From positions 544 through 64,543 of the forward strand of contig CALBRZ010000083.1 in NCBI GenBank assembly GCA_937927735.1: a stretch of 64,000 bases of DNA, read 5' to 3'. Source of the stretch: an uncultured Planctomycetales bacterium (lineage in GTDB: Bacteria > Planctomycetota > Planctomycetia > Pirellulales > S012-138). Under the pieces are notes generated by a model, which saw only the letters and a list, made by a program, of their open reading frames with translations, did not search any database and had not been told where the DNA came from. Made by a program: the position numbers and the translations under genes. Positions 1 to 64,000 of the stretch are shown here, piece after piece; the stretch's first letter is position 1, and the number at the start of each line of letters is the position of its first letter.

Positions 1-46
1 GGGATTGGTACGGGTCGGCCGGTAGTTCCATGGCGGTGCCTCCTGG

Positions 47-385
47 TTAATGTTCATGCGCCTGCTGGCCGAGTCGGATCTGCTGCAGCGTCGAAACGAT
101 GCCGCAGAGAATCGCGGGAGCCAGGCAGCCCACCACGCAGACCTCCAGCACGCGCCCTAGCAAGGCGTGCTGGGGGATGAAGGTCGACCGGAGCATCATG
201 ATGGTGATGCCGAAGGCCAGCATGACGGGCTGTTGCCCCAGCATAGCTAACATGCCGCGGCGCGTGGCCGGGGTAGAGTTCGCTAAAGCTGCCAGGCTGG
301 ACATCAGCACGAAGGGAATGGCAGCCAGCATGGATGCCAGAAGGGCTTCACCGAATTGCAGACCGGTGGAAACTTCGCCGCGCAC
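47..385 (-). CDS. hypothetical small membrane protein
   Basis: 112-codon ORF with a GTG start, GC-rich third codon positions and several hydrophobic helix-like stretches (AIPFVLMSSLAALA, VMLAFGITIMML, VVGCLAPAILCGIV). No recognisable family. Confidence 0.4.
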   Translation of the reverse strand: MRGEVSTGLQFGEALLASMLAAIPFVLMSSLAALANSTPATRRGMLAMLGQQPVMLAFGITIMMLRSTFIPQHALLGRVLEVCVVGCLAPAILCGIVSTLQQIRLGQQAHEH

Positions 386-656
386 GGACGGGGTGAGGGC
401 GTAGAGAAGCCCCCAGCACGAAGAAGAATCAAATGGCCGCCCCGATCAGACCGGCCACCGTGGCGGCGAAGACGCCCCGGCACCAACTGATGAATCTCGG
501 AAAGGAGGCAACCGGTCGAATCGGCCTGCTGCCAGGATTCGTGGGTGATTGATGGGGATTGGCCGCTGACTGCATGCATCTACCCCGGCCAAGCGAGCGG
601 CGCGCCAAGAGCCGGCGCTGCTCTAGACGCCATGATGCCCGGCGGGGGAGGGGCGA

Positions 657-1439
657 TCAAAAACGCATGCCGGTGAAACCGCCGTCCACGTAGTAGCTGG
701 CGCCGGTGATGAAGCTGCCGGCGACGGGGGCGAGCAACAGAATGGTTGCCCCGACCAGTTCATGCGGCTCGCCGAAGCGGGCCATAGGCGTCTGGGCCAT
801 GATGCTGGCCACACGCTGCGGATCGAGAATCTTGCGGTTCTGTTCCGCCGGGAAGAAGCCAGGGCATAAGGCGTTCACACGCACGCCGTAGGGGGCCAAC
901 TCGCGGGCGACGTTCTTGGTGAGGTTTTCGACGGCCGCCTTCGAAGCCGAGTACGCGAACACCCGCGACAGCGGCAGATGGCTGGTCACGCTGGCGATGT
1001 TGACGATGGCGCCGCCGCCGTTGTCGACCATGTGCTTGCCGAAGATCTGGCAGCCCCAGTGAACCGCGGTCAGGTTGCTGTGGATGACGCGTTCCCAGTC
1101 CTCGTCGGTCACTTCGAAGTAGCTGCTGCCGGAGTTCACGCCGGCGCCGTTGATGAGGAAGTCGACCTTGCCCCGGGCTGCCACGGCCGCGGCCAGCAGC
1201 TCCTCGATCGACTTGCGTTGCGAGACATCGACCGGCAGGAAGGCCGCCTCTCCACCCAGGGCTTTGATGGCCTCGACACGTTCGGCGCCACGCTCGGCCG
1301 AGCGGCCGGCGACGATCGTGAAGGCACCGGCCTGGGCGATGCCTTCGGCCAGCGCTCCGCCCAGCACACCCGTGCCCCCGATCACGACGGCGGTACGCCC
1401 GTGCAGGCCGAACAAGTGGCGGAGGTAGTCAGCGTTCAT
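657..1439 (-). CDS. short-chain dehydrogenase/reductase (SDR) family oxidoreductase
   Basis: N-terminal Rossmann motif VIGGTGVLGGALA and catalytic YSASK (YxxxK). Typical 260-aa length. GAGG lies 6 nt upstream of the ATG. Confidence 0.9.
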   Translation of the reverse strand: MNADYLRHLFGLHGRTAVVIGGTGVLGGALAEGIAQAGAFTIVAGRSAERGAERVEAIKALGGEAAFLPVDVSQRKSIEELLAAAVAARGKVDFLINGAGVNSGSSYFEVTDEDWERVIHSNLTAVHWGCQIFGKHMVDNGGGAIVNIASVTSHLPLSRVFAYSASKAAVENLTKNVARELAPYGVRVNALCPGFFPAEQNRKILDPQRVASIMAQTPMARFGEPHELVGATILLLAPVAGSFITGASYYVDGGFTGMRF

Positions 1440-1617
1440 CAGGAGCCTCGGATCGGCGAACGGTACAGATGCGAGATTTCAACGGGTGGCAGGCTGGTGG
1501 CGTCCAGGGAAGCGGCGTCACCGCAAGACACCTAACGCGCGGCGCAGTGGAAACCGGCCCGCGGCCGGCTAAGAGGGCCGCGGGCCGGCACGGTGTTGCG
1601 CTATAAGCTTCGCGAGT

Positions 1618-3060
1618 TTAGTCCTTGGGGGGCCGGCGCTTGGAGAGCCAGTCGGTGTGGAACGTGCCCGGCTGGTCCACGCGCTCGTAGGTGTGGGCGC
1701 CAAAGTAGTCGCGCTGGGCCTGGAGCAGGTTGGCCGGCAGCCGCTGCTGACGATAGCCGTCGTAGTAGGTCAGGGCCGTGGTGAAGGCCGGCACCGGGAT
1801 GCCCAGGTTGATCGCCGTGGTGACCACGTGCCGCCAGGCCGGCTGGGCGCTGGCCACAGCGTTGGTGAAGTACGGGGCCAGCAGCAGGTTTTCCAGATCC
1901 GGTTCGGCGTCGAACGCTTCCTTGATGCGATCGAGGAACTGGGCGCGGATGATGCAGCCGCCCCGCCACAGCAGCGCGATATCGCCGTACTTCAGCGGCC
2001 AGTCGTGCTCCTTGGCCGCGGCTTCAAGCTGCACGAAGCCCTGGGCGTAGCTGCAGATCTTCGAGGCGTAGAGCGCCTGCCGCACCTGCTCGATGAACTG
2101 CTTGGGATCGCCGTCGTACTCGCCATCCGGGCCGTGCAGCACCTTGCTCGCGCGGACGCGAGGATCCTTCATCGCCGAGAGGCAACGGGCGAACACGGCT
2201 TCGGTGACCAGGGTGCTGGGCACGCCCAGGTCCAGCGCCAGTTGGCTCATCCACTTGCCGGTGCCCTTGGCGCCGGCCCGGTCGAGGATCACGTCGACCA
2301 GCCGCTGGTTGGTCAGCTCGTCTTCGACGCTGAAAATATCGCGGGTGATCTCGATCAGGTAGCTGTTAAGCTCCCCGCGGTTCCACTCGTCGAACACGTC
2401 GTACAGTTCGTCGTTGGTGAGGCCCAGCACGTGCTTGAGCATGAAGTAGGCTTCGCAGATGAGCTGCATGTCGCCGTACTCGATGCCGTTGTGGACCATC
2501 TTCACGTAGTGGCCGGCGCCGCGAGGGCCCACCCATTCACAGCAGGGAATGCCGTTGTTGGGGCCCACCTTGGCCGCGATCGCCTTGAAGATCGGCTCGA
2601 CCAGCGGCCAGGCCTTCTCGCTACCGCCGGGCATCAGGCTGGGGCCCTTGAGGGCGCCTTCTTCGCCGCCGGAAACGCCGGTGCCGATAAACAGCAGGCC
2701 CTTGCTTTCCACGTAGGCGGTGCGGCGCTCGGTGTCGGCGTAGTGGGTGTTGCCGCCATCGATGATGATGTCGCCAGGCTCCAGCAGCGGGATCAGGTCC
2801 TCGATCACGGCGTCGACCGCCGGACCGGCCTTGATCATCAGCATGATCTTGCGGGGCCGCTTGAGCGACTTGACCAGGTCGGTCAGCTCGTGGCAGCCGA
2901 TGAAGTTCTTGCCCTTGGCCCGGCCCTGAATGAACTCGTCGACCTTTTCGGTGGTGCGGTTGTAGACAGCGACGGTGTAACCGCGGCTTTCCATGTTCAG
3001 GGCCAGGTTCTCGCCCATCACGGCGAGGCCCATCAGTCCGATATCGGCAAGCGTGCTCAT
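1618..3060 (-). CDS. gnd: 6-phosphogluconate dehydrogenase, decarboxylating
   Basis: Start re-called at MSTLADIGLMGLAVMGENLALNMESRGY (NAD(P)-binding GxAxxG). Gnd-like along the full length (GGNTHY, GTGVSGGEEGA, HNGIEYGDMQLI). Gives 480 aa. Confidence 0.95.
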   Translation of the reverse strand: MSTLADIGLMGLAVMGENLALNMESRGYTVAVYNRTTEKVDEFIQGRAKGKNFIGCHELTDLVKSLKRPRKIMLMIKAGPAVDAVIEDLIPLLEPGDIIIDGGNTHYADTERRTAYVESKGLLFIGTGVSGGEEGALKGPSLMPGGSEKAWPLVEPIFKAIAAKVGPNNGIPCCEWVGPRGAGHYVKMVHNGIEYGDMQLICEAYFMLKHVLGLTNDELYDVFDEWNRGELNSYLIEITRDIFSVEDELTNQRLVDVILDRAGAKGTGKWMSQLALDLGVPSTLVTEAVFARCLSAMKDPRVRASKVLHGPDGEYDGDPKQFIEQVRQALYASKICSYAQGFVQLEAAAKEHDWPLKYGDIALLWRGGCIIRAQFLDRIKEAFDAEPDLENLLLAPYFTNAVASAQPAWRHVVTTAINLGIPVPAFTTALTYYDGYRQQRLPANLLQAQRDYFGAHTYERVDQPGTFHTDWLSKRRPPKD

Positions 3061-3392
3061 CGACGGAGGTTCCGGGAAAAACGTGGGGCAAACGGCAAGA
3101 ACGGGTGCCAGCATGGCACCAAGCCGCCATTTTCATGAAACCGGCCTAGGAAACAAGGGGCGCAACCGGCGGCACGGGCCGGCTCTTGCCGTATGCGGCA
3201 GGTTCGATGCGTTGTGCCCAGACCGCCTCCGATTGCCGTCTTGAAGCAGCCAGCGTCTCCCTGCCAGCAGAGCGGCCGGAAAAGGGGGGACATTGCACTT
3301 GCCGCTGTGGGCGGTGCTCGCTATGGTCCTGCGACCTTTCTCCGGCGGAACTCGCGCCCGCCTTTCCCGCAAACGTCGCGGACGGAGTTGGC

Positions 3393-4166
3393 ATGGTGGA
3401 TACAGTTCGACAGCCTTCGGCATGTGGCGCTGCGACGGCCTGGGGCCGGTCGCGAGCCTGGCTGGTCGCGGTGGCCCTGGTGACGCCCCTGGTGGGCTGC
3501 AATTTCGAGGGCCGGCGGCTCAACGGCCAAGGTGTGCACCTGTTTCAGCAGGGGAACCTCGACGCCGCGCAGGTTGCATTCCAGCAAGCGCTAGCGCACG
3601 ATCCGCAGAACTCCAATATCTACTATAACTTAGGCCGCGTACACCAGCAGCGGGGTAAGCAACTGCAGAGCCAGGCCGACCTGCAAAAGGCCGAGAGCTA
3701 TTTCCACCTGGCGCTGGATCAGAACGACAACAACCGCGACTGCTACCGCGCGTTGGCCGTGCTGCTCCTGGAGCAGGATCGGGCCGAACAGGCGTTCACG
3801 CTGCTGGAAGGCTGGGCGATGCGCAGCCCCAAGTCGGCTGAGCCGCGGATCGAGCTGGCCCGGTTGTACGAGGAGTTCAACGAGCTGGAGCCGGCCAAAG
3901 AAAAGCTGATGGAGGCCCTGAAGCTGGAGCCCAATCATCCCCGGGCATTGGCCGCGCTGGGCAATATCCACGAGCGGCAGGGCGATTACGCCCAGGCGTT
4001 GGCCGACTACAAGCGGTCGCTCTACTACGACCAGAACCAGCCGGAGGTGGCTTCGCGGGTGGCGGCGATCCAGCTTTCGATGCCGCGGCTCTCGCAGGCC
4101 GTTTCGGCTCAGCCGCCGCTGACGCCGACTATGGGCCGGACATTCACCACGCGCAACCGGTACTAA
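3393..4166 (+). CDS. TPR-repeat lipoprotein
   Basis: Start re-called at the ATG at 3393. Lipobox-like LVTPLVGC follows a hydrophobic stretch. Repeated TPR-like units (AFQQALAHDPQNSNIYYNLG, ALKLEPNHPRALAALGNIHERQGDYAQALADYKRSL). Confidence 0.75.
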   Translation: MVDTVRQPSACGAATAWGRSRAWLVAVALVTPLVGCNFEGRRLNGQGVHLFQQGNLDAAQVAFQQALAHDPQNSNIYYNLGRVHQQRGKQLQSQADLQKAESYFHLALDQNDNNRDCYRALAVLLLEQDRAEQAFTLLEGWAMRSPKSAEPRIELARLYEEFNELEPAKEKLMEALKLEPNHPRALAALGNIHERQGDYAQALADYKRSLYYDQNQPEVASRVAAIQLSMPRLSQAVSAQPPLTPTMGRTFTTRNRY

Positions 4167-4185
4167 ATCGCCGACGAACACGGAT

Positions 4186-4249
4186 GGCACCGGCAAACAT
4201 CAACGGTGCCGCATGAATTCGGATGCCCGGGAGCCCCCGGGGGCTCTGG
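4186..4249. terminator. two stem-loops between convergent genes (possible factor-independent terminators)
   Basis: GGCACCG(4186-4192)/CGGTGCC(4204-4210), then a GGGAGCCCC/GGGGCTCT hairpin at about 4228-4249. No clear T-run. Confidence 0.35.
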
Positions 4250-4257
4250 CTGGCGTG

Positions 4258-5202
4258 TTACGCGCTCTCGGCCACCGCAACGGTTTCCGGCTCGGGGGCC
4301 GAGGCGGTTTCGGCGGGCCGGTAGCAATGCACCTTGTTCCGGCCGGCTTCTTTCGACTTATAAAGCGCTTCGTCGGCGTGCTTGAGAATGGTTTCGGCCG
4401 TGTCGCCTTCTTCGACGGCCGCCACGCCGATGCTGAACGTGATCGCCACACGTTCGGCTTCCATCGTGTCGAAGTTCTGCTTGGCGATCTCTGACCGGAT
4501 GCGTTCCGCAATTGCGGCCGCCGTCTCCAGATCGGCCCCCGGCAGCAGCATGGCGAACTCGTCGCCGCCGTACCGCGCGACGAAGTCGTCCTCGCGCAAA
4601 CGTTTCTTGATGAATTGACCCACGTGGGCCACCACGCAGTCGCCGGACTGGTGCCCGTGGGTGTCGTTGATCCACTTGAAGTGATCGATATCGGTGAGGA
4701 TCAGCACGAACGGCTCGCCTTCGCGCCGCCAGGTGCGGAGCATCAGGTCCAGCCGTTCGTCGAATGCCTTGCGGTTGGCCACGCCGCTGAGGGCGTCGGT
4801 CCGGGCTTCGCGGCGGGTGCGGTCGATCTCCTGGGCCTGCTGCTCAAGTTTGAGCCGGGCGTAGGTCAGGTCGTCTTCCAGCTTGCGGTTAGATTCCAGC
4901 ACGCTGGCAATCTGGTCCAGTAGGGCGTGCTGAACGCCGCGGAAACTGGGATCGATGGGCATGTCGATCAGGTTCCGCCCCACCTGCTTGATCTCGCTGT
5001 TGTGTACGTCAACGTCGTTGTGCAACCGGTCGGCGGTGCTCAGCAGGTTGGCGAGCACTTTGAGCGTGACTTCGCGTTCTTTGCGGGCGCTGGACGAGCG
5101 CTTGACCGGTTTGCGGCTGGAGCGGCCCAGATAATAGCCGACCCCCACGCCGACGAAGACGCTGGCCAGAACCCACGGCAGTACGAACTGAAGCTGCGTC
5201 AC
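4258..5202 (-). CDS. membrane-anchored diguanylate cyclase (GGDEF domain)
   Basis: Start re-called at the GTG at 5202, with GGAAGG 6 nt upstream. One N-terminal TM helix (FVLPWVLASVFVGVGVGYYL), a coiled-coil-like linker, then a GGDEF domain (DALSGVANRKAF, HGHQSGD, RYGGDEFAMLL). RxxD I-site REDD lies 5 residues before GGDEF. Confidence 0.9.
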   Translation of the reverse strand: MTQLQFVLPWVLASVFVGVGVGYYLGRSSRKPVKRSSSARKEREVTLKVLANLLSTADRLHNDVDVHNSEIKQVGRNLIDMPIDPSFRGVQHALLDQIASVLESNRKLEDDLTYARLKLEQQAQEIDRTRREARTDALSGVANRKAFDERLDLMLRTWRREGEPFVLILTDIDHFKWINDTHGHQSGDCVVAHVGQFIKKRLREDDFVARYGGDEFAMLLPGADLETAAAIAERIRSEIAKQNFDTMEAERVAITFSIGVAAVEEGDTAETILKHADEALYKSKEAGRNKVHCYRPAETASAPEPETVAVAESA

Positions 5203-5802
5203 GGTTGACCTTCCTTTTCGCCCGCACAGCAGCCGGCAGGTGGTCGGCTGCGGCCGGCATGCCCCCCCTCGCAGTGCGGGATCGCCGAAACAGCACCAAT
5301 TCGCCCGGCTGCTATGGAAGGCTATGCCTGTCCGCGCTGTCAGGCCAGTGGTGCTTGCTGGTTCTCGGCCCCGTGCGCTTGGCGAGAAGGCCCCGGCCAT
5401 TCCGCCGGAAACGGCCCTCCATCGTCAAACGTACACGGAAAGCATAGATCACAACAAGCCGCTGGGGGGCCGGGGGAAGCAGCGGTTTTGGGCCGCCGCA
5501 TACCGCGACGGCCGGGATACGGAAAAGCCGGTTGTAACGAGCGTGCGACGCGCTAAGGGCTTATCAGCCAATATCGCCGCCAACGTGCCGCGGCGTGAAC
5601 TAATCTTGCATGTTCCCTGCGCCGAAACGCGGAAAGCTTTTCCGGGGGGGCGGTTTGGCGAGAACGCCAGGCCCGCCGCTCCGGACGAGAGAAGCCGCTG
5701 GCAGACTGCCGGATTCACCGCAGCCCGACAAAGGCCGACGACGTCTGCCGCAACCTTGGTATTGAAGATCCCTCCACCCGTTGCAGCTTGAGCGTCTGCT
5801 CC

Positions 5803-6936
5803 ATGCCTGTTGTCCCGCAACGCATTCTCACCCTCGAAGGCCGCCCCGGTGACGGTGCGCGTATCGAACAGGTGTTGATGCATGCGCCAGGAGTGACCGA
5901 ACTGATGTCGGGGACCTACGAACTGGTCATTGCGCCGGCCTGCGGTTGCGACATCGGCCAGTTGATGGCGTCGCAGGCATTCGATGCGGTGCTGCTGTGT
6001 TTGGGGGCCGGGCTGACCGATCCGGCTCCGCTGATCGCCCAATTGCTCGACGCGGCCCCCTATGCGCCCATCGTGGCGATTGCCGACGAGGCCGATGACG
6101 AACTGGCCCTCCGGGCGGTTTGCCTGGGTGCGCAGGATTACCTGCTGTGGAACGAACTGACCGCCCGTTCGCTTGCCCGCGCGATCCGCGCCTCGATCGA
6201 ACGGTGCTGGGCCAAGCAGCAGATTGCGGAAAGCCGGCTTTCATTCGTGTGGCGGTTGGCCAAGGCCGCCGAGTGCCGCGACGAAGTCACCGGCAATCAC
6301 GTGGTTCGCGTCGGTTGCTATAGCAAGATCCTGGCCGAAGCCCTGGGCATGGATCGCCAGTTTGTCGAGGCGATCTTCGTTACGGCCCCGCTGCACGACA
6401 TCGGCAAGATCGGCATACCGGATGCCATCCTGCGCAAGCCAGGGCCGCTCACGGCCCAGGAACGCGCCGTGATGCAGATGCACTGCGAGATCGGCGAACG
6501 GATCTTGCGCGACGACTCCAAGGCCATGGGCGCGTTTCGCGCCTGGCGCGGGTTGCACCCGCACGGCGAACGCTTCGAACCCGTCGACAGCCTGTTGGAA
6601 ATGGCCTGCACGGTCTCGCTGACCCACCACGAACGCTGGGATGGCCGCGGCTACCCGCGGGGCCTGGCCGGAGAACAGATTCCGCTGGTGGGCCGTATTG
6701 TGGCGATGTCCGACGTGTTTGATGCGCTGCTTTCCGAACGACCGTACAAGCGCGCGTATTCCGAAGACGAAGCCCTGGCCATCCTGGAACAGGAAGTCGG
6801 CCGGCAATTCGATCCCGAAATATACGCGGCACTGCTGCGCTCGCTCGACGACATGCGGCAAGTGCGTGAGGAGTTCAACGACTCCCATTGCGAGGAGCAC
6901 GAGCTGCCGTTCGTGCTCGCGCCCGACAGAAATTGA
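5803..6936 (+). CDS. HD-GYP c-di-GMP phosphodiesterase with degenerate N-terminal receiver-like domain
   Basis: HD motif PLHDIGKIGIPD and HHERWDGRGYPRGL (GYP). The N-terminal ~125 aa has REC-like topology but lacks the acidic pocket (see findings). The ATG at 5803 is preferred over the TTG at 5788. Confidence 0.9.
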   Translation: MPVVPQRILTLEGRPGDGARIEQVLMHAPGVTELMSGTYELVIAPACGCDIGQLMASQAFDAVLLCLGAGLTDPAPLIAQLLDAAPYAPIVAIADEADDELALRAVCLGAQDYLLWNELTARSLARAIRASIERCWAKQQIAESRLSFVWRLAKAAECRDEVTGNHVVRVGCYSKILAEALGMDRQFVEAIFVTAPLHDIGKIGIPDAILRKPGPLTAQERAVMQMHCEIGERILRDDSKAMGAFRAWRGLHPHGERFEPVDSLLEMACTVSLTHHERWDGRGYPRGLAGEQIPLVGRIVAMSDVFDALLSERPYKRAYSEDEALAILEQEVGRQFDPEIYAALLRSLDDMRQVREEFNDSHCEEHELPFVLAPDRN

Positions 6937-6954
6937 TCCGAGGGATTTGCACCC

Positions 6955-8166
6955 ATGTTTGATAACTGGTGCCAAGGCGGCCTGATGGCTCAACCAACAT
7001 CGAACCTTGCGTCTGGTGGCGTAGGTGACCTGGTGGCCGGACTGCTCCTTGGCGACTATGGCCCCGCACCGCAGTTCGAACTGGTGGTCGTCATGGTGTA
7101 CGGCATCCTGCTGACGCTGTTGGCAGGCATGCTGATCCGTGAAACACGCCGCCGGTCCGATCTTGCGCGCGATCGCGACCTCAACCTGCTGGCCAGCCGG
7201 ATCCTGCAGCAGATGCGCAGCCTGACCGGTGACGTGGTCACCGGGCTGGGGAAGTACGCCGCGCAGATCGAGTCGGTGAGTCGGGCCATCGTGCATGCCT
7301 CGGCCGAAGATCGTCCATTCCTCCAGCAGCGGCTGGTCGAACTGATGCAGCAGATGGTTTCGGTTAACCGCGCGCTGCAAGCCCGATTGAACGAAGCCGA
7401 AAATCAACTGGCCCAGCAGCGCGACCAACTGGCGCGGCATGCCTCGGAAGCCCGCACCGATGCCCTGACGGGACTGCCCAATCGCCGCGCCTTCGACGAA
7501 GCATGTGCCCGCAGCCTGGCCGAGTGGGAACGGTTTGGACACCCGTTCTCGCTGGTGCTGCTGGACGTGGACCGTTTCAAACAGTTCAACGATCAGTTTG
7601 GGCACGTGGCCGGCGATACCGTTCTGCAAGCCGTGGCCAGCAGGCTCTCGTGCGGCCGGGCAAGCGATACGGTGTGCCGGTTTGGCGGCGAGGAGTTCGC
7701 CATCCTGCTGAACGATACCGCGCTACCCGAGGCGCTGCTGCCGGCCGAACGCGCCCGGCAACAGTTGGCCCAGCAAGTGGTCATGATCGACGGTAAGCCC
7801 CACCGCGTGACCGTCAGTGTGGGCGTGGCCACGGTGCTGGCCGAGGAAACGGTGAACAGCCTGCTTGAGCGCGCCGACGCGGCCTTGTATGCCGCCAAAA
7901 AGGCCGGGCGAAACTGCACCTGGTATCACGACGGCGAACAATCCCACCCCGCAAGCGCGGTCTTGGGATTGATGCCGCAGTTCGCCACGGTCAGCAGCGC
8001 CGAGGAAGAGGCGTTTCCAGAAACCCTGCCGCTGGAGAGCCGCAGTTGCTACCCGGCCAGCGAGGCCAGCCTGGCCAGCAGCATTGCCGAACTGGAAGCC
8101 GTGTGCAGCGAACTGCGCCGCCAGTTCGAGGAAAAGATGGGCAGCGCGGCCGCCACCAAGGCGTAA
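6955..8166 (+). CDS. membrane-anchored diguanylate cyclase (GGEEF)
   Basis: TM helix (VVVMVYGILLTLLAGMLI), a coiled-coil-like segment, then a GGDEF domain (DALTGLPNRRAF, FGHVAGD, RFGGEEFAILL). I-site RASD lies 5 residues upstream of GGEEF. Confidence 0.9.
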   Translation: MFDNWCQGGLMAQPTSNLASGGVGDLVAGLLLGDYGPAPQFELVVVMVYGILLTLLAGMLIRETRRRSDLARDRDLNLLASRILQQMRSLTGDVVTGLGKYAAQIESVSRAIVHASAEDRPFLQQRLVELMQQMVSVNRALQARLNEAENQLAQQRDQLARHASEARTDALTGLPNRRAFDEACARSLAEWERFGHPFSLVLLDVDRFKQFNDQFGHVAGDTVLQAVASRLSCGRASDTVCRFGGEEFAILLNDTALPEALLPAERARQQLAQQVVMIDGKPHRVTVSVGVATVLAEETVNSLLERADAALYAAKKAGRNCTWYHDGEQSHPASAVLGLMPQFATVSSAEEEAFPETLPLESRSCYPASEASLASSIAELEAVCSELRRQFEEKMGSAAATKA

Positions 8167-8387
8167 CCGTTACCGCACATTGCCCCCGGGCGAGACACGC
8201 GGGGCGAAAGCCTCGCAACCGCGCCTTCACCGCTGCCGCAGCAAGCATCCTTCTCTGGTAATCCCTCGACTGCTGTTTGACCGGGGGACTGCCTTTGCTA
8301 TGGTCCGCGCCCCGGGCCACCAGGGGGAGTCCGTCACTTTGCTTGGACTGCTATCAAGGCAGTCGCTGCAACTCCAGGGAGGGAGTC

Positions 8388-9365
8388 ATGCACGCATTGG
8401 GCACCTTCGCCCACGCTTATCGTTGGGCATTTCGATCCGCGGTGTTGCTGGTTACCGCGGGGCTGCTTGTGGGGTGCGGACTGGAACCGCCGCCACAGCG
8501 TCAAACCTCTACGCAACCAGAAACCCAGCCGGTTTCACACGTACCGCCAGCGGCCCAAACCGGCGAGACTATTCGTATCGCGTCGTTCAACATTCAGGTG
8601 TTTGGCCAGGCCAAGCTCGACCAGCTCGACGTGATGCAGCGGCTGGCGCACATCGTCCGCCAGTTCGACGTGGTCGCCATCCAAGAGATTCGTTCCAAGG
8701 AACAGAACGTCCTGCCGACGTTTCTGCAATTCATCAATGCCGACGGTTCGCGGTACGACTTTGTGATCGGCCCCCGACAGGGACGCACGAGCAGCAAGGA
8801 ACAGTATGCCTTTGTCTATAACTCGGCCACGATCGAATTGATGCCCGACTCGGTATACGTGGTGCCCGATCCCGAGGATTTGTTCCACCGTCCGCCGCTG
8901 GTAGCCGGCTTCCGCGTGCGCGGTCCGCCGAACCCGTTCACGTTCACGCTGATCAACATTCACACTGATCCGGACGAAGCCGACCTGGAAGTGGATGCCC
9001 TGGCTGATGTCTATCTCTCGGTGCTTCAGCAGCCCGGCGCCGACGATGACGTGATCGTGCTGGGCGATTTGAACGTTAGTGATCGCAAGCTGGGCCGGTT
9101 GGGGGCGATCCCTGGCATGATGTGGGCGATCAGCGGCGAGCCGACCAATACGCGGATGACGCAGACCTACGACAATTTACTGTGGCTGCGACAGACGACC
9201 GAGTTCACCGGACGCAGCGGCGTTTATAACCTGATGGACGAATTGGGCCTGACCATGGAGCAGGCCTTGGCGATCTCGGACCACATGCCGGTTTGGGCCG
9301 AGTTCAGCGCGGTCGAGGCTCCGCTGGTGGCGGCCGCGCCAGACCAGCCGCGGCGGCAACGCTAG
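8388..9365 (+). CDS. secreted endonuclease/exonuclease/phosphatase (DNase I-like) lipoprotein
   Basis: Start re-called at the ATG at 8388, after GGGAGGGAG. Lipobox LLVGC. EEP motifs: IASFNIQVFG, VVAIQEI, VLGDLN, SDHMPVWAEF. Confidence 0.8.
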   Translation: MHALGTFAHAYRWAFRSAVLLVTAGLLVGCGLEPPPQRQTSTQPETQPVSHVPPAAQTGETIRIASFNIQVFGQAKLDQLDVMQRLAHIVRQFDVVAIQEIRSKEQNVLPTFLQFINADGSRYDFVIGPRQGRTSSKEQYAFVYNSATIELMPDSVYVVPDPEDLFHRPPLVAGFRVRGPPNPFTFTLINIHTDPDEADLEVDALADVYLSVLQQPGADDDVIVLGDLNVSDRKLGRLGAIPGMMWAISGEPTNTRMTQTYDNLLWLRQTTEFTGRSGVYNLMDELGLTMEQALAISDHMPVWAEFSAVEAPLVAAAPDQPRRQR

Positions 9366-9479
9366 ACGTAATCCTCCCTCAATCTGGCCGGGTATGCATG
9401 GTTTCTGATGGATCGATCGCGGTTGTCAAAACCGCGAAATTGACCTTGCCATTTCGTACACGCCAGAGAATGATGACTT

Positions 9480-9743
9480 CAGTGGGTCGTGCGAGACGCG
9501 GCACGACGGACTAGAGGCTGCGAGGTGGCTGGGTGGCTCCCGGTCGAAGCGGCGGGTTCTAGTGAAAGGAGGTGATCAGTGTTATCTGACTGTACGAGCC
9601 ATGTAGGTGGTTCCGCCTGATGACAGTCGGCGGGCTGTCTCCTAAACCAGGCAGCCATCACCACTCGTAGGATCACTTCCGATCAAAACTACGAGTCAAA
9701 CGGGCCCGGTCCTCTGCACGCACAGGGGGCCGGGTTCTTTTTT
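9480..9743 (+). ncRNA. candidate orphan structured small RNA / leader-peptide transcript (family unknown)
   Basis: No plausible protein gene lies between 9366 and 9801. Nested helices: 9486-9492/9501-9507, 9510-9515/9558-9563, 9568-9577/9671-9680, 9606-9611/9657-9662. It ends in a canonical intrinsic terminator. The 5' end is not determined. Confidence 0.35.
9705..9743 (+). terminator. rho-independent terminator
   Basis: 12-bp stem CCCGGTCCTCTG / CAGGGGGCCGGG (two G-U pairs), 6-nt loop, followed by TTCTTTTTT. Confidence 0.8.
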
Positions 9744-9801
9744 GCGCTCTGGCGGAGGGGCACGGAACGCCGTGGGTCTGCGACGCGGGCCGAAAAATCA
9801 C

Positions 9802-10470
9802 TCAGATCTGCCCGCTCTTCTTTTGCATGACTTCTGCCACGGCCTGACGTATGGCCGACGCCGACTCTCGCCCAAAGCGTTTCTGGTATCGCCGCATCAG
9901 GGGGTAGCCAAGCCGCGCGAGGAGGTGTCCAGGTTGCGAGAACGCCAGGATGTCGTAGTGGACTTCGCCGTTGGGCAGCATCTCTACCAGGAAGCATTCT
10001 TCGCCCCGGCCGGCATGTCCCGGCAACGTACCGTAGGCAAAGCCGAATCGTCGCTTTGTCCCGGTGTCCTCGTCGATTACGTAGACGATCCGGCACGGAT
10101 TGACCCACCATAAACCGGCGGCTTTGGCGACGATGGCCACGACGGTGCCGGGCACAAGGGGCGCATCTGCTGGCGCAATGGTCAACCATGAAAGGCCAAA
10201 CTGCCGCCAACCACGGAGCGCGTCGCATGCGGCGGCGAACACGGCTTCGCCTTGCCCGAGCAGGCAGCGAGTGTGATCGACGCGGTAGCCTTGTGGCGGC
10301 TGCGTGGCCGTGGCTCCGATGGCCTCGTAGGTGAAGGTCCGTCGCTGCTGCCGCGCGAGCCATTGGGCGACTTGCCCGGGCGATGGTTGGCGGAGCGACG
10401 GCAGGGCGTCCTGCCAACCGACGCCGCAAACGTGAGGGCGGGGATCGTGCTGGGGATGCTCGTGAGACAT
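9802..10470 (-). CDS. DUF1990 family protein
   Basis: By-eye match to the DUF1990 pattern (FTYEAIGAT, GLWWVNPCRIVYV, FGFAYGTLPGHAGRGEECF). The exact start is uncertain. Confidence 0.75.
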   Translation of the reverse strand: MSHEHPQHDPRPHVCGVGWQDALPSLRQPSPGQVAQWLARQQRRTFTYEAIGATATQPPQGYRVDHTRCLLGQGEAVFAAACDALRGWRQFGLSWLTIAPADAPLVPGTVVAIVAKAAGLWWVNPCRIVYVIDEDTGTKRRFGFAYGTLPGHAGRGEECFLVEMLPNGEVHYDILAFSQPGHLLARLGYPLMRRYQKRFGRESASAIRQAVAEVMQKKSGQI

Positions 10471-10505
10471 GCTCGTGATGATGCGACGCGGCCAAGGTTC
10501 CGCGC

Positions 10506-10554
10506 AAAAATTTAGGCCGACTCCAGCCCGCCATGATAGCGGGCGAGTCGGCCT
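10506..10554 (-). terminator. rho-independent terminator of the histone-like gene
   Basis: On the minus strand, a 10-bp stem AGGCCGACTC/GAGTCGGCCT with an inner hairpin, followed by AAATTTTTG. Lies 60 nt after the stop at 10614. Confidence 0.7.
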
Positions 10555-10613
10555 CTCTCGCTGTATCGTGTCATGCGGCCGCAGAGCGGGCGGCCGAAGG
10601 GTTCCGCCTAAAG

Positions 10614-10886
10614 TTACTTGCTGGCGGTCTTCTTGGCGGCCGGCTTCTTAGCGGCCGGAGCCTTCTTGGCAGCGGAGGCCTTGGCCTTGGGCGAAGCCTT
10701 CGGCTTGGCGGCCTTGGCTGCCTTGGTCGCGGTGGTCTTGGCCGCAGCCTTCTTGGGCGAGGCCTTCGCCTTGGTGGCGGCCGGCTTGGCAGCCTTGGCC
10801 GGAGCCTTCTTGGCGGTCGAGGCCTTTGCCTTGGGCGAAGCCTTGGGCTTTTCAGCCTTGGCCGGCGACTTCTTCGCTGTGGGCAT
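10614..10886 (-). CDS. histone H1-like, Lys/Ala/Pro-rich nucleoid protein
   Basis: Start re-called at MPTAKKSPAKA (ATG at 10886, AGGAGC 6 nt upstream). 90 aa, almost entirely K/A/P/S/T. Internal duplication: KPKASPKAKASTAKKAPAKAAKPAA versus KPKASPKAKASAAKKAPAAKKPAA. Confidence 0.8.
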   Translation of the reverse strand: MPTAKKSPAKAEKPKASPKAKASTAKKAPAKAAKPAATKAKASPKKAAAKTTATKAAKAAKPKASPKAKASAAKKAPAAKKPAAKKTASK

Positions 10887-11996
10887 TCTATCGCTCCTGA
10901 AGATGACGCCCCGAACTCCAAAGTCCTCTTCCTCAGGGCGTCCAGCGGGAAGAGGTTTCCGCCGTACAGGTGGCGGATGGTTTCGTCCGTGCTTGTTCAC
11001 CCAGGCCCGCAGGTCTAGGTGTTTGATGCCCTAACTGGCGGCAGGCAAATGCGAGGCGCGGTTATCAACCCGCAAGAAGCTTTGCTTGCCGAGTGATCGT
11101 ATCAACCGTGTATCCGTACTCCGTGCTTGAGGCACGCGTGGTTGCAAAGCCCAAGGAGTCAGCCAGAAATCGGGGAACACCTGCCAGGTGCACTGCGGCT
11201 CGCCTTCCTCCGCGGCCGGAGCAACCAGCCAAGGCGGGTTCCTCATATCATGCCGGCCGTTCGCCATGGGGGGCCCTGTCTTGCCATGGGGGCGTGTCCC
11301 GGGCCCGGCCGATTTCTGTCTTATTTCAGAGGAGCGTGTTCCTTGTAGGGGGCGGCGATGCGAGCTCGAAGCATGGGGCGTTTCAAGAGAAGGAAGCCGC
11401 CGGCCACGACGACTTCAGATCACTGATCATGACTCCCATGTCTGCGAGTGGTCCGTCCTCCATGCCGCCCAAGGTTATTGACGTTCGCGCGACCGTCGCC
11501 ACCTTGGATTGTGCCACCCGGTTGGCCTGTGGAGAGCTCACCAAAGCGGCGCTTCCGGCGAGGGCTGCGTAGGTATCACTAATAACCTTCGCCCGTTGCG
11601 CCAAATTGAAGCAACTTAACCGCACTTACGTCAAGGCGGATCGGAACATTCTGGTCAAGTTCTACAACTTTTTTTGCTCATGACATGGTTAGAGGCCCTC
11701 ATACCAACCGCTAACGTAGGCGCGGGTCGGTTCAACTGCTGATTTGACAACCGCGCCGCGACCTTCATCGTCGCGCGCTAAACCTCCTTGTGGCGGACGG
11801 CGGGCAGCGTTCCACGTTAAATGCTCCCGTTCGCAAGGTGCGGGGACGCGGCCGCGTGGTGCTGTAGCGCCGGTCAAACGTGTAATGGCCGCGCGACGGT
11901 TGGTAGACTGGTACGCTGTCCGCCGCCGGGGATGGTTGGCTCGTTGGACCTGCCGCGGCGCGGCCTCAAAAAATGTGAGCAGTCGGGTGCCCCACT

Positions 11997-13403
11997 ATGG
12001 CCGTTGATTCCTCGCTGGCGTTTGCTTCGATCCGCACCCTGGGCCGTCATCTCCGCGCCAAGCGGTTCACCTCGCTGGAACTTACCGAGTTCTTTCTCGA
12101 CCGGCTGCGACGTCACGGCCCGCGGCTCAACGCCGTGGTCACACTCACCGAGGATCTTGCCCGAAGCCAGGCCCGGCAGGCCGACGAAGAGCTTGCCCGG
12201 GGGATCGATCGTGGCCCCCTGCACGGCATTCCTTACGGCGCCAAAGACCTGCTATCGACGCCCGGCATTCCGACCAGTTGGGGCGCCGCCCCGCTTCGCG
12301 AGCGCATTCTGGAGGACGAGGCGACCGTGGTCCGCCGCCTCCGCGAGGCCGGCGCGGTGCTGTGCGCCAAGCTGGCCATGGTGGAGATCGCCGGGGGGCT
12401 GGGGTACGACCAGGCCAACGCGTCGTTCACCGGGCCGGGGTTGAATCCCTGGGCCACCGACCGCTGGAGCGGCGGTTCGTCCAGCGGTTCAGGCTCGGCC
12501 GTGGGAGCCGGCCTGGTGCCGATGGCGATTGGCTCAGAAACCTGGGGCTCGATCATGACGCCGGCCGGCTACTGCGGCGTCACCGGGCTGCGTCCGACCT
12601 ATGGCCGTGTCAGCCGCCACGGCGCGATGGCCCTGAGTTGGACCATGGACAAGTTGGGTTGCCTGACCCGGACGGCGGACGACGCCGGGCTGGTTCTGGA
12701 GGCCATCGCGGGGCACGACCCCAACGACCCGACATCGTTGCGCAGCACGTTCACCTACCGGCGTCTCAAGCCGAACCGCCGCTGGAAGCTGGCACGCCTG
12801 GCTGGCGACGTCGAGCGGGTACAGCCTGAGGTCCGGGCTGCCTTTGAAACCTCACTCGAGGTATTGATGGCCGACGCCGACATCGCGCAGGTGAAACTGC
12901 CCGACCTGCCCTATAGCCTGGTGGCGAGCGTCATCATCAATTGTGAAATGGCGGCCGCGTTTGAAGGCCTCATCTCATCCGGCGATATCTGGGAAATGAC
13001 GGCTCCCGAGGATTGTATTGGCGCGCACGCGGCCCAATTGATACCCGCCAAGGACTATATCAATGCCCTGCGCATCCGCCGCAAGATCCAGGTGGCCCTG
13101 GACGAGTTGCTGCAACCTTATGACGCCCTGGTGATGCCCACGCTGGCCACGGTGGCTTCGCCGATCGACCGTGACTTTGCCAGCTATCACCGAGGCTGGG
13201 GGCTGCCCCCCCTGGGAGGCGGCGAGAATGCCGCAGGCATCCCGGCGATCACCGTCCCCAATGGATTCGGGGAATCCCAACTGCCGACCGGTTTGAAGTT
13301 TGTCGGCAGGGCCTTCTCGGAGAACCGGCTGCTGAATCTGGCGCGCGCCTACCAGCAGCGCACCGCGTGGCACGCCGAAGTGCCGCCGGAGTTCAAGGGC
13401 TGA
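11997..13403 (+). CDS. amidase-signature family amidase (GatA-like)
   Basis: Amidase signature GGSSSGSGSAVGAGLVPMAIGSETWGSIMTPAGYCGVTGLRPTYGRVSRHG. Conserved Lys context IPYGAKDL. Confidence 0.9.
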   Translation: MAVDSSLAFASIRTLGRHLRAKRFTSLELTEFFLDRLRRHGPRLNAVVTLTEDLARSQARQADEELARGIDRGPLHGIPYGAKDLLSTPGIPTSWGAAPLRERILEDEATVVRRLREAGAVLCAKLAMVEIAGGLGYDQANASFTGPGLNPWATDRWSGGSSSGSGSAVGAGLVPMAIGSETWGSIMTPAGYCGVTGLRPTYGRVSRHGAMALSWTMDKLGCLTRTADDAGLVLEAIAGHDPNDPTSLRSTFTYRRLKPNRRWKLARLAGDVERVQPEVRAAFETSLEVLMADADIAQVKLPDLPYSLVASVIINCEMAAAFEGLISSGDIWEMTAPEDCIGAHAAQLIPAKDYINALRIRRKIQVALDELLQPYDALVMPTLATVASPIDRDFASYHRGWGLPPLGGGENAAGIPAITVPNGFGESQLPTGLKFVGRAFSENRLLNLARAYQQRTAWHAEVPPEFKG

Positions 13404-13439
13404 GTGCTGGCTGGTCGTTGCTGACGTGCGTAGTTGTCG

Positions 13440-13727
13440 TTACAGGCCTGCCCGAAGCGACAGCCACAGGACGCCCCCGACAAAGGCAGCCAGCAAACCG
13501 GCCATTTTCATCAGGTCCACGCGGCGCCGCTCCACAGCCTGGGGCAGCCGCCAGGTGGTGATATTGCCTTCGCGCAACCGTTCGGCCCCGCAGCGGGGGC
13601 AACAAGTATCGCGCAACCGCATGGTGCCAGAACAGTTCCAGCAGATCCGCCCGCTCTGGATCGCGGTACAGCGCTGGCTATTGCGAAGGCTTTGCCCCAG
13701 GTGGCTCGAATCACATAGTGTTGTCAC
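13440..13727 (-). CDS. zinc-ribbon protein with C-terminal TM helix
   Basis: CWNC...(12 residues)...CPRC zinc-ribbon pattern and a C-terminal hydrophobic helix MAGLLAAFVGGVLWLSL. GTG start with GAGG 7 nt upstream. Confidence 0.5.
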   Translation of the reverse strand: MTTLCDSSHLGQSLRNSQRCTAIQSGRICWNCSGTMRLRDTCCPRCGAERLREGNITTWRLPQAVERRRVDLMKMAGLLAAFVGGVLWLSLRAGL

Positions 13728-14252
13728 GACAGCACCTCACTGACGGGACCGTCGGGCGGGGATGGTTCGCTCACGTGAGTCTTGAGCGTAGCGCGAGCCA
13801 CCGCGTTACAGCTTTGGTCCGGCTTCCGCGGGCGTGGGGGACGCACGCGACTGGCCCTGGTAACCGGTGCTATCGCCCCCCCGGCTAGGATTGCGCTCCC
13901 CGTTCCCAGCCAACAACACGGGACTACAGACCGGCCAACCGGAATGACCGCCGCCACTGGTCCAGGTCGAATAATTGTCCTATTCGCCTTCGGCAGCCGG
14001 AGCGTGCCGACTCAATCAACTCTTGGTCACGGTTTACGCTTTACGAATGACGAAAAGTCCGGCCAACCGTTCGCACCGGACCTATCTGACGCAAAAGCCG
14101 TACTTTCCTTGTTTTCTCACATGCGTGACCGGCTCTGCTCCGCAGAGAGCAAGCGAGCAGATTAGATGCCCCCCAACGGTGCAATCGCGATAATCGGTAG
14201 AAGCTGTCGTGCGGACCAACAACGTCCGTTGGCGGCGTTTCTGGATGCAGTG

Positions 14253-14930
14253 CTATCGGCTCGCCAGCTCATACCAATCGACGGGCCGATCAAAGCGGTC
14301 GGCACCGTGAGCTAGATGGGCCAACGCCGTGTCGGCCGGCAGCCACCGCTGAAGTTCGGCCAGGTTCCGCCGCTGGCTCAGGTCCGATGCGTGCGGCCGG
14401 GCGTCGTTGAGTACTACGGCCGCCACGCGGAGGTTGCGGCGCTGGCACGCTTCGGCGGTCAACAGCGTCTGGTTGATCACGCCCAGACAGTTGTCGGCCA
14501 CGATCACGACCGGCAGTCGAAACTCCACCGCCAGGTCGGCCACCAGATCGTGGTCGCTGATGGGCGAGAGAAAGCCGCCGGCGCCCTCGACCACAACCAC
14601 TTCAAAGGACTGCCAGGCGGTGAGGCCTTGCCGTAAAAGCTGCCGATCGATGGCGCGGCCCTCGGTCGTCGCGGCCAGGTGGGGAGCCAGCGGGGCTTCA
14701 AAACATTGGGGGCAAACGGCTGCCAGGTTCAATGGGCGGCCTGCGGCTTCCCATAGCGCCAGGGCATCTTCGGCAATCAGCCGGTCGCCTTCGCGGCGGC
14801 AACCACTGGCGGCCGGTTTGTAGACGCCCGCCCGCCGGCCCGCTTCGGCCAACTGCCGCGTGATCCTGGCGGCCACGTAGGTCTTGCCGACTTCGGTACT
14901 GGTGCCGGTGATGAACAGGCCGGTTGGCAT
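14253..14930 (-). CDS. bioD: dethiobiotin synthase
   Basis: Start re-called at MPTGLFITGTSTEVGKTYV (P-loop GTxTxVGKT). VYKPAASGC and GAGGFLSP are BioD-like. Gives 225 aa. Confidence 0.9.
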   Translation of the reverse strand: MPTGLFITGTSTEVGKTYVAARITRQLAEAGRRAGVYKPAASGCRREGDRLIAEDALALWEAAGRPLNLAAVCPQCFEAPLAPHLAATTEGRAIDRQLLRQGLTAWQSFEVVVVEGAGGFLSPISDHDLVADLAVEFRLPVVIVADNCLGVINQTLLTAEACQRRNLRVAAVVLNDARPHASDLSQRRNLAELQRWLPADTALAHLAHGADRFDRPVDWYELASR

Positions 14931-15033
14931 GCTTGGTTTGCGGGGGCGGTGGACGGATCGGGGCCAAATGAACAAGAGCCGGGCGGCGCTCATGCGCAAC
15001 CCGGCTCTCAATATATCAATTGTGCCGTGAGCA

Positions 15034-16200
15034 CTAGTGGCCGGGCGGCGGAGGCAGCGTGACGCCGCTGGCACCCGCGGCCGGCGTCGGCGCGTTCACC
15101 TGGGCCACGATCGCTTTGCGGAGCCAGGCCAGCGTGGCTTGGAACTCAGGCATGTCGGCCACTACGCGGTACTGCGGATTCTCGGCCACCGATTGATACG
15201 CCTGAAGTGACTTGCCCAGCGCTTCGACGTTGGCTGTCTTTCCTGGCTGGAACACTTCCGGCGGCAGGGCCAGGTAACGCCGCCAGGGATCATCCAACCG
15301 CCGGCTGAGTGCCTGCCACGAGCTGGCCAGGTGCTGCTGAGTTTCGGCGGGCGAATCCGCGGCTGGCGTCGGCATTTGGGGGGCCGGCGGCTGCACGATC
15401 GCTTGCGCCGTCGTTACCGGGGTGAGCTGGGCAGCCCGATCGGGACGCGACAGGTTCGTGAGCATCTCTTGCAGACGCGCGGCTTCGGTCGGTTCGCCCC
15501 GAGCGTAGTAAATCTGCGTGGCAGCCGGATCGGTCTTGAGCGAAGCGCCATCCAGGGCCACGCCGACGAAGAGGCCGCGGGTGCGCGAGTATGAATAGAT
15601 CTCGGCCCTGAGTTGCACGTCGGTACCGATCTCGGCCTGGCGTCCCACCGGGCCGGCGGCCACGGCGGCATCGGCCCCCAGCGTGATCTTGCCGCGCATC
15701 ATGGCATCGACCGATTCGCGATTGCGGAAGATGAGCACCACGTCGGTCGAGAGCGCGCCGGCCTGGAAACCAAAGCTGCCCCCGGTCAGCGTGACGAACT
15801 GCGGCGGACCCCAGTTGCCCTGGGCGTCGCGGATCAGGATCACGCCGTTGCCGTGGCGGATGCCGGCGATGAAGCCCACCTTGATCACGTTGGGGATGAT
15901 CGCCACCGCCTGGGCACGTCCCAGCAGAACGTGCGGAATGCCGCGCTCGGGAATGGCGGTGACGTCGGCCAGTACTTGAATGGCTGAATCCACGGTGGCG
16001 GTCTGCGGGGAAATGACCACCGGCATCGTCCCGTTGTACGGTCCGTAGTACGGACCATAGCTGGGCATCACATACGGTCCGTTGAACGTGCCGCCATACG
16101 GCTCGACCGCGGGCGACTGCAGATCCTGGGCACCGGCGTATGTGCTCGCCAGCAGACACAGCCCAACTGAGAACGCGATGCGCAACGTGTTTGCCAGCAT
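15034..16200 (-). CDS. secreted SYLF (DUF500/Ysc84-like) lipid-binding domain protein
   Basis: Start re-called at MLANTLRIAFSVGLCLLASTYAGAQD (signal peptide). SYLF-like core: AVAIIPNVIKVGFIAGIRHGNGVILIRD...GGSFGFQAG...LGADAAVAAGPVGR...IYSYSRTRGLFVGVALDGA. Confidence 0.85.
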   Translation of the reverse strand: MLANTLRIAFSVGLCLLASTYAGAQDLQSPAVEPYGGTFNGPYVMPSYGPYYGPYNGTMPVVISPQTATVDSAIQVLADVTAIPERGIPHVLLGRAQAVAIIPNVIKVGFIAGIRHGNGVILIRDAQGNWGPPQFVTLTGGSFGFQAGALSTDVVLIFRNRESVDAMMRGKITLGADAAVAAGPVGRQAEIGTDVQLRAEIYSYSRTRGLFVGVALDGASLKTDPAATQIYYARGEPTEAARLQEMLTNLSRPDRAAQLTPVTTAQAIVQPPAPQMPTPAADSPAETQQHLASSWQALSRRLDDPWRRYLALPPEVFQPGKTANVEALGKSLQAYQSVAENPQYRVVADMPEFQATLAWLRKAIVAQVNAPTPAAGASGVTLPPPPGH

Positions 16201-16748
16201 GATGGCTTCCTTGATGGCTGAAGGGGGGGCGGCAGCGTTCGCGCTTGCGGGGCTAGCGAGAATGCGCCGTGTGCTTCGTGCAGCAGTCCCACCGGTTGCG
16301 GGGCAGAGGCAGCATCCTAAAGCGAACCGCCAATTTTGGGCAATGCCAGCGCGGAAGCATCGCTGTGAGCGCACGGCATGCTAGCAAGTGTGGTGTGCGG
16401 TTCACGCGTCGGACGCGGTCGCGGTCCCCCCTTCAAAGCTGCGGGAGGTTTCCGCCCAGAAGTGCGGGCGATGCGCACCGCTCAATTGTGGTGGTTGTTT
16501 TTGGGCGGTGGCGAAAAGACCATCACAGGCGGCGCGCAAATCGCCACCAGGCGAATCGCGCCGCGCAGAGCGCCTCGCGAGAATTGCTATCGATCCGCCA
16601 GTTTAGGCGCGCATGGAAGCAATGGCATCGCGCTTGCATTACGCGGATCGATGCTCACCGGCACGGCCACGGTTCCCGTGCACTTGTTGACCCGCCGCAC
16701 CGGATGCCCCGCCTGACCGCCCCCCCGTTGAAAGGAGTCCTCGCGCTT

Positions 16749-17741
16749 ATGATGCGCCGCAGAGGTTTCACCCTCGTCGAGCTACTGGTGGTCATCGCCA
16801 TTATCGGACTTTTGATCGCGCTGCTGTTGCCGTCCATCCAGGCAGCGCGCGAATCGGGGCGCCGCACCAAGTGCCAGAGCAATCTGCGACAGATTGCGCT
16901 GGCGATGCACCTGCATCACGACAACAAGAATTGCTTTCCCGCCGCGCGGCTGTCCTCCGACCCCAAGTACGGGCACATGGTGGCCCTGCTGCCGTACATT
17001 GAGCAGAGCAACCTCGCGGGCATGTTCGATGCCACGGCGCCCGGCGGCTTCGCCGACCCGGTGAACCAGCCGGTGGCGAACGCCCCCTTGGAGATCATCC
17101 GCTGCCCATCCAACCCGATGCAGGAGCCGATCAAGATGCGGCTTGCCAGCCAGACGGGTAAGGCTTACGGCGCGTTCATCACCCTGACCGGTTCGACCAC
17201 CGATCCCAACGACCCCAACATCCTGACCGGCCAGGGCAACGATTACTGGGTGAACCACGCCATCAACGCTTCGGCCTACGCGCTGGTCAGCAGTTCGGGC
17301 ATCACACCTAACCCCATCCTCAAAGGCACTTACCCCACCATGGGGCAGGTGACCGATGGGCTGTCGTATACCACGATGATCCTCGAACACGCCGGCTACG
17401 ATCTGCACTACGTGGCCGGGGTGGGCATGCCGATGCCGGCTGATGATCTCACGCTCGATCAGCCGGGCGCCTGGGGGACTTGGCTGGGCTGGTGTGCGTT
17501 CACGCTCCAGACCTATCCCAACTTTACGCCGGAAACGTACCCCCGGGACCAGGCCAACATCCCCGCCGGCACCGAGTGCGTGATCAACTGCAACAACTCG
17601 CAAGGTGTGTTCGGCTTCCATCCCAACGGTGCGAACATCGCCATGGGCGACGCGAGCGTCCGCCTCTTTTCGACCAAAACATCTGCGGCGGCGCTGCTGT
17701 TCCAGGCCACGCGCGATGGCGGAGAGGCGATCGGCGAATGA
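16749..17741 (+). CDS. DUF1559 protein with prepilin-type N-terminal cleavage/methylation domain
   Basis: Start re-called at MMRRRGFTLVELLVVIAIIGLLIALLLPSIQAARESGRRTKCQSNLRQIALAMH, the hallmark N-terminus of the planctomycete-expanded DUF1559 family. C-terminal GFHPNGANIAMGDASV. Confidence 0.9.
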   Translation: MMRRRGFTLVELLVVIAIIGLLIALLLPSIQAARESGRRTKCQSNLRQIALAMHLHHDNKNCFPAARLSSDPKYGHMVALLPYIEQSNLAGMFDATAPGGFADPVNQPVANAPLEIIRCPSNPMQEPIKMRLASQTGKAYGAFITLTGSTTDPNDPNILTGQGNDYWVNHAINASAYALVSSSGITPNPILKGTYPTMGQVTDGLSYTTMILEHAGYDLHYVAGVGMPMPADDLTLDQPGAWGTWLGWCAFTLQTYPNFTPETYPRDQANIPAGTECVINCNNSQGVFGFHPNGANIAMGDASVRLFSTKTSAAALLFQATRDGGEAIGE

Positions 17742-18169
17742 AAGCACCTGCGATGGCAAAGGTCAGCGGGACCGTTCTGATAGCGGTCTGCCTGGTCGCC
17801 TTCGGCGGCTGTGGCGAGACGTCGACGGCGTGCCGGGTGACCGGCCAGGTTTTCATCAATCAGAAGCCGGCCGCGGGCGTGTACGTGCTGTTGCAGCCGG
17901 CCGAGCCGGCCGACGACAAAGCCGCCGGACAGGCCGCTGGCGCGGCGCGTACCGGTGACGACGGCACGTTCACGCTGGTCGTGCCTGAACCCGGCCAGTA
18001 CGTCGTCAATGCCTTCTGGCCCGAGGTGATCACAACATCAGACGAAGTCGTCGAAGGCGAGGACCGGTTCCGCGGCCGTTACCGCGACCCCAAGCGGCCC
18101 ATTGCGACGGTGCAGATCACCGCGCCTGAGCTGACGTTGCCGCCGATCGAATTGACCTTCCGCAAGTAG
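17738..18169 (+). CDS. small lipoprotein, carboxypeptidase-regulatory-like beta-sandwich (putative)
   Basis: The ATG overlaps the upstream stop (ATGA at 17738-17741). Lipobox VAFGGC. CRVTGQVF...DDGTFTLVVPEPGQYVV pattern. Confidence 0.7.
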   Translation: MKAPAMAKVSGTVLIAVCLVAFGGCGETSTACRVTGQVFINQKPAAGVYVLLQPAEPADDKAAGQAAGAARTGDDGTFTLVVPEPGQYVVNAFWPEVITTSDEVVEGEDRFRGRYRDPKRPIATVQITAPELTLPPIELTFRK

Positions 18170-18269
18170 ACGCTCGAGGCCGCTATGGGCCTGCTCGTTG
18201 AGCCAATCCCACGTTAGCCCCCCCCTGTTGAATCATTCTGGCATCGTTCGAAACCTGAAAGTGATCGCA

Positions 18270-20357
18270 ATGAATTGGTATCGTGCGACCTTCGGCTTTT
18301 GTGCAGTTTTTGTGCTGAGCCTGACCGTGGCAGTGACCGCCGCCGCGGAGCATCCGCTGGTGATGAGTAAGAAGTCGGGCGCCTGGTCATCGCCCGAAAC
18401 GTGGGACGCCGGGCGTGTGCCCAAAACCGGCGACCGCGTTGTGATCCGCGCCGGCCACCATGTGCAGTACGATGTCGAGTCGCGCGAGGTGATTCGGCTG
18501 GTGCAAATTGTGGGCACGCTGGAGTTTGCCCGCGATCGCAACACGCGGCTGGAAGCCGGCCTGATCACGCTGACCACCAGCGAAGAACCTTCGGAAGAAG
18601 GGTTCGATTGCCATGCCCATCCGGCTCCGCCGGAGCAGGGGCAACAGCGCCCGGCTCTGTTCGTGGGGACGCCCGGCAACCCCATCCCGCGCGAGTACAC
18701 GGCAACGATCCGCCTGCATTACGTGGAGGGCATGGACAAGAACTCGTGTCCGGCGCTGGTGAGCTGCGGCGGCCACGTGGAACTGCACGGCGCTCCGATG
18801 CGCGTCACGTGGGTAAAGCTGAAGCGTGGCGTCGAGGCCGGCAGCGCGGTCGTCGCCTTGGATGAACCGGTCACCGATTGGCAAGTGGGTGATCGCGTGA
18901 TTGTCACCGGCACGGAGCGTCAGGTTGAGGGAATACGCGGTGATGCCGGCACTTTCCTGGATAAGATCCAGACCGAAGTGCGCCGGATCAAGCGGATTGG
19001 CAATCGCGACTTCACCGGCGGGTACCCGCTGGAGTTGGATCGGCCGCTATCGTTCGATCACTATGCCGCCGGCAACTTCCGCGCGGAGGTCGCCAACTTG
19101 ACGCGCAACGTGGTGATCGAATCGGCCGACCCCGATGGCGTCCGCGGCCACACCATGTTCCACGTGCACTCGGCCGGTTCGATCAGCTATGCCGAATTCC
19201 GGCACCTGGGCAAGCGCGGCATCCTGGGGCGGTACAGCCTGCACTACCACCTGTGCGGTGACACGATGCGTGGCAGTTCCGTGATCGGGGCCTCGATATG
19301 GGACAGCCACAACCGCTTCCTCACGATCCACGGGACCGATTCGATCGTGGTCCGCGACTGCGTGGGCTTCCAGTCCATCGGCCACGGCTTCTTCCTCGAA
19401 GATGGCACCGAGATCAACAACATCCTCGATCGCAACCTGGCCGTGGCCGTTGCACCGGGTAACCCGCTGCCCGACCAGGTGGTGCCGTTTGATCCCAACC
19501 GCGGCGCCGGCTTCTGGTTTGCCAACTGCCAGAACGTTTTTACGCGGAACGTGGCCGCCGAGTGCGCGGAGTATGGTTACCGGTTCGACACCAAACGCAC
19601 CGACGACTACAACCCGATCCGCCCGATCCGTCAGCCCGACGGTAGCGTGGTCGACCAGGACACCCGTATCCTGCCGTTTATCCGGTTCGAGGACAACGAA
19701 GCGCATACGATGCGGTTCTTCTGCTTGAACCTGCGCGGCATCACCCGCCCGGCCGACGGCTCGCTCAACTTCTACCAGCAGAATCTGACGCTCTCCCAGG
19801 AAGCTGCTGAGGCGATTCCCACGCCAGGCCAGCCGTTCTGGATCCGCAATTTCCGCTGCTGGGAAGCCAATTGGGCCACGCACCTGGGCACTGCCGGCGT
19901 GTTCGTCGATGGGCTCGACGTATTCCGTTCCGACGTCGCGATCTGGCGGTCGGTGATGGACCGCTCGGGGTTCCGCCGGATCACCACGCAGGAGATGCGG
20001 GTGAACGATATCCACAATCCGCTGAGCGTGGGGCTGTCGTCATACGCCGACGAGCAGACGGCGCGGCGGGCTCTGGGCGGGGTGTCGAGCTTCCGCGATG
20101 AGATGCCGCCGGTCACGATGATCACCCGCGCGGTTCGCCGCGGGAACCTGGTTCAGGTCGAAGGTTCGGTGGCCGACGCCAGCGACATCAAGTACGTGAC
20201 CGTGAATGGTCAGCCGGCGCGATCGACGCGAGGCAGTTTTGCCGAGTGGGAGATCACCCTGGAAGCACCCGCCGGTCAGACGGTCCGCATCGAAGCGTTC
20301 GCAGAAGACGTGAATGGCCACGTCGAACCGCGGCCGCACGTGATCGAGGTGCAATAG
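18270..20357 (+). CDS. secreted G8-domain / right-handed beta-helix protein
   Basis: Start re-called at MNWYRATFGFCAVFVLSLTVAVTAAAE (signal peptide). G8-like N-terminus WSSPETWDAGRVPKTGDRVVIRAGHHVQYDV...IVGTLEF. Central NxxxxN/HGF repeats typical of parallel beta-helix. Confidence 0.8.
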   Translation: MNWYRATFGFCAVFVLSLTVAVTAAAEHPLVMSKKSGAWSSPETWDAGRVPKTGDRVVIRAGHHVQYDVESREVIRLVQIVGTLEFARDRNTRLEAGLITLTTSEEPSEEGFDCHAHPAPPEQGQQRPALFVGTPGNPIPREYTATIRLHYVEGMDKNSCPALVSCGGHVELHGAPMRVTWVKLKRGVEAGSAVVALDEPVTDWQVGDRVIVTGTERQVEGIRGDAGTFLDKIQTEVRRIKRIGNRDFTGGYPLELDRPLSFDHYAAGNFRAEVANLTRNVVIESADPDGVRGHTMFHVHSAGSISYAEFRHLGKRGILGRYSLHYHLCGDTMRGSSVIGASIWDSHNRFLTIHGTDSIVVRDCVGFQSIGHGFFLEDGTEINNILDRNLAVAVAPGNPLPDQVVPFDPNRGAGFWFANCQNVFTRNVAAECAEYGYRFDTKRTDDYNPIRPIRQPDGSVVDQDTRILPFIRFEDNEAHTMRFFCLNLRGITRPADGSLNFYQQNLTLSQEAAEAIPTPGQPFWIRNFRCWEANWATHLGTAGVFVDGLDVFRSDVAIWRSVMDRSGFRRITTQEMRVNDIHNPLSVGLSSYADEQTARRALGGVSSFRDEMPPVTMITRAVRRGNLVQVEGSVADASDIKYVTVNGQPARSTRGSFAEWEITLEAPAGQTVRIEAFAEDVNGHVEPRPHVIEVQ

Positions 20358-20421
20358 CGGCCGCGGTGAATCCTAGGCGGCGGTCAGCGATGCGCCGCCT
20401 GATGCAGCAACTGCGGCGACC

Positions 20422-21180
20422 TCAGGCGGCGCGGAGAATCGATTGCGCCGGAGCGCTGGGCCGTGCAGGCAAGCGGCTGTCGGCAAACTGTCCGATGGTT
20501 TGCACCTGCATGGCTCCGTTATGGCGGTGCCGCGTGAGTTCGAGCAACGCCTGGCGGAAACTTGGATCCAGCGGCGCATCGAGCCGGACCTGGCTGAAGT
20601 CGCAGATCAGGTGCGCCATGCCTTCGGCAGCCGCTTGTGCCAGGGGGCGGCGGATGGTGCGAATCGACTGCCCGGGCCGCCACTGGGCGACCGCCGGCGC
20701 GGTCCACAGACCATAGCGGATCATTTGCCCCGGGGCTGCCGCGGCGGGCGCCTTCAGCCGCAGCAGCCCTGTTTTCATCGCCGCAGACGACATCCGCACC
20801 GCGCTAATTCCGAGTTTGACCAGCAAGTCGGTGTGCGGCGTCAGGGGGAAATCGCCCCAGGCCAGGGTCGTCACCGTCACCCCCTGGGCCTGGGCAACCT
20901 GCAATTGCGAGCGGAGCGTTTGGGCGAATGCTGGCCGGCCAGCCTCCGGATGTCCCCAGGAAGCCTCCACCCGTAACGCCAGCTCGTGTTGGAGCGAGAA
21001 CAGCGAGTGCACGTACCCTGCGGGGGCCATGTCGAGCAGGGTCATGGTGACGGGGGCATCGCACGCGGCCAACTCTTGCGCGAGTGCCTGCAACCACGGG
21101 TGCGGCGTGGACGCGTCGCCGCTCATTGCAGGGAGATCGATACTGCAAATCAAGGCTGCCTGTCGCGCGGTGCGTGCCAT
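20422..21180 (-). CDS. hypothetical protein
   Basis: 252-codon ORF with coding-like composition, convergent with the G8 gene. No motif I can assign; any polysaccharide-deacetylase-like resemblance is unproven. Confidence 0.5.
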   Translation of the reverse strand: MARTARQAALICSIDLPAMSGDASTPHPWLQALAQELAACDAPVTMTLLDMAPAGYVHSLFSLQHELALRVEASWGHPEAGRPAFAQTLRSQLQVAQAQGVTVTTLAWGDFPLTPHTDLLVKLGISAVRMSSAAMKTGLLRLKAPAAAAPGQMIRYGLWTAPAVAQWRPGQSIRTIRRPLAQAAAEGMAHLICDFSQVRLDAPLDPSFRQALLELTRHRHNGAMQVQTIGQFADSRLPARPSAPAQSILRAA

Positions 21181-21701
21181 CGTGGGCCCTCCTTGTCACC
21201 AGCGGTGCATTTCTCCCCCAGGCCGCCCTGCAGTCACCCAACCTCGCTCGGCCCGGGGGCGTCGCCGCTTCTCGCTCGTCCATCCCTGACCGGCACGGAC
21301 CAACCGGCTGGTCTACTTCGGATAGTCGATGCGGCTGTCGCCATGGGTAAGGTCGGCAAGGCCGACAGCACGGCTACAGGTGACCCAGGTAGAGTACGGG
21401 TTCAGGGGGAAATGCGGATCTTGCCTGTTGCACCGGTTGCAGCGGCAAACGCCCCGCCCGCCCTGGCATGGCCCTTTCCGGTCAAGTTCCGTAAGATTCA
21501 TGCGAGCCGCAGACGCGCCTCGGCACGTCCCCGGTGGAGACCACCCACTGCGGTTTGCCCACGGCGAGGTGTCGTTGAAACACGGGACGCTCCCGTGTGA
21601 AAGGGCCCCGGCGCGGTCGGGAGGGGCCCCGGCCAGCGGCTCGGTTCCTGATGCGATGGCCGGCGCCGCACGCCGGTCGGATCGCTTCCCATACCAAGTA
21701 G

Positions 21702-22361
21702 TTGGAGTCCGTGCGGATGAGCCAGCCAGACGATTCGTGGTCGAACCCTGAGCCCAAGCAAGGCAGCAACCTGGGCTTCTTTCTGGTGCTCATGGTGTTG
21801 GCCGCCGTGCTGGTGGGCTGGTACGCGCTGCGGCCCATGTTCCACGGCGGAGGCGGCGTCAAACCGGCCGTCGACGCCGAGCCGCTGCCTGAGCTGCAAC
21901 TGGCTCCGCTCACGCCGGGGTCGACCGAGGTCACGCTCAACCAGACCGCCGGCAAGGTCGTCCTGCTCAACTTCTGGGGCACCTGGTGCCCGCCATGCCG
22001 TGCCGAGTTCCCCGACGTGGTCGCCCTGGAAAAGAAGTACCGCGGCAGCGACCAGGTGATGATCCTGCCGGTCAGTTGCGGCTCAAGCATGCGCGAGGAC
22101 ATCGATGAGCTGCGGGCGAACACCGAGGACTTTCTGCAGCAGCGCGAGACCGACATCCCGGTCTACGCCGACCCCGGCCTGGTGACGCGCAAAGCCGTGA
22201 ACGACGTGGTGGGCTTCCGCGGCTATCCGACGACGGTGCTGCTCGACGGCGAGCACCGCATCCGCGAGGTGTGGGTTGGCCCGGCGACGTTCGACGAGAT
22301 GAACGCCGGAATCGAAGCGTTACTCAAAGAGCACCAGGAGGCGACCGCCCAGGCGAACTGA
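21702..22361 (+). CDS. TlpA/ResA-like thiol:disulfide oxidoreductase (thioredoxin fold), membrane-anchored
   Basis: N-terminal TM helix LGFFLVLMVLAAVLVGWYAL. GKVVLLNFWGTWCPPCRAEFP redox motif. An alternative start exists at 21717. Confidence 0.85.
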   Translation: MESVRMSQPDDSWSNPEPKQGSNLGFFLVLMVLAAVLVGWYALRPMFHGGGGVKPAVDAEPLPELQLAPLTPGSTEVTLNQTAGKVVLLNFWGTWCPPCRAEFPDVVALEKKYRGSDQVMILPVSCGSSMREDIDELRANTEDFLQQRETDIPVYADPGLVTRKAVNDVVGFRGYPTTVLLDGEHRIREVWVGPATFDEMNAGIEALLKEHQEATAQAN

Positions 22362-22569
22362 GCGGACCGTCCGCTCCGCACTATCGTAGAGTCCGCTTTG
22401 CGGACCATCGGACGACAGGACAACGCAGCGCTCGTAGGGGCCGCTGTGCGGACCTGAAATTCGCTACGCAATCCGACGTGCGGCGCGTGTGTTTGTGTTG
22501 CACGGCTCGCAGAGGCGTGGCACGTAATTCGTGACACGCCGGGGGCACGCTGACACGAAGGCCGCGCAA

Positions 22570-23991
22570 TTAGCCGCGGCCGGGGTGGATGACCACGGTC
22601 TTGGTTTCGGTCATCTCGGCGATTGCGTAGCGAGGGCCTTCCTTGCCCATGCCGCTTTCCTTGAGGCCGCCGTAAGGCATCAGGTCGGCGCGCCACTGCG
22701 GTCCCCAGTTCACGTGGATGTTGCCGGAGTCGACCTCCTGGGCAAAACGCAGCGCCCAATCGATGTTCTGGGTGAAGATGGCAGCGCTCAGACCGTAGCG
22801 GGAGTCGTTGGCCAGTCGGATCGCTTCGTCGATGTTGGCGGCCCTGGTGACACCCACAGCTGGGCCGAACACCTCGTCGCGGCTGATCCGCATTTCGGGC
22901 GAAACCTCGGCCAACAGCGTCGGCTGGAGCAACGCACCCTGGCGGTGGCCGCCGGCCAGCAGCTTGGCCCCGGCTCCCACGGCTTCGCCGATCCATTGCT
23001 CCACACGCTGGGCATCGCCTTCGCGGATCATCGGGCCCATCCGCGTGGCTTCGTCTAGCTGGTTGCCGATGGTCAGTTCCGACACTTTCGGCACCAACTG
23101 CTCCAGGAGCGTCTCGTACACGCCTTCCAGGGCGATCACCCGCTGGGCCGAAATGCACACCTGGCCGGCGTTGGAGTAACCGGTGGTCACCGTGGCGTGG
23201 ACGACCTGGGCGAGGTCGGCGTCGGGCATCACGATCAGCGGGCTGTTGGAACCCAGCTCCATGGTCGCCCGCTTCAGCCCTGCCATGTGGCAGATGCGTT
23301 CACCCACGTCGCGGCTGCCGGTGAAGCTAATTTTCCGCACCCGCGGGTCGCGGCACAGAGCATCGCCCAGTTCGCCGCCGGGGCCGGTCAAGCAGGCGAT
23401 GGCCTCAGGAGGCAGCCCACACTCCAAGAGAATCTCAACCAGCTTGAGTGCCGAGAGCGGCGTATCGCTGGCCGGTTTGACGACAACCGCGTTGCCTGCC
23501 GCCAGGGCCGGACCCACCTTGTGCGCCACCAGGTTCAGCGGGAAGTTGAACGGCGTGATCGCCGCGACCACGCCGCAGGGTACCCGCAGCGTGAAGCCCA
23601 GGCGGCGTCCGCCGGTTGACGCGCCATCCAGCGGCAACACTTCGCCGGTGATCCGCTTGGCTTCTTCGCCCGAGAGTTCGATGGTTTCCGCCGCCCGGGC
23701 GACTTCCGCGCGGGCCTCGGCCAGGATCTTGCCTTCTTCCTGGCTGATGGTGCGGGCCAGTTCTTCGGCCCGTTGCCGCATCATGTCGGCCGCCCGGCGG
23801 AGGATCACAAACCGTTCGTAGCCGCTCATCTGCCGCATGATGGCCGCCCCGGCCACGGCACCCTCGATGGCCGCGTCGACGTCGGCCGCCGTGCCCCGGG
23901 GAACGGTGTCGATGATCGAGCCATCGAACGGGTTGGTCACCTCGATCTTCTCGGGCTTGTCGACCCACTCGCCGCGAATGAACATCTGCAT
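22570..23991 (-). CDS. NAD(P)-dependent aldehyde dehydrogenase
   Basis: Start re-called at MQMFIRGEWVD. ALDH motifs FTGSRDVG, MELGSNSPLIV (catalytic Glu) and GQVCISAQRV (catalytic Cys). Confidence 0.9.
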   Translation of the reverse strand: MQMFIRGEWVDKPEKIEVTNPFDGSIIDTVPRGTAADVDAAIEGAVAGAAIMRQMSGYERFVILRRAADMMRQRAEELARTISQEEGKILAEARAEVARAAETIELSGEEAKRITGEVLPLDGASTGGRRLGFTLRVPCGVVAAITPFNFPLNLVAHKVGPALAAGNAVVVKPASDTPLSALKLVEILLECGLPPEAIACLTGPGGELGDALCRDPRVRKISFTGSRDVGERICHMAGLKRATMELGSNSPLIVMPDADLAQVVHATVTTGYSNAGQVCISAQRVIALEGVYETLLEQLVPKVSELTIGNQLDEATRMGPMIREGDAQRVEQWIGEAVGAGAKLLAGGHRQGALLQPTLLAEVSPEMRISRDEVFGPAVGVTRAANIDEAIRLANDSRYGLSAAIFTQNIDWALRFAQEVDSGNIHVNWGPQWRADLMPYGGLKESGMGKEGPRYAIAEMTETKTVVIHPGRG

Positions 23992-24114
23992 GGTTGGTTG
24001 ACCTCCCGGATGACTGGCTGAGGGCGTTAAGCCGCCGAGCAAACCAAAATGCGGCTCGGCGATGAACGGCAGTCTGGCGTGGCGTCAGCGGCGCTCTTAG
24101 GGCGGAGCCGCGGT

Positions 24115-24831
24115 CTACCCGCTGACCAGGTCCTTCATCTCCCGCACGGCCTGCTGCATGCCGACCATGACCGCCCGGGCGATGATGCTGTGCCCGATGT
24201 TGAGCTCGTCCATATCGGGGATGCGGGCGATGGGCTGCACGTTGCGGTAGTTGAGGCCATGCCCTGCGTGAAGCGTCAGGCCCGCTTGGCGGACGGCGGC
24301 CGCCGCCTTGATGATCTGCTCCAGCTCCTGGGCCTGATGCGGCTGCTTGTCGGCCAGGGCGTAGGTGCCGGTGTGGAGCTCCACGGCGTCGGCCCCCAGT
24401 TCGGCCGCGACTTCGATCTGGGCCAGGTCGGGATCGAGGAACAGGCTAACGACGATCCCGGCGTCGCGCAGCCGCTTGATCGCCTCGGCCACGCGTTGCT
24501 TCTGGCCGACCACGTCCAGGCCGCCTTCGGTGGTCACTTCCTCGCGCCGTTCGGGCACCAGCGTGGCCTGGTCGGGCCGCACCTGGCAGGCGATCTGGAC
24601 CACCTCATCCTCGGCGGCCAGTTCCAGGTTCAGCTTGACGGTAACCGTCTCCCGCAGCAGTCGCAGGTCGCGGTCCTGGATATGGCGGCGGTCCTCCCGC
24701 AGGTGCAGGGTGATGCCGTCGGCTCCGCCCAGTTCGGCCAGGGCCGCCGCCCAGACCGGATCGGGTTCGTAGGTTTTCCGGGCTTGCCGGATGGTTGCCA
24801 CGTGATCGATGTTGACGCCTAACTTTGCCAT
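24115..24831 (-). CDS. pdxJ: pyridoxine 5'-phosphate synthase
   Basis: Start re-called at [31 protein letters not shown] and ELHTGTYA are PdxJ hallmarks. Gives 238 aa. Confidence 0.92.
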
Positions 24832-25255
24832 CGACAGTTGTGCGGTTGGAGGAATCGAAGCTGCCTGGTGCCCGCCAGCCAACGAGGGCCAAATCGCGCC
24901 GGAGGTTCGGACCTTGCCTTGGCAGGCAGACGGGAGTGGTCTGCTGTTGCGAAGGACGCGGGACGCTCTGGGGGACCGAGTGCCGGCCGGCTAATCGGAT
25001 GGCGGAGGCAACGGCTCGGCCCCGACCTGATGACGGAACGCTCCGCATCCCGGTGCACTTGCGCCCATCTTGCCGCTTGTTTGCGCCGTTGCCTAGTCCC
25101 GGCCGAAGCAGAAGGACTCGCTGGCTTCGTCAGTCGGGGCGAGACTCAAGCCCGGAGTCGCCCCACCGGGCGGGCGAACCGCCCAGCAGCTCCCTGCCGG
25201 ACCGTTGCGACCAACCGCCGCAATGCCGCGCCGACCAGGCAAGAGCGAGCCGCCG

Positions 25256-25963
25256 TCAGGAAGTGCCTTCCTGGGAGATGGTCAGGGGCTCAGGCAACTC
25301 CCGCTCCCGGATGCGGCCGCGAGGATCCGCCTGCCAGATGTGGTTGGTGGCCACGTCCAGGCAGGTCAGCCAGCCACCGACCCCGTAGATGCAGGTGTCG
25401 ATGCAGACGTGGTGGCCGACGTTCAGCGGCAGCCCGGTCTTCTGGGCCGTGTGTCCGCAGACGACGCGTTTGCCGGAGACGTGCGGCCGGAGCTTATCAG
25501 GAATGAACTTCTTCCAGCAGAGGTTGTACTCGTCCTGTTCGGTGAGCGGCAGCTCGGGGTCGACTCCGGCGTGGACGAAGATCGTGTCGTCGGTTTCGTA
25601 CCAACGGCGGCAGCGGTTCTTGATGAAGTCCCAGTGGGATTCGGGGATGTCGGCGAGGGTGCCTTCGGAGTCGGCCGGGGCGTACGAGGCCAGCGCCTCG
25701 CGGCCGCCCACCTGGAGCCACAGGTCGTAGTCCTCACCCTCGGCGTTGAGCATCAGCAGTTCGTGGTTGCCCTGCAGCGGGATCAGCCTGTTGCGGTTCT
25801 GCCAGTCCATCAGCAGTTCGAGTACGCCCCGGGTGTCCGGGCCGCGGTCCACGTAATCGCCGAGGGTGATGATGAGGTCGTCGGGCTGAGGATCAACTGC
25901 GTCTAACAACGCCTCCAGCGCGCGGAGGTGTCCGTGAATGTCACCGATGGCCAGATGCCGCAT
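25256..25963 (-). CDS. metallophosphoesterase (PPP-family Ser/Thr phosphatase / ApaH-like)
   Basis: GDIHG, GDYVDRGPD, QGNHE and VCGHT motifs in canonical order. Confidence 0.85.
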   Translation of the reverse strand: MRHLAIGDIHGHLRALEALLDAVDPQPDDLIITLGDYVDRGPDTRGVLELLMDWQNRNRLIPLQGNHELLMLNAEGEDYDLWLQVGGREALASYAPADSEGTLADIPESHWDFIKNRCRRWYETDDTIFVHAGVDPELPLTEQDEYNLCWKKFIPDKLRPHVSGKRVVCGHTAQKTGLPLNVGHHVCIDTCIYGVGGWLTCLDVATNHIWQADPRGRIRERELPEPLTISQEGTS

Positions 25964-26257
25964 TTCGCTTGCCGCCTTTTACCGTCGCCTTGGTCCGATG
26001 GCCCGGTGGGGGACCGCGTCTACCAGAATCCAGAAGAGGCCGACCATGCAGGACCGTCCAGCGACCGAGCGGCCGGAGGATCGCAGCGCAGGTCCGCTGT
26101 ATCTTACCGCCCAGACCACCCGGCCGACAGGTCTAGGGGACGCCGCGGGGCGTTCGCCTCGCGGCCGAGGTTGCCCTCTGTTTGGCCCGCGGGGAGCGGC
26201 GAATGGCCCCGTGAGCCACGGCTGGCTGAGCGGCCCAGGTACGGCAAAATGTACCGC

Positions 26258-26498
26258 GTTTCACGTGAAACGGCTTGGCGCGATTTGACGCGGTTACCGG
26301 AGGCCCTGCCGGTCGTGCCACGGAGTGCGGCCTGGCAAGAACGACGGCCCTGGCTTGGGGACCGTCCTGCGGGGAGCGCGACGGCTGGCGAAGGTTGGTG
26401 TTTCACGGGAAACAGCTCAGGCCGGACAAGCTTGGGCGTTTGCCGCGCCCAACGTGTTTGGGTAAGTGACGCGGGTCCGGGCGTGTTTCACGTGAAAC
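26258..26498. repeat. three copies of the 14-bp palindrome GTTTCACGTGAAAC (candidate operator or repeat element)
   Basis: Perfect copies at 26258-26271 and 26485-26498. A one-mismatch copy (GTTTCACGGGAAAC) at 26400-26413. All lie in the 615-bp non-coding gap between the phosphatase start and the purB stop. Confidence 0.6.
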
Positions 26499-26578
26499 GG
26501 GGTAATGTGCCCGACGGCTGGGACGTACTGCGGATGCCCCGAACCGATCCTACGGAACCGGCGGGGCCGCTTAGACAC

Positions 26579-28012
26579 TTACACCCGGACCTCGGCGGTG
26601 GTTTTCTTCAGCTCGTCCGCGTACCGCTGCCGGATCGGTTCGACGACTTCGGCGATGAACTCGTCGACCTGCTGGGGAGCCCTGCCCACGTACTGGCTCG
26701 GTTCCAAGGTGGCCGTGAAGTCCAGCCCGGCGAAGGCCTCGTCGGCAGCCAGCCGCTGGAGCAGGTCGTTGGGCTTGCCCTCTTCCTTAACCACGCGGCC
26801 GGCGGCGTGGCTGTGCTGACGGATCCGCTCGTGCAGGTCCTGGCGGTCGCCGCCACGCTGCCGGACAGCCTCCATCATGATGTTCTCAGTGGCCATGAAC
26901 GGCAGTTCTTCGGTCAGGTGCTTGGCGATGACCTTGGGGTAGACCACCAGGCCGCTGGCCACGTTCTGGTACAGGATCAGGATCGCATCGACGGCCAGGA
27001 ACGCCTGAGGTAGCGTCAACCGTCGGTTGGCGCTGTCGTCGAGCGTGCGTTCCAGCCACTGGGTCGAGGCCGTCTGGGCGGCGCTGGTTTCCAGGCTGCT
27101 GACGAATCGGGCCAGGCCGCAGATGCGTTCCGAGCGCATCGGGTTGCGCTTGTATGCCATGGCCGACGAGCCGATCTGCTCCTTCTCGAATGGCTCCTCG
27201 ATCTCCTTGCGGCTTTGGAGAATCCGCAGGTCGGTGGCCGCCTTGGACGCGCTTTGGGCGATGCCCGACAGGGTGTTGAGAATCTGCGAGTCGACCTTCC
27301 GCGGGTAGGTCTGACCGGTCACGGCGAAGCTCTTGGGCAGGCCCAACTTCTCACAAACCCGGCGTTCCAACTGACGGACCTTTTCGTGGTCGCCGTCGAA
27401 CAGGTTGAGGAAGCTGGCCTGGGTGCCGGTGGTGCCCTTGAGGCCGCGCAGCCGCAGCGTGTCGAGCCGGTGTTCGACCTCCTCCAGGTCGAGCACCAGG
27501 TCGTACGCCCACAGGCAGGCCCGCTTGCCAACCGTCGTAGGCTGGGCCGGCTGCAGGTGGGTGAACGCCAGACAGGGTAGATCGCGGTACTGCTGGGCGA
27601 AGTTGGCCAACCGATCGATCACGGCGACCAGCCGGGCGCGGACCATCTCCAGCGCCTCGCGGATCAGCAGCAGGTCGGTGTTATCGGTGACAAAGCAGCT
27701 GGTCGCACCCAGGTGGATGATGCCCCGAGCCTTGGGGCACGCGTCGCCGTAGGTGTGGACGTGGGCCATCACGTCGTGCCGCAGGCGGCGTTCATGGGCC
27801 GCCGCCGCGGCGAAGTCGATGTTGTCGACATTCGCCCGAAGCTCGGCCAGCTGCTCCTCGGTGATCGGCAGGCCCAGCTCGGCCTCCGCCTCGGCCAGGG
27901 CGATCCACAGCCGCCGCCAGGTGCTGAACTTCCGCTGCGAGCCCCACAAGCGACTCATCTCGTCCGAGGCGTAACGGCTGATCAGCGGGTTCTCGTAGTA
28001 GTCGTGCGACAT
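26579..28012 (-). CDS. purB: adenylosuccinate lyase
   Basis: PurB-like along the full length ([38 protein letters not shown] signature). Confidence 0.95.
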
Positions 28013-28305
28013 GAACGGTTCTGGCGTGGTGGGGCTAGGAAGGCGGGAAACGGCGGCATACGCCGGCCAAAACAGCGCGGCGACTTCCCGAACTATACCG
28101 GCATCGCCCGAGCTGATGAAGGGGCCAGGCCTGCCCCCCGATCACCGAAAATAACCGAGCCGATAGCGAGTGCGGCATCCGAGCGTGGCGGGCGGCGTGG
28201 AGCGAACGCCAGCGATGACGAAAGGCCGCAGCGACCAAGCGGGGGCCGGCATCACGCGGCGGCTGAGGCGTACCTCGACGGCCGTCGAGCGAACAAGAGA
28301 GCGCA

Positions 28306-28352
28306 ACAAAAAACGCCCCCCGGCTGCCAAAGCGGCGGAGCCAGGGGGCGCT
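28306..28352 (-). terminator. rho-independent terminator after frr
   Basis: Minus strand: GCGCCCCC...GGGGGGCG stem followed by TTTTTTG, about 25 nt after the frr stop. Confidence 0.7.
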
Positions 28353-28373
28353 TTGTGCTGGGATGTGCGGTGC

Positions 28374-28937
28374 TCAGCTTTCGTCGAGCACTTCGGCTTC
28401 GCGAGCCTTGGCCAGTTCGTTGGCCTGGTTCTCGTACTTCTTGGTCAGTTCCTGGATCTCTTCCTTGGTCGCCTTGCAATCGTCCTCGCTGAGCAGCTTG
28501 TCTTTCTCTTCCTGCTCACAGCTCTTGTTGGCGTCGCGGCGGATGTTGCGGATGGCGATCTTGGCTTCCTCGGTCAGTTCCTTGATCCGGTTGACCATCT
28601 TCTTGCGGACCTCGGTCGACAAGGGCGGCACGATCAACCGGATGACCTTGCCGTCGTTGATCGGGTTGAAGCCCAGGTCGCTGGCCTGGATGGCCTTTTC
28701 GATGTCCTTGAGGACGCCCGGATCGTAGGGCCGGATCACGATCTGGTTGGGCTCGGGCGCACTGACCGAAGCCAACTGCTTGATCGGGGTGGGCGAGCCG
28801 TACGCCTCGACGCGGAGCGAGTCGACCAGGCCCGGGTTGGCCCGGCCCGTGCGGATACCGGCCAAGGCGTGCTTGAGCACTTCGATGGCCTTTTCCATGC
28901 GTTCTTCGGCGTTCAGGAGAATTTCGTCGGCGCTCAT
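28374..28937 (-). CDS. frr: ribosome recycling factor
   Basis: Start re-called at MSADEILLNAEERMEKAIE. IRTGRANPGLVD, LVPPLSTEVRKKMV-like and AIRNIRRDAN motifs. Gives 187 aa. Confidence 0.95.
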   Translation of the reverse strand: MSADEILLNAEERMEKAIEVLKHALAGIRTGRANPGLVDSLRVEAYGSPTPIKQLASVSAPEPNQIVIRPYDPGVLKDIEKAIQASDLGFNPINDGKVIRLIVPPLSTEVRKKMVNRIKELTEEAKIAIRNIRRDANKSCEQEEKDKLLSEDDCKATKEEIQELTKKYENQANELAKAREAEVLDES

Positions 28938-28947
28938 TGGTTCCTCA

Positions 28948-29721
28948 CTAACTGACCACGACGGGGGCCGGGTTGTTGGAAACCAAAGTCCCGACCTTCT
29001 CGCCGCGCACGGCCCCCTGGATGTTTCCTGGCTTGTTGAAGTTGAAAACCATGATCGGCACGTCGTGCTCGCGGCACTGCGCAATGGCCGTGGGGTCCAT
29101 GACCTTCAAGTTCTGTTCCAGAACCTGCTGATACGACAGCTCGCTGAACAGCACGGCGTGCGGGTTCTTTTCCGGATCGTCGCTGTACACTCCGTCCACC
29201 CGGGTCGCCTTGAGCACGATCTCCGCCTCCAGCTCCAGCGCCCGCAGCGTGGCCGCGGTGTCGGTGGTGACAAACGGGCTGCCGGTGCCGGCGGCCAGAA
29301 TGATGATCCTGCCTTTCTGCAGGTGACGCTGGGCCCGGCGGCGGATGTACGGCTCGGCCACGCCGTCCATGCGGATGGCGGTCATCAGCCGCGTCTGGCA
29401 GTCGAGCGACTCCAGCGCGTCTTGCAGCGCCAGGCCGTTCATGACGGTGGCCAGCATGCCCATGTAGTGCGCGGTGGCCTCGTGGATGCCCGTGCTGCCG
29501 GAGGTGAACTGGGCCCCGCGGAGGATGTTGCCGCCGCCGATGACGATGGCGATTTCGACCCCCAGTTGCGCGGCCTCCTTGGTCTCGCGGGCGATGTGCA
29601 GCACCTGGTCCATGCTGATGCCGCGTTCGCCGGGGTGGGTGAAACTCTCGCCGGAGATCTTGAGGATCACCCGCCGGTATTTGAGAGGACTGCCAGACTG
29701 CTCGGACTGCGAAGTTGCCAT
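28948..29721 (-). CDS. pyrH: UMP kinase
   Basis: Start re-called at [29 protein letters not shown] and [12 protein letters not shown]-like motifs. Confidence 0.93.
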
Positions 29722-29850
29722 ATTGCCTTCGTTGGCGTTGTTAGGATGCGCGGCGATCCGCTGTGGCTGCCACGCCCGACCGACACAAAACGGGGGCGCC
29801 AATCCGGCCGCGCGGACCGGTTTGGCACCCCCAGAGTTTTACCTTACTTT

Positions 29851-30684
29851 TCAGGCGTTGCCACCCAGGGTCCAGTGGATGAACCGCTTGATGGTCATGC
29901 CGTTCTGCTGGGCCATCTTGCCCACGGTCACCGAGTTGTCCTTCACGAACGGCTGTTCGTTCAGCACCCGCTCGGCGTAGAAGTTCCGCAGGCGGCCTTC
30001 GACCATCTTCTCGATGATGTTCTCGGGCTTGCCTTCCTTGCGGCTGGCGGCCGACAGAATCTCGCGTTCCTTGGCGACCACCTCGGGATCGAGGTCTTCG
30101 ATCCGGACCACGTCGGGCCGCATGGCCACGATCTGCATGCCGACTTCCTTGGCCAGCTCGTCATTGCCGCCTTCGACCACCACCAGCACGGCCGAGCGGC
30201 CGTCGTGGTGCGCGTACCCGCCGCAGGGCTCGTCCACCCGCACGATCCGTGCCAGGCGGAACACCTCGCGGATCTGGTTGGTCAGCTCGGTCAACTGATC
30301 CTTCAACGTCTGGCCGGGCCGGCTGGGCGAGGGCTGGGCCAGCAGTTCCTCGGGGGTGGCGGCGCCGGGGCCCTTGGCCAGTTGCTTGACCAGGTCCGCG
30401 GTCAGCTGGCGGAACGACTCGTTCTTGGTGACCGGGTCGCTCTCGCACTGCAACTCGATCATCGCGCCAACGCCTTCGGACACGCTGGCGTAGACCTCGA
30501 TGCGGCCCGACGAGGTTTCGCGATCGCCGCGGCTCTCGCTGAACTTCTCGCCTTCTTTGCGGAGCAGCTCGATCGCCGCTTCCTCGTCGCCGCCGGTCTG
30601 CTCCAAGGCAGCCTTACACTTCATCATGGGGAGCTTGGTACGGTCCCGGAGGGACTTCACTGCCGCAGCGCTGATCTCAGCCAT
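29851..30684 (-). CDS. tsf: translation elongation factor Ts
   Basis: MAEISAAAVKSLRDRTKLPMMKCKAALEQTGGDEEAAIELLRKEG (UBA-like EF-Ts N-terminus). 277 aa. Confidence 0.95.
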   Translation of the reverse strand: MAEISAAAVKSLRDRTKLPMMKCKAALEQTGGDEEAAIELLRKEGEKFSESRGDRETSSGRIEVYASVSEGVGAMIELQCESDPVTKNESFRQLTADLVKQLAKGPGAATPEELLAQPSPSRPGQTLKDQLTELTNQIREVFRLARIVRVDEPCGGYAHHDGRSAVLVVVEGGNDELAKEVGMQIVAMRPDVVRIEDLDPEVVAKEREILSAASRKEGKPENIIEKMVEGRLRNFYAERVLNEQPFVKDNSVTVGKMAQQNGMTIKRFIHWTLGGNA

Positions 30685-31296
30685 TCGTTGCTGCTCCGTT
30701 CACTTGAGTCTGTATGGATTGTGTGATTGTACGTCGGGTGGAATTGGGATGGGCTCGCCGGGCCCGGTTCTGACAGTCCGCCTCGGTGGCCTACAACCGT
30801 CTGTGTGGCAAGCCGTGTGCCTTGCGGAGCCTGCTGGCCACCATAAAAACCGCTGGCACGGCATCCGCCGCAGGCCCGCTCGGCTTTTCATGGCCGGTCA
30901 ACGTGCGCCGCGACCGGTGGCCGTTGCACGACCACTTGGCCAACAGCACCCGGCTGCCGCGACAACCTGACCGCTCAACGAGCCGAGCCTGGTGCCATAA
31001 GCCACCCCGGGGCCGCCTGCGGTTGGCATAGGCCACGCCCCGCGAGCCGATCGCGCAGGGCCTATCTTAGCAGGCCCATTCTAACGGTATGCGGCGAAAA
31101 CGACACCCACCCCCGGAGAACCATGGGGCGGTTCCCCTAAGGCGTGATGCCGCGTCCGCTCATCATGGGCGGACGCGGCTGCGCCGAACTGCTTTCGATG
31201 CGGTGCTCCGCAAGTACGCGTCTTGGTGGTGCAACGTGGCCGGGGGGCGAGTGCCGCCGGCGGCGTCGCGGCCTGGAGCACGGGTGCCAGGCGGGC

Positions 31297-32016
31297 TTAG
31301 TTGCCGGCCATCGCCTGGAGTTCGCCTTCGCGGGCAGAGTTCTTGCCTTCGATCACGGCGTCGGCCAACGACTTCACAATCAGCTCGATTGAGCGGATGC
31401 TGTCGTCGTTGCCGGGGATCAGCAGATCCACTTCATCCGGATCGCAGTCGGTGTCGATCAGGGCGACCGTGGCGATGCCCATCTTGCGCGCTTCGCGGAC
31501 GGCGTTGCGCTCCTTCTTGGGATCAATCACCACCAACACTTCCGGCAGCCGGTTCATGGTGCGGATGCCGTTGAGGTTGCGGTACATCTTGCGGTACTCG
31601 CGATTGAGCGCCGACTGCATCTTCTTGGAGTACTCGCTCAACCGGTCGCTGTTGCGGATGTCTTCCAGCTCTTCGAGCCGGGCCAGCCGGCTGCGGATCG
31701 TGCGGAAGTTGGTCAAGCAGCCACCCAGCCAGCGGTCGCTCACGTAGGGCATGCCGCAGCGCTGAGCTTCGCGCTCGATCGCCTCGGCGGCTTGGCGCTT
31801 GGTACCGACAAACAGAATCAGGCTGCCGTTGGCGGCCACCTGCGAAAGATACTTGCGTGCCCGCAGCAGGCCCTTGACCGTCTCGCGCAGGTCGATGATG
31901 TGGATCAGATTCTTCTTGGCATAGATATACGGCCGCATCTTGGGATTCCAGCGGCTCGATCGATGCCCGAAGTGTACGCCTGCCTCAATGAGTTCCTTAA
32001 CCAGAACTGGTGCCAC
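31297..32016 (-). CDS. rpsB: 30S ribosomal protein S2
   Basis: [33 protein letters not shown] and VIDTDCDP-like S2 motifs. GTG start. Confidence 0.95.
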
Positions 32017-32484
32017 GCGCTACATTCCTTCAACTACAAAGGCACACCGGCTATGTCCAACAGGCAAACGACCGCCTGCCGGCGTCCGGCGTTCAAATAG
32101 TACCACCGGCCTGAACCACACCGCCCGCACGGCGATCACCACACAGTTTGGAAGGTTGGCCCGGACAGAACCCGGGGCGCAATGCGGACGAGCTTTCGCT
32201 GGGCCGATCAGCGAAAGAGTAGAAATGCTATCAGGTATAGGAGTTACCGTCAATCGGTGTATGGCGGCGGGCGACTGTAGCCCGGAGCCCACCGCTCGGA
32301 AAATTGGCGCTAACCGCTGCGACGTGATCCCCCACACGGCGTGAGGCGGGTCGCCCCTCGTCACGGCCAGAAACATCCATTGCCGTTAATGGATTCGGCA
32401 CGCCCAGCTTGGGCCCGCCGCGACACTGGGGGCGGGGGCAAACGGCTGGGCGGCCGTCCCAGGAAGGGAGGAGCCAGCGGGCGT

Positions 32485-33561
32485 CTAGTTGATCGAAGGC
32501 CGCGGGCCGGCGTCGTCCGTCGGCATGAAGAAGTCCTGGAAGTCGGTCACCGTTTCGGCGGTGCCTTCCATGTCGAATTCGTCGGAGATCAGGTTGCCGA
32601 TGTAGCCCTGCATCAGCCGTCGCCCCTCCTCGGTGGCGTGGTGGGTGGCCACCTCGCTGGCGAAGTTGATCAGGTCGTATACGCGGGCCCGGCTGGGCAG
32701 CACCCGCTGCCGCTTGACGCTCAGCGCGTCGAGATTGGCCAGGCCATAGATCTCGTGCAGGTTGCCGGTCACCCGGTTCAGGTCGCGCAACACCTGTTCG
32801 TGGGCGATACCGCCCCGGCTGTGGGCTTTGGTCAGCGCCTTGTACAGCTCATGGCATTCGTTCACCGATGCCCACGACTGCTGGGCACTAGTGAACCGTT
32901 GCCGCAGGGCCGCATAGCCGTCGCCATTGTCGAAGCTCTCCAGTGCCCGGCTAAGGCTGTGCGTTACATCCTTGCCCAGGCTGATGTCGCTGCGGAACGC
33001 CCGGCTGTAGCCGATAGCGCCGTTGGAACAAATGGTTCGCAGAAACGACAGATAAATCTTGGGCTGGCTGAACCCGTCGATCGGCGTTTCCATCACGAAG
33101 CGGTGCTGGAACGCGTCGCCCGCGATGGTGATCGTCTTGTCACCGGTTCGCGGCACATGGGTGCTGCTCACCACGCCGTCGTGGTAGCCGATGTCGGTGC
33201 CGCCGTAGCGGCTGGCCAGGTCATGGATCTCGCCGTAATTGATGATGGGCCGGTTGGGATTGCTCACGGCCAGCAGCCTCGCGCCGCGGCTGCCGCTCTG
33301 CTCGATGCAGTAACGCACCAGGTCATCCTGGGCCACGTGCGAAATCCGCTCGAACACCTCCAGGGGATCGAAGTACCGGAACACCGTGTCGGAAATGCCA
33401 AACCGCATGAAGAACGACGTCCAGAACCGCTGGGTGGGTGCCACCAGGTGACCGTCGACTTCCATCAGGCGAATGTGCAGCCGGCCGTTGGACGAACGCT
33501 GCTGGTGGATCACTCGAAACTGCTGCACGCGGGCGTAGCCGGTTTGAAACGTGTACTGCAT
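32485..33561 (-). CDS. DUF932-like protein (phage/plasmid-associated family), function unknown
   Basis: Start re-called at MQYTFQTGYARV (ATG at 33561); the listed upstream part of the ORF is Arg/Pro-rich shadow. The core METPIDGFSQPKIYLSFLRTICSNGAIG resembles the DUF932 xSxDGS...RxVCxNG pattern by eye. Confidence 0.65.
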   Translation of the reverse strand: MQYTFQTGYARVQQFRVIHQQRSSNGRLHIRLMEVDGHLVAPTQRFWTSFFMRFGISDTVFRYFDPLEVFERISHVAQDDLVRYCIEQSGSRGARLLAVSNPNRPIINYGEIHDLASRYGGTDIGYHDGVVSSTHVPRTGDKTITIAGDAFQHRFVMETPIDGFSQPKIYLSFLRTICSNGAIGYSRAFRSDISLGKDVTHSLSRALESFDNGDGYAALRQRFTSAQQSWASVNECHELYKALTKAHSRGGIAHEQVLRDLNRVTGNLHEIYGLANLDALSVKRQRVLPSRARVYDLINFASEVATHHATEEGRRLMQGYIGNLISDEFDMEGTAETVTDFQDFFMPTDDAGPRPSIN

Positions 33562-33626
33562 GGCTGAGTCTTCAGGCTTGGGGGAGCGGGAGTTTCTTGG
33601 GGCGACCGGGGCGGTGACGCGCGGCG

Positions 33627-34826
33627 TCAGTCCCAGTCGCGCTGCTGGGTCCAAAAGTCGCGGGTGCGGTGCTGGGCGACGAGCTGCGGAAGTTCGGCCT
33701 GGCTGCGGGCGATGGCCGCGCGGCTGCGCTGGGTAATCGCCGCGATCCGCTGGTTCACCCGGAGGGTACGCCAGGTGCCGTCGAGCCAGATGTACTGCTC
33801 GTCGGCCATCGCCGTCTTGAGGAACGGGTGCCGCGTCTGCTTGCACTGCACGATCTGCTTGAACGGGATCCGGGGATGCTTGCGAAATACGCGGCCGCCC
33901 ATCTGAATGGTGCAACCCTTGCCCGACGGGCGGCAGAACACGGTCTTGAGCGTGGGGCAGTCGAAGCCTTCGGTGAGGATCGCCATGTTCAACAGCACGT
34001 CGATCCGGCCCTCGGCGAAGTCGTCCAGCTGCCGCTGCCGGTCGGTTTGGGCGGTGACCACCTCGGCCCGGATGCCGGCGGCCGTAAGGAGTTCGTGGCA
34101 CTGCTGACACTGCTGGAGCCGGTGGAAGAAGATCAGGGTTTTCCCCCACCGCTGCGGCTCGCGAAGGAAGTGCTCGGCCACGCTCTCGGGCGTGTAACGC
34201 TCAATGGTGTAATGGTGGTACCGGCTGAGGTAGCCATCTTGAATGAGCTGATGGATGCCCGCGTCTTTAATTACCTGGTCGAAGCACAGCTTGATCCGAT
34301 CGGTGCGAAACGGCGTGGCGGTCAGCCCTAGCACGTGCCGTGGCCGGATCACGCTGTGCAGGTTGGCCATGCTCATGGCGGCGTCGTGCTGGGCTTCGTC
34401 GACGACCAGCATGTCGACGGCGGGTGGGTTCTTGTCGAACATGGAGATGAACTCCAGGTCGACGTTGAAACCGCGGGCCTGGTTTTCGGCCTCGGCCTGG
34501 GCCAGCAGGTTCCGCCGCATGGACACCCAGCCGATGCGGTAGCCGTGCTTTTGCTGCATCTGCCGGGCGATGGCCAGGCCCATCACCGTCTTGCCGCTGC
34601 CGGTGGGGCTCTCGACCATGACCGAATGGGCGGCGGGTTCCAGGTCGCCGGCCCGATTGCGGTACTGGCCGTGGAACATCTCCAGGGCCTGATGGATAAT
34701 CCGCAATTGATACGGCCGAGCTTCCACGGCGGCATCGGCCAGCAGCGGGCGGCCTTCCCAATGGCTGGGAGGTTCCGGGACAGCTTGGGCCGCGGGGGCG
34801 TGGTTGACTGCCGGCGTGAGCGTCAT
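33627..34826 (-). CDS. superfamily 2 (DEAD/DEAH, ResIII-like) helicase
   Basis: Start re-called at MTLTPAVNH. Motifs: RPYQ (Q-like), I SPTGSGKT, II VVDEAQH, III LTATP, V LTEGFDCP, VI QMGGRVFR. 399 aa, with no accessory domain visible. Confidence 0.85.
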   Translation of the reverse strand: MTLTPAVNHAPAAQAVPEPPSHWEGRPLLADAAVEARPYQLRIIHQALEMFHGQYRNRAGDLEPAAHSVMVESPTGSGKTVMGLAIARQMQQKHGYRIGWVSMRRNLLAQAEAENQARGFNVDLEFISMFDKNPPAVDMLVVDEAQHDAAMSMANLHSVIRPRHVLGLTATPFRTDRIKLCFDQVIKDAGIHQLIQDGYLSRYHHYTIERYTPESVAEHFLREPQRWGKTLIFFHRLQQCQQCHELLTAAGIRAEVVTAQTDRQRQLDDFAEGRIDVLLNMAILTEGFDCPTLKTVFCRPSGKGCTIQMGGRVFRKHPRIPFKQIVQCKQTRHPFLKTAMADEQYIWLDGTWRTLRVNQRIAAITQRSRAAIARSQAELPQLVAQHRTRDFWTQQRDWD

Positions 34827-35002
34827 GGCAGGCGCACTCCATCCGTGCGGGGAGCGGCAGGCTGGCATTCCGCCTGCCGGGATGCGGCTGCAAGAACGAC
34901 GCTTGAGCGCGGGACGTTTTGCGGCCGACTCGGAATAATCTTTAAAGGGAGGGCGCCGGACCGGCTTGGTGGCCAGGGGCCGGCGCGGTCGCTTTGGGCA
35001 GA

Positions 35003-35027
35003 CTGAACAGCCTGTTCTGGTGTTCAG
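35003..35027. promoter_or_regulatory. nested inverted repeat in a divergent promoter region (candidate operator)
   Basis: CTGAACAGCCTGTTCTGGTGTTCAG. The outer arms are CTGAACA/TGTTCAG and the inner palindrome is GAACAG-c-CTGTTC. It lies between the helicase start (34826, minus) and the membrane-protein start (35179, plus). Confidence 0.3.
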
Positions 35028-35178
35028 TATTGGTGCATTGTTCGCATTTGCCGTTTCCGGGCAAGAGCAGTTGCCGTCCTCGGGGGGCAAAAGAGGCGGT
35101 TGCGGTGACGCGGCGGGGGGAACGAGAAGCCGCCCCGGATATGTGGACGCCGCTTGCGCGCTGATCTACGATGCGGCT

Positions 35179-35853
35179 ATGAATGGCGACGTGAATCTAT
35201 CCTTCGATACGGCTCACCTGGTCGTGGCACTGGTGCCGCTGGCAATCTATTTTTTGTTGCTGGCCGTGATTAACCTGATGCCGCGACCGCTGATGATTTC
35301 CGGCACGCGCGACTTGGCCGCGCTGGCGGTGGGCATTTCGGGCCTGGTGATGATGGGGCCCGTGCAGCTTTTCACGCCCCCGCCGATGCTGGCCCAGATG
35401 GGCCCCTATTACTGGTTGCTGCTGGTCTTGCTGTACGGCTCTGCGGTTTCGCTCTGGATCTTGTTCCTGCGGCCGCGCGTGGTGGTCTACAACATTGCCC
35501 CCGAGCAATTCCGGGGCATCGTCTCCACCATCGCCGTGCGCCAGGACCCGTCTGCCCGCTGGGCCGGCAATGCGCTGGAGATGCCGCAAGCCCGGCTGCT
35601 GCTCAAGCTTGAGCCGTTCCCGGCATTCCGCAACGTGTCGCTGGCGATCGACAGCGATCAGTTTGACTTCAGTGCCTGGCAGCGGCTGGTGGGCGAACTT
35701 TCGGTCGCGCTAGCCGAGATGCGTGTCCCCCGTAATCCGCGCGGCGTAACCTTCGGCATGATCGGGACGATCATCATGGGGGTGTTGATCCACCGCTGCT
35801 CGCAGCAAGGGCAGGCTCTGACCGAGAGTTTCATTCGTTTGCTGGGACTTTAA
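35179..35853 (+). CDS. hypothetical integral membrane protein
   Basis: Start re-called at MNGDVNLSFD. At least three TM helices (VVALVPLAIYFLLLAVINL, LAALAVGISGLVMMGPV, YYWLLLVLLYGSAVSLWILFL). No family recognised. Confidence 0.6.
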   Translation: MNGDVNLSFDTAHLVVALVPLAIYFLLLAVINLMPRPLMISGTRDLAALAVGISGLVMMGPVQLFTPPPMLAQMGPYYWLLLVLLYGSAVSLWILFLRPRVVVYNIAPEQFRGIVSTIAVRQDPSARWAGNALEMPQARLLLKLEPFPAFRNVSLAIDSDQFDFSAWQRLVGELSVALAEMRVPRNPRGVTFGMIGTIIMGVLIHRCSQQGQALTESFIRLLGL

Positions 35854-35899
35854 GCCGCCGTTGCAGTACGAAGGGCCGTACTCCGTCGGCCACGCGCGC

Positions 35900-35943
35900 A
35901 AAAAAATGCCAGGCGAATCGGTTCGCCTGGCATTCTTGTTTTT
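35900..35943. terminator. bidirectional rho-independent terminator
   Basis: Perfect 12-bp stem ATGCCAGGCGAA/TTCGCCTGGCAT with a TCGG loop. Flanked by AAAAAAA upstream and TCTTGTTTTT downstream, between convergent genes. Confidence 0.85.
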
Positions 35944-35985
35944 GAAAGTAGTCGTTGTCGCCGCCAGCGTGATCGGGGGAATGAG

Positions 35986-36939
35986 CTAGCGAGCGATGTA
36001 CAGCGTCGGGTCGTCGATGATCCACGGCGTGGACCAGGTGCGGCCGTCGTCCGGGCTGCAGACGTTGAAGAAGAACGTCTCGAACGTCTCACACTTGGCG
36101 CCGTAGCAATACATCGAGGCCAGGTGATCTTCAGGCCGCAGGTCTTCCACGCCGGGGCGAGCATAGTAGTGCACCATACCATCGGGCGTGAACGACATGC
36201 CCAGCGTCCACCAGCCGCTGCCGGGAATATCCGGTCCGCGGAAGTCCTGGCCACGCTGGTTGGCACGCAGGATGAAGTACGCCGAGTCTTCCTTGTGCCG
36301 GCCGTCGTGCTTGCTGTTGAAGTGGATGAAGAAGCCGGGCCAGTACGGTTCGACATCGGTGGTCGTCTTCGTCACGCCGAAGAAGCCCACGATGCCGCCG
36401 GCCGTTTCGGTCTTGGTGCGAGGGCCGGAGCAGCCGGCGCGCACGCCGAACGTGATACCGGTGCGCTTCTCAAAGTCTTCAAAAGGGGGCACGAACACCC
36501 GCACCACAAAGCTCGGCATCCGCGATACAGGGATGGGGCGGCCGATCACCGCCAGCAGGTCATCCTGTTGTAGCTTGTTGCTTCGCGTGCCTGGCACGCC
36601 CGTATCGCGCGACATAATCAGCAGTGAGCCTTTGCTGCCGGGGAGCCCGCCGACGGGCGTTTCCACCCGGCGCACGTGGTCCGGGGTGCCGCGGAGGGCG
36701 CTCTCCGCCCAGCGGCGGTTGGTGGAGTAGGCACCAGGCAGGCGCTTTTCCTCGTCGATCTCCTCGCTGGCCTTGGGCAGGTTGTACACGTACGACCAGT
36801 TAGGGTCTTCAAAATCGTCGCCGGCGTTCTCGACCTTCTTGCCGGTACCCGGCACCAGTTGGGCCTGGGCGACCGTGGGAATCATCATTAGCACCGCGGC
36901 GAGTACCAGCGGCCAAGGCAACAAGCGGTAAATGCGCAT
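35986..36939 (-). CDS. secreted hypothetical protein
   Basis: Start re-called at MRIYRLLPWPLVLAAVLMMIPTVAQAQ (signal peptide), with GGGAGG upstream. 317 aa. No motif recognised. Confidence 0.7.
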   Translation of the reverse strand: MRIYRLLPWPLVLAAVLMMIPTVAQAQLVPGTGKKVENAGDDFEDPNWSYVYNLPKASEEIDEEKRLPGAYSTNRRWAESALRGTPDHVRRVETPVGGLPGSKGSLLIMSRDTGVPGTRSNKLQQDDLLAVIGRPIPVSRMPSFVVRVFVPPFEDFEKRTGITFGVRAGCSGPRTKTETAGGIVGFFGVTKTTTDVEPYWPGFFIHFNSKHDGRHKEDSAYFILRANQRGQDFRGPDIPGSGWWTLGMSFTPDGMVHYYARPGVEDLRPEDHLASMYCYGAKCETFETFFFNVCSPDDGRTWSTPWIIDDPTLYIAR

Positions 36940-37332
36940 GAACGAGCCTCCCTGCTCACGAGCGAGTGATCGTATTGTGTGGCAAATGTGCGGAACGCCT
37001 GTTTGCGGGCGTGCGCGGCACGGTCGACGGCGGCGCGGCGTGGTTATGCGAGGTGGGATCAGCATGTGCTGGTGGCAGTGCCAGGCCAGCACTTGAATGT
37101 TGTGACGCGCGCCACTACGGGTGGAGTTGCCCCTAGAACCAATATCGTCGGCACCATCGGTTCCAATCGGTCCGGCAAGGCAGCCAAGTCCATGAAATCG
37201 GGGGAGAAGAGCCGGACCCGAGCCCGGGGACTAAGCCGCCGCGACAGCGTGTCGTAGCACCTTCAGATGAGGGGCGGACGTAAACCGCCGGCTCAAATAC
37301 TGCACATGGCAATAGATGTAGGGCCCGGCCAC

Positions 37333-37539
37333 TCAATCGGCGTCGTCGGCGCCTTCGCAGTCGCGGCGATCGTTGGGATGCCAAAGCGGAAGTCCCCGCT
37401 GCAACCGTTCAGCCAACACCTGCAACTTGGCCTGCGTGCCCGGCAAGGCATCGGTGCCATCGAAGTCGGGTTCTTCCGTCCATTGAGGTTCGAAGTCCCA
37501 ATCGCCTTCTCGAATGGCATCCAGCACCGACTTTGGCAC
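37333..37539 (-). CDS. small acidic hypothetical protein (68 aa)
   Basis: GTG start at 37539 with GAAGGAG 7 nt upstream. Coding-like codon bias. Sequence: VPKSVLDAIREGDWDFEPQWTEEPDFDGTDALPG... Confidence 0.45.
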   Translation of the reverse strand: MPKSVLDAIREGDWDFEPQWTEEPDFDGTDALPGTQAKLQVLAERLQRGLPLWHPNDRRDCEGADDAD

Positions 37540-38046
37540 CTCTGGGCTCCTTCGTTGTTCAGGCAAATGCGAACGCAACCGGCGGCCCCCTGTTGGCCCC
37601 AACTGTAGCTACTTCAGAACCTTGCGATCAAAGCGTTGGCTTCGCCGCAGCGCCAAGTGGCCCGGTCCAAACAGACGCAACCCTAGCGCGGACAATACAG
37701 GCGGAGCGGGCGATTCGCCGTCTGCAGGCGGCAATATCAACGCTCAGAAGGTACTTGCCGGGAAGCCTGGTTAATCGAGACGTGATCCTTGGAGGCAAAG
37801 ACGCGGCTCCCCGCGCACCGTTCGAGCCATCGTTATGGCAAGCGGTATTAGTGCTGTCAAGAAAATGGATCACGCCGCATTCGCGGGGGCGGCGCGCAGT
37901 TCGCGGAACCGGCACGACCGGGCAAATGTCGCCCGTGGGCGCAAGTCGCGATACTTATGGTCGATCCAGGTGTATAATAGGCAAGGGCCGCCCCCGCTGG
38001 GACGGCCGCGCTGCCAAACGCATATTCCTATGCTGCGAGCTTGATT

Positions 38047-38757
38047 ATGGAATACCGGCTAATTCATCGCGCCCTGTGCGTCGTTTGCGGATGCCTGGTG
38101 GCGCTGGGCAGCAGCGAAGCCCTGGCCCAGTTCCAGTCGTCGAACCTCAGCAGCCAGGGCCGCACCAGTACCGGTACCTTTGGTAACCGCACCGTCGGTG
38201 CGGCCGGCGGCTTGTCGGCCCGGTCGGGCACGATGTTCGGCGGAGGTGGCGCCGGTGGCTCGGTGGCCGGAACCACGCAGCAGAATCAGCAGGTTGGCAT
38301 GATCGAAGGCAGCGAACGCTTCCTCCGTGCCAACCGCCAGGGCCAGTTCGTCGGTGCCGACACGGCCGATACGCGGCAGATTGGTTCGTTCGGCCAGGCG
38401 GTGAGCAACTTCATCCAGAGCCCGAACTTCCGCAACAATCGCGACGCCAACCAGCAGCTCACCACGCAGACGCGAACGCGGCCCCCTTATCGCACCACGC
38501 TGCGGGTTGGCTTCGATTACGTGGCTCCGGAGCCGAATGCGCTCTCGGCTCAACTTACGAACCAGTTGCGGCGCGCGAGGCTGGGCCCGTTACAAAGTTC
38601 CGTTGTGGTGGAGGTTCAAGGCCATACTGCCATTTTACGTGGTCAGGTAGCCACGGCCCATGCACGCGCTCTAGCGGAGCAATTGGTGCTCCTAGAACCC
38701 GGGATTGAGCAGGTCGATAACCAACTGGAGGTTGCTGAGCCTGCCCCGCAACAGTAG
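38047..38757 (+). CDS. secreted BON-domain protein
   Basis: Signal peptide MEYRLIHRALCVVCGCLVALGSSEALAQ, a Gly/Gln-rich middle region, and a C-terminal BON-like domain VVVEVQGHTAILRGQVATAHARALAEQLVLLEPGIEQVDNQLEV. Confidence 0.8.
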   Translation: MEYRLIHRALCVVCGCLVALGSSEALAQFQSSNLSSQGRTSTGTFGNRTVGAAGGLSARSGTMFGGGGAGGSVAGTTQQNQQVGMIEGSERFLRANRQGQFVGADTADTRQIGSFGQAVSNFIQSPNFRNNRDANQQLTTQTRTRPPYRTTLRVGFDYVAPEPNALSAQLTNQLRRARLGPLQSSVVVEVQGHTAILRGQVATAHARALAEQLVLLEPGIEQVDNQLEVAEPAPQQ

Positions 38758-39913
38758 CCGTCGGATCCAGCGGCATCAAACCCGGTGCGTACTGGGCACC
38801 GGCATTGACCTGCGGCATCGCAGCCGCCGCACCCGCCGTCGGCGGCAAGGCCTCGGTGCCGACGCCCGCCCGATAGGCCGGCTGAGCCTGACCCGGATAC
38901 TGCGGATTAGGCCGAGACCGGAACTGCGGATACGCTTGGTTTCGTCCGCCATTGGTCGCCGGCGGCAGCTGCATCGCACCGGCCGGCATCACGTTGCCTT
39001 GAGCGGCGTTCTCAGCCGGGGCCATGTAATAGGCCTGCGAGGCATCGGTCTGCGGCGCGACCATCGCACCTTGCGGCACGACCATCTGGTAGTCGGCCTG
39101 CGTTGCATAGCCACCATACGTGCCAGCGGCAGGCTGCACCGGTTGCGGCGTCGACGTCCGCCAGGTCGGCATGTTGCCCGCGTTGAACCGCTGCGGCAAA
39201 TCGATGGTCGAGGTCTTCATCCGCGGCCGGTTAGCCGGCTGCAAATCCAGCTGCTGGCCGGGGTAGGCTTTGAGCGGTTCGTCGTACGAAACCAGTTGGC
39301 CTTCCCGGTTCTCGCCCTTTTCGCCGTTTTCCGGCTTCTTGGCGAGTAGTTCTTCGTCGGTGGCTTCCGGCTTGTAGCGGTACTTCATCTTCTCGGCCAG
39401 CGTGGCTTCACGCCCCGGCAGCGTGTGGTGCGTGATTTCGCTGACGATGGTGGTGCCACCGGTCAGCGGCGTGAACCGGGCCACCAGCGAGATCTCCAGC
39501 TCGGGGCCGCCCGCCTCGTCCCACGGCAGCCAGAAGCTGTACGAGTGGCCCAGCGGCTTCTTGGGGCTGTAGTGCTTCTCGAACTGCTCCGGCGTGAAGA
39601 CGTACTTGCGGTCGGGCCGCGTGTCGGTCTTCTTGCGGCCGTCTTCGACAAACGCATACACTTCCAGCCGGCCCTTGGCTTTGATGGGCTTCTCACCGCC
39701 GGCGTAGATGAACACTCGGCCGCCGAAACCGCGGATCGGCGGTTTCTCAGGCTGGTGCAACACCGTATCTTGCCACACGGCGACGATCCGCAGGTTGCCG
39801 CTGAACTCCCCGTCCTTGCCGGCACCCCAGGGGATGTTCTTGCTCATATCAAACTTGGCACAGCCGCTGCCCAGCATCAGCAGCGCCAAGCTCAGGTGTA
39901 ACGCCGTACGCAT
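38555..39913 (-). CDS. lipoprotein with a Pro/Gln/Ala-rich C-terminal half, immediately downstream of the secretin
   Basis: Start re-called at MRTALHLSLALLMLGSGC (lipobox). Structured N-terminal ~190 aa, then low complexity. The 3' end overlaps the BON gene by 203 nt. Confidence 0.7.
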   Translation of the reverse strand: MRTALHLSLALLMLGSGCAKFDMSKNIPWGAGKDGEFSGNLRIVAVWQDTVLHQPEKPPIRGFGGRVFIYAGGEKPIKAKGRLEVYAFVEDGRKKTDTRPDRKYVFTPEQFEKHYSPKKPLGHSYSFWLPWDEAGGPELEISLVARFTPLTGGTTIVSEITHHTLPGREATLAEKMKYRYKPEATDEELLAKKPENGEKGENREGQLVSYDEPLKAYPGQQLDLQPANRPRMKTSTIDLPQRFNAGNMPTWRTSTPQPVQPAAGTYGGYATQADYQMVVPQGAMVAPQTDASQAYYMAPAENAAQGNVMPAGAMQLPPATNGGRNQAYPQFRSRPNPQYPGQAQPAYRAGVGTEALPPTAGAAAAMPQVNAGAQYAPGLMPLDPTATVAGQAQQPPVGYRPAQSRVLGAPIAPLERVHGPWLPDHVKWQYGLEPPPQRNFVTGPASRAATGS

Positions 39914-39987
39914 CGCAGAATCCTTTCTGGCCGTGGTGCGGGTCATCGACGGGGAAGAAGCAGAGCCAAGCAAACTACGACTGACGA

Positions 39988-42900
39988 TCATCGACTGCGT
40001 TGCGGTGTCTCGGTGGCGTTGCGCTTCCAGGGCAACTTGCTCCACCGGGACGGTTCCGCCTGCGGTTGCAGCTGGGCGTACTCAGCACGCTCCGAGGGGC
40101 TGATCAACCGCACCTCCTGAGCAGGCACGGCCGTCTGTCCGGGGCCGGCGCTCACCGGCTGCTGCCAGGCGGCGGGCTGCACGTGCTGGCTGCCCGGTGC
40201 CATGGCGCTGTCGCTCGGTGGCACCAGCTTCAGCGAGTTACCGTCGTCATTGCCTGGGGGACTTGCCCCTTGGCCCGCTCCTCCCGAACGTTGCCCCGGC
40301 GGCGACGGTGCGGGCGGCACCGTCTGTTGCCGTTGCTGCGGTGTCGTCAGCGGCGGCACATTCCGCGGCTGCTGCGACGAGGGCATCGGCGTGGGCAGCA
40401 GTTCCTCCATGTCGGCCGGCTGCGGCTGCAGGTCCGGATCGCCCAGGTTCAGCTTGCCGTCCGGGTTGACGTGCGGATAGATCACCGGGATGCCGGCGTC
40501 TTCCCAGGCGTCGCCGCGACCGCGGAGGCCCGAATCACCGTGCACATCGCGGACATCGGAGAGCACCCAGTGCATCCGGGCCGACTCGATCTGCTTGATC
40601 ATTTCCATGTCCTCCTCGGTGCGGACGACACGCGGCGTCATGATGATCAGCAGTTCGGTGCGCTGTTCCACGTTGGCGTCGTAGCGGAACAGGTGCCCCA
40701 ACACCGGGATCGAGGCCAGCAGCGGCACCCGGCGGTGGGTTTGAGCCCGGGTCTTGGTGATCAGACCGCCCAGCACGATGGTTTGGCCGCTCAAGGCGCT
40801 GACCGTCGATTGGGCCAGCGTGGTGTTGATGCGCGGCGAGCGAATCACGTCGCCGGTGGGCAGCACCGAGACGGGGATACCCTCGGACTCGGGACCGACT
40901 TCGGACTTTTCAACGTCGATTTCCATCACCACCAGGCCATCGGGGCTGATACGCGGCGTGACGCCGAGGATCAAACCGACGTTCTGCTGGGCACCAAGCT
41001 GGTTGGTCTGGATACCGGTCGCCTGGTCAAACGTGGTCGCGGTGATGAGCTGCACCCGCTGGCCCACCTGGATGAAGGCCGGCTGGTTGTCCAAGGTCAT
41101 CACTTGCGGCCGGGCCAGCACGTCCAACCGGCGGCACTCTTGCAGAGCCCGGATCAGGATGCTGATGCTCTCGCTGCTGGCCGACAGCACCAGACCGCCG
41201 TAGCCCAGTTGGCTGTTCACGCGGCCCACCGAAAAGCTGCTCAGCGCCTGGCCGGCCAGCTTGCCCGACGTGGCCCGCGACAAGTCGCTGCCGCTGTTCC
41301 CCAACGGCTGGTTGTTGAACAGGAAGCCAGGCGTGAGGCTGGCACCCTGGATGATCTGGTTGGTGGTGGTCACCACCGTGTTGCCTTGGGGCGTCTGCGT
41401 GCTGTTGGTGGTCGTGATCAGGTCGCCCAGCAGGCTGCGGTCGAACAGGATGGAGTCCTGCAGGCCGAGCTCCACGCCGAACTCGTCGGTGTTGTTCAAC
41501 TGCACTTCGGCGATGAGTACCTGGATCATCACCATCGGGGGCCGGCGGTCCAGCTCGTCGATGATGCGGCGAATCTCGCCGAAGTATCGCGGCGTGGCGG
41601 TTACGATCAGGCTGTTGGTCACCGGCTCGCCGACGACCACCACTTCTTCCTGGATCTGCTGGAACGCACTGCGGACGCCCTGCTCCTGCACGGCCCGCTC
41701 GGCCTGCAGCAACTGGTTGATGCTGTTGGCCACGTCGAGCGCCGGAGCGTTCTTCAGGCGGTATACCTGCGTTTCGCGCTCGCGGACGTCGCTTTCATCG
41801 AGCCGCAGCAAGATGGCTTCGACGATCGTCAGGTCGGCGGCACTACCGGTTGCCAGAATCGAGTTGGTACGGGTATCGACGGCAAACCGCAGCGGCACGA
41901 TCGAGCCGTCGGACTGCACCGAGGCCGCCTGTTGCACGCCGAACTGGCCGCCGGTTGAAGTGGCATTGAACAGCGTGCTGAGCATGTTCACCAGGCTTTC
42001 GGCATCGCCGTTGACGATGGTGAACACCTTGATCTGCGCGGTAGCGCCGGGAATGTTGTCCAGTTGCTCGATCAGGGCTTCGATCAGCGGCATGCTGTCG
42101 GCCGGAGCCCGTACGATCAGCGAGTTCGCCCGGGCGTCGGCGGTCACTTGCACGTCGGTGAGGATGCCGGACCGGAGGATGGTGCGGTCGCGGGCGTCGA
42201 GCGTCATCAGCCGCAGCACGGCCGAACGCTGGACGGCTTGCTGGCCTTGCACCCCCTGCTGCTGCTGCACACCCGGCAACTGCGGTCCGATCTGCTGCTG
42301 ACCCGGAGCCGCCGTGCCGGTGATGGCCGCTTGCAGAACGGCAGCCAGGTCCTCGGCCAGGGCGTTCCGCAACTGGAACACCTTGAGCGACAGTTCCGAG
42401 GGCGAGCTATCGATGTCGATCCGCGACAACAGGTGCGCGATCTCGGCCAGGTCGCGAGGGCTGGCCCGCACGATCAGCGCGTTGGTGCGGTAATCGGCAA
42501 TCACGTTCACCCGCGGGAACAAGCCCGGCAGGTTCTGCTGCTGTTGCCCTTGCTGCTGCGTGCCCGGCCCCGCCGTGGCGCCGTAGAACTGCTGCAAGGT
42601 GGCCGCGGCAGCCTGGGCCGAAGCGTACTTTAGGCGGAACACTTCAAATTGCGACTCGGGGCCCGAGGGCGTATCCAGCCGGCGGATCAGATCCATGGCG
42701 GCTTCCACGCTGGCCGGCGGACCGATCAGCAGCAACGCGTTGGGGTCGACCAGCGGCGTGATGCTCACGCGGCCTTTTCGCCCGGCGTAAACCGAGTCGT
42801 ACAACTGGCGGACGATGGTGGCCAGCGCTTCACCGTTGACGTATTCCAGCGGATGGATACGGATCTCCGGCTCGGTCTCCTGGCTCCGTTCTTCAATCTG

Positions 42901-44499
42901 CTCGATGATGCGGATCAACCGGTCCACGTCTTCCTTGGGACCGCGGAGGATGATCACGCCCAGGTCTTCGAGCACTTCAATCTGCACGGGGCCGACCAGC
43001 CCTTCGGTATCGGTCGGGATGGTCACCTGACCTTGCGCTGGAGCCTGACCGGTTTGTGTCTGACCGGGCAAGGCCTGCCCGGCAGCGGCACCGGCTCCTG
43101 CCGCCGCACCGCCCTGGGGCTGTGCGGGCACCTGTTGTGCCGGTTGCGGCTGATTGTTCTGGGGCTGCTGCTCGCTCGGCGGCTGGAACAGTTGAGCCAC
43201 CAGGTGCGGCGAACGAGTGGCCTGGGCCCGTACGGTTTGACCGCGCTCACGCAGACCACGCAGCCGGGCCTCCTCCAACAGCGAGGCTACTTGATGGACC
43301 TTGCCCGGGGCTGCGGCACCCAGCGGCATCACTTCGATCTTGCGAGCAGCTTGCGGAGCCTGCGGGGCCTCGAGGATGGCCAGCAACCGAGCGCACCGCT
43401 CGGCGGCCGCCGGCGGACCGTGGATCACCACCTGGCCGGTCAGCATATCGAACTCGATCCGCAGCCGCTCCTGGGCCGAGAGGTCGAGCGTATAAACCAC
43501 GACGTCGCGGTTGGTGTTGGCGGCCGCCATGAGCTTGGGGCCGTACAGCCGCTTGAGAGCCTTCTGCACTTCGACCGACGACGTGCGCAGTTGCATGATC
43601 TGGCCCGTGCCGGCCGTGGTCGTCAGCAGGCCGAAGTTAGCACCGCGCGGCGTGGCAGGTGCCGGGCCAAGTTGCTGTGTCTGTTCGCCAGCGGCGGCTT
43701 GCATCGGCTGAGCCGGTTTGCCTTCGACGGCACCGATGAACTTGGCGATCTCGGTCTGCATCGCCGCCGGCGCGACGACCAGCAGTTGTTCGTTGCGGGC
43801 ATCGGTGGCCACGCGGGCACCATACGGTCCAAAGCGATCGCGGATCGCCTGGCTCATCGGCTCCAGTTGCGCGGCGGCAGCCGGGTAGGTCTGGAGCGTG
43901 GGCGGACCAAGCTGGGCCTCGGCTTCGCGATCGATCGACTGCACCACTTCGGCGGCCAGCCGCTGCACGTCGTCGCCGCCCTGCACGATGACGACGTTTT
44001 GCGTGGGATCGATCGCCACGTCGCCCCGCAGCGATGCACTGTTCAACCAGTGGACCACGGCCGGTTGAACATCTTGCGCCCGGGCAAACTTAAGCGAATA
44101 CACACGTGCTTGAGACACCCCGGCGTTTTGCTGGGGCATCGCGGCCGTATTCCCCAATGGTACACCGCCAGCCTGGGCGACATTACCCGCGGGAGCGGTC
44201 GCCGTGGGAGTTACGTGCGCGGCAGGCATGACAGCATTGCCTGCAGGCATCCCCATGCCCGGCGCCATGTGCTGGCCCTGCGGCGCCGATCCCGGCCCAA
44301 GTGGCATGGGCGGCATCGACGGCGCGAACGGATGGGGAGCAGGTAATTGGCCGCCAGGATGTGGGCCAACCGGGACGAAGCCTTGCTGTGCTTGTCCGGC
44401 CGGAAACGGTTCCGCGGCCAGCGATGTCGCTACCAGCGACAACAGCGCGGCGCATCCGCAGAGCGCGCGCTTCGTGGGTCCAAATGTTGGCACGTGCAT
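39988..44499 (-). CDS. giant secretin (GspD/PilQ family outer-membrane channel)
   Basis: Signal peptide after MHVPTFGPTKRALCGCAALLSLVATSLAAEP. At least 6 secretin-N-like modules (for example EVFRLKYASAQAAAATLQQF, KVFTIVNGDAESLVNMLSTLF, QVYRLKNAPALDVANSINQLL). Canonical secretin C-domain: LARPQVMTLDNQPAFIQVGQ...GLILGVTPRISPDGLVVMEI...VPLLASIPVLGHLFR...ELLIIMTPRVV. Confidence 0.9.
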   Translation of the reverse strand: MHVPTFGPTKRALCGCAALLSLVATSLAAEPFPAGQAQQGFVPVGPHPGGQLPAPHPFAPSMPPMPLGPGSAPQGQHMAPGMGMPAGNAVMPAAHVTPTATAPAGNVAQAGGVPLGNTAAMPQQNAGVSQARVYSLKFARAQDVQPAVVHWLNSASLRGDVAIDPTQNVVIVQGGDDVQRLAAEVVQSIDREAEAQLGPPTLQTYPAAAAQLEPMSQAIRDRFGPYGARVATDARNEQLLVVAPAAMQTEIAKFIGAVEGKPAQPMQAAAGEQTQQLGPAPATPRGANFGLLTTTAGTGQIMQLRTSSVEVQKALKRLYGPKLMAAANTNRDVVVYTLDLSAQERLRIEFDMLTGQVVIHGPPAAAERCARLLAILEAPQAPQAARKIEVMPLGAAAPGKVHQVASLLEEARLRGLRERGQTVRAQATRSPHLVAQLFQPPSEQQPQNNQPQPAQQVPAQPQGGAAAGAGAAAGQALPGQTQTGQAPAQGQVTIPTDTEGLVGPVQIEVLEDLGVIILRGPKEDVDRLIRIIEQIEERSQETEPEIRIHPLEYVNGEALATIVRQLYDSVYAGRKGRVSITPLVDPNALLLIGPPASVEAAMDLIRRLDTPSGPESQFEVFRLKYASAQAAAATLQQFYGATAGPGTQQQGQQQQNLPGLFPRVNVIADYRTNALIVRASPRDLAEIAHLLSRIDIDSSPSELSLKVFQLRNALAEDLAAVLQAAITGTAAPGQQQIGPQLPGVQQQQGVQGQQAVQRSAVLRLMTLDARDRTILRSGILTDVQVTADARANSLIVRAPADSMPLIEALIEQLDNIPGATAQIKVFTIVNGDAESLVNMLSTLFNATSTGGQFGVQQAASVQSDGSIVPLRFAVDTRTNSILATGSAADLTIVEAILLRLDESDVRERETQVYRLKNAPALDVANSINQLLQAERAVQEQGVRSAFQQIQEEVVVVGEPVTNSLIVTATPRYFGEIRRIIDELDRRPPMVMIQVLIAEVQLNNTDEFGVELGLQDSILFDRSLLGDLITTTNSTQTPQGNTVVTTTNQIIQGASLTPGFLFNNQPLGNSGSDLSRATSGKLAGQALSSFSVGRVNSQLGYGGLVLSASSESISILIRALQECRRLDVLARPQVMTLDNQPAFIQVGQRVQLITATTFDQATGIQTNQLGAQQNVGLILGVTPRISPDGLVVMEIDVEKSEVGPESEGIPVSVLPTGDVIRSPRINTTLAQSTVSALSGQTIVLGGLITKTRAQTHRRVPLLASIPVLGHLFRYDANVEQRTELLIIMTPRVVRTEEDMEMIKQIESARMHWVLSDVRDVHGDSGLRGRGDAWEDAGIPVIYPHVNPDGKLNLGDPDLQPQPADMEELLPTPMPSSQQPRNVPPLTTPQQRQQTVPPAPSPPGQRSGGAGQGASPPGNDDGNSLKLVPPSDSAMAPGSQHVQPAAWQQPVSAGPGQTAVPAQEVRLISPSERAEYAQLQPQAEPSRWSKLPWKRNATETPQRSR

Positions 44500-44983
44500 T
44501 CGTGATAACTCATGCCTCAGGGCGCCCCCCCTGGAACTGAGTTTACGGACCATGCGGCGCAGCGGCCGCAAAATCCGCGTAGTTCATCAATTCGGCATGT
44601 TGAAACCGTGGCTAGAGAAAAGCCTTGCGGATTTTGCAAACTTTGACGGCACCCGATAGCAGCAAGCGGCCGCTATCAGCGCCAGCTTTTGCCCGGTGGA
44701 GACGCAACGAACCTCGGCTCGCCAGTTCCCGAGGACGTGGGGAGCACGTTGGGCTGAAAAGATTGCAGACGCCAGGTCATGCCAGCACAGTGGCTGAGCA
44801 ACGATCGTTTGCAGCAGCACGACCAGAATTCGCCCAGGATGAGGCAGTTTTCGCCCCGACTGGGTTTGCCTCGCGGCGGCCGTTGGCATATCGTTTGCCG
44901 CTCTTTATGCACTTCGCCCGCATCGCCGCCGCCATTGCTCCTGCTATCGCCGGCATGCGTTCAACACATGCAAGGGGTCACTG

Positions 44984-45160
44984 ATGAAACGGATTCTGCC
45001 CTTGGGCCTGTGCGCGGCACTCTTGATTGCGCTAGGCTGCCATCATCGCCCGGTCTGCCCACCGCAGTACTGGACGCCCTCGCCTGCCTGCGCGGTTCCG
45101 TCGTGCCCGCCGGGCTGCGCTCCGGTGGTGCAGAGTGCCCCGGTAACGTACGGTCCCTAA
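44984..45160 (+). CDS. 58-aa Cys/Pro-rich lipoprotein (below the ORF-track length cutoff)
   Basis: My own translation: MKRILPLGLCAALLIALGCHHRPVCPPQYWTPSPACAVPSCPPGCAPVVQSAPVTYGP*. Lipobox LIALGC. AAGGGG lies 7 nt upstream of the ATG. Confidence 0.45.
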   Translation: MKRILPLGLCAALLIALGCHHRPVCPPQYWTPSPACAVPSCPPGCAPVVQSAPVTYGP

Positions 45161-45315
45161 TGGCGATTTTGCTCGGGTGAATGAACCTGCCCCGCCATCG
45201 CGGCCCGGCCGCCTGGCTCGTTCCCAAGATTTCGCCGCTACGCTACACTGCGCCGCGCGTGCTTGCTTTATCCAGCGACACCGTCGCAGCGCTCATAGGA
45301 TGGGGGGAACGAGCA

Positions 45316-47385
45316 ATGGCCAAACGACAACAAGTGTGGCTTGGGAGGGCTATCGCCGCGTGGCTGTTCGTCGGTTGCCTGATGCCGGCGCCAACCCGCG
45401 CCGACGAAGGCATGTGGCTGTTCAACGAGCTGCCACGCGAGTACTTGAGGGAGAAGTACGGCTTCGAGCCGACCGACGCCTGGATCGAGCACCTGATGAA
45501 GGCGTGCGTGCGGTTCAACTCGGGCGGCTCGGCCTCGTTCGTTTCCGCCGATGGTCTGGTGCTGACCAATCATCACGTCGGCGCCGACACACTGCATAAG
45601 CTGTCCACGGCCGAACGGAACCTGTACACCGACGGTTTCTACGCCAAGACGCTCAGCGACGAGATCCCCGCGCCCGACCTGGAACTGAATCAGCTCGTTT
45701 CGATCGAGGATGTGACCGAGCAGGTCAACCAGGCGGTTACCGAGGGGATGTCGCCGGCCGAGGCGGCGCAGGCTCGGCGGGCGGCGATGGCCAAGATCGA
45801 GCAGCAGTCACTCAAGCAGACGGGCCTGCGAAGCGACGTCGTTACGCTCTATGGCGGCGCGAAATATCATCTCTATCGCTATAAACGCTACACCGACGTG
45901 CGGCTGGTCTGGTCGCCGGAGGAAGCCATCGCCTTCTTTGGCGGCGATGCCGACAACTTTGAGTATCCGCGTTACTGCCTGGATGTATGCCTGTTTCGCG
46001 TTTATGAAAACGGGAAACCCGCCAAGATTGAGCACTATCTGAAACTTTCAGACGGCAAGCTCAAGGAGGAAGAACTGGTCTTCGTGGCCGGCAACCCCGG
46101 CAGCACCAATCGTATCTATACGGTCGCGGCTCTTACGCATTTGCGCGATACCTGGCTGCCGTACTACATGGATTACCTGCGGCGACAGGAGATCCTGCTG
46201 CAACAGTTCGGTCTGGAAGGCGTCGAACAAGAGCGGCGCGCGGCGGAAGAGTTGAACTCAATTCAGAACGCCCGCAAATCCCTGTGGGGGTCGCTGAGCG
46301 GCTTGCAGGATCCGGCCTTCTTCCGCACCAAGCGACAGCGCGAAGCCGAACTCCGGGCAGCCATTGCCAGGCATCCCAAGCTGAAGGCGTACGAATCCGC
46401 CTTCGACGACATCGCCGCGGCCCAAAAGCGCAAGGCTCAGATCCAAGGTCAGGCTCCGGCGCTTGCCGGCCGGCTGTTTGAGATTGCCGAGACGCTCGTG
46501 CAAATGGCCGCCGAGGATACCAAGCCCAGCGATGAGCGGCTCCGTGAGTATCGCGACTCCAACCGCGAGTCGCTGCTGCAAGATTTGTACTCCACGGCGC
46601 CTATCTACGCCGACTTGGAGCAGGTGAAGCTGGCCGACTCCATCGCCCGCATGGCTGAACGCCTGGGCGGTGATCACCCGCTGGTGCGCAAGGTACTTTC
46701 AGGTAAGAGCCCGAAAGATCGCGCGGCGGCCCTGATCGCCGGTACCAGGCTGTTCGACGTGGAGGAACGCAAGAAGCTGGCCGAGCAAGGTCTGGCCGGG
46801 ATTGAAGCCAGTAATGACCCCATGATTGTTCTGGCCCGGCTGGTGGACCCACGCACGCGAGAAATCCGCAAAGAAGCCGAGGAAATCGCTGAGATTGAGC
46901 GGCAAGCCTACGCCAAGATCGCGCAGGCGTTGTTCGAGCTGAGCGGCACGGCGCTCTATCCCGATGCCACGTTCACTTTGCGGCTGGCGTTTGGCCCGAT
47001 CCGCGGCTATCAGGAGGGAGGGCAAACCATCCCGGCCTGGACCACGATCGGGGGCGCGTTTGAATCGCAGCAGCGGCATGGCGGCCGCGAACCCTGGAGG
47101 CTGCCGGAAAGCTGGATGAAGAACCGCGATCGACTCAACCTGCAAACGCCCTTCAATTTTGTCTGCACGGCCGACATCATCGGGGGGAACTCGGGCAGCC
47201 CCGTGGTGAACCGGGCCGGTGAACTGGTGGGCGTGATCTTCGACGGCAACATCCAATCGCTCACCGCCAACTACATGTACAGCGATGAGCAGGCCAGGGC
47301 CGTTTCGGTGGCCATCGCCGCCATGATCGAGGCTCTGGACAAGATCTACGGGGCCGAGCGGGTTTTGAAGGAACTGGGGCGCTGA
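45316..47385 (+). CDS. peptidase S46 family dipeptidyl-peptidase (DPP7/DPP11-like)
   Basis: Start re-called at MAKRQQVWLGRAIAAWLFVGCLMPAPTRADEGMW. S46 N-terminus DEGMWLFNELP, catalytic-His context LVLTNHHVG, and Ser context IIGGNSGSPVVN. Confidence 0.9.
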   Translation: MAKRQQVWLGRAIAAWLFVGCLMPAPTRADEGMWLFNELPREYLREKYGFEPTDAWIEHLMKACVRFNSGGSASFVSADGLVLTNHHVGADTLHKLSTAERNLYTDGFYAKTLSDEIPAPDLELNQLVSIEDVTEQVNQAVTEGMSPAEAAQARRAAMAKIEQQSLKQTGLRSDVVTLYGGAKYHLYRYKRYTDVRLVWSPEEAIAFFGGDADNFEYPRYCLDVCLFRVYENGKPAKIEHYLKLSDGKLKEEELVFVAGNPGSTNRIYTVAALTHLRDTWLPYYMDYLRRQEILLQQFGLEGVEQERRAAEELNSIQNARKSLWGSLSGLQDPAFFRTKRQREAELRAAIARHPKLKAYESAFDDIAAAQKRKAQIQGQAPALAGRLFEIAETLVQMAAEDTKPSDERLREYRDSNRESLLQDLYSTAPIYADLEQVKLADSIARMAERLGGDHPLVRKVLSGKSPKDRAAALIAGTRLFDVEERKKLAEQGLAGIEASNDPMIVLARLVDPRTREIRKEAEEIAEIERQAYAKIAQALFELSGTALYPDATFTLRLAFGPIRGYQEGGQTIPAWTTIGGAFESQQRHGGREPWRLPESWMKNRDRLNLQTPFNFVCTADIIGGNSGSPVVNRAGELVGVIFDGNIQSLTANYMYSDEQARAVSVAIAAMIEALDKIYGAERVLKELGR

Positions 47386-47417
47386 AGTAGCCAGCATCAG
47401 GATTGTTAACCCAGCAC

Positions 47418-47461
47418 CGCCTGCCGTGGACGTACCTGGTCCGCGGCAGGCGTTTCTTGTT
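47418..47461 (+). terminator. rho-independent terminator after the S46 peptidase gene
   Basis: CGCCTGCCG (47418-47426) pairs with CGGCAGGCG (47444-47452), followed by TTTCTTGTT. Confidence 0.6.
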
Positions 47462-47967
47462 GCGCGCGGCCTGGCCGGCGGGGAGTGCCGTAAGGCATCG
47501 GGCTGGGCCGCGAAGGTGTCCATTAGAGCTCGCAGCCGTCAAAGTCACCCCAAACGGCAGCATTGATATCAGCGTCAATCCGGGTGGTAACCGCTAGCAT
47601 CTATATAGGTTGTGGGTTCGTCATAATCAGAAGGAACGTTATGATTGCTATCAATTTCGTCATCAAAGAAGGAATTGCCTGCTAGCATGAAAAAGTTCTC
47701 AAGCTATTTGGCGTGATCGCTCGCGCGGCAACTTGCATTCAGATTGAAAAGATTCAAGAATGACATGCAGCTCTAGGTTGCCAGAGAAGGAGCCAAATCC
47801 CACACTTCTTTGGCGTTGAAAGCTATTGAGATCCTTGAATCACCCTCACCGCTTCGCGGACGCAGTGGCCGGGAAGGCATGAACGCGAGGCGGTGCCCAA
47901 GCTCAAGTAGAATGCAGGCCGGTTCGGCGCAGGAAGGCCGGAGTCGAAGGCCCAGGAGCTCCGAGCG

Positions 47968-49488
47968 ATGCGTAGTGTTGCTGGCTTGTTGGTATGCGCG
48001 GTGCTGACCGCGCCTGGGACGTCGGGGATTGCCCGCGCTGAAGTGTGCGGCTCGCCCGCCTGCGAAGTCTATCCGACGCAGACGTACCGCCTGGTGTGCG
48101 AAACCGTTTACGACGAGCGCCCCGTCACGTGCTACCGGCTCGAAACCGAAACGGTGTACGAGCAGCAGCAGGTGACCTGCTACCGCAATGTCTGGGAAAC
48201 GGAGATGCGGGAGCGGCGCTACACGGTGCAGCGCCCCGTCTACGAAACCCACGAGCGCGAGGAACGGTACACCGTCCAGCGTCCGGTGTGGGAAACCCGG
48301 ATGCGGACCGTGAACGTCAATCGCGTCCGCAATGTGATCGAAACGCACGAGCGTGAAGAACGGTACGTGGTGCAACGCCCGGTGACCGAAACGCACGTTC
48401 GTGAAGAACGCTTCTACGTGCAGCGCCCGGTGCTGGAAACGGCCGAACGCGAAGAGTGCTACACGGTGCTGCGTCCGCAGGTGACGTATCGCAACGTGAC
48501 GGTCGACAACGGCTGCTGGGAACAGCAGCAGGTGTTGCGGCCCGGTCCGGTCAAAACGCGGCTGCGCTGGGTGCCCGGCGGCTGCGAGGTGGACCCGGTC
48601 ACTGGTCGTTCGTACTACCGTGGCGGCGGCCTGGCCTGGGTGCAGCAGCCTTGCCCGCCCACGGTTGAAGTCCAGCAGGTGTGGCGGCCCAACGTGCAAA
48701 CCTTCCAGGTGCCGCAGACGGTGATGGTGCCGCAAACCGAGCGCCGCGTGGTGCAATACCAGGTGCAGCGGATGGTCACCGAGGAACAGGTTCGCCAGGT
48801 GCCGTACCAGGTGTGCCGCATGGTGGCCGAAGAACACGTGCGGCGCGTGCCCTACCAGGTTTGCCGCCAGGTGGTGGAAACCTGCCAGCAGCAGATCCCC
48901 GAGCGGGTTTGCCGCATGGTGACCGAGGAGCACGTGCGGCGCGTGCCATACACCACCTGCCGCCTGGTGTGCGAGGAACGCGTGGAGCAGATCCCGGTTC
49001 GCACCTGCCGCCGCGTGGCCGTGCAGCAAACGATCCAGGTGCCCCGGCAAGTGGTGCGCCGCGTGCCGGTCACCTACACGCTGCGTGTGCCGCGGGTGAT
49101 CGTGCATCGGATCCCGATCGATCCCTGCACGGGCGCCGACCTGACGGTTCCGGCCGCCCCGTCGACCAGTGCCTCGCAAGCGGATACGCCGCTGACTCCG
49201 ATTCCGGAAGCGCAGTCGGACCTGCTGCAGCCGACGCCCGCCCCGCAAACCCAGCAGGGCGCGCCGCGGACCTTTGCTCCGCAGTCGGAAGCGCAGCCGA
49301 CCCCGATGCCGCAGCCTCAGCCGGCACCCTTGCCGCAGCCGCGGACCCAACCGGCGCCGATCCGGCCCGAGCCGGAAACGCCCCAGCCGCGGATCGAGCC
49401 GGGCGAGGCTGTCCGCGAGCCGAACGTGAACGCCACGTTCCGTTCGACGTTCTCGCCGCTGGTGCCGGTGAGCTACCACAACGGTTAA
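47968..49488 (+). CDS. secreted Cys-rich repeat protein (YTV-type repeats)
   Basis: Signal peptide MRSVAGLLVCAVLTAPGTSGIARA. Tandem ~13-16-aa units REERYTVQRPVxET (about 48205-48480) and EEHVRRVPYQVCRxV (about 48760-49010). Pro/Gln-rich tail. The plus strand is preferred over the equal-length antisense ORF. Confidence 0.8.
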   Translation: MRSVAGLLVCAVLTAPGTSGIARAEVCGSPACEVYPTQTYRLVCETVYDERPVTCYRLETETVYEQQQVTCYRNVWETEMRERRYTVQRPVYETHEREERYTVQRPVWETRMRTVNVNRVRNVIETHEREERYVVQRPVTETHVREERFYVQRPVLETAEREECYTVLRPQVTYRNVTVDNGCWEQQQVLRPGPVKTRLRWVPGGCEVDPVTGRSYYRGGGLAWVQQPCPPTVEVQQVWRPNVQTFQVPQTVMVPQTERRVVQYQVQRMVTEEQVRQVPYQVCRMVAEEHVRRVPYQVCRQVVETCQQQIPERVCRMVTEEHVRRVPYTTCRLVCEERVEQIPVRTCRRVAVQQTIQVPRQVVRRVPVTYTLRVPRVIVHRIPIDPCTGADLTVPAAPSTSASQADTPLTPIPEAQSDLLQPTPAPQTQQGAPRTFAPQSEAQPTPMPQPQPAPLPQPRTQPAPIRPEPETPQPRIEPGEAVREPNVNATFRSTFSPLVPVSYHNG

Positions 49489-49554
49489 CCGTAGCGCTGC
49501 CCAAAACGCGGCAGTAGATCCAAGCGATTCCCAATCACTGATCGGGTTGCAGCG

Positions 49555-49588
49555 TAACGCCCGGCCGGACTTTGCTCTGGCCGGGCGT
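49555..49588. terminator. perfect 11-bp hairpin between convergent genes
   Basis: AACGCCCGGCC (49555-49565) pairs with GGCCGGGCGTT (49578-49588). No T-run on either side. Confidence 0.45.
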
Positions 49589-49735
49589 TATAGCATTCTG
49601 GCCAGCGCCGTACCTGCCGATCGCGACGCATGGCACGGAATGCAAGACGGCACCGAGCAGCGCGAGCCGCTCGGTGCCGTGGAGGTGTCCAGTCAGCCTA
49701 ACTGGCAATGGGTCAGCCCGGGGGGGACTGGCCGC

Positions 49736-50344
49736 TTACTTGGCCGCGGCGTAACGCCGGGCAACTTCGTCCCAGTTGATCACGTTGAAGAATGCGTTGA
49801 TGTACTCAGGCCGCCGGTTCTGGTACTTCAGGTAATAGGCGTGTTCCCACACATCCAGGCCCAGGATCGGGGTGTGGCCATGCATCAGCGGCGTGTCCTG
49901 GTTGGGCGTGCTCTCGATGTGCAGGTTCTTGTTGCCGTCCAGGCACAGCCAGGCCCAGCCGCTGCCGAAGCGGTTGGCGGCCGCGTCGCTGAACTGTTCC
50001 TTGAACTTCTCGAAGCTGCCGAAGGTCGCGTTGATGGCTGCGGCCAGTTCGCCCTTTGGTTCGCCACCGCCGTTGGGGCTCATGATGGTCCAGAACAACG
50101 AGTGGTTGGCGTGGCCGCCGCCGTTGTTCCGCACCGCGGTGCGAATGTTCTCAGGCACCGTGTCGATCTTGGCCATCAGCTCCTCGATCGGCAGATTGCC
50201 CAGGTCGGTGTTCTCGATCGCCGCGTTCAGCTTCGCCACGTAGGTCGCATGATGCTTGTCGTGATGGATCTCCATCGTCTTGGCATCAATGTGCGGCTCC
50301 AGGGCGTCGAAGGCGTAAGGCAGGTCCGGAAGGGTATAAGCCAT
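49736..50344 (-). CDS. sodA: superoxide dismutase (Mn type by sequence)
   Basis: [33 protein letters not shown] and NQD...DVWEHAYY. The GGGHxNHS plus late Gln pattern favours Mn over Fe. Confidence 0.9.
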
Positions 50345-50839
50345 GTCTGTTTCTCCTGGTCAAGGTTGGCCCGGATGACAGCCGCGGGCCGAACGCACAA
50401 GAATCATCGTTTCCGTCCAGCGCGGAGGAAACGCCCGCCGCTGCTGAATCGCGAATCGGGTACACGCCCAGCACTGCGGCCGGCGTGCCACTGGCCGAGG
50501 CCAGCGCCAACAGCCTGCCGCTGCGGCATTAGGGCGATCGTACGCTGCCCGGTGCGCGGCCTGCTGCTCGCTTGACATTGCTCGACATGCGAATGTGGAA
50601 CATACCCAATTCGGCGCGCGCTGGCAATTCGCCTGAAGGGCCAATCAAAAACCCTCGCACCGCACCAATCGATGCTCTAAGCAAGGCCGATGCCAGGGGG
50701 AAACCTGCTCCCGTCGCCCGCACCAGGCCTGCGGGATACGATCTAACAGGCGGGAACGTTGACGTTGACTAGCGCGGGGCGGCGCTACGGTTGGCAGCGG
50801 CCGCAGCCGGAGTTCCCGTCGTCACGTCACCCCAGGTTT

Positions 50840-52828
50840 ATGATGAGCAACGAGCGACTTGAAAGTGGTCTGTTGCCAAGCGGAGCACACGACGCGCACG
50901 CTTCGGTCCCCGTTGTTCCCAGCGACGAGCCTGCGCGGTTAGAGCTGTCGGCCGAAGCCATGCGGGCGATGGGCTATCAGGTGATCGATCAACTGGTCGA
51001 ACGCTTTGTGAAGCTGCCCGAGAAGCCGGCCACGCGCATCGTCCCACGGCCGGTCTTGAAGGAGAAACTGTCGGCTCCGCCGCCGGAAGAACCCGAGCCG
51101 TGGGGCCGCATTCTCCAGCAGACCCAAGATGACGTGATGACGGCTGTGGGGCTTACCACGCATCCCCGCTTTGCGTTCGTGCCGAGCCCCAGCAACTTCG
51201 TCAGTGTGATGGCCGATTGCCTGGCGGCTGGCTTCAACATCTTCGGCGGCAACTGGTTGGAGGGGGCCGGCCCCTGCCAGGTGGAACGCACGGTCATCGA
51301 CTGGATGCGCGCCTGGTGCGGCATGCCGGAATCCACCGGTGGCGTGCTGGTTAGCGGTGGCTCACAGGCCAACCTGACGGCGCTGGCGACCGCCCGGCAT
51401 GTGAAGCTCCGCAACGAAGTGTCCCGCGGCGTGGCCTACGGCTCGGACCAGTGCCACTCGTCGCTGCTGCGAGGCTTTCGCGTGCTGGGCTTTTCCCAGG
51501 ATCAGTTCGTCCGGCTTCCGTCCGACGAGCATTTCCGGCTGCCGGTCGAGGCCTTACGCGCCCGAGTGGCGGAAGATCGTGCTCGCGGTTTGCACCCGTT
51601 TTGCGTGGTGGCCAACGCCGGCACAACAAATACCGGTGCGGTTGATCCCCTGGACGAACTGGCCGACTTCTGCCAGCAAGAGGGGCTCTGGCTGCATGCC
51701 GACGGCGCGTACGGCGCCGCGGCCGTTCTTTCGCCAGCCGGCCGCGAGGCCTTGCGAGGCATCGAGCGGGTGGATTCGCTGACCATCGACCCGCACAAAT
51801 GGCTGTTCCAGCCCTACGAGTGCGGCTGCGTGCTGGTCCGCGATTGGCAACACCTGTTCGGGGCGTTTCAGGTCACGGCCGAGTATCTGGCCGATGCCCT
51901 GCGGATCAGCGAGGACGTGAACTTCCAGGACCTGGGCATCCAGCTCACCCGGTCATTCCGCGCCCTGAAGCTGTGGATGTCGATCCGGTTCTTCGGGCTG
52001 GCGGCGTTCCGCGAGGCAATTACCCGGGGCATCGAACTGGCCCAGCAGGCGGAACAGATCGTGCGCGAAACCCAGGGGCTGCATCTGTTCACACCGGCTC
52101 AGTTGGGCATCTTGACCTTTTATTACGCGGAACCGGAGCACGACTTGGCCGCGGCCAATGAGCTGAATCAACGGATTGTGAACCGGGTCTTGGACGAGGC
52201 GTTTGCCACCGTGACGTCGACGATGCTTCGCGACCGCCGCGTTTTGCGGATGTGCATCATCAACCCCCGCACGACGGTGGACGACCTGCGTCAAACTGTC
52301 GCACGTCTGGCACAGTTCGGACGTGAGGAATCCCAGCGGACGAGGGGGGCAGATAGCTCATCTTCCTTGCATTCCGCAAGTTTTCAGCGACTTTCGCTGG
52401 ATGATGACACCTCTTGTTGGACGGAGCGACAGGTGGGGGGCACCTTCGAGCGGTTCGCGTCCCCCGCTGGCTGCGGAATAGCAAGCATCCACGGTCGTTG
52501 CTATCTTGCGATTGCCGTGAGTGCCGCCGTGCGTGGCTTGCCGCGGGCCAGAGACCGTGCCCCGTGCCATGTTCCACCCGAAGGGGTGTGGCAATTTGCC
52601 GCACCCTGCCAGGGGGCTTGTCTGGGGCGCCCCATCGTGTACAAAGGGCGCTTGACACTTGGCCGGGGGGTCTACGAGTCGCCTCGCTTGCAAACTTTCG
52701 TGCAAGCGCAATGGTTTCTGGTCTTATCGGGCGCGTGCGTTGTCGAGTGCAGGTCTGATGTTGCGCTCGCTTTTCAGCGAGCGACCAAGCACCAAGAGTC
52801 GACACAATGGCCGAGAAAAAGAAGTTGA
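50840..52828 (+). CDS. PLP-dependent group II (aromatic-amino-acid-type) decarboxylase with an unexplained C-terminal extension
   Basis: Start re-called at MMSNERLE. Motifs HPRFFAF-like HPRFAFVPSP, SGGSQANL and DPHKWLFQPYECG (PLP Lys). The recognisable domain ends near 52330, but the frame stays open to 52828. Confidence 0.85.
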   Translation: MMSNERLESGLLPSGAHDAHASVPVVPSDEPARLELSAEAMRAMGYQVIDQLVERFVKLPEKPATRIVPRPVLKEKLSAPPPEEPEPWGRILQQTQDDVMTAVGLTTHPRFAFVPSPSNFVSVMADCLAAGFNIFGGNWLEGAGPCQVERTVIDWMRAWCGMPESTGGVLVSGGSQANLTALATARHVKLRNEVSRGVAYGSDQCHSSLLRGFRVLGFSQDQFVRLPSDEHFRLPVEALRARVAEDRARGLHPFCVVANAGTTNTGAVDPLDELADFCQQEGLWLHADGAYGAAAVLSPAGREALRGIERVDSLTIDPHKWLFQPYECGCVLVRDWQHLFGAFQVTAEYLADALRISEDVNFQDLGIQLTRSFRALKLWMSIRFFGLAAFREAITRGIELAQQAEQIVRETQGLHLFTPAQLGILTFYYAEPEHDLAAANELNQRIVNRVLDEAFATVTSTMLRDRRVLRMCIINPRTTVDDLRQTVARLAQFGREESQRTRGADSSSSLHSASFQRLSLDDDTSCWTERQVGGTFERFASPAGCGIASIHGRCYLAIAVSAAVRGLPRARDRAPCHVPPEGVWQFAAPCQGACLGRPIVYKGRLTLGRGVYESPRLQTFVQAQWFLVLSGACVVECRSDVALAFQRATKHQESTQWPRKRS

Positions 52829-54057
52829 CCACTGCCGAGATCCTGGCGGCCGCGCGCAAGCTGGACTCTAAGGGGTCGCAGGGGTCAGAAACAACGCCCC
52901 CCGAATCTCCGCCACCTTCTCCCCCGACGGAAGCTGCGGCCAGTTCTTCCTCCGGTGAGTCTACCCCTGCAGCGGCCGATGCTCCCCAGCCGGCTGCCAC
53001 GCCCAGCTCCAGTGGCGGAAAACTCACTACGGCCGAGATTCTGGCCCTGGCCCGAGCCGGCAAAGCCGGCGGTGCCAAGCCGGCGGCAGCGGCCGAGACG
53101 CCTGCCCAGGAGCCGGCAACCCCGGCAAATCCGGCAAATCCGGCGAGTTCATCCGGTGGTCGGCCCAGCGTTCAGGAGATCCTGGCGATGGCCCGGGCCG
53201 GCAAAGGTGGCCAGCAACCTCCTGCCGAGCCGGCGGCCGAGCCGCCCGCTACACAACCCTCTGCGGCCAAGCCAACCGCCGCCAAACCGGAACCGGCAGC
53301 CTCGCAGGCCGAGGAAGTTCCGGCTGGTCCGCCCAAGACGGCAAGCATCCTGGCGGCGGCCCGGGCGGAAAAGAAACGCGGGCCCTTGAGCAAAGCCGAG
53401 GCCGGCTTGCTGCCCGGCCATGATGAATCGCGCATCGAAGAGGCGATTCCGCGTCCGGCCAAGCCGGTCGTGCCGCCTATGCCCGCCAAACCGGCGTATG
53501 CGCAAAAGAAGCCCGAGGGCGCTCAGCCCAAGGTCGACGAAGGCCGCCGCGGCGTGTTGGCGATGCTCAGTGCGATGGTCGGCACCTCGCTGGGGATAGG
53601 CTTTGGCGCGTTGGCCGGCACCGCGGGGTTGTGGTCGCTGGGGCTGGCTCGTTACATGTTCCCCAACATCCTGACGGAGCCGCCCAGCCAGTTTAAGGTG
53701 GGGCAGCCGTCGGACTTTCCGCCGGGTATGGTGGACGAGCGGTTCAAGGCGGCCTTTGGCGTGTGGATCGTCAACGCCGAGTACAACGGCCAGCAGATGA
53801 TCTACGCTTTGAAGACCGTCTGCACGCACCTGGGCTGCACGCCCAACTGGTTGGAAAGCGAGCAGAAGTTCAAATGCCCCTGCCACGGCAGCGGCTTTTA
53901 CATTGATGGGATCAACTTCGAGGGGCCGGCGCCCCGCCCCCTGGAACGGTACGCGATTCGAATCGCCGACGACGGCCAGTTGGAGATCGACAAGAGCCGC
54001 GTCTTCCAGGAAGAAAAGGGCGAGTGGACCAACCCCGACAGCTATGTGATCGTCTGA
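52807..54057 (+). CDS. Rieske [2Fe-2S] subunit of a cytochrome bc-type complex, with a 245-aa N-terminal extension
   Basis: CTHLGC...CPCHGSGF cluster-binding boxes. A twin-arginine EGRRGVL followed by the TM helix AMLSAMVGTSLGIGFGALAG at residues ~247-275. Ala/Pro-rich repeat-bearing N-terminus. Confidence 0.9.
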   Translation: MAEKKKLTTAEILAAARKLDSKGSQGSETTPPESPPPSPPTEAAASSSSGESTPAAADAPQPAATPSSSGGKLTTAEILALARAGKAGGAKPAAAAETPAQEPATPANPANPASSSGGRPSVQEILAMARAGKGGQQPPAEPAAEPPATQPSAAKPTAAKPEPAASQAEEVPAGPPKTASILAAARAEKKRGPLSKAEAGLLPGHDESRIEEAIPRPAKPVVPPMPAKPAYAQKKPEGAQPKVDEGRRGVLAMLSAMVGTSLGIGFGALAGTAGLWSLGLARYMFPNILTEPPSQFKVGQPSDFPPGMVDERFKAAFGVWIVNAEYNGQQMIYALKTVCTHLGCTPNWLESEQKFKCPCHGSGFYIDGINFEGPAPRPLERYAIRIADDGQLEIDKSRVFQEEKGEWTNPDSYVIV

Positions 54058-54250
54058 GGTGGGGGGGCCGCCGGCCTCCGTGCCAGTCAAGCTCGAGCAG
54101 ATCGCGCGAGGTGGTTCGCCGCGTCGAGCTTGCGCCGGCAAGTTGACCGACGGTGGGCCGAAGCGTTGCGATAAACGCCGGCCGGGTCGCGCCGCAGTAC
54201 CGCCCACGCACGACCGTTGACTGAATCCTTCCAATCGTTAGGGAACGCCG

Positions 54251-55027
54251 ATGCCGTCAATTGGCGAAACGGTACGCAACAGCCAGATCTGGAAGAGTAT
54301 CTTCCGTCACCCGATGCCGCTGGATCGGCGCAATCGCATCGTGGTGATGCTGACCAACTTCTTCCTGCACCTGCACCCGGTTTCGATCAAGAAGCAGGGC
54401 ATCGCGCTGAGCTACACCTGGTGCATGGGCGGGGTGACGTTCTTCCTGTTTCTGGTGGAGACCGTCACCGGCGTGCTGCTGATGTTCTATTACCGGCCGA
54501 CGCTCCAATGGGCGTTCACCGATATCCAGGCTTTGCGCGACGTCACCAGCCTGGGCATTCTCCGCGAGCTGCATCGCTGGGGGGCCCATGCCATGGTGAT
54601 TACCGTCTGGTTGCACATGTACCGGGTGTTCTTGACCGGCAGTTACAAACCTCCGCGAGAATTCAACTGGGTCGTGGGGGTGATCCTGTTGTTATTAACG
54701 CTGTTGTTGTCGTTCACCGGCTACTTGCTGCCGTGGGACCAGTTGGCCATATGGGCCATCACGGTGGGCTCCAATATGGCCCGGGCGACTCCCTTCTTAG
54801 GCAGCGAAGGCCCCGGCCAGCAGTTGCTGTCCATCGGCGGCATCGACATGATCACCAGTGCCTCGGACGCGCGGTTCGGCCTCTTGGGGGCACGGTTTGT
54901 CGGTGAAGAAACGCTGAACCGGTTTTACGTGCTGCACTGCATCGCAATTCCCCTGGCGGTGGCGATGCTCTTGGCGATTCACTTTTGGCGAGTGCGGAAG
55001 GACGGCGGGATCAGCGGTCCGCTGTAA
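54251..55027 (+). CDS. cytochrome b6-type subunit (N-terminal four-helix half of cytochrome b)
   Basis: [60 protein letters not shown] and AIWAITVG are classic cyt b/b6 heme-ligand and Qo-region helices. Confidence 0.92.
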
Positions 55028-55165
55028 GGCCCCCCCGGCGAACCTGGGAGGAGTGCAGGCCGCGCGCGGACCGGCCGGGATGGCACGTGCGAAGCGGAAC
55101 GAACTGGGACGTTGCGGCAAGGATGGCCCCTTGGCTAGCCGAGGCGGCCGTTTCCAGCCGGCACA

Positions 55166-56509
55166 ATGGATGAACATATGCATGGCGCGTCGTTAGACTT
55201 CGTCGACAAGGCCTCCTCCTTCCTGGGCCCCTACTACATTACGATGGCCGCGCTCAACGCGGTGGTGGCCGGGGTGCTGCAGTTCCGGTTGCAGCGCAGC
55301 GGCCTGGCCCTGGGCTGCCTGATCGCCACGATCGCCTTTGTCATCCTGGGGGCGTTCGCATGGTCGGGCTCGCTACCTGGGCTGGGGCACAATACCGAGC
55401 ATCTGATCAACTCGCTCTTGAGCGGGAACCGCGGCGCGGTGGTCTACACCGTGGGCACGGCGGTTGGCCTGGCGGTGCTGTATTGGTTCCGCCGCTTCTT
55501 CGTGCAGCCGGTGGTGGCCTACATCGGGTTCAACCTGGTGATGCTGCTGCTGGGGTTGTCGATGACCAACCCCAATTTCTGGGAGATCGTCGCCAAGCCC
55601 GACAACGTACCGATCGTGATGCTCGTGCTGCTGCTGGGCTTTTTCACCTGGTTGGCCACGTGGAAAGCCGTGCAGAACGACGATCGGGCCCGGCAGGGCC
55701 TGCCGCCGCTGGAATCGCTCGATAACGAGAAAGTGCTGGTGTGGCCCGACCTGGTCTACACCGAGCTGATCTGCATGGTGCTGCTGACGGCGCTGCTGTT
55801 GGTTTGGGCCATCGTGCTCAAGGCGCCGCTGGAAGAACCGGCCAGCGCGGTCAAAACGCCTAACCCCTCCAAGGCCCCGTGGTACTTCCTGGGGCTGCAA
55901 GAAATGCTCGTGTACTACGATCCCTGGATGGCCGGCGTGGTGCTGCCCAGCTTGGTGATCGTGGGGTTGATGGCGATTCCCTACCTGGACTTCAACAAGG
56001 AAGGCAACGGCTACTACACGATCGAGAAACGCAAGTTCGCGTACCTGACCTTCCAGATCGGCTTTCTGCTGCTGTGGGTCACGTTGATCGTGCTGGGCAC
56101 CTTCCTGCGAGGGCCCAACTGGAGCTTCTTCGGCCCATTTGAGTACTGGGATCCCCATAAGGTCGAGGCCCAGAACAACGTCAACCTCTCGGACTACTTC
56201 TGGATCAACCTGATGGGGGCCAGCGTGCCGAGGGTGACCAGCGACATGGGCACGGCGGAATCGCTGTGGATGATCCTCAAACGCGAAGGGCTGGGGATCG
56301 TCCTGGTGCTGGGCTACTTCCTGTTCTTGCCGCCCGTGCTGGCGGCCACGGTCCTGCGGCCGTTTTTCATCCGGATGGGCTTCATCCGTTACATGGTGAT
56401 GGCCATTTTGCTGCTGTTCATGGCGGCCCTGCCGATCAAGATGCTGCTCCGCTGGACCTTGAACCTGAAGTACATCGTCAGCATCCCGGAGTACTTTTTC
56501 AACATTTAG
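55166..56509 (+). CDS. cytochrome b C-terminal / subunit IV-like protein, expanded (447 aa, about 10 TM helices)
   Basis: PSKAPWYFLGLQEMLVYY (the PEWYF-type motif of cyt b C-terminal domain/PetD), flanked by extra N- and C-terminal hydrophobic helices. Confidence 0.85.
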   Translation: MDEHMHGASLDFVDKASSFLGPYYITMAALNAVVAGVLQFRLQRSGLALGCLIATIAFVILGAFAWSGSLPGLGHNTEHLINSLLSGNRGAVVYTVGTAVGLAVLYWFRRFFVQPVVAYIGFNLVMLLLGLSMTNPNFWEIVAKPDNVPIVMLVLLLGFFTWLATWKAVQNDDRARQGLPPLESLDNEKVLVWPDLVYTELICMVLLTALLLVWAIVLKAPLEEPASAVKTPNPSKAPWYFLGLQEMLVYYDPWMAGVVLPSLVIVGLMAIPYLDFNKEGNGYYTIEKRKFAYLTFQIGFLLLWVTLIVLGTFLRGPNWSFFGPFEYWDPHKVEAQNNVNLSDYFWINLMGASVPRVTSDMGTAESLWMILKREGLGIVLVLGYFLFLPPVLAATVLRPFFIRMGFIRYMVMAILLLFMAALPIKMLLRWTLNLKYIVSIPEYFFNI

Positions 56510-56578
56510 CCGCGACCCGTTTCGCACACCGGTCGCCGATACCGCTCACAGGCTCCGCGATTGCTCCGGAGAGGGCAA

Positions 56579-59500
56579 ATGCCTGCTACAGAACAAACTT
56601 GGCGCGACATCAAGAAAGTCCACCTGTTCTTTGGAATTTCCTCCGTGGCCATGCTGGCCGCCACGGTGTGGATGATCGCTGACGACCATAACCGCGAGTG
56701 GAAGACCTACCAGGAGCAGTATTACGGCCAGTTGGAAGTCTGGACGCTCCAGTCGCGGATCTACGAACAACTGGCGGGTGATTACGTCACCGGTGAGGAA
56801 GTGCGCGAACACGTCGTGCGCGAGGTGAGCGCGCAGCCGCCCGAGCCCGCTTTCGGCAAGCTGTTCATGCTGTACGTGGCGCAGCGCGCGCAACCTCGCG
56901 ATGGCGAAGCCGTGGAACTGGTCAGCTTCAAGGCGAACGCCGATGCGCGGGGCAAGCTGCCCGAGGCGGGCGCCGCCGAGGAACGTTTTTACCAGGTGAA
57001 CGAAGCGGCCCTGGCCGCGGCGGCCCTGTACGACCAGTTGGCTCAGCTTTCGGTCAGTTTGCAGATCGATCGGGCGACCCTCGAACGCGTTACGGATCCG
57101 CAGCGCAAGAAGGTGTTGCAGGGTCAGATCCAGGCCGCCGAAAAGCGGCTGGAAATCGTCAACCAGCAGGTGACCGAGCAGCTGGCTTCACTGCGGCCGC
57201 AGATCGATCAGACACTCACCCACTACTGGAAGAACGTCCCCGGCGACACACAGCAGTTGCTCGCCGCGATTGATTCGTCGCTGAATGCCGCGGTGGAAGC
57301 GCCATCGCCCGAACGCCGAGCGCAGTTCGTGCGCGAGCTTGAGGCCGTGATCAAACAGGCCTTGTTTCGCGAAGAGGTGCTGCAGCGCGATCTGAAGTTC
57401 CGCCGGGCTGACCTGGACGAGGCCCGCAGCGCATTCAACCTGGCCTTCGGCAACGACGCCCCGGCCGCCGAGTTGCGTGAGTTGCAGGCCAACGTCGACG
57501 CCATCAGCGCCGAGGTCAACGATCTGAACAGCCGGTACGAGTCGGCCAAAACCTATCGCGAACGGCTGGAACGTGCCCGCAACGCGGTCAACGCGCCGGT
57601 GGGCTATGCGGAGCAGAACCTCGAGCGGTATCGCATGGACATGAACCGGCTGGAGGAGCAGTTGGCCAAGAGCCGGCCCAATGTCGGCAAGAAGCTGCTC
57701 AACATGCCGATTCTGGACGCCTTCAGCAAGGAAGGCGACATCAAGGTGCGGCAGATCTGGCTGCCGGATCTGACGATCGACTTCAACTTCCAGGACGTGG
57801 CCCGGTTCGACCGCTGCATGACCTGCCACGTGGGCATCGAGAAGACGGCGCCCGGCTCGGCTGTTGCCGCCGGTTATCCGCATGAGCACGTGCTGGATGG
57901 CGTGCAGCTCAAGACGCCGGCCGAACCGCCAACCTTGGACAGCGGGCAAGAAGGCGATGAAACGGCCGATGCCACGATCATCATTCCCAGCGAGCTGTCC
58001 AACGAGCAACAGAATCGCCTGTTGCTCCAGGCGTACGGCTTCCGATTGGCCGATCGCGGCGTGTTCAATGCCAACGATGCGACCATCGAGTTTGTGATGG
58101 ATCGCAGCTTTGCTGCCGACGCGCTGTTGCAACGCGGCGACGTGCTGGTGGCGATCGGCGGCAAGGACGTGTGGTCGCGTCAGGACGCCGTCGACCTGCT
58201 GCTGGGCGTGGTCAAGTGGGGCGAGCCACTGGAACTGAAGGTCCGCCGCGGCGTCCCGCATCCCTACAGCACGCACCCGCGGTTCGAGCTGTTCGGGGCT
58301 TCGACCAGTCCTCACCCGTTTGCCACGGTAGGCTGCACAATTTGCCACGATGGCCAGGGTAGCGCCACGGCGTTCAAGTGGGCCTCGCACTCGCCCAACT
58401 CGGTCGAACAGCTCCAGCAATGGACCAAGAAGTACGGCTGGTTCTACAACCACCACTGGATCTTTCCGATGATGCCCAAGCGGTTCTCGGAAAGCCTATG
58501 CCTCAAGTGCCATCACGACGTGGTGGAGTTGTTGCCCAGCGAGCGGTTCCCCGAGCCGCCGGCACCCAAGCTGATGCAGGGCTACAACCTGGTTCGCGAG
58601 TACGGCTGCTTCGGCTGCCACGAGATCAAGGGCTATGACAGCCCCACGCGGAGCATCGGTCCCGACATGCGGCTGGAGCCTGGCTACACACCCGCGGCTC
58701 TGGCCCTGTATGCCGATCCGGAACTCTATCGCAATGAAACCTACCGTCGCGATCATCCCGAGAGCTACGAGCAGCGCCTCCAGCAACTGTTCGGTCCCGG
58801 CGTGACCGTGGGCCAGGACGGCAAGCCGGTGTACAAGCCGGACGCGGTTCCGCAAGGCTTCTCGGCTGAGGAAGCCAACGCGGGCTTGGCGAAGTTCACC
58901 CAGAATCTGCAAGATCTGGCCGGACGCGTGGTGCGCGATCCATCGAACGATACCGCACGGCGCCGGCTGGTGCAGCTTCTGAAAGAGGACGAAGCCCGGG
59001 CCAAGAACGCCATTTCGCCCGAGCCGGCTTACCTCAGCAGCCAGCATCATCGCCTGGCGTTGGTGTTGGCCGACGTTGAGGTGCCCGGCAAGATGCGCCC
59101 GGTCGGCCCGAGCCTCCGCTATGTCTCCAGCAAGCTCTCCAAGGAGTTTGTCTACAACTGGATTCGCAATCCGCGCGAGTACCAGCCCAAGACGCGGATG
59201 CCGCGGTTTTTCGGTCTGTATGACCACCTGCTCTCCGAAGAGAAGGAAGAGGGCGAGGCCTACGGCGAAACGCTCCAGGAGCCGTACCACACCGAGAAGC
59301 TGGAGCAGATCGAGATTCGGGCGATCACCGAGTATCTGCTGACCTCCAGCCAGCCGTTCATCCATGCGACTAAGCCGGCCGAGGTGACCGAGGCTCCGGA
59401 TGCGGAACGCGGCAAGAACTTCTTTGCCGATCGCGGCTGCCTGGCCTGCCACCAGCACAGCGAGTTTCCGGATCAAGAGCTGACGGCCGACCAGGGGCCG

Positions 59501-61570
59501 AACCTCTCGAACATCGGCAACAAGCTCCGGGCTGGCGGCGAGGAAGCGGCCGAGAAGGGCGCCCGCTGGCTGTATAGCTGGTTGAAGAACCCGGCGCACT
59601 ACTCGCACCGGACCAAGATGCCCAACATGCTGTTGGAGCCGGTAAAGGAAGCCGACGGCAAGGTGGTCGATCCGGCGGCCGACATCGCGCTGTTTTTGAT
59701 GAACTCGACCAACGCCTGGGAGCCGGCGCCGCTGCCGCAGATCGACCAGGATGCGCTGTACAACCTGGCCCTGGGGCACCTCCAGGGCGTTTTCACCCGG
59801 CAGCAGGCCGAGCAGTATCTCCAGACCGGCATTCCGCTGAACCTGGCCAACGAGATCAAGGGCGATGAAGCCGAACTGCTTGGCACGTTCAAAGACGAAA
59901 CTGACCGCGTGAATCGGTTGCTGCGGTTCGTCGGTGCCCGGTCCGTACGCAAGTACGGCTGCTTCGGCTGCCACGACATCCCCGGCATGGAAACGGCCAA
60001 GCCGATCGGTACCGGCCTGGCCGACTGGGGACGCAAGGAGCCTTCGAAGATCGCCTTCAACCAGATCGGTCAGTACATCAAGCACTCCGATCCCGACGTG
60101 GTGATCACCGGCCCGGATGGCCAGCCGCAATTGGACCTGGAAGGTTTAAAGGATAAGGACAAGGCGTTCTTCATCCACGCCCTGCTCTCGCATCATCGCG
60201 AAGGGTTCTTGTGGCAGAAGCTGCGCGCTCCGCGGAGCTTCGACTACGAGATGACGCAGAACATGCGTTACGACGAACGGCTGCGGATGCCGCAGTTCCC
60301 GTTCACTGAAGAAGAACGCGAAGCGGTGATGACCTTCATCCTGGGGTTGGTTGCCGAGCCGCCGGCCGACCAGTTCGTGTACTCGCCTGATCCGCGGCAG
60401 AAGGCCATCAACGAAGGCCGCAAGGTGCTGGAGCAGTACAACTGCGGTGGCTGCCATACCCTGGAGATGCCCAAGTTTACGTTCACCTTCACGCCCGACT
60501 CGCTGCTGTACTCGCGGCAACCGCCGCCGGCACCGGACGATTACCTCGAGTTGTTCCAGCCGCACTTCACGCCCGAGCAGATCGAGCGATCGAAGCAGCT
60601 CGACAAGCGAGGGCTGGGGACGGCCACGATCACGGCCAAACGCAGCGTCGACCCGGCGCAAAAGGGCGTGGCGTGGGAGTCGGAGGACGACGACGGCAAT
60701 ATCATCCACCTCTACACGCTGTGGGAGGATGCGCTGGTCAACGGCAACTACTGGCTCGCCGGGGATAAGACCTTCCCGATCTATCCCGAGTCGATGGTGC
60801 CGGGGCCGGGCATTCCCAGCCAGCCTGAGCTGGGCGGCATGTTCGCCAACTGGCTGTATCCGCGCGTGGTCAATCAGCGCAATCCCAAGGACCTTGATAG
60901 CGCCTGGGGGTACGTGCCGCCGCCGCTGGTGGGCGAGGGCAACAAGGTGCAGCCGGGCTGGCTGTACGACTTCCTGCGGGAGCCGTACGTGATTCGTCCG
61001 GCGGTGGTGCTGCGGATGCCCAAGTTCAACCTGTCGCCGCAGGAGGTCGAGGCCCTGGTGAACTACTTCGCGGCCAAGGACAACGCGACGTATCCGTACG
61101 AGTACTACGATCGCCGCAATCCGCTGGAGCTCTCGGCCAAGGAACTGGCGTACGCCGACCGGCTGAGCGACGCCCTCAAGATCGTCACCAACCGCAACTA
61201 CTGCGTGGCTTGCCACAGCGTGGGCGACTTTACGCCCGAGGGCGGCGTCGATGCCCTGGCGCCCAACCTCGACCAGGTGCACAATCGTCTGCGGCCTGAC
61301 TACCTGCACAAGTGGATCGCCAATCCCAAGCACATCTTGCCCTACACGGCCATGTTCGCCGTGATCAAACCCAATGAGCCGATCCGGCCGGACAAGTTCC
61401 AGGGCGAGGTGGGCAAGCTGATCCAGGAAGGCACCAGCACGGAGCAGGTCGATGCCGTGGTGGATCTGCTCTTGAACTACGACCAGTACATGATGAGGCA
61501 GGTGCCGATCAAACCCATGATTCAGGGATCGCCGCCTGCCAATCTGGCACCAGCAGAAGACGACGAGTAA
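56579..61570 (+). CDS. giant membrane-anchored octaheme c-type cytochrome (1663 aa)
   Basis: GGAGAGGG precedes the ATG at 56579. N-terminal TM helix VHLFFGISSVAMLAATVWMI. Eight in-frame CxxCH motifs: 57815-57829 CMTCH, 58334-58348 CTICH, 58499-58513 CLKCH, 58607-58621 CFGCH, 59438-59452 CLACH, 59960-59974 CFGCH, 60443-60457 CGGCH, 61202-61216 CVACH. Confidence 0.9.
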   Translation: MPATEQTWRDIKKVHLFFGISSVAMLAATVWMIADDHNREWKTYQEQYYGQLEVWTLQSRIYEQLAGDYVTGEEVREHVVREVSAQPPEPAFGKLFMLYVAQRAQPRDGEAVELVSFKANADARGKLPEAGAAEERFYQVNEAALAAAALYDQLAQLSVSLQIDRATLERVTDPQRKKVLQGQIQAAEKRLEIVNQQVTEQLASLRPQIDQTLTHYWKNVPGDTQQLLAAIDSSLNAAVEAPSPERRAQFVRELEAVIKQALFREEVLQRDLKFRRADLDEARSAFNLAFGNDAPAAELRELQANVDAISAEVNDLNSRYESAKTYRERLERARNAVNAPVGYAEQNLERYRMDMNRLEEQLAKSRPNVGKKLLNMPILDAFSKEGDIKVRQIWLPDLTIDFNFQDVARFDRCMTCHVGIEKTAPGSAVAAGYPHEHVLDGVQLKTPAEPPTLDSGQEGDETADATIIIPSELSNEQQNRLLLQAYGFRLADRGVFNANDATIEFVMDRSFAADALLQRGDVLVAIGGKDVWSRQDAVDLLLGVVKWGEPLELKVRRGVPHPYSTHPRFELFGASTSPHPFATVGCTICHDGQGSATAFKWASHSPNSVEQLQQWTKKYGWFYNHHWIFPMMPKRFSESLCLKCHHDVVELLPSERFPEPPAPKLMQGYNLVREYGCFGCHEIKGYDSPTRSIGPDMRLEPGYTPAALALYADPELYRNETYRRDHPESYEQRLQQLFGPGVTVGQDGKPVYKPDAVPQGFSAEEANAGLAKFTQNLQDLAGRVVRDPSNDTARRRLVQLLKEDEARAKNAISPEPAYLSSQHHRLALVLADVEVPGKMRPVGPSLRYVSSKLSKEFVYNWIRNPREYQPKTRMPRFFGLYDHLLSEEKEEGEAYGETLQEPYHTEKLEQIEIRAITEYLLTSSQPFIHATKPAEVTEAPDAERGKNFFADRGCLACHQHSEFPDQELTADQGPNLSNIGNKLRAGGEEAAEKGARWLYSWLKNPAHYSHRTKMPNMLLEPVKEADGKVVDPAADIALFLMNSTNAWEPAPLPQIDQDALYNLALGHLQGVFTRQQAEQYLQTGIPLNLANEIKGDEAELLGTFKDETDRVNRLLRFVGARSVRKYGCFGCHDIPGMETAKPIGTGLADWGRKEPSKIAFNQIGQYIKHSDPDVVITGPDGQPQLDLEGLKDKDKAFFIHALLSHHREGFLWQKLRAPRSFDYEMTQNMRYDERLRMPQFPFTEEEREAVMTFILGLVAEPPADQFVYSPDPRQKAINEGRKVLEQYNCGGCHTLEMPKFTFTFTPDSLLYSRQPPPAPDDYLELFQPHFTPEQIERSKQLDKRGLGTATITAKRSVDPAQKGVAWESEDDDGNIIHLYTLWEDALVNGNYWLAGDKTFPIYPESMVPGPGIPSQPELGGMFANWLYPRVVNQRNPKDLDSAWGYVPPPLVGEGNKVQPGWLYDFLREPYVIRPAVVLRMPKFNLSPQEVEALVNYFAAKDNATYPYEYYDRRNPLELSAKELAYADRLSDALKIVTNRNYCVACHSVGDFTPEGGVDALAPNLDQVHNRLRPDYLHKWIANPKHILPYTAMFAVIKPNEPIRPDKFQGEVGKLIQEGTSTEQVDAVVDLLLNYDQYMMRQVPIKPMIQGSPPANLAPAEDDE

Positions 61571-61953
61571 TCGCCGATCGGCGCGCGCTCCGGATGGGGT
61601 AGCGCCCGGATAAGTGATTGGGGCTTTGGGGACGAGGGGTTCCAAACCTGTGACAAAATGCCGCAGGTTTGGGGCCCGGCGGTTCCGGTATCATGGAATG
61701 CGTCCTGACCTTGGGCACGTCAGGCACCCGAACCAACAAGACAGAGGGGGGCGCGAACCAGCGCTTCGGGGCTTATAATGTCCGGTTTGACCGCAAGGTG
61801 CGGTCGACGGTCCCCCCTAGCGGGCTGACTCCACTGGCCGGAGTGGCCGACGGGGGCGTGCCGAACTGGACTGGATTCGCCCAGGGAACAGGGGCGAGAG
61901 CCCTTTGGCAGGGCGCCGCGACGGCGTGCGGTGCCGCTGTTGGGAGAGAACGT

Positions 61954-62733
61954 ATGTTGCAGACGCGTTGGAGTTCGTTGTTCGCCTTGGCTGTCGCCCC
62001 GGCCATTGCCTGGCTGGGCTCGTCGCTGGCCGTGGCCGCTGAATGGGCCGATCTGACCGGCAAGTTTGTGTACGACGGCAAGCCGCCCGTGCCCAAGCCT
62101 GTCGAGATCACCAAGGATCAGGAGGCCTTCGGCAACCTCGGCCTGGTCGATGAATCGCTGCTGGTGTCCAAGGACGGCGGCATTGCCAACGTGGTCATTT
62201 ACGTCCGCACCCGCGATGTCGACATCCATCCCGACATCGAGAAGAACATCCCCAAGGAAGTGAAGTTCGACAACGTGGGCGGCCGCTTCGTGCCGCACAT
62301 CCTGCCGGTGTGGCTGGATAAGCAGAAGGTGATTCTGCACAACTCCGACCCCGTCCCTCACAACGCCAACGTGCAGCCGCTGGGCGACGAGGGCAAGAAT
62401 CCGCTGCTGCCCCCCAACACGGGCGTTGATCACAAGTTCAACCGCCAGCAACTGATTCCGGTGCCGGTGGCCTGCAATATCCACCCCTGGATGCGCGGCT
62501 TCATCCTGCCCCGCAACAACCCCTACACCGCCGTGACCGCCGAAGACGGCACCTTCACTTTGGAGAAGCTGCCGGCGGGCACCGAGTTGGAGTTCCAGGT
62601 GTGGCACGAGAAAGCCGGTTATCTGGATCCCAACGGTGAATGGGCCCGCGGCCGGTTCACCATGACCCTCAAGCCGGGCAAGAACGACCTGGGCACGATC
62701 CGCGTCGATCCGTCCGTGTTTGAGAAGAACTAA
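61954..62733 (+). CDS. secreted cupredoxin-like protein (amicyanin-type Cys-x2-His-x2-Met loop) with a C-terminal beta-sandwich
   Basis: Start re-called at MLQTRWSSLFALAVAPAIAWLGSSLAVAAE (signal peptide), with GGGAGAGAA upstream. Candidate type-1 Cu ligands: H in NSDPVPHNANV, then CNIHPWM. C-terminal TAEDGTFTLEKLPAGTELEFQVWHE. Confidence 0.75.
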   Translation: MLQTRWSSLFALAVAPAIAWLGSSLAVAAEWADLTGKFVYDGKPPVPKPVEITKDQEAFGNLGLVDESLLVSKDGGIANVVIYVRTRDVDIHPDIEKNIPKEVKFDNVGGRFVPHILPVWLDKQKVILHNSDPVPHNANVQPLGDEGKNPLLPPNTGVDHKFNRQQLIPVPVACNIHPWMRGFILPRNNPYTAVTAEDGTFTLEKLPAGTELEFQVWHEKAGYLDPNGEWARGRFTMTLKPGKNDLGTIRVDPSVFEKN

Positions 62734-62756
62734 GTACATGTTCGTGGATCATGAGC

Positions 62757-62784
62757 AGCCAGGCGGCCGGCTGGCCGCCTGGCT
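62757..62784 (+). terminator. perfect 12-bp hairpin between the two cupredoxin paralogs
   Basis: AGCCAGGCGGCC-ggct-GGCCGCCTGGCT, 24 nt after the stop. No T-run, so it could be a terminator, an attenuator or an RNA-stability element. Confidence 0.45.
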
Positions 62785-63020
62785 GACTCGAAACCACGCG
62801 TTGAATATGGAATCGGCCAGCGCCGGACCGGCAGTGCGCCCCGGGCCGTGCAAGGGCCGTAGCTACCCAACCTTGCCGAGACACTAGAGAGCCGACGATC
62901 GCAGCGCGCACTTTTCTTCCTCGCGTGTGCTGACACCTGGCGGGGCCTGCGATGACCGCTGCCGGGGACCACACTCGCCAGGAATCGTCTGTTGGACCCG
63001 AACCGTTGGAGGCGGTTGCC

Positions 63021-63917
63021 ATGCGATGCCCTAGCCTGATGCTTGTTACCTGTGCCGCGCTCCTGACGACGGCCGTGGGCTGTGGCGACTCGTCCAGCGA
63101 TCGAGGGCCCCGGGCCAAGCCCGAGGTGGTGCAGAACCTGCGGGCACGCAACCAGGCCGGCAGCGCCGCCGGCCAGTCTGGCGGCAGCAGCATGGACCAG
63201 GCTGACGGCTGGGGTACCATCCGCGGCCGCTTTGTCTACGGCGGTCAGCCTCCCGCCCGGCCACCGCTCTCGGTGACCAAGGACGTTCAGTTCTGCGGCC
63301 AGCACCGCGTGCTCGATGAGTCGCTGGTGGTCGGCCCCGATGGCGGCGTGAAGAACGTCGTCGTGTTCCTCCGCACCCGCGATCCCAAGGTTCACGAATC
63401 GTACGCCGAGAAGATCAAGCAGCCGGTGGTCTTCGACAACCGCGATTGCCGCTTTGAGCCGCACGTGCTGCTGGTCCATACCTCGCAACCGGTGGAGATC
63501 CTCAACTCCGATCCGGTTGGCCATAACACCAGCGTCCAGTTCCAACGCAACCCGTCATTCAGCCAGGGCGTGGCCTCGAACCAGCGGGTGGTGCAGAAGA
63601 TGGACGTGGCGGAGACCTTGCCGGCTCCGGCGGCCTGCAATGTCCATCCCTGGATGGGCGGCTGGATCGTGGTCAAAGACAACCCCTACATGGCCGTGAC
63701 CGACGAGAACGGCAACTTCGTGATCGAGAACGTTCCGGCCGGCGTGGAACTGGAGTTCCAGGTCTGGCATGAACGCGGCGCCGGGAACCAAGGTTCCGTC
63801 GATGGCACGGGTTCCGTCACCAATGTCGATCGCGGCCGGTTCAAGGTCACCGTTCCCAAGGACGGTGAAGTGGATCTTAAGGATATCACCCTGCCGCCGT
63901 CGTCGTTCCGTTCGTAG
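63021..63917 (+). CDS. cupredoxin-like lipoprotein, paralog of 61954-62733
   Basis: Start re-called at MRCPSLMLVTCAALLTTAVGC (lipobox), with GGAGG 8 nt upstream. Same ligand pattern: NSDPVGHNTSV and CNVHPWM. C-terminal TDENGNFVIENVPAGVELEFQVWHE. Confidence 0.75.
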   Translation: MRCPSLMLVTCAALLTTAVGCGDSSSDRGPRAKPEVVQNLRARNQAGSAAGQSGGSSMDQADGWGTIRGRFVYGGQPPARPPLSVTKDVQFCGQHRVLDESLVVGPDGGVKNVVVFLRTRDPKVHESYAEKIKQPVVFDNRDCRFEPHVLLVHTSQPVEILNSDPVGHNTSVQFQRNPSFSQGVASNQRVVQKMDVAETLPAPAACNVHPWMGGWIVVKDNPYMAVTDENGNFVIENVPAGVELEFQVWHERGAGNQGSVDGTGSVTNVDRGRFKVTVPKDGEVDLKDITLPPSSFRS

Positions 63918-64000
63918 ACCGTCGCGCGGGGAGCAGGGCAGGACAGGGCACGGCCGCCGGATCACCGCCGACCATTCTGCCGCTTCGTTTGCCATGGACG

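Follow-up and report, generated by a model that had tools for sequence, protein, structure and literature searches.

A small RNA gene of about 263 nt, very strongly conserved and of planctomycete type, occupies positions 9480-9743 on the plus strand of the window, by which we mean the whole 64-kb stretch of DNA analysed here. It is a new, larger variant of the rre-type RNAs, in which an over-long ribosome binding site precedes a tiny reading frame. We regard it as probable that this is a stand-alone planctomycete gene that belongs functionally to the extended Shine-Dalgarno (SD) class of rreB and rreR and that it docks on the 30S subunit in the manner proposed below. The rreB and rreR RNAs are small mRNAs that bind 30S tightly, are weakly translated and have been reported only from Alphaproteobacteria (Hahn et al., RNA Biol 2017, PMC5711450). 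An earlier note on this DNA had called the transcript an orphan, a label that does not suit an RNA that carries the hallmark of the rreB/rreR class and shares its motif with the Rfam families CC2171 and Ms_IGR-5.

A predicted discrete small RNA gene

The features of the predicted transcript are collected in Table 1. Transcription is predicted to start at about 9480-9482, just 3' of a promoter-like site whose -35 hexamer sits within the conserved TTGACCTTGCCA. The promoter block is 75-91% identical among relatives and the spacer immediately upstream 67-71%; the spacer between the hexamers is variable. The clean terminator described earlier is indeed a 15-pair stem followed by TTTTTT, and it is conserved, with a compensatory change in one relative, L144 (GGUCCUCU/AGGGGGCC to GGCCCUCU/AGAGGGCC). 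The next gene, encoding a DUF1990 protein (9802-10470, minus strand), is convergent here and in all syntenic relatives. The conserved promoter block, the terminator and the convergent downstream gene together support a discrete, structured and independently transcribed predicted small RNA, not the leader of a protein gene. The plus strand folds at -125.8 kcal/mol (z -5.0, with 0 of 200 shuffles as good); the minus strand gives a z of -0.9. ARAGORN finds no tRNA or tmRNA within the window. As to the host, a DUF1559 protein with an N-terminal methylation motif is encoded, and the best named matches of the DUF1990 protein are from Planctomycetota.

Table 1. Predicted features of the small RNA gene (window coordinates)
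Feature	Position	Strand	Details and basis
Promoter block	9436..9479	+	-35 TTGCCA 9446-9451, -10 AATGAT 9469-9474, spacing 17 nt; consensus scan
Predicted transcript, rre-like small mRNA/sRNA	9480..9743	+	Strand-specific fold, conservation
P1 leader hairpin	9486..9507	+	GUCGUGC / GCACGAC, A-ACGC loop; MFE fold
P2 leader hairpin, long irregular stem abutting the SD	9510..9563	+	MFE fold
Extended Shine-Dalgarno GAAAGGAGGUGAUC	9564..9577	+	14-nt complement of the canonical 16S 3' tail
sORF, GTG start, 13 codons MLSDCTSHVGGSA, TGA 9618-9620	9579..9620	+	
Three hairpins 9596-9613, 9614-9632, 9633-9656	9596..9656	+	MFE fold
AUCACC, first internal partner of the SD 3' half	9657..9662	+	MFE fold
Hairpin ACUCGUAG...CUACGAGU with anti-SD look-alike	9663..9696	+	MFE fold
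Intrinsic terminator	9702..9743	+	15-bp G+C-rich stem 9702-9737, then U run (TTTTTT)

The MFE fold reproduces exactly the two 5' helices given in the earlier note. It departs from that note at 9606-9662, where a single long irregular hairpin had been proposed: instead, GGUGAU 9571-9576 pairs with AUCACC and closes a junction holding three short hairpins. The last of these is a conserved GGCUG...CAGCC hairpin whose loop differs among relatives, and the middle one contains the stop codon of the sORF. The GTG start codon lies within a helix, CAGU:ACUG (9577-9580 with 9589-9592).

An extended Shine-Dalgarno sequence with competing internal partners

The 13-nt perfect SD noted at 9565-9577, AAAGGAGGTGATC, is unique in the window, and G9564 extends it to 14 nt. 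This complement is reckoned against the canonical tail ...GAUCACCUCCUUUC, as the host 16S 3' end lies outside the window. Simple arithmetic puts the expected number of exact 13-mer matches at about 0.002 per 2 x 64 kb. The duplex of the SD with the 16S tail is worth -26.1 kcal/mol, compared with -11.6 for a canonical 8-nt SD. In a scan of the entire window this is the strongest 16S-tail site, at -26.4 kcal/mol, the next best reaching -19.7 kcal/mol. The second-best site, at 59237 on the minus strand, is antisense within a cytochrome c gene and was dismissed as chance. At likely gene starts, which could be assigned only crudely, the median SD strength is -5.0, against -4.6 at random positions, which agrees with the earlier remark that most genes here have a weak SD or none.

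In the MFE fold the seed GAAAGGA (9564-9570) of the SD is unpaired, GGUGAUCAGU is paired and GGUGAU lies within a helix; the unpaired probabilities of the SD are similar in most homologues. Two internal partners are available to it, with duplexes of -17.3 kcal/mol for the anti-SD mimic and -8.6 kcal/mol for AUCACC. The mimic, GGATCACTTCC in the DNA and GGAUCACUUCC in the RNA, lies at 9670-9680 as described earlier and presents the loop ACUUCC (9675-9680). The pairing of SD and mimic that had been proposed along with it is the MFE fold itself in the relatives L004 and L144; in the window it is only an alternative fold, at -122.9 vs -125.8 kcal/mol, 2.9 kcal/mol above the MFE.

Conservation among close relatives

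The conservation in related genomes on which the earlier note had staked its case is clear. In five relatives the RNA is 94.7-98.9% identical, while the flanking coding sequences are 72-87% identical in four of the five and the spacers 64-71%; for four syntenic relatives the identity of the RNA is 95-98%. Conservation is not limited to the ORF: it is equally high over all 263 nt, with the 5' leader (about 100 nt) and the 3' non-coding sequence (about 120 nt) included, and the sORF shows no excess of third-position change. As read from these alignments, purifying selection acts on the RNA as a whole, which is more conserved than the neighbouring protein genes. Because family A, the window's own family, is almost invariant, it lends little covariation support to the window's own helices; P2 shows one U-G to C-G change, in L004. 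The anti-SD mimic is invariant within the family. The AUCACC region of L004 and L144 reads ACCAUCACU, which retains the AUCAC complement shifted by 2 nt. Among more distant DUF1990 homologues, P0009 and P0010 lack synteny with the window, and the contigs of P0002 and P0005 are too short.

Planctomycete-type families

Metagenome homologues fall into five planctomycete-type families, A to E, all with a long structured leader, a GTG start, an sORF of 11-13 codons and a terminator; these homologues were retrieved via the SD/GTG motif, so that finding it among them carries no independent weight. A profile of family B built without the motif matches only 9587-9666 of the window (E 3.9e-4). The family B leader profile does not find the window leader, and the two leaders are alike in layout, not in sequence. 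Family B has a promoter in the same position (TTGATT, 18 nt, TA[CA]A[CA]T before AGUG). Its first hairpin is the equivalent of P1, with a different stem sequence, an AACGC loop and one compensatory pair within the family, and its counterpart of P2 shows changes on both sides in 9 of 18 pairs. Across the family B fold 94% of cells are paired, compared with 34-44% in slid controls, and compensatory pairs number 18 as opposed to 2-7. By this covariation family B is a structured RNA. A candidate pseudoknot between its stop-codon region and the loop of the GGCUG hairpin was set aside: a nested alternative fits the same covariation, and the loops look too short.

The element GGCGGGCUG...GCAGCC is common to the window and families B and D. 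A joint A+B alignment (MAFFT and RNAalifold) misaligned the leaders and the 3' parts and gave implausible long-range pairs, and only the shared GGCUG/CAGCC hairpin was used from it. The hairpin at 9663-9696 shares its stem base, CACUCGU, with family B but not its apical part, which includes the mimic. The SD, the GTG and the sORF are universal across the families; the mimic loop is not. Since the mimic is invariant in family A yet absent from the sister families B to E, comparison of the families identifies it as a lineage-specific elaboration, not the core of the device.

Relation to the rre small mRNAs and to Rfam families

In the rre RNAs a 16-17-nt complement of the 16S tail ends in a G that also opens the GTG, and the SD has a single-stranded 5' seed with the remainder in a helix; rreB and rreR have sORFs of 14 and 18 codons and a terminator, and they co-sediment with 30S (PMC5711450). 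Start-codon-dependent stability, 30S binding and weak translation were shown experimentally for rreB alone (PMC5711450). The window contains the rre hallmark, the motif GAAAGGAGGTGAT(C)CAGTG in which GTG serves as start codon. In both RNAs GAAAGGAGGUGAU(C)CAGUG forms a long 16S-tail complement leading to a GUG start. Both are small RNAs with their own promoter and terminator (predicted from sequence for the window RNA), and both carry a very short ORF before the terminator, of 13 codons ending at TGA 9618 in the window. In both, the SD has a single-stranded 5' edge and is otherwise helical (for the window RNA, as seen in the MFE fold). Within a clade both show strong conservation; between clades their peptides are unrelated, and neither has a conserved genomic context. 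The earlier suggestion of a small-peptide RNA with a partly sequestered SD matches published rre behaviour (PMC5711450).

The differences are also plain. The complement in the window is 14 nt long, shorter than the 16-17 nt of rre. It equals the rre '17c-region' minus one C, the next base being A where the 17c-region has C, and it ends 1 nt before GTG 9579, with no overlap with the start; the spacing from SD core to start is 6 nt, against 7 nt in rre. Close relatives interchange these forms, family C being without the C and L095 having CC. The SD lies behind a two-hairpin leader of about 85 nt in the window RNA and about 10 nt from the 5' end in rre. At about 263 nt the RNA is some 100 nt longer than rreB (165 nt), and compared with rreB and rreR it has an extra 3' hairpin bearing the anti-SD look-alike, to which the anti-SD-like closing strand of Rhodobacterales rreR is analogous. 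The host also differs, being a member of the Planctomycetota, whereas earlier reports of the class came from Alphaproteobacteria alone. As the window RNA resembles alphaproteobacterial rre in the SD/GTG motif only, common descent and convergence are indistinguishable.

No Rfam family reached its gathering threshold anywhere in the window, so the cmscan proposed in the earlier note leaves the region unassigned to any known family. The best match is RF01867 CC2171, at 15.7 bits against a gathering threshold of 75 (E 0.46), with an alignment limited to the SD/GUG stretch and a terminal hairpin; true CC2171 members score 88-120 bits. Apart from this motif match, an E-value scan of 9300-9850 gave sub-threshold noise, and RF02471 Ms_IGR-5 (gathering threshold 45 bits) had no match to that interval at E <= 10. 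Nor did Rfam scans assign a family to the planctomycete-type families or to an rreB-type locus. CC2171 is an sRNA of Caulobacter whose expression was validated by Northern blot in Methylorubrum (bioRxiv 10.1101/2022.01.24.477521). Like the window RNA, its consensus, which begins cAAcaAucGAAAGGAGGUGAUCCAGUG, continues with a closing helix and a terminator; unlike it, CC2171-type RNAs have sORFs of 21-26 codons and no long leader. The consensus of the actinobacterial sRNA Ms_IGR-5 starts ACACAaGGAAGGAgGugGuCc, a long SD-like complement of the 16S tail with its 3' half paired within the RNA, and differs from the window in its downstream architecture. From this printed consensus we infer that Ms_IGR-5 is linked to rre.

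A motif scan of a genome collection, which allowed one optional base (N{0,1}), found at least 120 loci, and the matches listed all have the 19-nt form. Among the listed matches, nearly all are small genes whose geometry is that of the window RNA; most come from Alphaproteobacteria, and three score as members of RF01867 CC2171. The same motif occurs at loci of Phycisphaerales, Burkholderiales, Chloroflexi and Methylomirabilis, and the Methylomirabilis locus found through it scores as RF02471 Ms_IGR-5 with 67.7 bits. In the literature covered, searches found no later functional work on rre and no arfB leader, and those with sequence strings returned only 16S primers and oligonucleotides.

Genomic context and adjacency to arfB

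In loci of Rhodobacterales type, and likewise in one Phycisphaerae-like family, the ribosome-rescue gene arfB lies directly downstream of the RNA. Rhodobacterales-type loci with arfB 3' of the RNA terminator and on the same strand number 17; family D and its relatives have the same arrangement, with a gap of 55-60 nt between terminator and arfB in family D. When downstream ORFs were clustered, arfB was the only sizeable group. Families A, B, C and E gave no conserved neighbours, and the entire 64 kb encode no arfB-like GGQ protein. Expression of the rescue-factor genes arfA in E. coli and brfA in B. subtilis reports rescue capacity, and these systems act through non-stop mRNAs that arise by cleavage or termination inside the gene. 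The analogy to the arfB-linked copies is functional only, in that a short translated element lies upstream and a trapped ribosome is a possible signal; the window copy, unlike these, is not linked to any rescue gene.

The small ORF and alternative readings

The sORF in the window has the extent first described for it, from GTG 9579 through 13 codons to TGA 9618-9620. Of 159 distinct loci that have a stop in frame, 149 reach it within 32 codons, compared with 92 and 102 in two control frames. Between the 10th and 90th percentiles, sORF lengths run from 12 to 26 codons, and the stops are 62 TGA, 52 TAG and 35 TAA. In families B to E the homologous sORFs have 11-13 codons and end in TGA, TAG or TAA; that of family B, MKSFCTGHGGEAA, likewise has 13 codons. 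These properties bear on the reading that the locus is simply a small-protein gene, with the 13-residue MLSDCTSHVGGSA as effector and an RNA structure that serves only to stabilise the message or tune its yield. ORF length is kept across the planctomycete families while stop codons interchange, and in L163 a lost TAG is backed up by TGA as the next codon. The peptides of families A and B share M, S3, C5, T6, H8, G10 and A13, with Thr and Ala encoded differently (ACG/ACT, GCC/GCA), family D replaces K with R via a two-base change, and rre peptides are conserved within clades (Hahn et al., PMC5711450). Nevertheless, we consider this reading improbable, given that the leader and the 3' non-coding sequence are as conserved as the ORF and that third positions do not change in excess. 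The peptides are unrelated among family E, L024, family D and the alphaproteobacterial and betaproteobacterial versions, and the conserved CUGUAC (Cys-Thr codons) is explained equally well by pairing with CAGU(G) at the start-codon region. Moreover, the synthetic RreB and RreR peptides are unstructured, and overproduction is without phenotype (PMC5711450).

The anti-SD look-alike invites two other explanations. The RNA could be a trans-acting base-pairing sRNA that targets ribosome binding sites of mRNAs with CACUUCC (9674-9680) or another exposed loop, its internal SD being a self-inhibitory element, and the C-rich loops of other sRNAs offer a parallel. The display of an invariant look-alike in a hairpin loop of the MFE fold speaks for such a role. 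We nonetheless judge it very unlikely, as this loop is missing in families B to E while the SD, GTG and sORF are universal, as window genes with SDs no stronger than random positions imply few targets, and as the property shown experimentally for the class is ribosome binding (PMC5711450). Alternatively, GGAUCACUUCC in the CGUAGG... hairpin might imitate helix 45 and the tail of 16S rRNA and, as a 3'-end decoy, titrate an enzyme or toxin that works on this end; it has one mismatch to GGAUCACCUCC, and CGUAGG precedes it as in 16S. This we find hardly credible for a feature specific to family A, in that it would leave the universally conserved SD, GTG and sORF without a role, and no candidate partner gene is linked. 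An equally slim chance attaches to an element acting in cis, a leader or attenuator in which translation of the short ORF would govern a gene downstream, as may happen in the arfB-linked copies, where arfB follows on the same strand. In the window, DUF1990 is convergent and the RNA ends in a 15-bp terminator with no co-oriented gene after it that could be regulated; the absence of an arfB-like GGQ protein and the differing neighbours in families A, B, C and E also argue against it.

Proposed mechanism

The most likely mode of action, by analogy with rre, is docking on 30S by means of the extended SD, for which internal sequestering helices compete. Transcription would start from the RNA's own sigma-70-like promoter at about 9480 and end at the terminator (9702-9743), and P1 and P2 would form a stable 5' leader. 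GAAAGGA, single-stranded and forming the 5' edge of the SD, would then serve as a seed for the 16S 3' tail. The full 14-bp duplex (about -26 kcal/mol) would displace AUCACC 9657-9662 or the stronger mimic 9670-9680 and would put GUG 9579 in the P site of the 30S subunit. An over-long SD helix combined with a GUG start would lead to inefficient clearance and translation of the structured 13-codon ORF. Because of this inefficiency the RNA may stay ribosome-bound throughout its life, its turnover depending on that ribosome. A simple titration of ribosomes, also raised in the earlier note, is argued against by the unchanged growth of cells overproducing ribosome-bound rreB (PMC5711450). Our preferred guess at its purpose is a ribosome-coupled regulatory or sensor RNA in which the tiny peptide is secondary.

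It is tempting to speculate that extended-SD small RNAs in general are ancient, multi-phylum ribosome traps tied to ribosome rescue, including the sensing for arfB and the switch in the window RNA; as a whole, we think this unlikely. If it were true, the over-long SD would tether a ribosome on an ORF of 11-26 codons and yield a defined stalled complex whose resolution depends on rescue or release capacity. The RNA would then be both sensor and leader, setting arfB expression in Rhodobacterales and in one Phycisphaerae-like lineage, and the same signal would be reported or buffered by stand-alone copies, that in the window among them. In the window variant, access to the trap would also be gated by switching between two internal anti-SD partners.

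Significance

The rre class is among the few bacterial RNAs known to bind the ribosome via an abnormally long SD. The gene described here extends this design beyond Alphaproteobacteria and into Planctomycetota, where SD use appears low. With the motif also present at Burkholderiales, Chloroflexi and Methylomirabilis loci and in the Ms_IGR-5 consensus, its wide distribution implies that the design either is of ancient origin or has been invented repeatedly, and a single class may stand behind several Rfam and literature entities that bear separate names. It is possible that in the planctomycete variant the two competing internal partners of the SD constitute a built-in switch. The adjacency to arfB in two unrelated lineages offers the first testable hint on function.

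Anatomy of the RNA gene

The predicted small mRNA gene carries the parts that the earlier note had read from the sequence: a 13-nt perfect Shine-Dalgarno (SD) sequence that occurs once in the window, a 13-codon ORF opening with GTG, an anti-SD look-alike and a clean terminator, called as a G+C-rich stem of 15 bp followed by TTTTTT. Once G9564 is added, the SD is complementary to the canonical 16S tail over 14 nt. For the plus strand the fold energy is -125.8 kcal/mol (z = -5.0; none of 200 shuffles was as good), and the minus strand has z = -0.9. The minimum free energy (MFE) fold contains both proposed 5' helices, P1 and P2, but in place of the single long irregular hairpin envisaged there it gives three hairpins, whose junction is closed by GGUGAU pairing with AUCACC; the look-alike has a hairpin of its own. 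A second small ORF of 16 codons (MTVGGLSPKPGSHHHS), whose ATG overlaps the first stop (TGATG), is open in all members of family A, the window's own type; four of its five codon changes are synonymous in L004, and likewise four of five in L144. It was not counted as a gene because its frame is lost in family B.

Features of the RNA gene and its surroundings in window coordinates
Feature	Position	Strand	Detail
Promoter-like hexamers	9446-9474	+	TTGCCA, 17 nt, AATGAT; just 5' of 9480
RNA gene	9480-9743	+	
Leader hairpin P1	9486-9507	+	
Leader hairpin P2	9510-9563	+	
SD, 13 nt	9565-9577	+	AAAGGAGGTGATC
Short ORF	GTG 9579, stop 9618-9620	+	MLSDCTSHVGGSA, TGA
Family B profile match	9587-9666	+	
Three hairpins	9596-9656	+	
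Junction-closing stem	9571-9576:9657-9662	+	GGUGAU:AUCACC
Second small ORF	9620-9670	+	MTVGGLSPKPGSHHHS
Loop with substitutions	9641-9648	+	CCUAAACC
Look-alike hairpin	9663-9696	+	
Anti-SD look-alike	9670-9680	+	GGATCACTTCC
Terminator stem	9702-9737	+	then TTTTTT
Histone H1-like gene	10614-11000	-	
Repeats in histone H1-like gene	10635-10718, 10775-10862		

Conservation in relatives

The window is part of a contig from a JGI metagenome, and its host is a planctomycete, as seen from a DUF1559/N-methyl protein and the best named DUF1990 matches, which are from Planctomycetota. Comparison with related genomes, suggested in the earlier note, recovered five syntenic relatives, and in four of these the RNA is conserved beyond the flanking coding sequence. 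Across all five it is 94.7-98.9% identical to that of the window, the promoter block 75-91% and the intergenic spacers 64-71%; the flanking nuclease and DUF1990 genes show 72-87% DNA identity in four of the five. The few substitutions in the RNA lie chiefly in hairpin loops (for example CCUAAACC), and the remainder are compensated or one-sided in stems, as in the L144 terminator and in P2 of L004, where U-G has become C-G. Since its identity exceeds that of the coding sequences and its changes are mainly in loops or compensated, the gene is constrained more strongly than its protein-coding neighbours.

The fifth syntenic relative, L005, is a mosaic across window 9036-11121, with 99.6% identity on the DUF1990 side, 98.9% in the RNA and 85.7% on the nuclease side, the last nearly equal to that of L166; from this pattern, a junction created by recombination may lie at the RNA gene or right beside it. 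Also encoded in the window is a histone H1-like repeat protein rich in Lys, Ala and Pro, which has no Pfam match and whose internal DNA repeats yield extra BLAST matches in relatives. Four independent Logan assemblies with a DUF1990 65% identical (L127-L130) stop 69 nt past the DUF1990 stop, in sequence unrelated to the RNA; either synteny is already lost at that identity or the assemblies break there.

Related families and distribution of the motif

Scanning metagenomes for the motif in the 18-nt form that the window has gave 52 loci, made up of chance protein-coding starts and five families, A to E, which share a promoter-like site, a structured 85-190-nt leader before the SD, a GTG, a short ORF of 11-13 codons and a terminator. 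At L163 the loss of TAG gives a 14-codon ORF that stops at the adjacent TGA codon, and L095 from Phycisphaerales (MTNCDCTQGLCA), where the motif has the CC form, is close to family C.

Planctomycete-type families and their encoded peptides
Family	Loci	Peptide	Codons
A (window type)	L144, L152, L166	MLSDCTSHVGGSA	13
B	L137, L171, L143	MKSFCTGHGGEAA/S; MNCFCTGHGGEVS	13
C	L139, L154, L173	MTQCDCTGGPRR	12
D	L150, L177	MQSGCLRKRWLP	12
E	L151, L185, L157	MIGSPKVRPSS	11

Because these loci were retrieved through the motif itself, we looked for likeness beyond it. Built from the 95 nt 3' of the GTG in family B, an nhmmer profile has exactly one significant match in the window (E = 3.9e-4), and the common blocks are CUGUAC-GCCAUG-GGUG and GGCGGGCUG...GCAGCC. 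The leaders are laid out alike, a first hairpin with an A-ACGC loop preceding a long second one; no leader sequence likeness was found between the window and family B. The structure was tested in family B because there is enough variation there. The RNAalifold consensus has 81 pairs, and across the six sequences, from which the tested structure was itself derived, 94% of cells are paired (34-44% with partners slid by 1-3 columns) and 18 pairs change on both sides (2-7 in slid controls), with P2 holding 9/18 compensatory pairs.

In cmscan, which the earlier note had also suggested, nothing in the window matched at Rfam gathering thresholds, and the region is assigned to no known family; the best sub-threshold match was RF01867 CC2171 (15.7 bits), aligned across GAAAGGAGGUGAU-CAGUG. 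In the species-representative genome collection, at least 120 loci match GAAAGGAGGTGAT followed, with or without one base between, by CAGTG. Among the matches listed, nearly all share one design as small intergenic genes (promoter, CAAC..GAAAGGAGGTGATCCAGTG, short ORF, terminator) and the majority are alphaproteobacterial, with at least two Phycisphaerales, at least three Burkholderiales, at least one Chloroflexi and at least one Methylomirabilis loci. Genes of the same design beyond Alphaproteobacteria (promoter, GAAAGGAGGTGAT[CT]CAGTG, short ORF of 11-31 codons, terminator) include L026, L032 and L106 (Burkholderiales), L056 and L156 (Chloroflexi-type) and L081 (Methylomirabilis). Copies in Caulobacter, Brevundimonas and Bosea score 88-120 bits as Rfam CC2171, and Rfam calls L081 RF02471 Ms_IGR-5, whose printed consensus likewise opens with a long SD-like complement. 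It is possible that CC2171, Ms_IGR-5, rreB and rreR name a single class. Families A to E lie outside every Rfam family at gathering threshold, and the same holds in Rfam 15 for L075 and L145, which are of the Bradyrhizobium rreB type with an adjoining tRNA gene. Two contigs from a 'Parcubacteria group' MAG (L099) and a 'Hydrogenophaga' MAG (L092) carry typical alphaproteobacterial CC2171-type RNAs (TCTCATTGTC...GACAATGG) and may be mis-binned.

Across 159 distinct loci listed with the motif and an in-frame stop, 149 have that stop no more than 32 codons from the GTG, against 92 and 102 in control frames, whose length distributions are very broad; the 10th-90th percentile of ORF length is 12-26 codons. 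The class is therefore marked by a short ORF of constrained length no less than by the SD, and the 13 codons in the window are consistent with this pattern. All three stop codons are used (TGA 62, TAG 52, TAA 35).

Predicted pairing with the 16S tail

When every 17-mer of the 64-kb window was compared with the 16S tail, the strongest site was the SD of the RNA gene (-26.4 kcal/mol). The runner-up (-19.7 kcal/mol), antisense within a cytochrome gene, was taken as chance. The earlier impression that most window genes have a weak SD or none agrees with the SD strength at their likely starts, which hardly exceeds that of random positions.

The MFE fold leaves GAAAGGA unpaired, with GGUGAU bound by AUCACC. 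An alternative fold that pairs GGAGGUGAUC with the look-alike lies only 2.9 kcal/mol higher and is itself the MFE in L004 and L144, where ACCAUCACU replaces AUCACC; the proposed pairing of SD and look-alike is, by computed energies, real and competitive. Duplex energies of the SD rank the 16S tail (-26.1 kcal/mol) above the look-alike (-17.3) and AUCACC (-8.6), so the 16S tail should win after seed engagement. The look-alike is unchanged throughout family A and missing from families B to E, where the equivalent hairpin retains only the basal stem CACUCGU...ACGAGUG. Although the look-alike is confined to family A, a separate closing strand resembling the anti-SD, C[AG][CU]CUCCUU, lies about 115 nt downstream in Rhodobacterales rreR, and homologues mostly share a polarity in predicted unpaired probabilities, with the 5' GAAA open and the 3' part paired. 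On these predictions a recurring feature of the class appears to be that its SD is partly sequestered, and the family A look-alike is a lineage-specific route to this.

Relation to rre small mRNAs

The interpretation in the earlier note was broadly right except for the orphan label, since the RNA carries the motif of the published rre class (PMC5711450), a long SD beside a GTG start, together with a short ORF. Hahn et al. (2017, PMC5711450) described rreB in Bradyrhizobiaceae (165 nt, 14 residues encoded) and rreR in Rhodobacterales (18 residues), each with a perfect 16-17-nt complement of the 16S 3' end in which the final G also opens the GTG, and knew of the class in four alphaproteobacterial orders only. 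They reported that 30S subunits co-sediment with rreB, that binding requires the 5' extension of the SD, that translation is weak due to the long SD and GTG start, and that the RNA becomes more stable when its start codon is exchanged; overproduction left growth unaffected, and the function was given as unknown (PMC5711450). No later functional work on rre was found in the literature searched. The likeness of the window RNA to these small mRNAs would lie in its mode of working. It differs in phylum, length, leader and internal look-alike, has 14 nt of complementarity to the canonical tail where the rre criterion is at least 16, and falls outside the Rfam models. We infer that it functions as rre small mRNAs do, as a variant outside the strict published criterion.

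By analogy, a 30S subunit would dock on the 14-nt SD, initiated by the seed, and the GUG start would be placed in its P site; the 13-codon ORF, structured throughout, would be cleared and translated inefficiently, and turnover of the RNA would be coupled to the ribosome. Anatomy, energetics and the rreB experiments together make such an rre-type mechanism probable for the window RNA. That the locus is purely a small-protein gene is disfavoured and unlikely, since the non-coding parts are conserved to the same degree as the ORF and the peptides of different families have no kinship. Even so, constrained ORF length, interchanging stop codons and some conservative replacements show that the reading frame itself matters. 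A trans-acting sRNA working through the CACUUCC loop appears quite unlikely, that loop being limited to family A; a decoy of the 16S end, likewise dependent on a feature limited to family A, is highly improbable. An attenuator role at the window locus is excluded by gene orientation.

A possible link to ribosome rescue

A co-oriented ArfB gene (GGQ motif, PF00472) directly follows the RNA terminator at no fewer than 17 Rhodobacterales-type loci (L006, L008, L013, L018, L022, L038, L051, L063, L067, L080, L084, L087, L089, L098, L111, L113 and L115). Among the loci listed, arfB is the only sizeable cluster of downstream neighbours. It also follows the terminator, after a gap of 55-60 nt, in family D and in two relatives with ArfB 82-84% identical (L150, L177, L189 and L190). 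The best named match to family D ArfB is from Phycisphaerae, and one more distant arfB from Phycisphaerae has no such RNA. Family D and the window's family have the core GGCAGCCAUCAC in common; arfB was not found within the 64-kb window. In Bosea (L027, L029), a 772-residue ORF starts on the same strand about 290 nt 3' of the CC2171-type RNA, and we take its N-terminus to resemble RNase R. If it is RNase R, it would be another RNA/ribosome quality-control neighbour, in one genus only. Hahn et al. did not mention arfB; they did speculate that rescue might be necessary for a trapped ribosome (PMC5711450). The adjacency to arfB is found in two unrelated lineages. The gene neighbourhood suggests that the class may be functionally linked to ribosome rescue.

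What the first reader, a model, noticed from the sequence alone, without database searches (positions are those of the whole stretch)
32485..34826. Two-gene module: minimal SF2 helicase + DUF932-like protein with no mobile-element context (candidate uncharacterised system)
A 399-aa helicase carries all the SF2 motifs (RPYQ, SPTGSGKT, VVDEAQH, LTATP, LTEGFDCP, QMGGRVFR) but no visible accessory domain. It is followed, 65 nt downstream on the same strand, by a 358-aa protein. The core of that protein (METPIDGFSQPKIYLSFLRTICSNGAIG) resembles the DUF932 signature found in phage, plasmid and ICE proteins of unknown function. I see no integrase, transposase, tRNA or flanking direct repeats, and base composition looks native. 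The pair sits directly upstream of the rpsB operon. Helicase-plus-unknown-partner pairs are a recurrent architecture of anti-phage systems (for example Hachiman). I do not recall a named system that pairs a helicase with DUF932. This could be a domesticated mobile-element module or a nucleic-acid surveillance or defence pair.
Basis: partly seen in the sequence, partly recalled or inferred. Interest (0 to 1): 0.6.

Follow-up and report, generated by a model that had tools for sequence, protein, structure and literature searches.

The report
Conserved helicase–DUF932 DNA-damage gene pair
Two adjacent genes, a small DNA helicase and a protein of a "function unknown" family usually found on phages and plasmids, are an inherited, strongly conserved pair in planctomycete bacteria; in most relatives they sit behind a promoter element also found at recA, which points to a DNA-repair role.

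Summary
On the minus strand, a 399-aa SF2 helicase (33627-34826) is followed after 65 nt by a 358-aa protein (32485-33561).

**Partner identity.** It is a divergent DUF932. It scores below Pfam's cut-off, but its predicted fold matches phage DUF932/TIGR03299 proteins (E 5e-10), and it shares the DG…R-x-x-C-x-NG signature with E. coli YfjQ.

**Linkage.** The helicase lies directly upstream in 50 of 53 Planctomycetia loci. The two trees are congruent (distance correlation r = 0.94), and dN/dS is about 0.1. Only the pair is conserved: the rpsB neighbourhood is not, and there are no mobile-element marks.

**Relatives.** Sister copies lie on IMG/VR viral contigs of 147-408 kb, and some distant helicase homologues carry inteins. 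The helicase's nearest solved fold is the repair helicase RadD.

**Regulation.** In 37 of 51 relatives, but not in this window, the operon follows a promoter element (gTGACCaaACGTGTCAc, about 9-10 nt, GATAnT). That element also precedes a chromosomal recA, a prophage LexA-like repressor and many phage early genes. A WYL regulator is adjacent in 9 loci.

**Best reading (about 0.5).** This is a domesticated, phage-related, damage-inducible repair/recombination helicase, with the DUF932 protein as its DNA-recognition or recruiting subunit. Defence is not excluded. I found no published description.

The parts
33627..34826 (-). SF2 helicase gene (399 aa): RecA1 and RecA2 core plus a conserved basic C-terminal extension.
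   Evidence: ORF and translation. Pfam ResIII and Helicase_C. phrog_16 1e-47. 55-90% identical homologues. AF2 model pLDDT 76. Top PDB fold match is RadD, E 4e-14. dN/dS 0.12 against L001.
34587..34610 (-). Walker A / motif I, SPTGSGKT (residues 73-80).
   Evidence: Read directly from the sequence. Invariant in 30 homologues.
34386..34400 (-). Motif II, DEAQH (residues 143-147).
33882..33905 (-). Motif VI, QMGGRVFR (residues 308-315).
33630..33854 (-). Helicase C-terminal extension (residues about 325-399). It contains a beta-hairpin and a helix, and residues 301-399 have a net charge of about +11. It is a candidate docking surface for the partner (inferred).
   Evidence: Conserved to about residue 385-397 in cellular and viral-contig homologues. 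Secondary structure. Charge profile.
33562..33626 (-). 65-nt spacer between the two genes. No terminator-like site lies in it, so the genes are probably co-transcribed.
   Evidence: The spacer is typically 24-215 nt in relatives.
32485..33561 (-). Partner gene (358 aa): a divergent DUF932-fold protein.
   Evidence: AF2 model pLDDT 80.6, pTM 0.74. Foldseek against BFVD gives full-length matches to DUF932/TIGR03299 phage proteins, E 5e-10. dN/dS 0.09.
32968..33093 (-). DUF932 signature block (residues 157-198): METPIDGF…LSFLRxxCSNGAIGYSRAFRS.
   Evidence: Holds the invariant residues T159 P160 D162 G163 R175 C178 N180 G181 G184 Y185 R190 S191. hhalign pairs residues 162-183 with E. coli YfjQ residues 108-129, DG…FRAVCQNG.
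32524..32589 (-). Conserved acidic/aromatic C-terminal motif of the partner (SDEFDMEGTAE…DFQDFF). Residues 301-350 have a net charge of -10.
   Evidence: Conserved in all cellular copies, and as EYDLE(G/N/E)…(F/W)xD(W/F) in most viral-contig copies; L062 and L063 keep only part of it. Its role as an interaction tail is inferred.
35002..35028 (-). Inverted repeat ACTGAACA-N11-TGTTCAGT (core GAACA-N3-TGTTC), about 180 nt upstream of the helicase ATG. It may be an operator, but this is unverified. It is only partly conserved in L001.
   Evidence: The promoter element used by most relatives is absent from the whole window.

Best explanation
The two genes form one operon that encodes a two-subunit DNA-processing machine.

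**Proposed mechanism.** The helicase is a stripped-down RadD/UvsW-type SF2 DNA translocase with no substrate-recognition domain of its own. The DUF932-fold partner supplies that function. It binds damaged, single-stranded or branched DNA, and it recruits or activates the helicase. The contact is probably between the partner's conserved acidic/aromatic C-terminal motif and the helicase's basic C-terminal extension. This would resemble the way the SSB tail engages RadD.

**Origin.** The module shares ancestry with phage modules. Its nearest relatives outside the cellular clade lie on large contigs that IMG/VR classes as viral. It was fixed in the ancestor of Planctomycetia and has been inherited vertically since.

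**Regulation and role.** In most lineages it is transcribed from a promoter whose -35 region is replaced by a 17-nt element also found at a chromosomal recA. It would therefore be induced with the DNA-damage response, and would help remodel stalled forks or recombination intermediates.

**Shown:** intact helicase motifs; the DUF932 fold; strict linkage, co-inheritance and purifying selection; the shared promoter element in relatives.

**Inferred:** the physical complex; DNA binding by the partner; the substrate; damage induction; and that this window's copy, which lacks the element, is regulated in the same way.
For: - **Helicase.** ResIII and Helicase_C with all catalytic motifs invariant. 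The best solved-structure matches are DNA-repair and branch-processing enzymes: RadD at E 4e-14, then SauUSI, T4 UvsW, Mfd, UvrB, RecQ and XPB-Bax1 (by sequence).
- **Partner.** The predicted fold matches 24 phage DUF932/TIGR03299 proteins over the full length. The signature is shared with YfjQ.
- **Linkage.** The helicase is directly upstream on the same strand in 50 of 53 GTDB loci, and two of the three exceptions are cut by contig ends. No other neighbour is conserved.
- **Co-inheritance.** Pairwise distances of the two proteins correlate at r = 0.94 (Mantel p = 0.001). The neighbour-joining trees are largely congruent, with genus-level groups recovered in both. In the helicase tree the cellular copies form one clade with the viral-contig copies outside it; in the partner tree L057 falls next to a Gemmataceae copy.
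- **Selection.** dN/dS is 0.12 and 0.09 against the nearest relative.
- **Family size.** 598 representatives at 50% clustering.
- **Relatives on viral and other large contigs.** The pair is present on IMG/VR contigs of 147-388 kb, next to an NAD-dependent DNA ligase. Helicase homologues in L063 and L066 carry inteins. From general knowledge, inteins typically sit in DNA replication and repair enzymes.
- **Regulation.** An unbiased k-mer search found ACGTGTCA enriched upstream. The full element (A/T tract, gTGACCaaACGTGTCAc, about 9-10 nt, cGATAnT) is present in operon orientation in 37 of 51 loci, and is almost unique within about 1 Mb of locus sequence. The same architecture precedes recA on a contig with planctomycete-typical genes. 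It also precedes a LexA-like S24 repressor in a prophage.
- **WYL link.** A WYL regulator (HTH_11, WYL, WCX) is adjacent or co-transcribed in 9 loci, and L002 has an 81-aa WYL-only gene behind its own copy of the element. WYL regulators such as PafBC drive DNA-damage regulons through a non-palindromic promoter motif (PMC6789036).
- **Charge.** The partner's tail carries -10 and the helicase's C-terminus +11.
Against: - This window and its closest relative L001 lack the promoter element entirely. Damage regulation is therefore unproven for this particular copy.
- Only one chromosomal recA example was recovered. The 'lexA' example turned out to be a prophage repressor.
- The same element is very common in early regions of about 40% GC phages. 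It could be a phage-type promoter rather than a host SOS element.
- No test of a helicase-partner complex could be run.
- The partner has no significant match to any solved structure. The best match is the Rad52 N-terminal domain at E 0.16 and probability 0.1. DNA binding by the partner is therefore conjecture.
- Correlated trees show co-inheritance, not physical contact.
- Three loci carry the partner with no adjacent helicase (L045, L061, L065).
- The census is limited by the search patterns, so 'core gene' status in Planctomycetia is not demonstrated.
Confidence: 0.5

Rival explanations
1. The pair is a housekeeping nucleic-acid module with no tie to DNA damage. It might act in replication restart, chromosome maintenance or plasmid/phage-type replication initiation. 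The upstream element would then be just a lineage-specific promoter.
For: Inheritance looks vertical and purifying selection is strong. The window copy lacks the recA-type element and sits among housekeeping genes. The helicase clade is that of phage replication modules, such as Sak4-DUF669-helicase-primase in L056 and L289.
Against: In ~1 Mb of planctomycete locus sequence the element is almost confined to this operon. The only chromosomal housekeeping gene recovered with it is recA. The WYL regulator link also argues against this. The nearest solved folds are repair enzymes rather than replicative helicases.
Confidence: 0.2
2. The pair is an anti-phage or anti-plasmid defence system in which a helicase sensor works with a DUF932 effector, in the manner of Hachiman. 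It might be switched on by infection through a promoter it shares with phage early genes.
For: Helicase-plus-unknown pairs are a common defence layout. WYL regulators often flank defence systems (PMC9122601, listed; title and abstract only). The operon's promoter element recurs in many copies in phage early regions and in a prophage immunity region. DUF932 variants were selected after phage exposure in Variovorax (bioRxiv 10.1101/2025.06.20.660599).
Against: The partner has no PADLOC hit, and the helicase matches only generic helicase cores. The phylogeny is congruent with taxonomy rather than patchy. No conserved defence neighbours or island context were found in 53 loci. No recognisable nuclease or toxin domain is present. 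Large viral contigs themselves carry the pair beside DNA-metabolism genes.
Confidence: 0.15
3. The pair is a recombination module. The DUF932 protein would be a single-strand annealing or ssDNA-binding protein (Rad52/ERF/LEF-3-like core with an SSB-like acidic tail), working with its cognate helicase as in phage recombination cassettes.
For: The only recurrent weak structural hits of the partner are the Rad52 N-terminal domain, LEF-3, ERF and RPA. The partner has an acidic/aromatic C-terminal tail like SSB, gp2.5 and gp32 (the comparison is from general knowledge). Related phage helicases sit beside Sak4/DUF669 recombination genes.
Against: Those hits are not significant (E >= 0.07, probability <= 0.33, TM about 0.1-0.2). 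No sequence profile links the partner to any annealase family.
Confidence: 0.1
4. The pair is passive cargo or a remnant of a prophage or ICE in this genome.
For: DUF932 and phrog_16 helicases are typical mobile-element genes.
Against: There is no tRNA, no composition shift and no convincing flanking direct repeats. I saw no integrase, but the window's other ORFs were not profiled for integrases or transposases. The neighbours I could identify are housekeeping genes. The upstream genes are syntenic with L001. dN/dS is about 0.1. The pair is conserved across orders of Planctomycetia.
Confidence: 0.03

Closest known systems
E. coli RadD (YejH), an SF2 DNA-repair helicase stimulated by the SSB C-terminal tail
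   Same: It is the best solved-structure match for the helicase (Foldseek E 4e-14; sequence E 5.5e-05). It has the same RecA1/RecA2 core with ResIII-type motifs. The proposed dependence on an acidic-tailed partner is analogous.
   Different: RadD is 586 aa, with a zinc finger and a C-terminal domain that are absent here. Its NCBIfam equivalog scores 28 bits against a cut-off of 720. Identity is about 19%. RadD has no dedicated adjacent partner gene.
Archaeal XPB-Bax1 and T4 UvsW/UvsW.1, SF2 repair helicases encoded next to an accessory protein
   Same: Both pair a minimal SF2 translocase with an adjacent gene for a protein that supplies DNA-structure recognition or processing. Both helicases appear among the fold matches.
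   Different: The partner here has a DUF932 fold. It has no detectable Bax1-type nuclease or UvsW.1 similarity, and the sequences are unrelated.
Canonical DUF932 / TIGR03299 proteins (E. coli YfjQ and YafZ; ICE, plasmid and phage proteins)
   Same: They share the fold and the signature DG…(F/L)R-x-x-C-x-NG. No function is known for any of them.
   Different: The planctomycete branch is about 85 residues longer than YfjQ (273 aa). It falls below Pfam's cut-off. It is chromosomal and vertically inherited, and it is fused functionally to a helicase. It has no tblastn match in 50,697 phage or 72,556 plasmid records. YfjQ sits in a cryptic prophage beside a GTPase, not a helicase.
Phage replication/recombination-module helicases (PHROG 16; Sak4 (AAA_24) - DUF669 - helicase - primase-polymerase cassettes)
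   Same: This is the closest sequence family of the helicase: phrog_16 at 1e-47, with 24-29% identity to 444 phage records. One such cassette lies in a prophage whose repressor gene is preceded by the same promoter element.
   Different: Those helicases are longer (560-700 aa). They are partnered with Sak4/DUF669 and a primase, not with DUF932.
Hachiman (HamA DUF1837 nuclease + HamB helicase) and other helicase-based defence pairs
   Same: It is also a two-gene layout of a helicase plus a protein of unknown function.
   Different: No HamA or HamB profile hits were found. The gene order is opposite. The partner has no nuclease motifs. Inheritance is vertical rather than patchy.
Mycobacterial PafBC / RecA-NDp regulon and Caulobacter DriD, WYL-regulated and LexA-independent DNA-damage regulons
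   Same: The operon's promoter in relatives has an asymmetric element that replaces the -35 region at a fixed distance from the -10. It is shared with recA, and a WYL regulator is encoded alongside. PafBC acts through a non-palindromic promoter motif (PMC6789036).
   Different: The element's sequence differs. Here it is gTGACCaaACGTGTCAc, whereas RecA-NDp, as I recall it, is TGTCRGTG-N8-TAnnnT. The transcription factor is unidentified and could be LexA-like. The element is absent from this window.

Membership tests
SF2 helicase superfamily (ResIII/DEAD-like core) | Motifs I (GxGKT), II (DExH), III and VI, with two RecA-like domains. | tested here: met
   SPTGSGKT, DEAQH, TATP and QMGGRVFR are present and invariant. 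ResIII scores 52 bits (cut-off 22.5) and Helicase_C scores 40 bits (cut-off 23.5). The AF2 model shows two alpha/beta domains.
RadD (YejH) family | Equivalog-level sequence similarity, plus the zinc-finger and C-terminal domains. | tested here: not met
   NF053632 scores 28 bits against a cut-off of 720. The protein is 399 aa against 586. Only the helicase core aligns.
DUF932 (PF06067) | A score at or above the Pfam gathering threshold of 23 bits. | tested here: not met
   The window protein scores 16.4 bits, E 0.008. 22 of 30 homologues also hit below threshold, best E 7e-4. More distant members reach 20-21 bits. Four family members carry a precomputed PF06067 hit; for the one re-listed, P0453, the hit is marked 'faint'.
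DUF932 (PF06067) | The shared fold and the conserved DG…R-x-x-C-x-NG signature. | tested here: met
   Foldseek against BFVD returns 24 hits with E <= 1e-3. The top hit is E 4.8e-10 at probability 1.0, with full-length alignments to proteins named DUF932 or TIGR03299. hhalign pairs the signature with YfjQ residues 108-129.
Hachiman (HamAB) and other catalogued defence systems | Profile matches to the system's proteins in PADLOC-DB, for both genes. | tested here: not met
   The partner has no hits. The helicase has only partial hits to generic helicase cores: the PbeA C-terminus, DinG, type IV REase and Cas3 P-loops. PADLOC-DB dates from 2023, so later systems were not tested.
Defence island / variable accessory locus | Patchy distribution, phylogeny incongruent with taxonomy, and defence genes as recurrent neighbours. 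| tested here: not met
   The trees are congruent with taxonomy. Only the pair itself is conserved among 53 loci, and the one recurrent neighbour is a WYL regulator in 9 of them. The census is limited to genomes that matched two peptide patterns.
Prophage / ICE / genomic island in this window | An integrase or transposase, a tRNA or att repeats, and a composition shift. | tested here: not met
   No tRNA, flat GC content, and only short, imperfect chance-like repeats. The neighbours identified by their sequences are rpsB, tsf, pyrH, frr and purB on one side and a large secretin-like gene on the other; the other window ORFs were not profiled, so an integrase or transposase was not specifically searched for. 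The upstream genes are syntenic in L001.
DNA-damage (SOS-like) regulon | A promoter or operator element shared with recA upstream of the operon. | tested here: inconclusive
   The feature is met in 37 of 51 related loci, and at a chromosomal recA in L087. It is not met in this window or in L001, where no PWM hit reaches 10 bits in the 64-kb window. The transcription factor and inducibility could not be tested.
Rad52/ERF-type single-strand annealing proteins | Significant fold or profile similarity to the annealase core. | tested here: inconclusive

The most novel reading that the evidence does not exclude
The helicase-DUF932 pair is a previously unrecognised DNA-damage-response machine that spans the Planctomycetia and is shared with large phages. 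In it, the DUF932 protein acts as the DNA-lesion or ssDNA-recognition and helicase-recruiting subunit.

That would give the first biochemical role to DUF932, a family spread across ICEs, plasmids and phages. It would also expose a planctomycete damage regulon whose promoter element (gTGACCaaACGTGTCAc, about 9-10 nt, GATAnT) is co-opted by a whole group of phages and prophages.
Probability: 0.3. Interest if true: 0.75.

Novelty: new variant of a known kind. Interest (0 to 1): 0.6.

Why it matters
**DUF932.** DUF932 is a common "unknown" family on ICEs, plasmids, prophages and phages, including E. coli YfjQ and YafZ. The full-text search found no functional study of it. In this lineage one branch of the family is locked to a defined enzymatic partner, is under strong purifying selection, and in most relatives is tied to a recA-type promoter. 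That makes a concrete and testable hypothesis possible: DUF932 acts as the DNA-recognition or recruiting subunit of a RadD/UvsW-like helicase.

**Planctomycete DNA repair.** Little has been published on DNA-damage regulation in planctomycetes, and their LexA is reported not to use the E. coli box (PMC3108266). The promoter element found in passing is a candidate handle on that regulon. It may also show how phages of these bacteria plug into it.

**Phage-host exchange.** Sister copies on contigs classed as viral, 147-408 kb long, and intein-bearing helicase homologues on two other contigs, suggest gene flow between phages and hosts in replication and repair functions.

Tried and rejected
**Unavailable or uninformative searches**
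- A profile of the partner family against all PDB sequences gave nothing.
- PHROGs, NCBIfam and PADLOC gave nothing for the partner.
- tblastn of the partner against GenBank phages and PLSDB plasmids gave no match.
- An Rfam search of 27-38 kb gave no hit.
- The consensus promoter/terminator scan gave nothing above chance near the operon.
- A flanking-repeat search found only chance-like repeats.

**Leads that did not hold**
- Phage and plasmid loci with the most similar helicases (L054-L056) have no DUF932 neighbour.
- I first took the motif-bearing 'lexA' (L134) for a host SOS gene. It proved to be a LexA-like repressor inside a prophage, flanked by a Sak4-DUF669-helicase-PrimPol module and a serine recombinase. 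I downgraded it accordingly.
- None of the 80 metagenome loci that carry the exact motif holds the helicase or the partner. Many of those matches are chance hits in GC-rich coding DNA.
- I considered that the window's upstream inverted repeat is a diverged copy of the family's promoter element. I rejected this as unsupported.
- The rpsB adjacency was rejected as meaningful, because it is not conserved.

**Not possible**
- A fused-chain or multimer structure prediction was not possible with the tools.
Full report
**1. What is in the window.**
Both genes lie on the minus strand at the coordinates given.
- The helicase is 33627-34826, 399 aa from the ATG. The open frame continues to a TTG at 35090, but homologues are conserved only from about residue 25.
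- The partner is 32485-33561, 358 aa, and follows after 65 nt.
- The same strand then carries rpsB, tsf, pyrH and frr, starting 468 nt downstream.
- The window has no tRNA, flat GC content of 0.60-0.68, and no convincing flanking direct repeats.
- Rfam finds nothing between 27 and 38 kb.

**2. The helicase.**
Pfam gives ResIII (8e-14) and Helicase_C (4e-10) and nothing else.
- Motifs I, II (DEAQH), III and VI are invariant in 30 homologues.
- The closest profile is PHROG 16, 'DNA helicase', at 1e-47.
- PADLOC and NCBIfam hits touch only the generic core: the PbeA C-terminus, the dnd restriction enzyme, RadD, Mfd and Cas3 P-loops. All fall far below family cut-offs.
- tblastn finds 24-29% identity to replication-module helicases in 444 phage records. 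A Shinella prophage-like cassette has the order Sak4-like ATPase, DUF669, helicase, PD-(D/E)XK, primase.
- The AF2 model has pLDDT 76. Its best PDB match is E. coli RadD (E 4e-14), followed by SauUSI, T4 UvsW, Mfd, UvrB, RecQ and XPB-Bax1.
- After motif VI there is a conserved extension of about 75 residues (a beta-hairpin plus a helix). The last 100 residues have a net charge of +11.

It is therefore an intact DNA-type SF2 translocase from the phage-module, RadD-like part of the superfamily, with no recognisable substrate-recognition domain.

**3. The partner.**
PF06067 (DUF932) scores only 16.4 bits against a cut-off of 23. The relationship nevertheless holds on several lines of evidence.
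- 22 of 30 homologues give the same sub-threshold hit.
- More distant members reach 20-21 bits, and four family members carry a precomputed PF06067 hit; for the one re-listed, P0453, the hit is marked 'faint'.
- NCBI names several homologues 'DUF932 domain-containing'.
- The AF2 model (pLDDT 80.6, pTM 0.74) matches 24 BFVD phage proteins named DUF932 or TIGR03299 over their full length. The top E-value is 4.8e-10 at probability 1.0.

No solved structure is similar by sequence. None is significantly similar by fold either. The only recurrent weak hits are the Rad52 N-terminal domain, LEF-3, ERF and RPA, and I treat these as a lead only. The C-terminal 50 residues carry a conserved acidic/aromatic motif (SDEYDMEGTAE…DFxDFF, net charge -10) that is retained in most viral-contig copies, only in part in L062 and L063.

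**4. Linkage and inheritance.**
A pattern-based scan of one genome per GTDB species returned 53 loci from Pirellulales, Gemmatales and Planctomycetales.
- The helicase lies directly upstream on the same strand in 50 of them. Two exceptions are cut by contig ends. One (L045) has an IS-like gene nearby.
- Spacers are typically 24-215 nt.
- Clustering of all flanking ORFs shows that only the pair is conserved. The rpsB operon is not a conserved neighbour. It is absent even from L001 (87-89% identity), where the four upstream genes are syntenic but the downstream genes are GGDEF/HD-GYP signalling genes.
- Pairwise distances of the two proteins correlate at r = 0.94 (Mantel p = 0.001).
- The neighbour-joining trees are largely congruent and recover the genus-level groups Bremerella, Blastopirellula, Rubripirellula and Gemmataceae.
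- dN/dS against L001 is 0.12 for the helicase and 0.09 for the partner.
- The partner family has 598 representatives at 50% clustering, 346 of them below 1e-30.
- tblastn finds no partner homologue in 50,697 GenBank phage records or 72,556 plasmids.

This is the pattern of a vertically inherited functional operon. It is not that of island cargo.

**5. Relatives on viral contigs.**
IMG/VR holds six homologous loci, on contigs of 147-408 kb.
- Five of them carry the pair, at 44-46% identity for the helicase and 37-43% for the partner.
- The surrounding genes are ORFans, an NAD-dependent DNA ligase, and proteins that hit PHROG families 30788, 850 and 7293.
- One locus (L061) has the partner alone, two genes upstream of (about 1.1 kb from) a sigma-70-family gene.
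- More distant members behave similarly. A 654-kb contig and an 8-kb contig carry the partner beside helicases that are interrupted by inteins. A 1.2-Mb bacterial contig has the partner alone.
- In the helicase tree these copies branch outside the cellular clade. In the partner tree L057 falls next to a Gemmataceae copy.

The module is therefore shared with large phages, and the chromosomal version is best seen as an ancient domestication. The direction of transfer cannot be proven from these data.

**6. Regulation (found in passing).**
An unbiased k-mer count on the 400 nt upstream of the helicase in 51 loci showed ACGTGTCA in 18 of them.
- The full element is an A/T-rich tract, then gTGACCaaACGTGTCAc, then about 9-10 nt, then cGATAnT.
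- It is present in operon orientation in 37 of 51 loci. It is nearly unique in about 1 Mb of locus sequence.
- It is absent from the entire 64-kb window and from L001. The window instead has an inverted repeat, ACTGAACA-N11-TGTTCAGT, at 35002-35028.
- A metagenome scan for the exact motif gave many chance hits. It also gave promoters with the full architecture in front of several genes:
  - RecA (PF00154, 4e-49) on a contig with planctomycete-typical genes;
  - an Exo_endo_phos nuclease and other genes;
  - a LexA_DNA_bind + Peptidase_S24 gene. This last gene proved to be the repressor of a prophage, flanked by a Sak4-DUF669-helicase-PrimPol module and a large serine recombinase. A second copy of the element lies at the prophage edge.
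- In IMG/VR, 97 of 134 motif occurrences have the same spacing to a GATAAT or TATAAT -10. They lie on contigs of about 40% GC, often in several copies in front of small ORFan genes.
- A full WYL regulator (HTH_11, WYL, WCX) is adjacent or co-transcribed in 9 of 53 loci. L002 has an 81-aa WYL-only gene behind its own copy of the element.
- WYL regulators such as PafBC activate damage regulons through a non-palindromic promoter motif (PMC6789036).
- Planctomycete LexA is reported not to use the E. coli box (PMC3108266).

My reading is that the element marks a DNA-damage-type regulon that includes recA and this operon, and that phages and prophages have co-opted it. Whether the factor that binds it is LexA-like or a WYL protein remains open.

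**7. Mechanism.**
I commit to the following model with a confidence of 0.5. The operon encodes a two-subunit repair/recombination helicase. The DUF932 protein recognises the DNA substrate, and it recruits or activates the minimal RadD/UvsW-like motor, probably through contact between its acidic tail and the helicase's basic tail.
- **Shown:** catalytic competence of the motor, the partner's fold family, obligate linkage, co-inheritance, purifying selection, relatives on viral contigs, and the recA-type promoter in relatives.
- **Inferred:** the complex, DNA binding by the partner, the substrate, inducibility, and the extension of all this to the window's copy.
- **Rivals:** a housekeeping role unrelated to damage (0.2), a defence pair (0.15), an annealase-helicase recombination cassette (0.1), and a mobile-element remnant (0.03).

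**8. Novelty and verdict.**
Full-text searches found no functional study of DUF932 or TIGR03299, and nothing on a helicase-DUF932 module. The parts are of known kinds and the pairing is not described. I therefore class the finding as a new variant of a known kind, namely accessory-protein-dependent SF2 repair helicases. I give it an interest of 0.6. It is a real, clean and testable system that could assign a function to a widespread 'unknown' family, but its mechanism is still inferred.

Noticed in passing
L002-L050 (for example L006:4194-4220, L029:5200-5226); absent from the window: A conserved promoter architecture lies upstream of the helicase operon in 37 of 51 related loci: an A/T tract, then gTGACCaaACGTGTCAc, then about 9-10 nt, then cGATAnT. 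It always has the operon's orientation and is almost unique in about 1 Mb of locus sequence.
   Followed up: yes
L087:9787-9803, with the gene starting 127 nt downstream of the scan start at 9782 (about 9909): The same element and spacing precede a chromosomal recA (PF00154, 4e-49). The contig also carries a PVC-type CxxCH protein of 1463 aa and other planctomycete-typical genes.
   Followed up: partly
L289:9661-9687 and 16033-16059; L134; L290: A prophage in a 1.9-Mb contig (GCA_963852815.1) carries a LexA-like S24 repressor behind the same element. Divergent from it is an AAA_24 (Sak4) - DUF669 - DEAD helicase - Prim-Pol module, and a large serine recombinase follows. A second copy of the element lies upstream of a csrA-like gene.
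   Followed up: partly
L067, L072, L073, L075, L088, L108, L110, L113, L114, L116, L126; L187-L266 (for example L205, with 5 copies): A group of about 40% GC phage contigs uses the same 17-nt element, followed by about 10 nt and GATAAT or TATAAT, as a multi-copy promoter in front of small ORFan early genes. In IMG/VR, 97 of 134 occurrences have this architecture. Their host is unknown.
   Followed up: partly
L004:11157-12173, and equivalents in L008, L023, L024, L046, L047 (downstream) and L025, L030, L039 (upstream); L002, starting 79 nt downstream of the scan start at 7989 (about 8068): A WYL transcription regulator (HTH_11, WYL, WCX) is adjacent to or co-transcribed with the pair in 9 of 53 loci. 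L002 has an 81-aa WYL-only protein with its own copy of the promoter element.
   Followed up: partly
L063:8135-9802 and L066:3829-5937: Helicase homologues next to distant DUF932-like genes are interrupted by inteins (Hom_end_hint; Intein_splicing plus HNH_3). L063 lies on a 654-kb contig that also encodes ClpB-like, SAM-synthetase, radical-SAM and tRNA-synthetase-like genes.
   Followed up: no
L057-L062 (IMG/VR contigs of 147-408 kb): Large contigs that IMG/VR classes as viral carry the helicase-DUF932 pair near an NAD-dependent DNA ligase. A conserved protein of about 489 aa, with a GHKL-like ExxxNxxD motif by eye, has no Pfam or PHROG hit (L058:1728-3197, L059:1372-2832, L057:4889-6379). 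L061 has the partner alone, about 1.1 kb upstream of a sigma-70-family gene.
   Followed up: partly
window 32017-32484, compared with L001:11075-17000: A synteny break lies exactly at the 3' end of the pair. The window continues into rpsB-tsf-pyrH-frr. The closest relative (87-89% protein identity) continues into GGDEF and HD-GYP signalling genes and an EEP-family nuclease, while the four upstream genes stay syntenic.
   Followed up: partly
window 35002-35028 (minus strand): The inverted repeat ACTGAACA-N11-TGTTCAGT (core GAACA-N3-TGTTC) lies in the divergent intergenic region upstream of the helicase. It is the only GAACA-N3-TGTTC site in the window, and it is only partly conserved in L001.
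   Followed up: partly
L045:11393-12973; L065: Two bacterial loci carry the DUF932-like gene with no adjacent helicase. In L045 a 526-aa IS/transposase-like ORF lies just downstream. L065 is on a 1.2-Mb contig, between a PQQ-repeat gene and a Uma2-family gene.
   Followed up: no
L080, starting about 250 nt downstream of the motif at 2891: The promoter element also precedes a small excisionase-like HTH gene and a DUF4007 protein (2.6e-38). It also precedes an ECF-like sigma-factor gene in L052 (motif at 1428, minus strand).
   Followed up: no

Follow-up and report, generated by a model that had tools for sequence, protein, structure and literature searches.

What a giant secretin serves, and what energises it, is not obvious at a locus where no secretion machinery is encoded beside it. 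A reading made from the letters only had described the secretin together with a downstream lipoprotein and a convergent BON-domain protein. All three genes are present in the window, the 64-kb stretch of DNA analysed here:

39988 to 44499, minus strand: gspD-type secretin gene, 1503 aa (ORF, Pfam, NCBIfam)
38555 to 39913, minus strand: secretin-associated lipoprotein gene, 452 aa (lipobox, family search, synteny)
38047 to 38757, plus strand: gene for a secreted protein with a single BON domain, 236 aa (Pfam, signal peptide, synteny)

The absence of ATPase and platform genes near the secretin was borne out across the 64 kb, where Pfam and tblastn found no T2SS or T4P genes. Pfam searches of all GC3-supported ORFs in the window detected no GspE/PilB, GspF/PilC, GspL/M or pseudopilin operon, and tblastn of the window with planctomycete GspJ/K/L/M found no T2SS genes. 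Within the window, T2SS genes are absent for 38 kb on one side of the secretin and 19 kb on the other. The sole prepilin-type gene encodes, as had been claimed, a DUF1559/N_methyl protein (16269-17741, plus strand).

The secretin ORF spans 39988-44571 on the minus strand. The ATG at 44499 gives a 1503-aa protein with an N-terminal signal peptide, and an upstream TTG at 44571 is an alternative start that would give 1527 aa. The protein scores 395.3 bits against the NCBIfam GspD equivalog TIGR02517 (cut-off 351.35) but stays below the cut-offs of the PilQ, SctC and MshL models (210 vs 284 for PilQ). Its best solved relatives are T2SS GspD proteins (E~1e-37), while PilQ reaches only ~1e-18. By these profile and structure-database matches, the secretin is identified as GspD-type. 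Giant size is common to its family, with a median of 1326 aa among 51 complete ORFs, and more distant planctomycete T2SS operons have secretins of 2159 and 2320 aa. Three parts of the protein were mapped:

41545 to 44109, minus strand: nine N-type ring-building domains, aa ~131-985 (iterative self-profile, AlphaFold2)
40621 to 41148, minus strand: C-terminal secretin domain (outer-membrane double-barrel), aa 1118-1293 (Pfam PF00263)
39991 to 40620, minus strand: post-secretin tail, aa 1294-1503 (composition, tblastn)

Pfam detected seven copies of Secretin_N (E=1e-82) and the Secretin domain at aa 1118-1293 (E=2e-43). At least six N-domain modules had been proposed, separated by Gln/Pro/Ala/Gly linkers. 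This description holds, and the number rises to nine: an iterative self-profile finds nine beta-alpha-beta-beta-alpha repeats from aa ~131 to 985, with linkers of this composition and insertions between them, and an AlphaFold2 model of aa 100-1000 predicts nine such units (pLDDT 70-90) with disordered linkers. The PF00263 match is full-length (positions 1-169 of 169) and aligns to the GspD structure 6i1x. The Pro/Gln-rich tail behind it, put at ~190 aa by the sequence-only reading, is 210 aa long (15% Pro, 10% Gln). In it, about 55 conserved residues precede a variable, Pro/Gln-rich and probably disordered stretch, and tblastn alignments of the secretin to its orthologs stop at about aa 1346-1460. 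Pfam did not detect an N0 domain (PF21305) in the secretin. The N0 domain is the usual docking site for GspC, and no separate gspC was recognised in related gspE-M operons.

That the three genes belong together, as had been suspected, finds strong support in their conservation. The secretin gene lies immediately upstream of the lipoprotein gene in 47/47 loci, and a convergent BON gene follows the lipoprotein gene in 45/48, the other 3 having no BON gene nearby. This triad is strictly conserved, with the lipoprotein and BON genes as constant neighbours, and is kept together in quite different gene surroundings, at all loci inspected that had enough flanking sequence. In related Pirellulales (loci L006/L008, L007, L010, L013, L015, L017 and L026), it forms the 3' end of a complete gspE-M operon. 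The order in these operons is gspE (T2SSE+MshEN), gspF, gspG, (H), I, J, K, a PilM-like GspL, GspM and a secretin of 1350-1410 aa, then the lipoprotein and the convergent BON gene. Identity to the window secretin is 46-48% for the L006 and L007 secretins and 40% for the orphan ortholog in L004. On sequence identity and gene order, the window secretin is orthologous to the operon-embedded copies.

In other species, eight gspE-M operons (L014, L018, L019, L020, L024, L027, L030 and L031) have no secretin within ~9-10 kb downstream, and in GspK similarity to the reference they equal the embedded operons. Taken with the embedded operons, this means that the module can follow, precede or face gspE-M or lie at a distance from it. 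Placement was counted in 18 well-flanked metagenomic loci. The triad is remote from any gsp gene in 11 of them, the commonest layout, and likewise in the complete genome CP043547.1; it follows gspM in 3/18, is convergent with gsp...L-M-BON in 2/18 and lies upstream of gspE in 2/18. Since embedded orthologs exist, other operons lack a secretin and the window secretin passes the GspD equivalog cut-off, the orphan state is a frequent operon split and does not point to a machine that is autonomous or unknown. The secretin had been read as an orphan whose energy source could not be told from context. This no longer stands, as the secretin is a GspD equivalog and orthologous triads in related Pirellulales end standard gspE-M operons.

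The three genes are likely to be the outer-membrane module of a Pirellulales T2SS whose gspE-M genes lie elsewhere, with the lipoprotein and BON protein as accessory factors. The GspD secretin would form the multimeric outer-membrane channel, and its nine N-domain rings may build a long stack that bridges the periplasm and meets the inner-membrane platform of GspL/GspM. The GspE ATPase would drive the pseudopilus (GspG-K), and the cargo, folded proteins already exported to the periplasm, would be forced out by way of the channel. The gspEFGHIJKLM operon of the source organism presumably lies outside the 64-kb window. The lipoprotein and the periplasmic BON protein would be lineage-specific accessory factors of the secretin that most likely target, insert or stabilise the channel at the outer membrane, the lipoprotein in a pilotin-like role and the BON protein in a membrane-binding one. 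For the lipoprotein, synteny suggests a role in secretin assembly or anchoring. Such a system is of a known kind; what is new is the accessory module and a conserved gene overlap of a rare sort, ~200 nt of dual coding that would lock the lipoprotein and BON genes together.

The lipoprotein gene starts 74 nt downstream of the secretin gene. Its product begins with a signal peptide reading ...LMLGSG-C18, and in a 50-sequence alignment G17 of the lipobox is invariant and C18 nearly so (at least 90%). The family has 2261 clusters at 50% identity, and the 995 relatives at 90% clustering are all labelled 'hypothetical'. Family profile matches reach the C-terminal profile positions. Two parts were delimited:

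39404 to 39796, minus strand: conserved all-beta (beta-sandwich) domain, aa ~40-170 (AlphaFold2 pLDDT >90 throughout)
38651 to 38716, minus strand: C-terminal motif (RPAQSRVLGAPIAPLERVHGPW), aa 400-421 (alignment consensus)

The lipoprotein had been said to resemble no known pilotin, and we agree. It has no match in Pfam, NCBIfam or PDB sequences, and Foldseek of its model against the PDB returned just generic Ig-like/beta-sandwich folds (E ~1e-3 or weaker); neither a pilotin nor PilP was among them. The beta-sandwich is followed by ~280 aa of disordered tail, in which two short linear motifs are conserved. The C-terminal motif (family consensus R-x-R-x-L-G-x-P-I-x-R-L-x-R-x-x-x-P-W) is encoded antisense to the core of the BON domain. 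In the BON protein, a Sec signal ending in ALA before a Q is followed by a region rich in Gly/Ser that contains an FGxRxxG motif, and then by a C-terminal Pfam BON domain (aa 166-230, nt 38542-38736; 34.9 bits vs cut-off 27). This protein is not a lipoprotein, because the orthologs inspected have no conserved Cys and mostly an A-x-A signal peptide followed by Q.

The BON gene does converge on the other two, as the earlier description had it. Missed there was that the lipoprotein and BON genes also overlap:

38555 to 38757, both strands: tail-to-tail coding overlap, 203 nt, lipoprotein aa 386-452 against BON aa 170-236

In the overlap, position 1 of the lipoprotein codons lies opposite BON position 1, 2 opposite 3, and 3 opposite 2. 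The two genes overlap in 83/87 loci by a median of 227 nt. One possible explanation is that the lipoprotein gene passively runs on into the GC-rich BON antisense until a chance stop, leaving a functionless tail. Stop-avoiding long antiparallel ORFs are frequent, and most are free of protein-level selection (bioRxiv 10.1101/724807). The lipoprotein stop also varies in position along the BON alignment, substitutions in the close pair L049/L054 follow a BON-only pattern with no constraint on the lipoprotein frame, and most of an excess in antisense-frame identity (0.302 vs 0.222) has its counterpart in single-coding control blocks, where identity is raised to a similar extent. Still, we consider passive run-on unlikely. 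The overlap length is 2 mod 3 in 82/83 loci, a fixed frame, and the observed 227 nt compares with 99 nt in simulation. Opposite the BON core, 85% of loci have no stop in the lipoprotein frame vs 38+-5% under synonymous resampling, whereas control regions match expectation. Run-on predicts lipoprotein amino-acid differences at or above the BON synonymous rate, but the overlap has fewer of them (0.127) than the remainder of the lipoprotein (0.166). The C-terminal motif is also retained in L079, which has no opposing BON gene. The fraction of synonymous differences falls from 0.301 outside the overlap to 0.099 inside for BON (p=3e-20) and from 0.27 to 0.07 for the lipoprotein (p=3e-23). Since synonymous change is ~3-fold lower in both frames, real dual coding is indicated, and these substitution patterns show purifying selection acting on both frames.

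In a survey of prokaryotes, tail-to-tail was the only orientation to yield candidate real long overlaps (Palleja et al. 2008, PMC2478687); the lipoprotein/BON overlap has this orientation and is >60 nt. Unlike those overlaps, it keeps one conserved frame across >80 loci with protein identity as low as ~35%, takes in an entire Pfam domain on one strand and has depressed synonymous rates in both frames.

The lipoprotein and BON protein could instead be general envelope proteins, for instance in outer-membrane homeostasis like DolP/OsmY, merely syntenic with gspD and outside the secretion machine. BON proteins such as DolP serve general outer-membrane integrity (PMC7806268), neither sequence nor fold links the two proteins to known secretin partners, and L114, a more distant planctomycete T2SS operon, lacks both genes. 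This is very unlikely given the invariable upstream secretin gene and a triad that stays intact despite changing surroundings and gspE-M position; in L053 and L075, moreover, BON is the next gene after gspM, in the same orientation. Least probable of all is that the detached secretin serves another machine (a T4P or fibre exit pore, a channel of crateriform structures or of macromolecule uptake, or a phage-like stand-alone pore) while the secretin-less gsp operons use another secretin: the lack of T2SS genes on either side, the prevalence of remote triads, the undetected N0 domain and a planctomycete uptake via pili and crateriform structures with no known components (PMC12673574) would all fit, but the secretin passes the GspD and not the PilQ cut-off, equally or more identical orthologs end gspE-M operons with T2SS-specific GspG/I/J/K, embedded and detached secretins share both partners, and no copy is accompanied by a retraction ATPase or pilin cluster.

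As a T2SS outer-membrane module, the triad can be compared with known systems. Like the pilotins (PulS/GspS, AspS, PilF/PilW/Tgl, MxiM, YscW/ExsB), the window lipoprotein is of small-to-medium size and encoded beside a secretin gene, and it could plausibly serve in targeting to the outer membrane or in stabilisation there. Unlike them, it combines a beta-sandwich with a long disordered tail and has no sequence or specific fold match. Fused 'BON + secretin' architectures are a recognised cluster (PMC7806268). The window BON protein shares with these fusions, DolP and OsmY a BON domain, which passes the Pfam cut-off, and synteny ties it functionally to its secretin, but it is a separate secreted single-domain protein with a Gly-rich N-terminal region and is neither a lipoprotein nor dual-BON. 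The secretin is akin to GspD/PulD (PDB 6i1x, 5wq7, 6hcg) in that its orthologs are the last gene in gspE-M operons. It is ~2.3 times longer, has nine N-type domains with N0 undetected instead of N0 plus N1-N3, carries the long Pro/Gln-rich C-terminal tail and, as in most of its relatives, is not linked to gspE-M. The PilQ of Thermus thermophilus has six stacked periplasmic rings, considered to bridge a periplasm of unusual width (PMC5745081), and in both proteins extra beta-alpha-beta-beta-alpha ring domains would lengthen the periplasmic conduit. The Thermus protein is a T4P/DNA-uptake secretin of 757 aa, whereas the window secretin is GspD-type, with nine predicted rings.

Gene content of the window was established by GC3-based gene calling, followed by a Pfam scan of each supported ORF over the 64 kb. 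The features at issue are:

39988-44571, minus strand: secretin ORF; the ATG at 44499 gives 1503 aa with an N-terminal signal peptide (MHVPTFGPTKRALCGCAALLSLVATSLAA/EP)
38555-39913, minus strand: lipoprotein ORF of 452 aa, 74 nt downstream of the secretin on the same strand, beginning MRTALHLSLALLMLGSG-C
38047-38757, plus strand: BON ORF of 236 aa with a Sec signal peptide
16269-17741: DUF1559/N_methyl protein, the single such gene in the window

No secretion ATPase, platform gene or pseudopilin operon was found by Pfam among the GC3-supported ORFs of the 64-kb window, and planctomycete GspJ, GspK, GspL and GspM queries gave no tblastn match to it. The other genes are housekeeping and metabolic only, including rpsB-tsf-pyrH-frr, an S46 peptidase, a YTV-repeat protein, a superoxide dismutase, a cytochrome bc-type cluster and GGDEF/HD-GYP genes. 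The GC content of 64%, the YTV-repeat protein and the DUF1559 gene point to Pirellulales-type Planctomycetota. These results agree in every particular with the sequence-only reading, which had described the triad and the missing ATPase and platform genes. Scans with Rfam and for tRNAs, promoters and terminators were uninformative. Between rpsB and a helicase-like gene, a stretch of about 1.6 kb (32020-33626) contains no ORF with a coding-type GC3 signature, and the two long ORFs there (32341-33567, plus; 32485-34149, minus) have no Pfam hit.

The window secretin is of the GspD type and orthologous to copies embedded in type II secretion system (T2SS) operons of related planctomycetes. The secretin domain (PF00263, aa 1118-1293) matched Pfam with E=2e-43 over model positions 1-169 of 169. 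The protein passed the NCBIfam GspD equivalog TIGR02517 with 395.3 bits against a cut-off of 351.35, a score to which the repeated N domains contribute. It fell below the cut-offs of the PilQ (TIGR02515, 210 vs 284.35), SctC (173 vs 238) and MshL (145 vs 250) models. The closest solved structures are T2SS GspD channels (E~1e-37), with PilQ at ~1e-18. An identity as the type IV pilus secretin PilQ was rejected, as TIGR02515 was missed, Pfam found no AMIN domain, and there is no pilMNOP in the window or the related loci.

The N-terminal part is unusually modular. Pfam recognizes seven Secretin_N stretches; with an iterative self-profile, the count of N-type repeats is nine (aa 132-987). The AlphaFold2 model, which covers aa 100-1000, likewise contains nine beta-alpha-beta-beta-alpha units (pLDDT 70-90), the first domain among them, with disordered Gln/Pro/Ala/Gly linkers and insertions. 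The earlier count was of at least six N-domain-like modules. The N-terminal N0 domain (PF21305), the docking site for GspC, was not matched by Pfam in the window secretin; it was matched in two more distant secretins, P0013 and P0014. Orthologous secretins have a median length of 1326 aa (51 complete ORFs). Two more distant planctomycete T2SS operons encode still larger ones, a 2159-aa secretin after gspE-M (L114:10001-16480) and a 2320-aa secretin with an N0 domain ahead of gspE (L115:10001-16963). Large size is therefore a trait of the family, and a giant GspD appears to be phylum-wide.

Searching with the secretin itself returned only 14 matches, dominated by low-complexity words, and relatives were therefore gathered through the lipoprotein N-domain and by locus scans. 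Through lipoprotein homologs, loci were reached where the triad forms the 3' end of a T2SS operon. The gene order in these embedded loci is gspE (T2SSE+MshEN), gspF, gspG, minor pseudopilins matching GspI, GspJ and GspK, a PilM-like gspL, a gspM-like gene, the secretin, the lipoprotein and the convergent BON gene. Their proteins share 46-48% (secretin), 43-56% (lipoprotein) and 35-43% (BON) identity with those of the window. The window secretin has no gspE, gspF, gspG-K, gspL or gspM neighbors, whereas its orthologs in related loci have them (L006-L010, L013, L015, L017 and L026). In three other loci, L001 (72% identity), L003 (52%) and L004 (40%), the triad is kept in unrelated surroundings that have no T2SS genes. 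The complete genome CP043547.1 (Planctomycetales bacterium 10988) likewise has the triad, at ~4.55-4.58 Mb, in a place remote from T2SS genes.

Two scans show how often each layout occurs. Scanning the GspM-like protein against species-representative genomes yielded 25 loci. Seven of them have the complete embedded arrangement, and one more ends inside the secretin. In another eight, unrelated genes follow gspE-M, and the ~9-10 kb downstream contain no secretin. GspK of these secretin-less operons is as similar to the reference as GspK of embedded operons, so that both belong to the same system. A lipoprotein-centered metagenome scan yielded 80 loci, 18 of them with wide flanks. The triad was remote from any gsp gene in 11 of the 18, after gspM in three, facing a gsp operon ending in L-M-BON in two, and upstream of gspE in two. 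The remote layout, as in the window, is the commonest. Since the triad occupies several positions relative to gspE-M, the three genes constitute a self-contained module.

The secretin is therefore an orphan locally and not functionally; it is part of a T2SS, and an ordinary split of the operon accounts for its orphan status. The sequence-only reading held that what energizes the channel could not be told from context, and took a relative embedded in a standard operon as evidence against orphan status. Such relatives exist, since orthologous triads end gspE-M operons. By orthology, the channel would be energized by a GspE ATPase whose gspE-M operon lies at another site in the genome. With GspD usually unlinked from the rest of the T2SS, automated finders that need co-localization would miss or mis-score it. 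Planctomycetes export large arsenals of polysaccharide- and protein-degrading enzymes.

The embedded operons contain a gene for a protein of 303-313 aa directly upstream of the secretin (L008:10001-10912, L007:4663-5604, L005:4667-5608). Its N-terminal half is weakly GspM-like (23 bits, NCBIfam), and a Pro-rich linker leads to a conserved C-terminal segment of ~70 aa (…WLNVR…LRLHEGDSF.VG…G…RI…VEIE.AGKR…). A PDB sequence search with the GspM-like profile found nothing. No separate gspC was recognized in the embedded operons, so docking to the secretin might fall to this C-terminal domain; that it is GspC/PilP-like is speculation. The gspE of the related operons carries an MshEN-type N-terminal domain. 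MshEN domains bind c-di-GMP in some ATPases. The window has a cluster at 4258-8166 in which two GGDEF diguanylate cyclase genes stand on either side of an HD-GYP-type (HD_5) phosphodiesterase gene.

The three genes of the triad proved to be conserved neighbors. In all 47 loci whose upstream sequence reaches at least 1.5 kb, the gene directly ahead of the lipoprotein is a secretin, and the BON gene converges on the lipoprotein in 45 of 48; a profile search confirmed its absence from the three exceptions. In one locus, a NUDIX hydrolase gene converges on the lipoprotein in BON's place (L079:10001-11740). The lipoprotein keeps its C-terminal motif there and still ends ...RTRTVGKPIERPVRERSPW... 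Two loci that have no BON gene, L068 and L111, have degenerate lipoprotein motifs of which only GPW is left. The L114 locus, with its 2159-aa secretin, has neither partner, which dates the lipoprotein/BON pair to the Pirellulales-type lineage. In two metagenome loci (L053 and L075, about 11100-20400), the gsp operon lies on the other strand, has gspL-gspM-BON as its last genes and converges on secretin-lipoprotein. There BON directly follows gspM on the same strand. This is a further tie of BON to the T2SS, and shows that the gspE-M transcription unit can have BON as its final gene.

The lipoprotein belongs to a family of 995 clusters at 90% identity, all unnamed, and 2261 clusters at 50% identity. 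In its lipobox (...LMLGSG-C18), G17 is invariant and C18 nearly so (at least 90%) among 50 sequences. AlphaFold2 predicts a confident beta-sandwich at aa ~40-170, followed by ~280 disordered residues. In the alignment, two short motifs are conserved in this disordered part, RMxTTTIxLP and the C-terminal R-x-R-x-L-G-x-P-I-x-R-L-x-R-x-x-x-P-W. The window lipoprotein shares with pilotins a lipoprotein signal with a near-invariant Cys and a gene adjacent to the secretin, but not the homology or fold of a known pilotin class. The earlier remark that it resembles no known pilotin is borne out by all searches: Pfam gave no hit in it or in any of 50 family members scanned, NCBIfam gave none for the window protein, the family profile had no PDB sequence match, and Foldseek against the PDB returned generic Ig-like sandwiches only, with no pilotin and no PilP.

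The BON protein combines a cleavable signal peptide and a Gly/Ser-rich region, in which an FGxRxxG motif occurs, with just one BON domain at its C-terminal end (aa 166-230; 34.9 bits against a Pfam gathering score of 27). Precomputed annotation assigns PF04972 to 36 of 38 homologs. Most of the orthologs inspected carry signal-peptidase-I type signals (A-x-A|Q), and a conserved Cys is absent; the protein is thus not a lipoprotein. In this it differs from DolP, which has dual BON domains and a lipid anchor. BON domains fused to secretins are a recognized architecture (PMC7806268) and set a precedent for BON acting with a secretin. In those fusions BON is present in cis, whereas the window module supplies it in trans.

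The lipoprotein and BON genes overlap tail to tail by 203 nt (38555-38757). The whole BON domain is thereby encoded opposite lipoprotein aa 386-452, a stretch that includes the conserved C-terminal motif. The overlap is present in 83 of 87 loci (median 227 nt; at least 100 nt in 79), with an identical relative frame in 82 of the 83. In CP043547.1, an independent gene caller also called an overlap, of 137 nt. Several tests of the overlap were run, since GC-rich DNA often contains long antisense ORFs, most of them without meaning (bioRxiv 10.1101/724807). A plain stop-codon test is circular, since the first stop sets the extent of the overlap, and BON synonymous codons were resampled instead, which is not. 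The median overlap predicted by resampling was 99 nt; the observed median is 227 nt (KS p=9e-12). Opposite the BON core, 85% of loci had no stop in the lipoprotein frame (expected, 38+-5%), while the stop-free share of the other antisense frames and control regions was as expected.

The decisive test was the fraction of synonymous differences at codons with the same amino acid in eight independent pairs of close relatives. This fraction fell from 0.301 outside the overlap to 0.099 inside for BON (p=3e-20) and from 0.271 to 0.073 for the lipoprotein (p=3e-23). Synonymous substitution is therefore ~3-fold lower inside the overlap in both frames. Both proteins also have fewer amino-acid differences inside than outside, and together these reductions mark purifying selection on both frames. 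This pattern indicates that the overlap is probably a case of real dual coding. The pair L049/L054, an exception, shows the pattern for BON alone, and the constraint may therefore be weaker in some lineages. Third-position entropy showed no clear difference inside versus outside the overlap. The excess of antisense-frame identity over synonymous resampling was set aside as weak proof, since single-coding control blocks show a similar, smaller excess. A survey of 338 genomes found candidate real long overlaps among convergent pairs only (PMC2478687), a class that the lipoprotein/BON pair fits, with unusually strong comparative support.

A working model can be proposed from these data. The secretin multimer would form the outer-membrane pore, and its nine predicted N-domain rings would make up a long conduit that leads through the periplasm to the GspL/GspM platform. 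Thermus PilQ, with six rings that are held to span a wide periplasm, provides a precedent for such a conduit (PMC5745081). The GspE ATPase and the GspG-K pseudopilus, encoded elsewhere, would drive the export of folded periplasmic proteins. Targeting, insertion or stabilization of the secretin would be helped by the periplasmic BON protein and by the lipid-anchored beta-sandwich protein, whose long tail bears the motifs; convergent overlapping transcription of the two genes may couple their expression. Judging from synteny and the nature of their domains, both are probably accessory factors that place or hold the secretin at the outer membrane. As two conserved unnamed partners, they are obvious candidates for secretin targeting or stabilization in an atypical cell envelope. 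We see an even chance that they are a previously unrecognized assembly or anchoring pair for the T2SS secretin in Pirellulales-type planctomycetes, and that their overlap (~70 codons, fixed frame) ranks among those long antiparallel dual-coding overlaps of bacteria that have the best support. If so, the two partners would be tied in inheritance and, via convergent transcription, possibly in expression.

The searchable literature yielded no description of planctomycete T2SS components, planctomycete GspD or the triad. The two-gene accessory module, which has neither database annotation nor such a description, is new, as are the nine-N-domain architecture as the norm of this lineage and the conserved long dual-coding overlap. 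The overlap offers a clean, order-wide natural example of long antiparallel dual coding, which can be used to test ideas on the origin and persistence of such overlaps.

Two further observations concern the surroundings of the triad. Beyond the BON gene, the window encodes a signal-peptide protein of ~318 aa (35986-36942, minus) with no Pfam or NCBIfam match. Its counterpart in L001, the closest NCBI relative, has 66% identity and the same relative position (L001:17726-18703); it was not found in L003 or L004, the two more distant orphan loci checked. On the plus strand at 52807-61570, a Rieske/split cytochrome b cluster stands ahead of a gene for a 1669-aa multi-haem cytochrome c fusion that carries a PDZ domain. 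The adjacency is conserved, as Rieske and cytochrome b genes adjoin the triad in L001 too.
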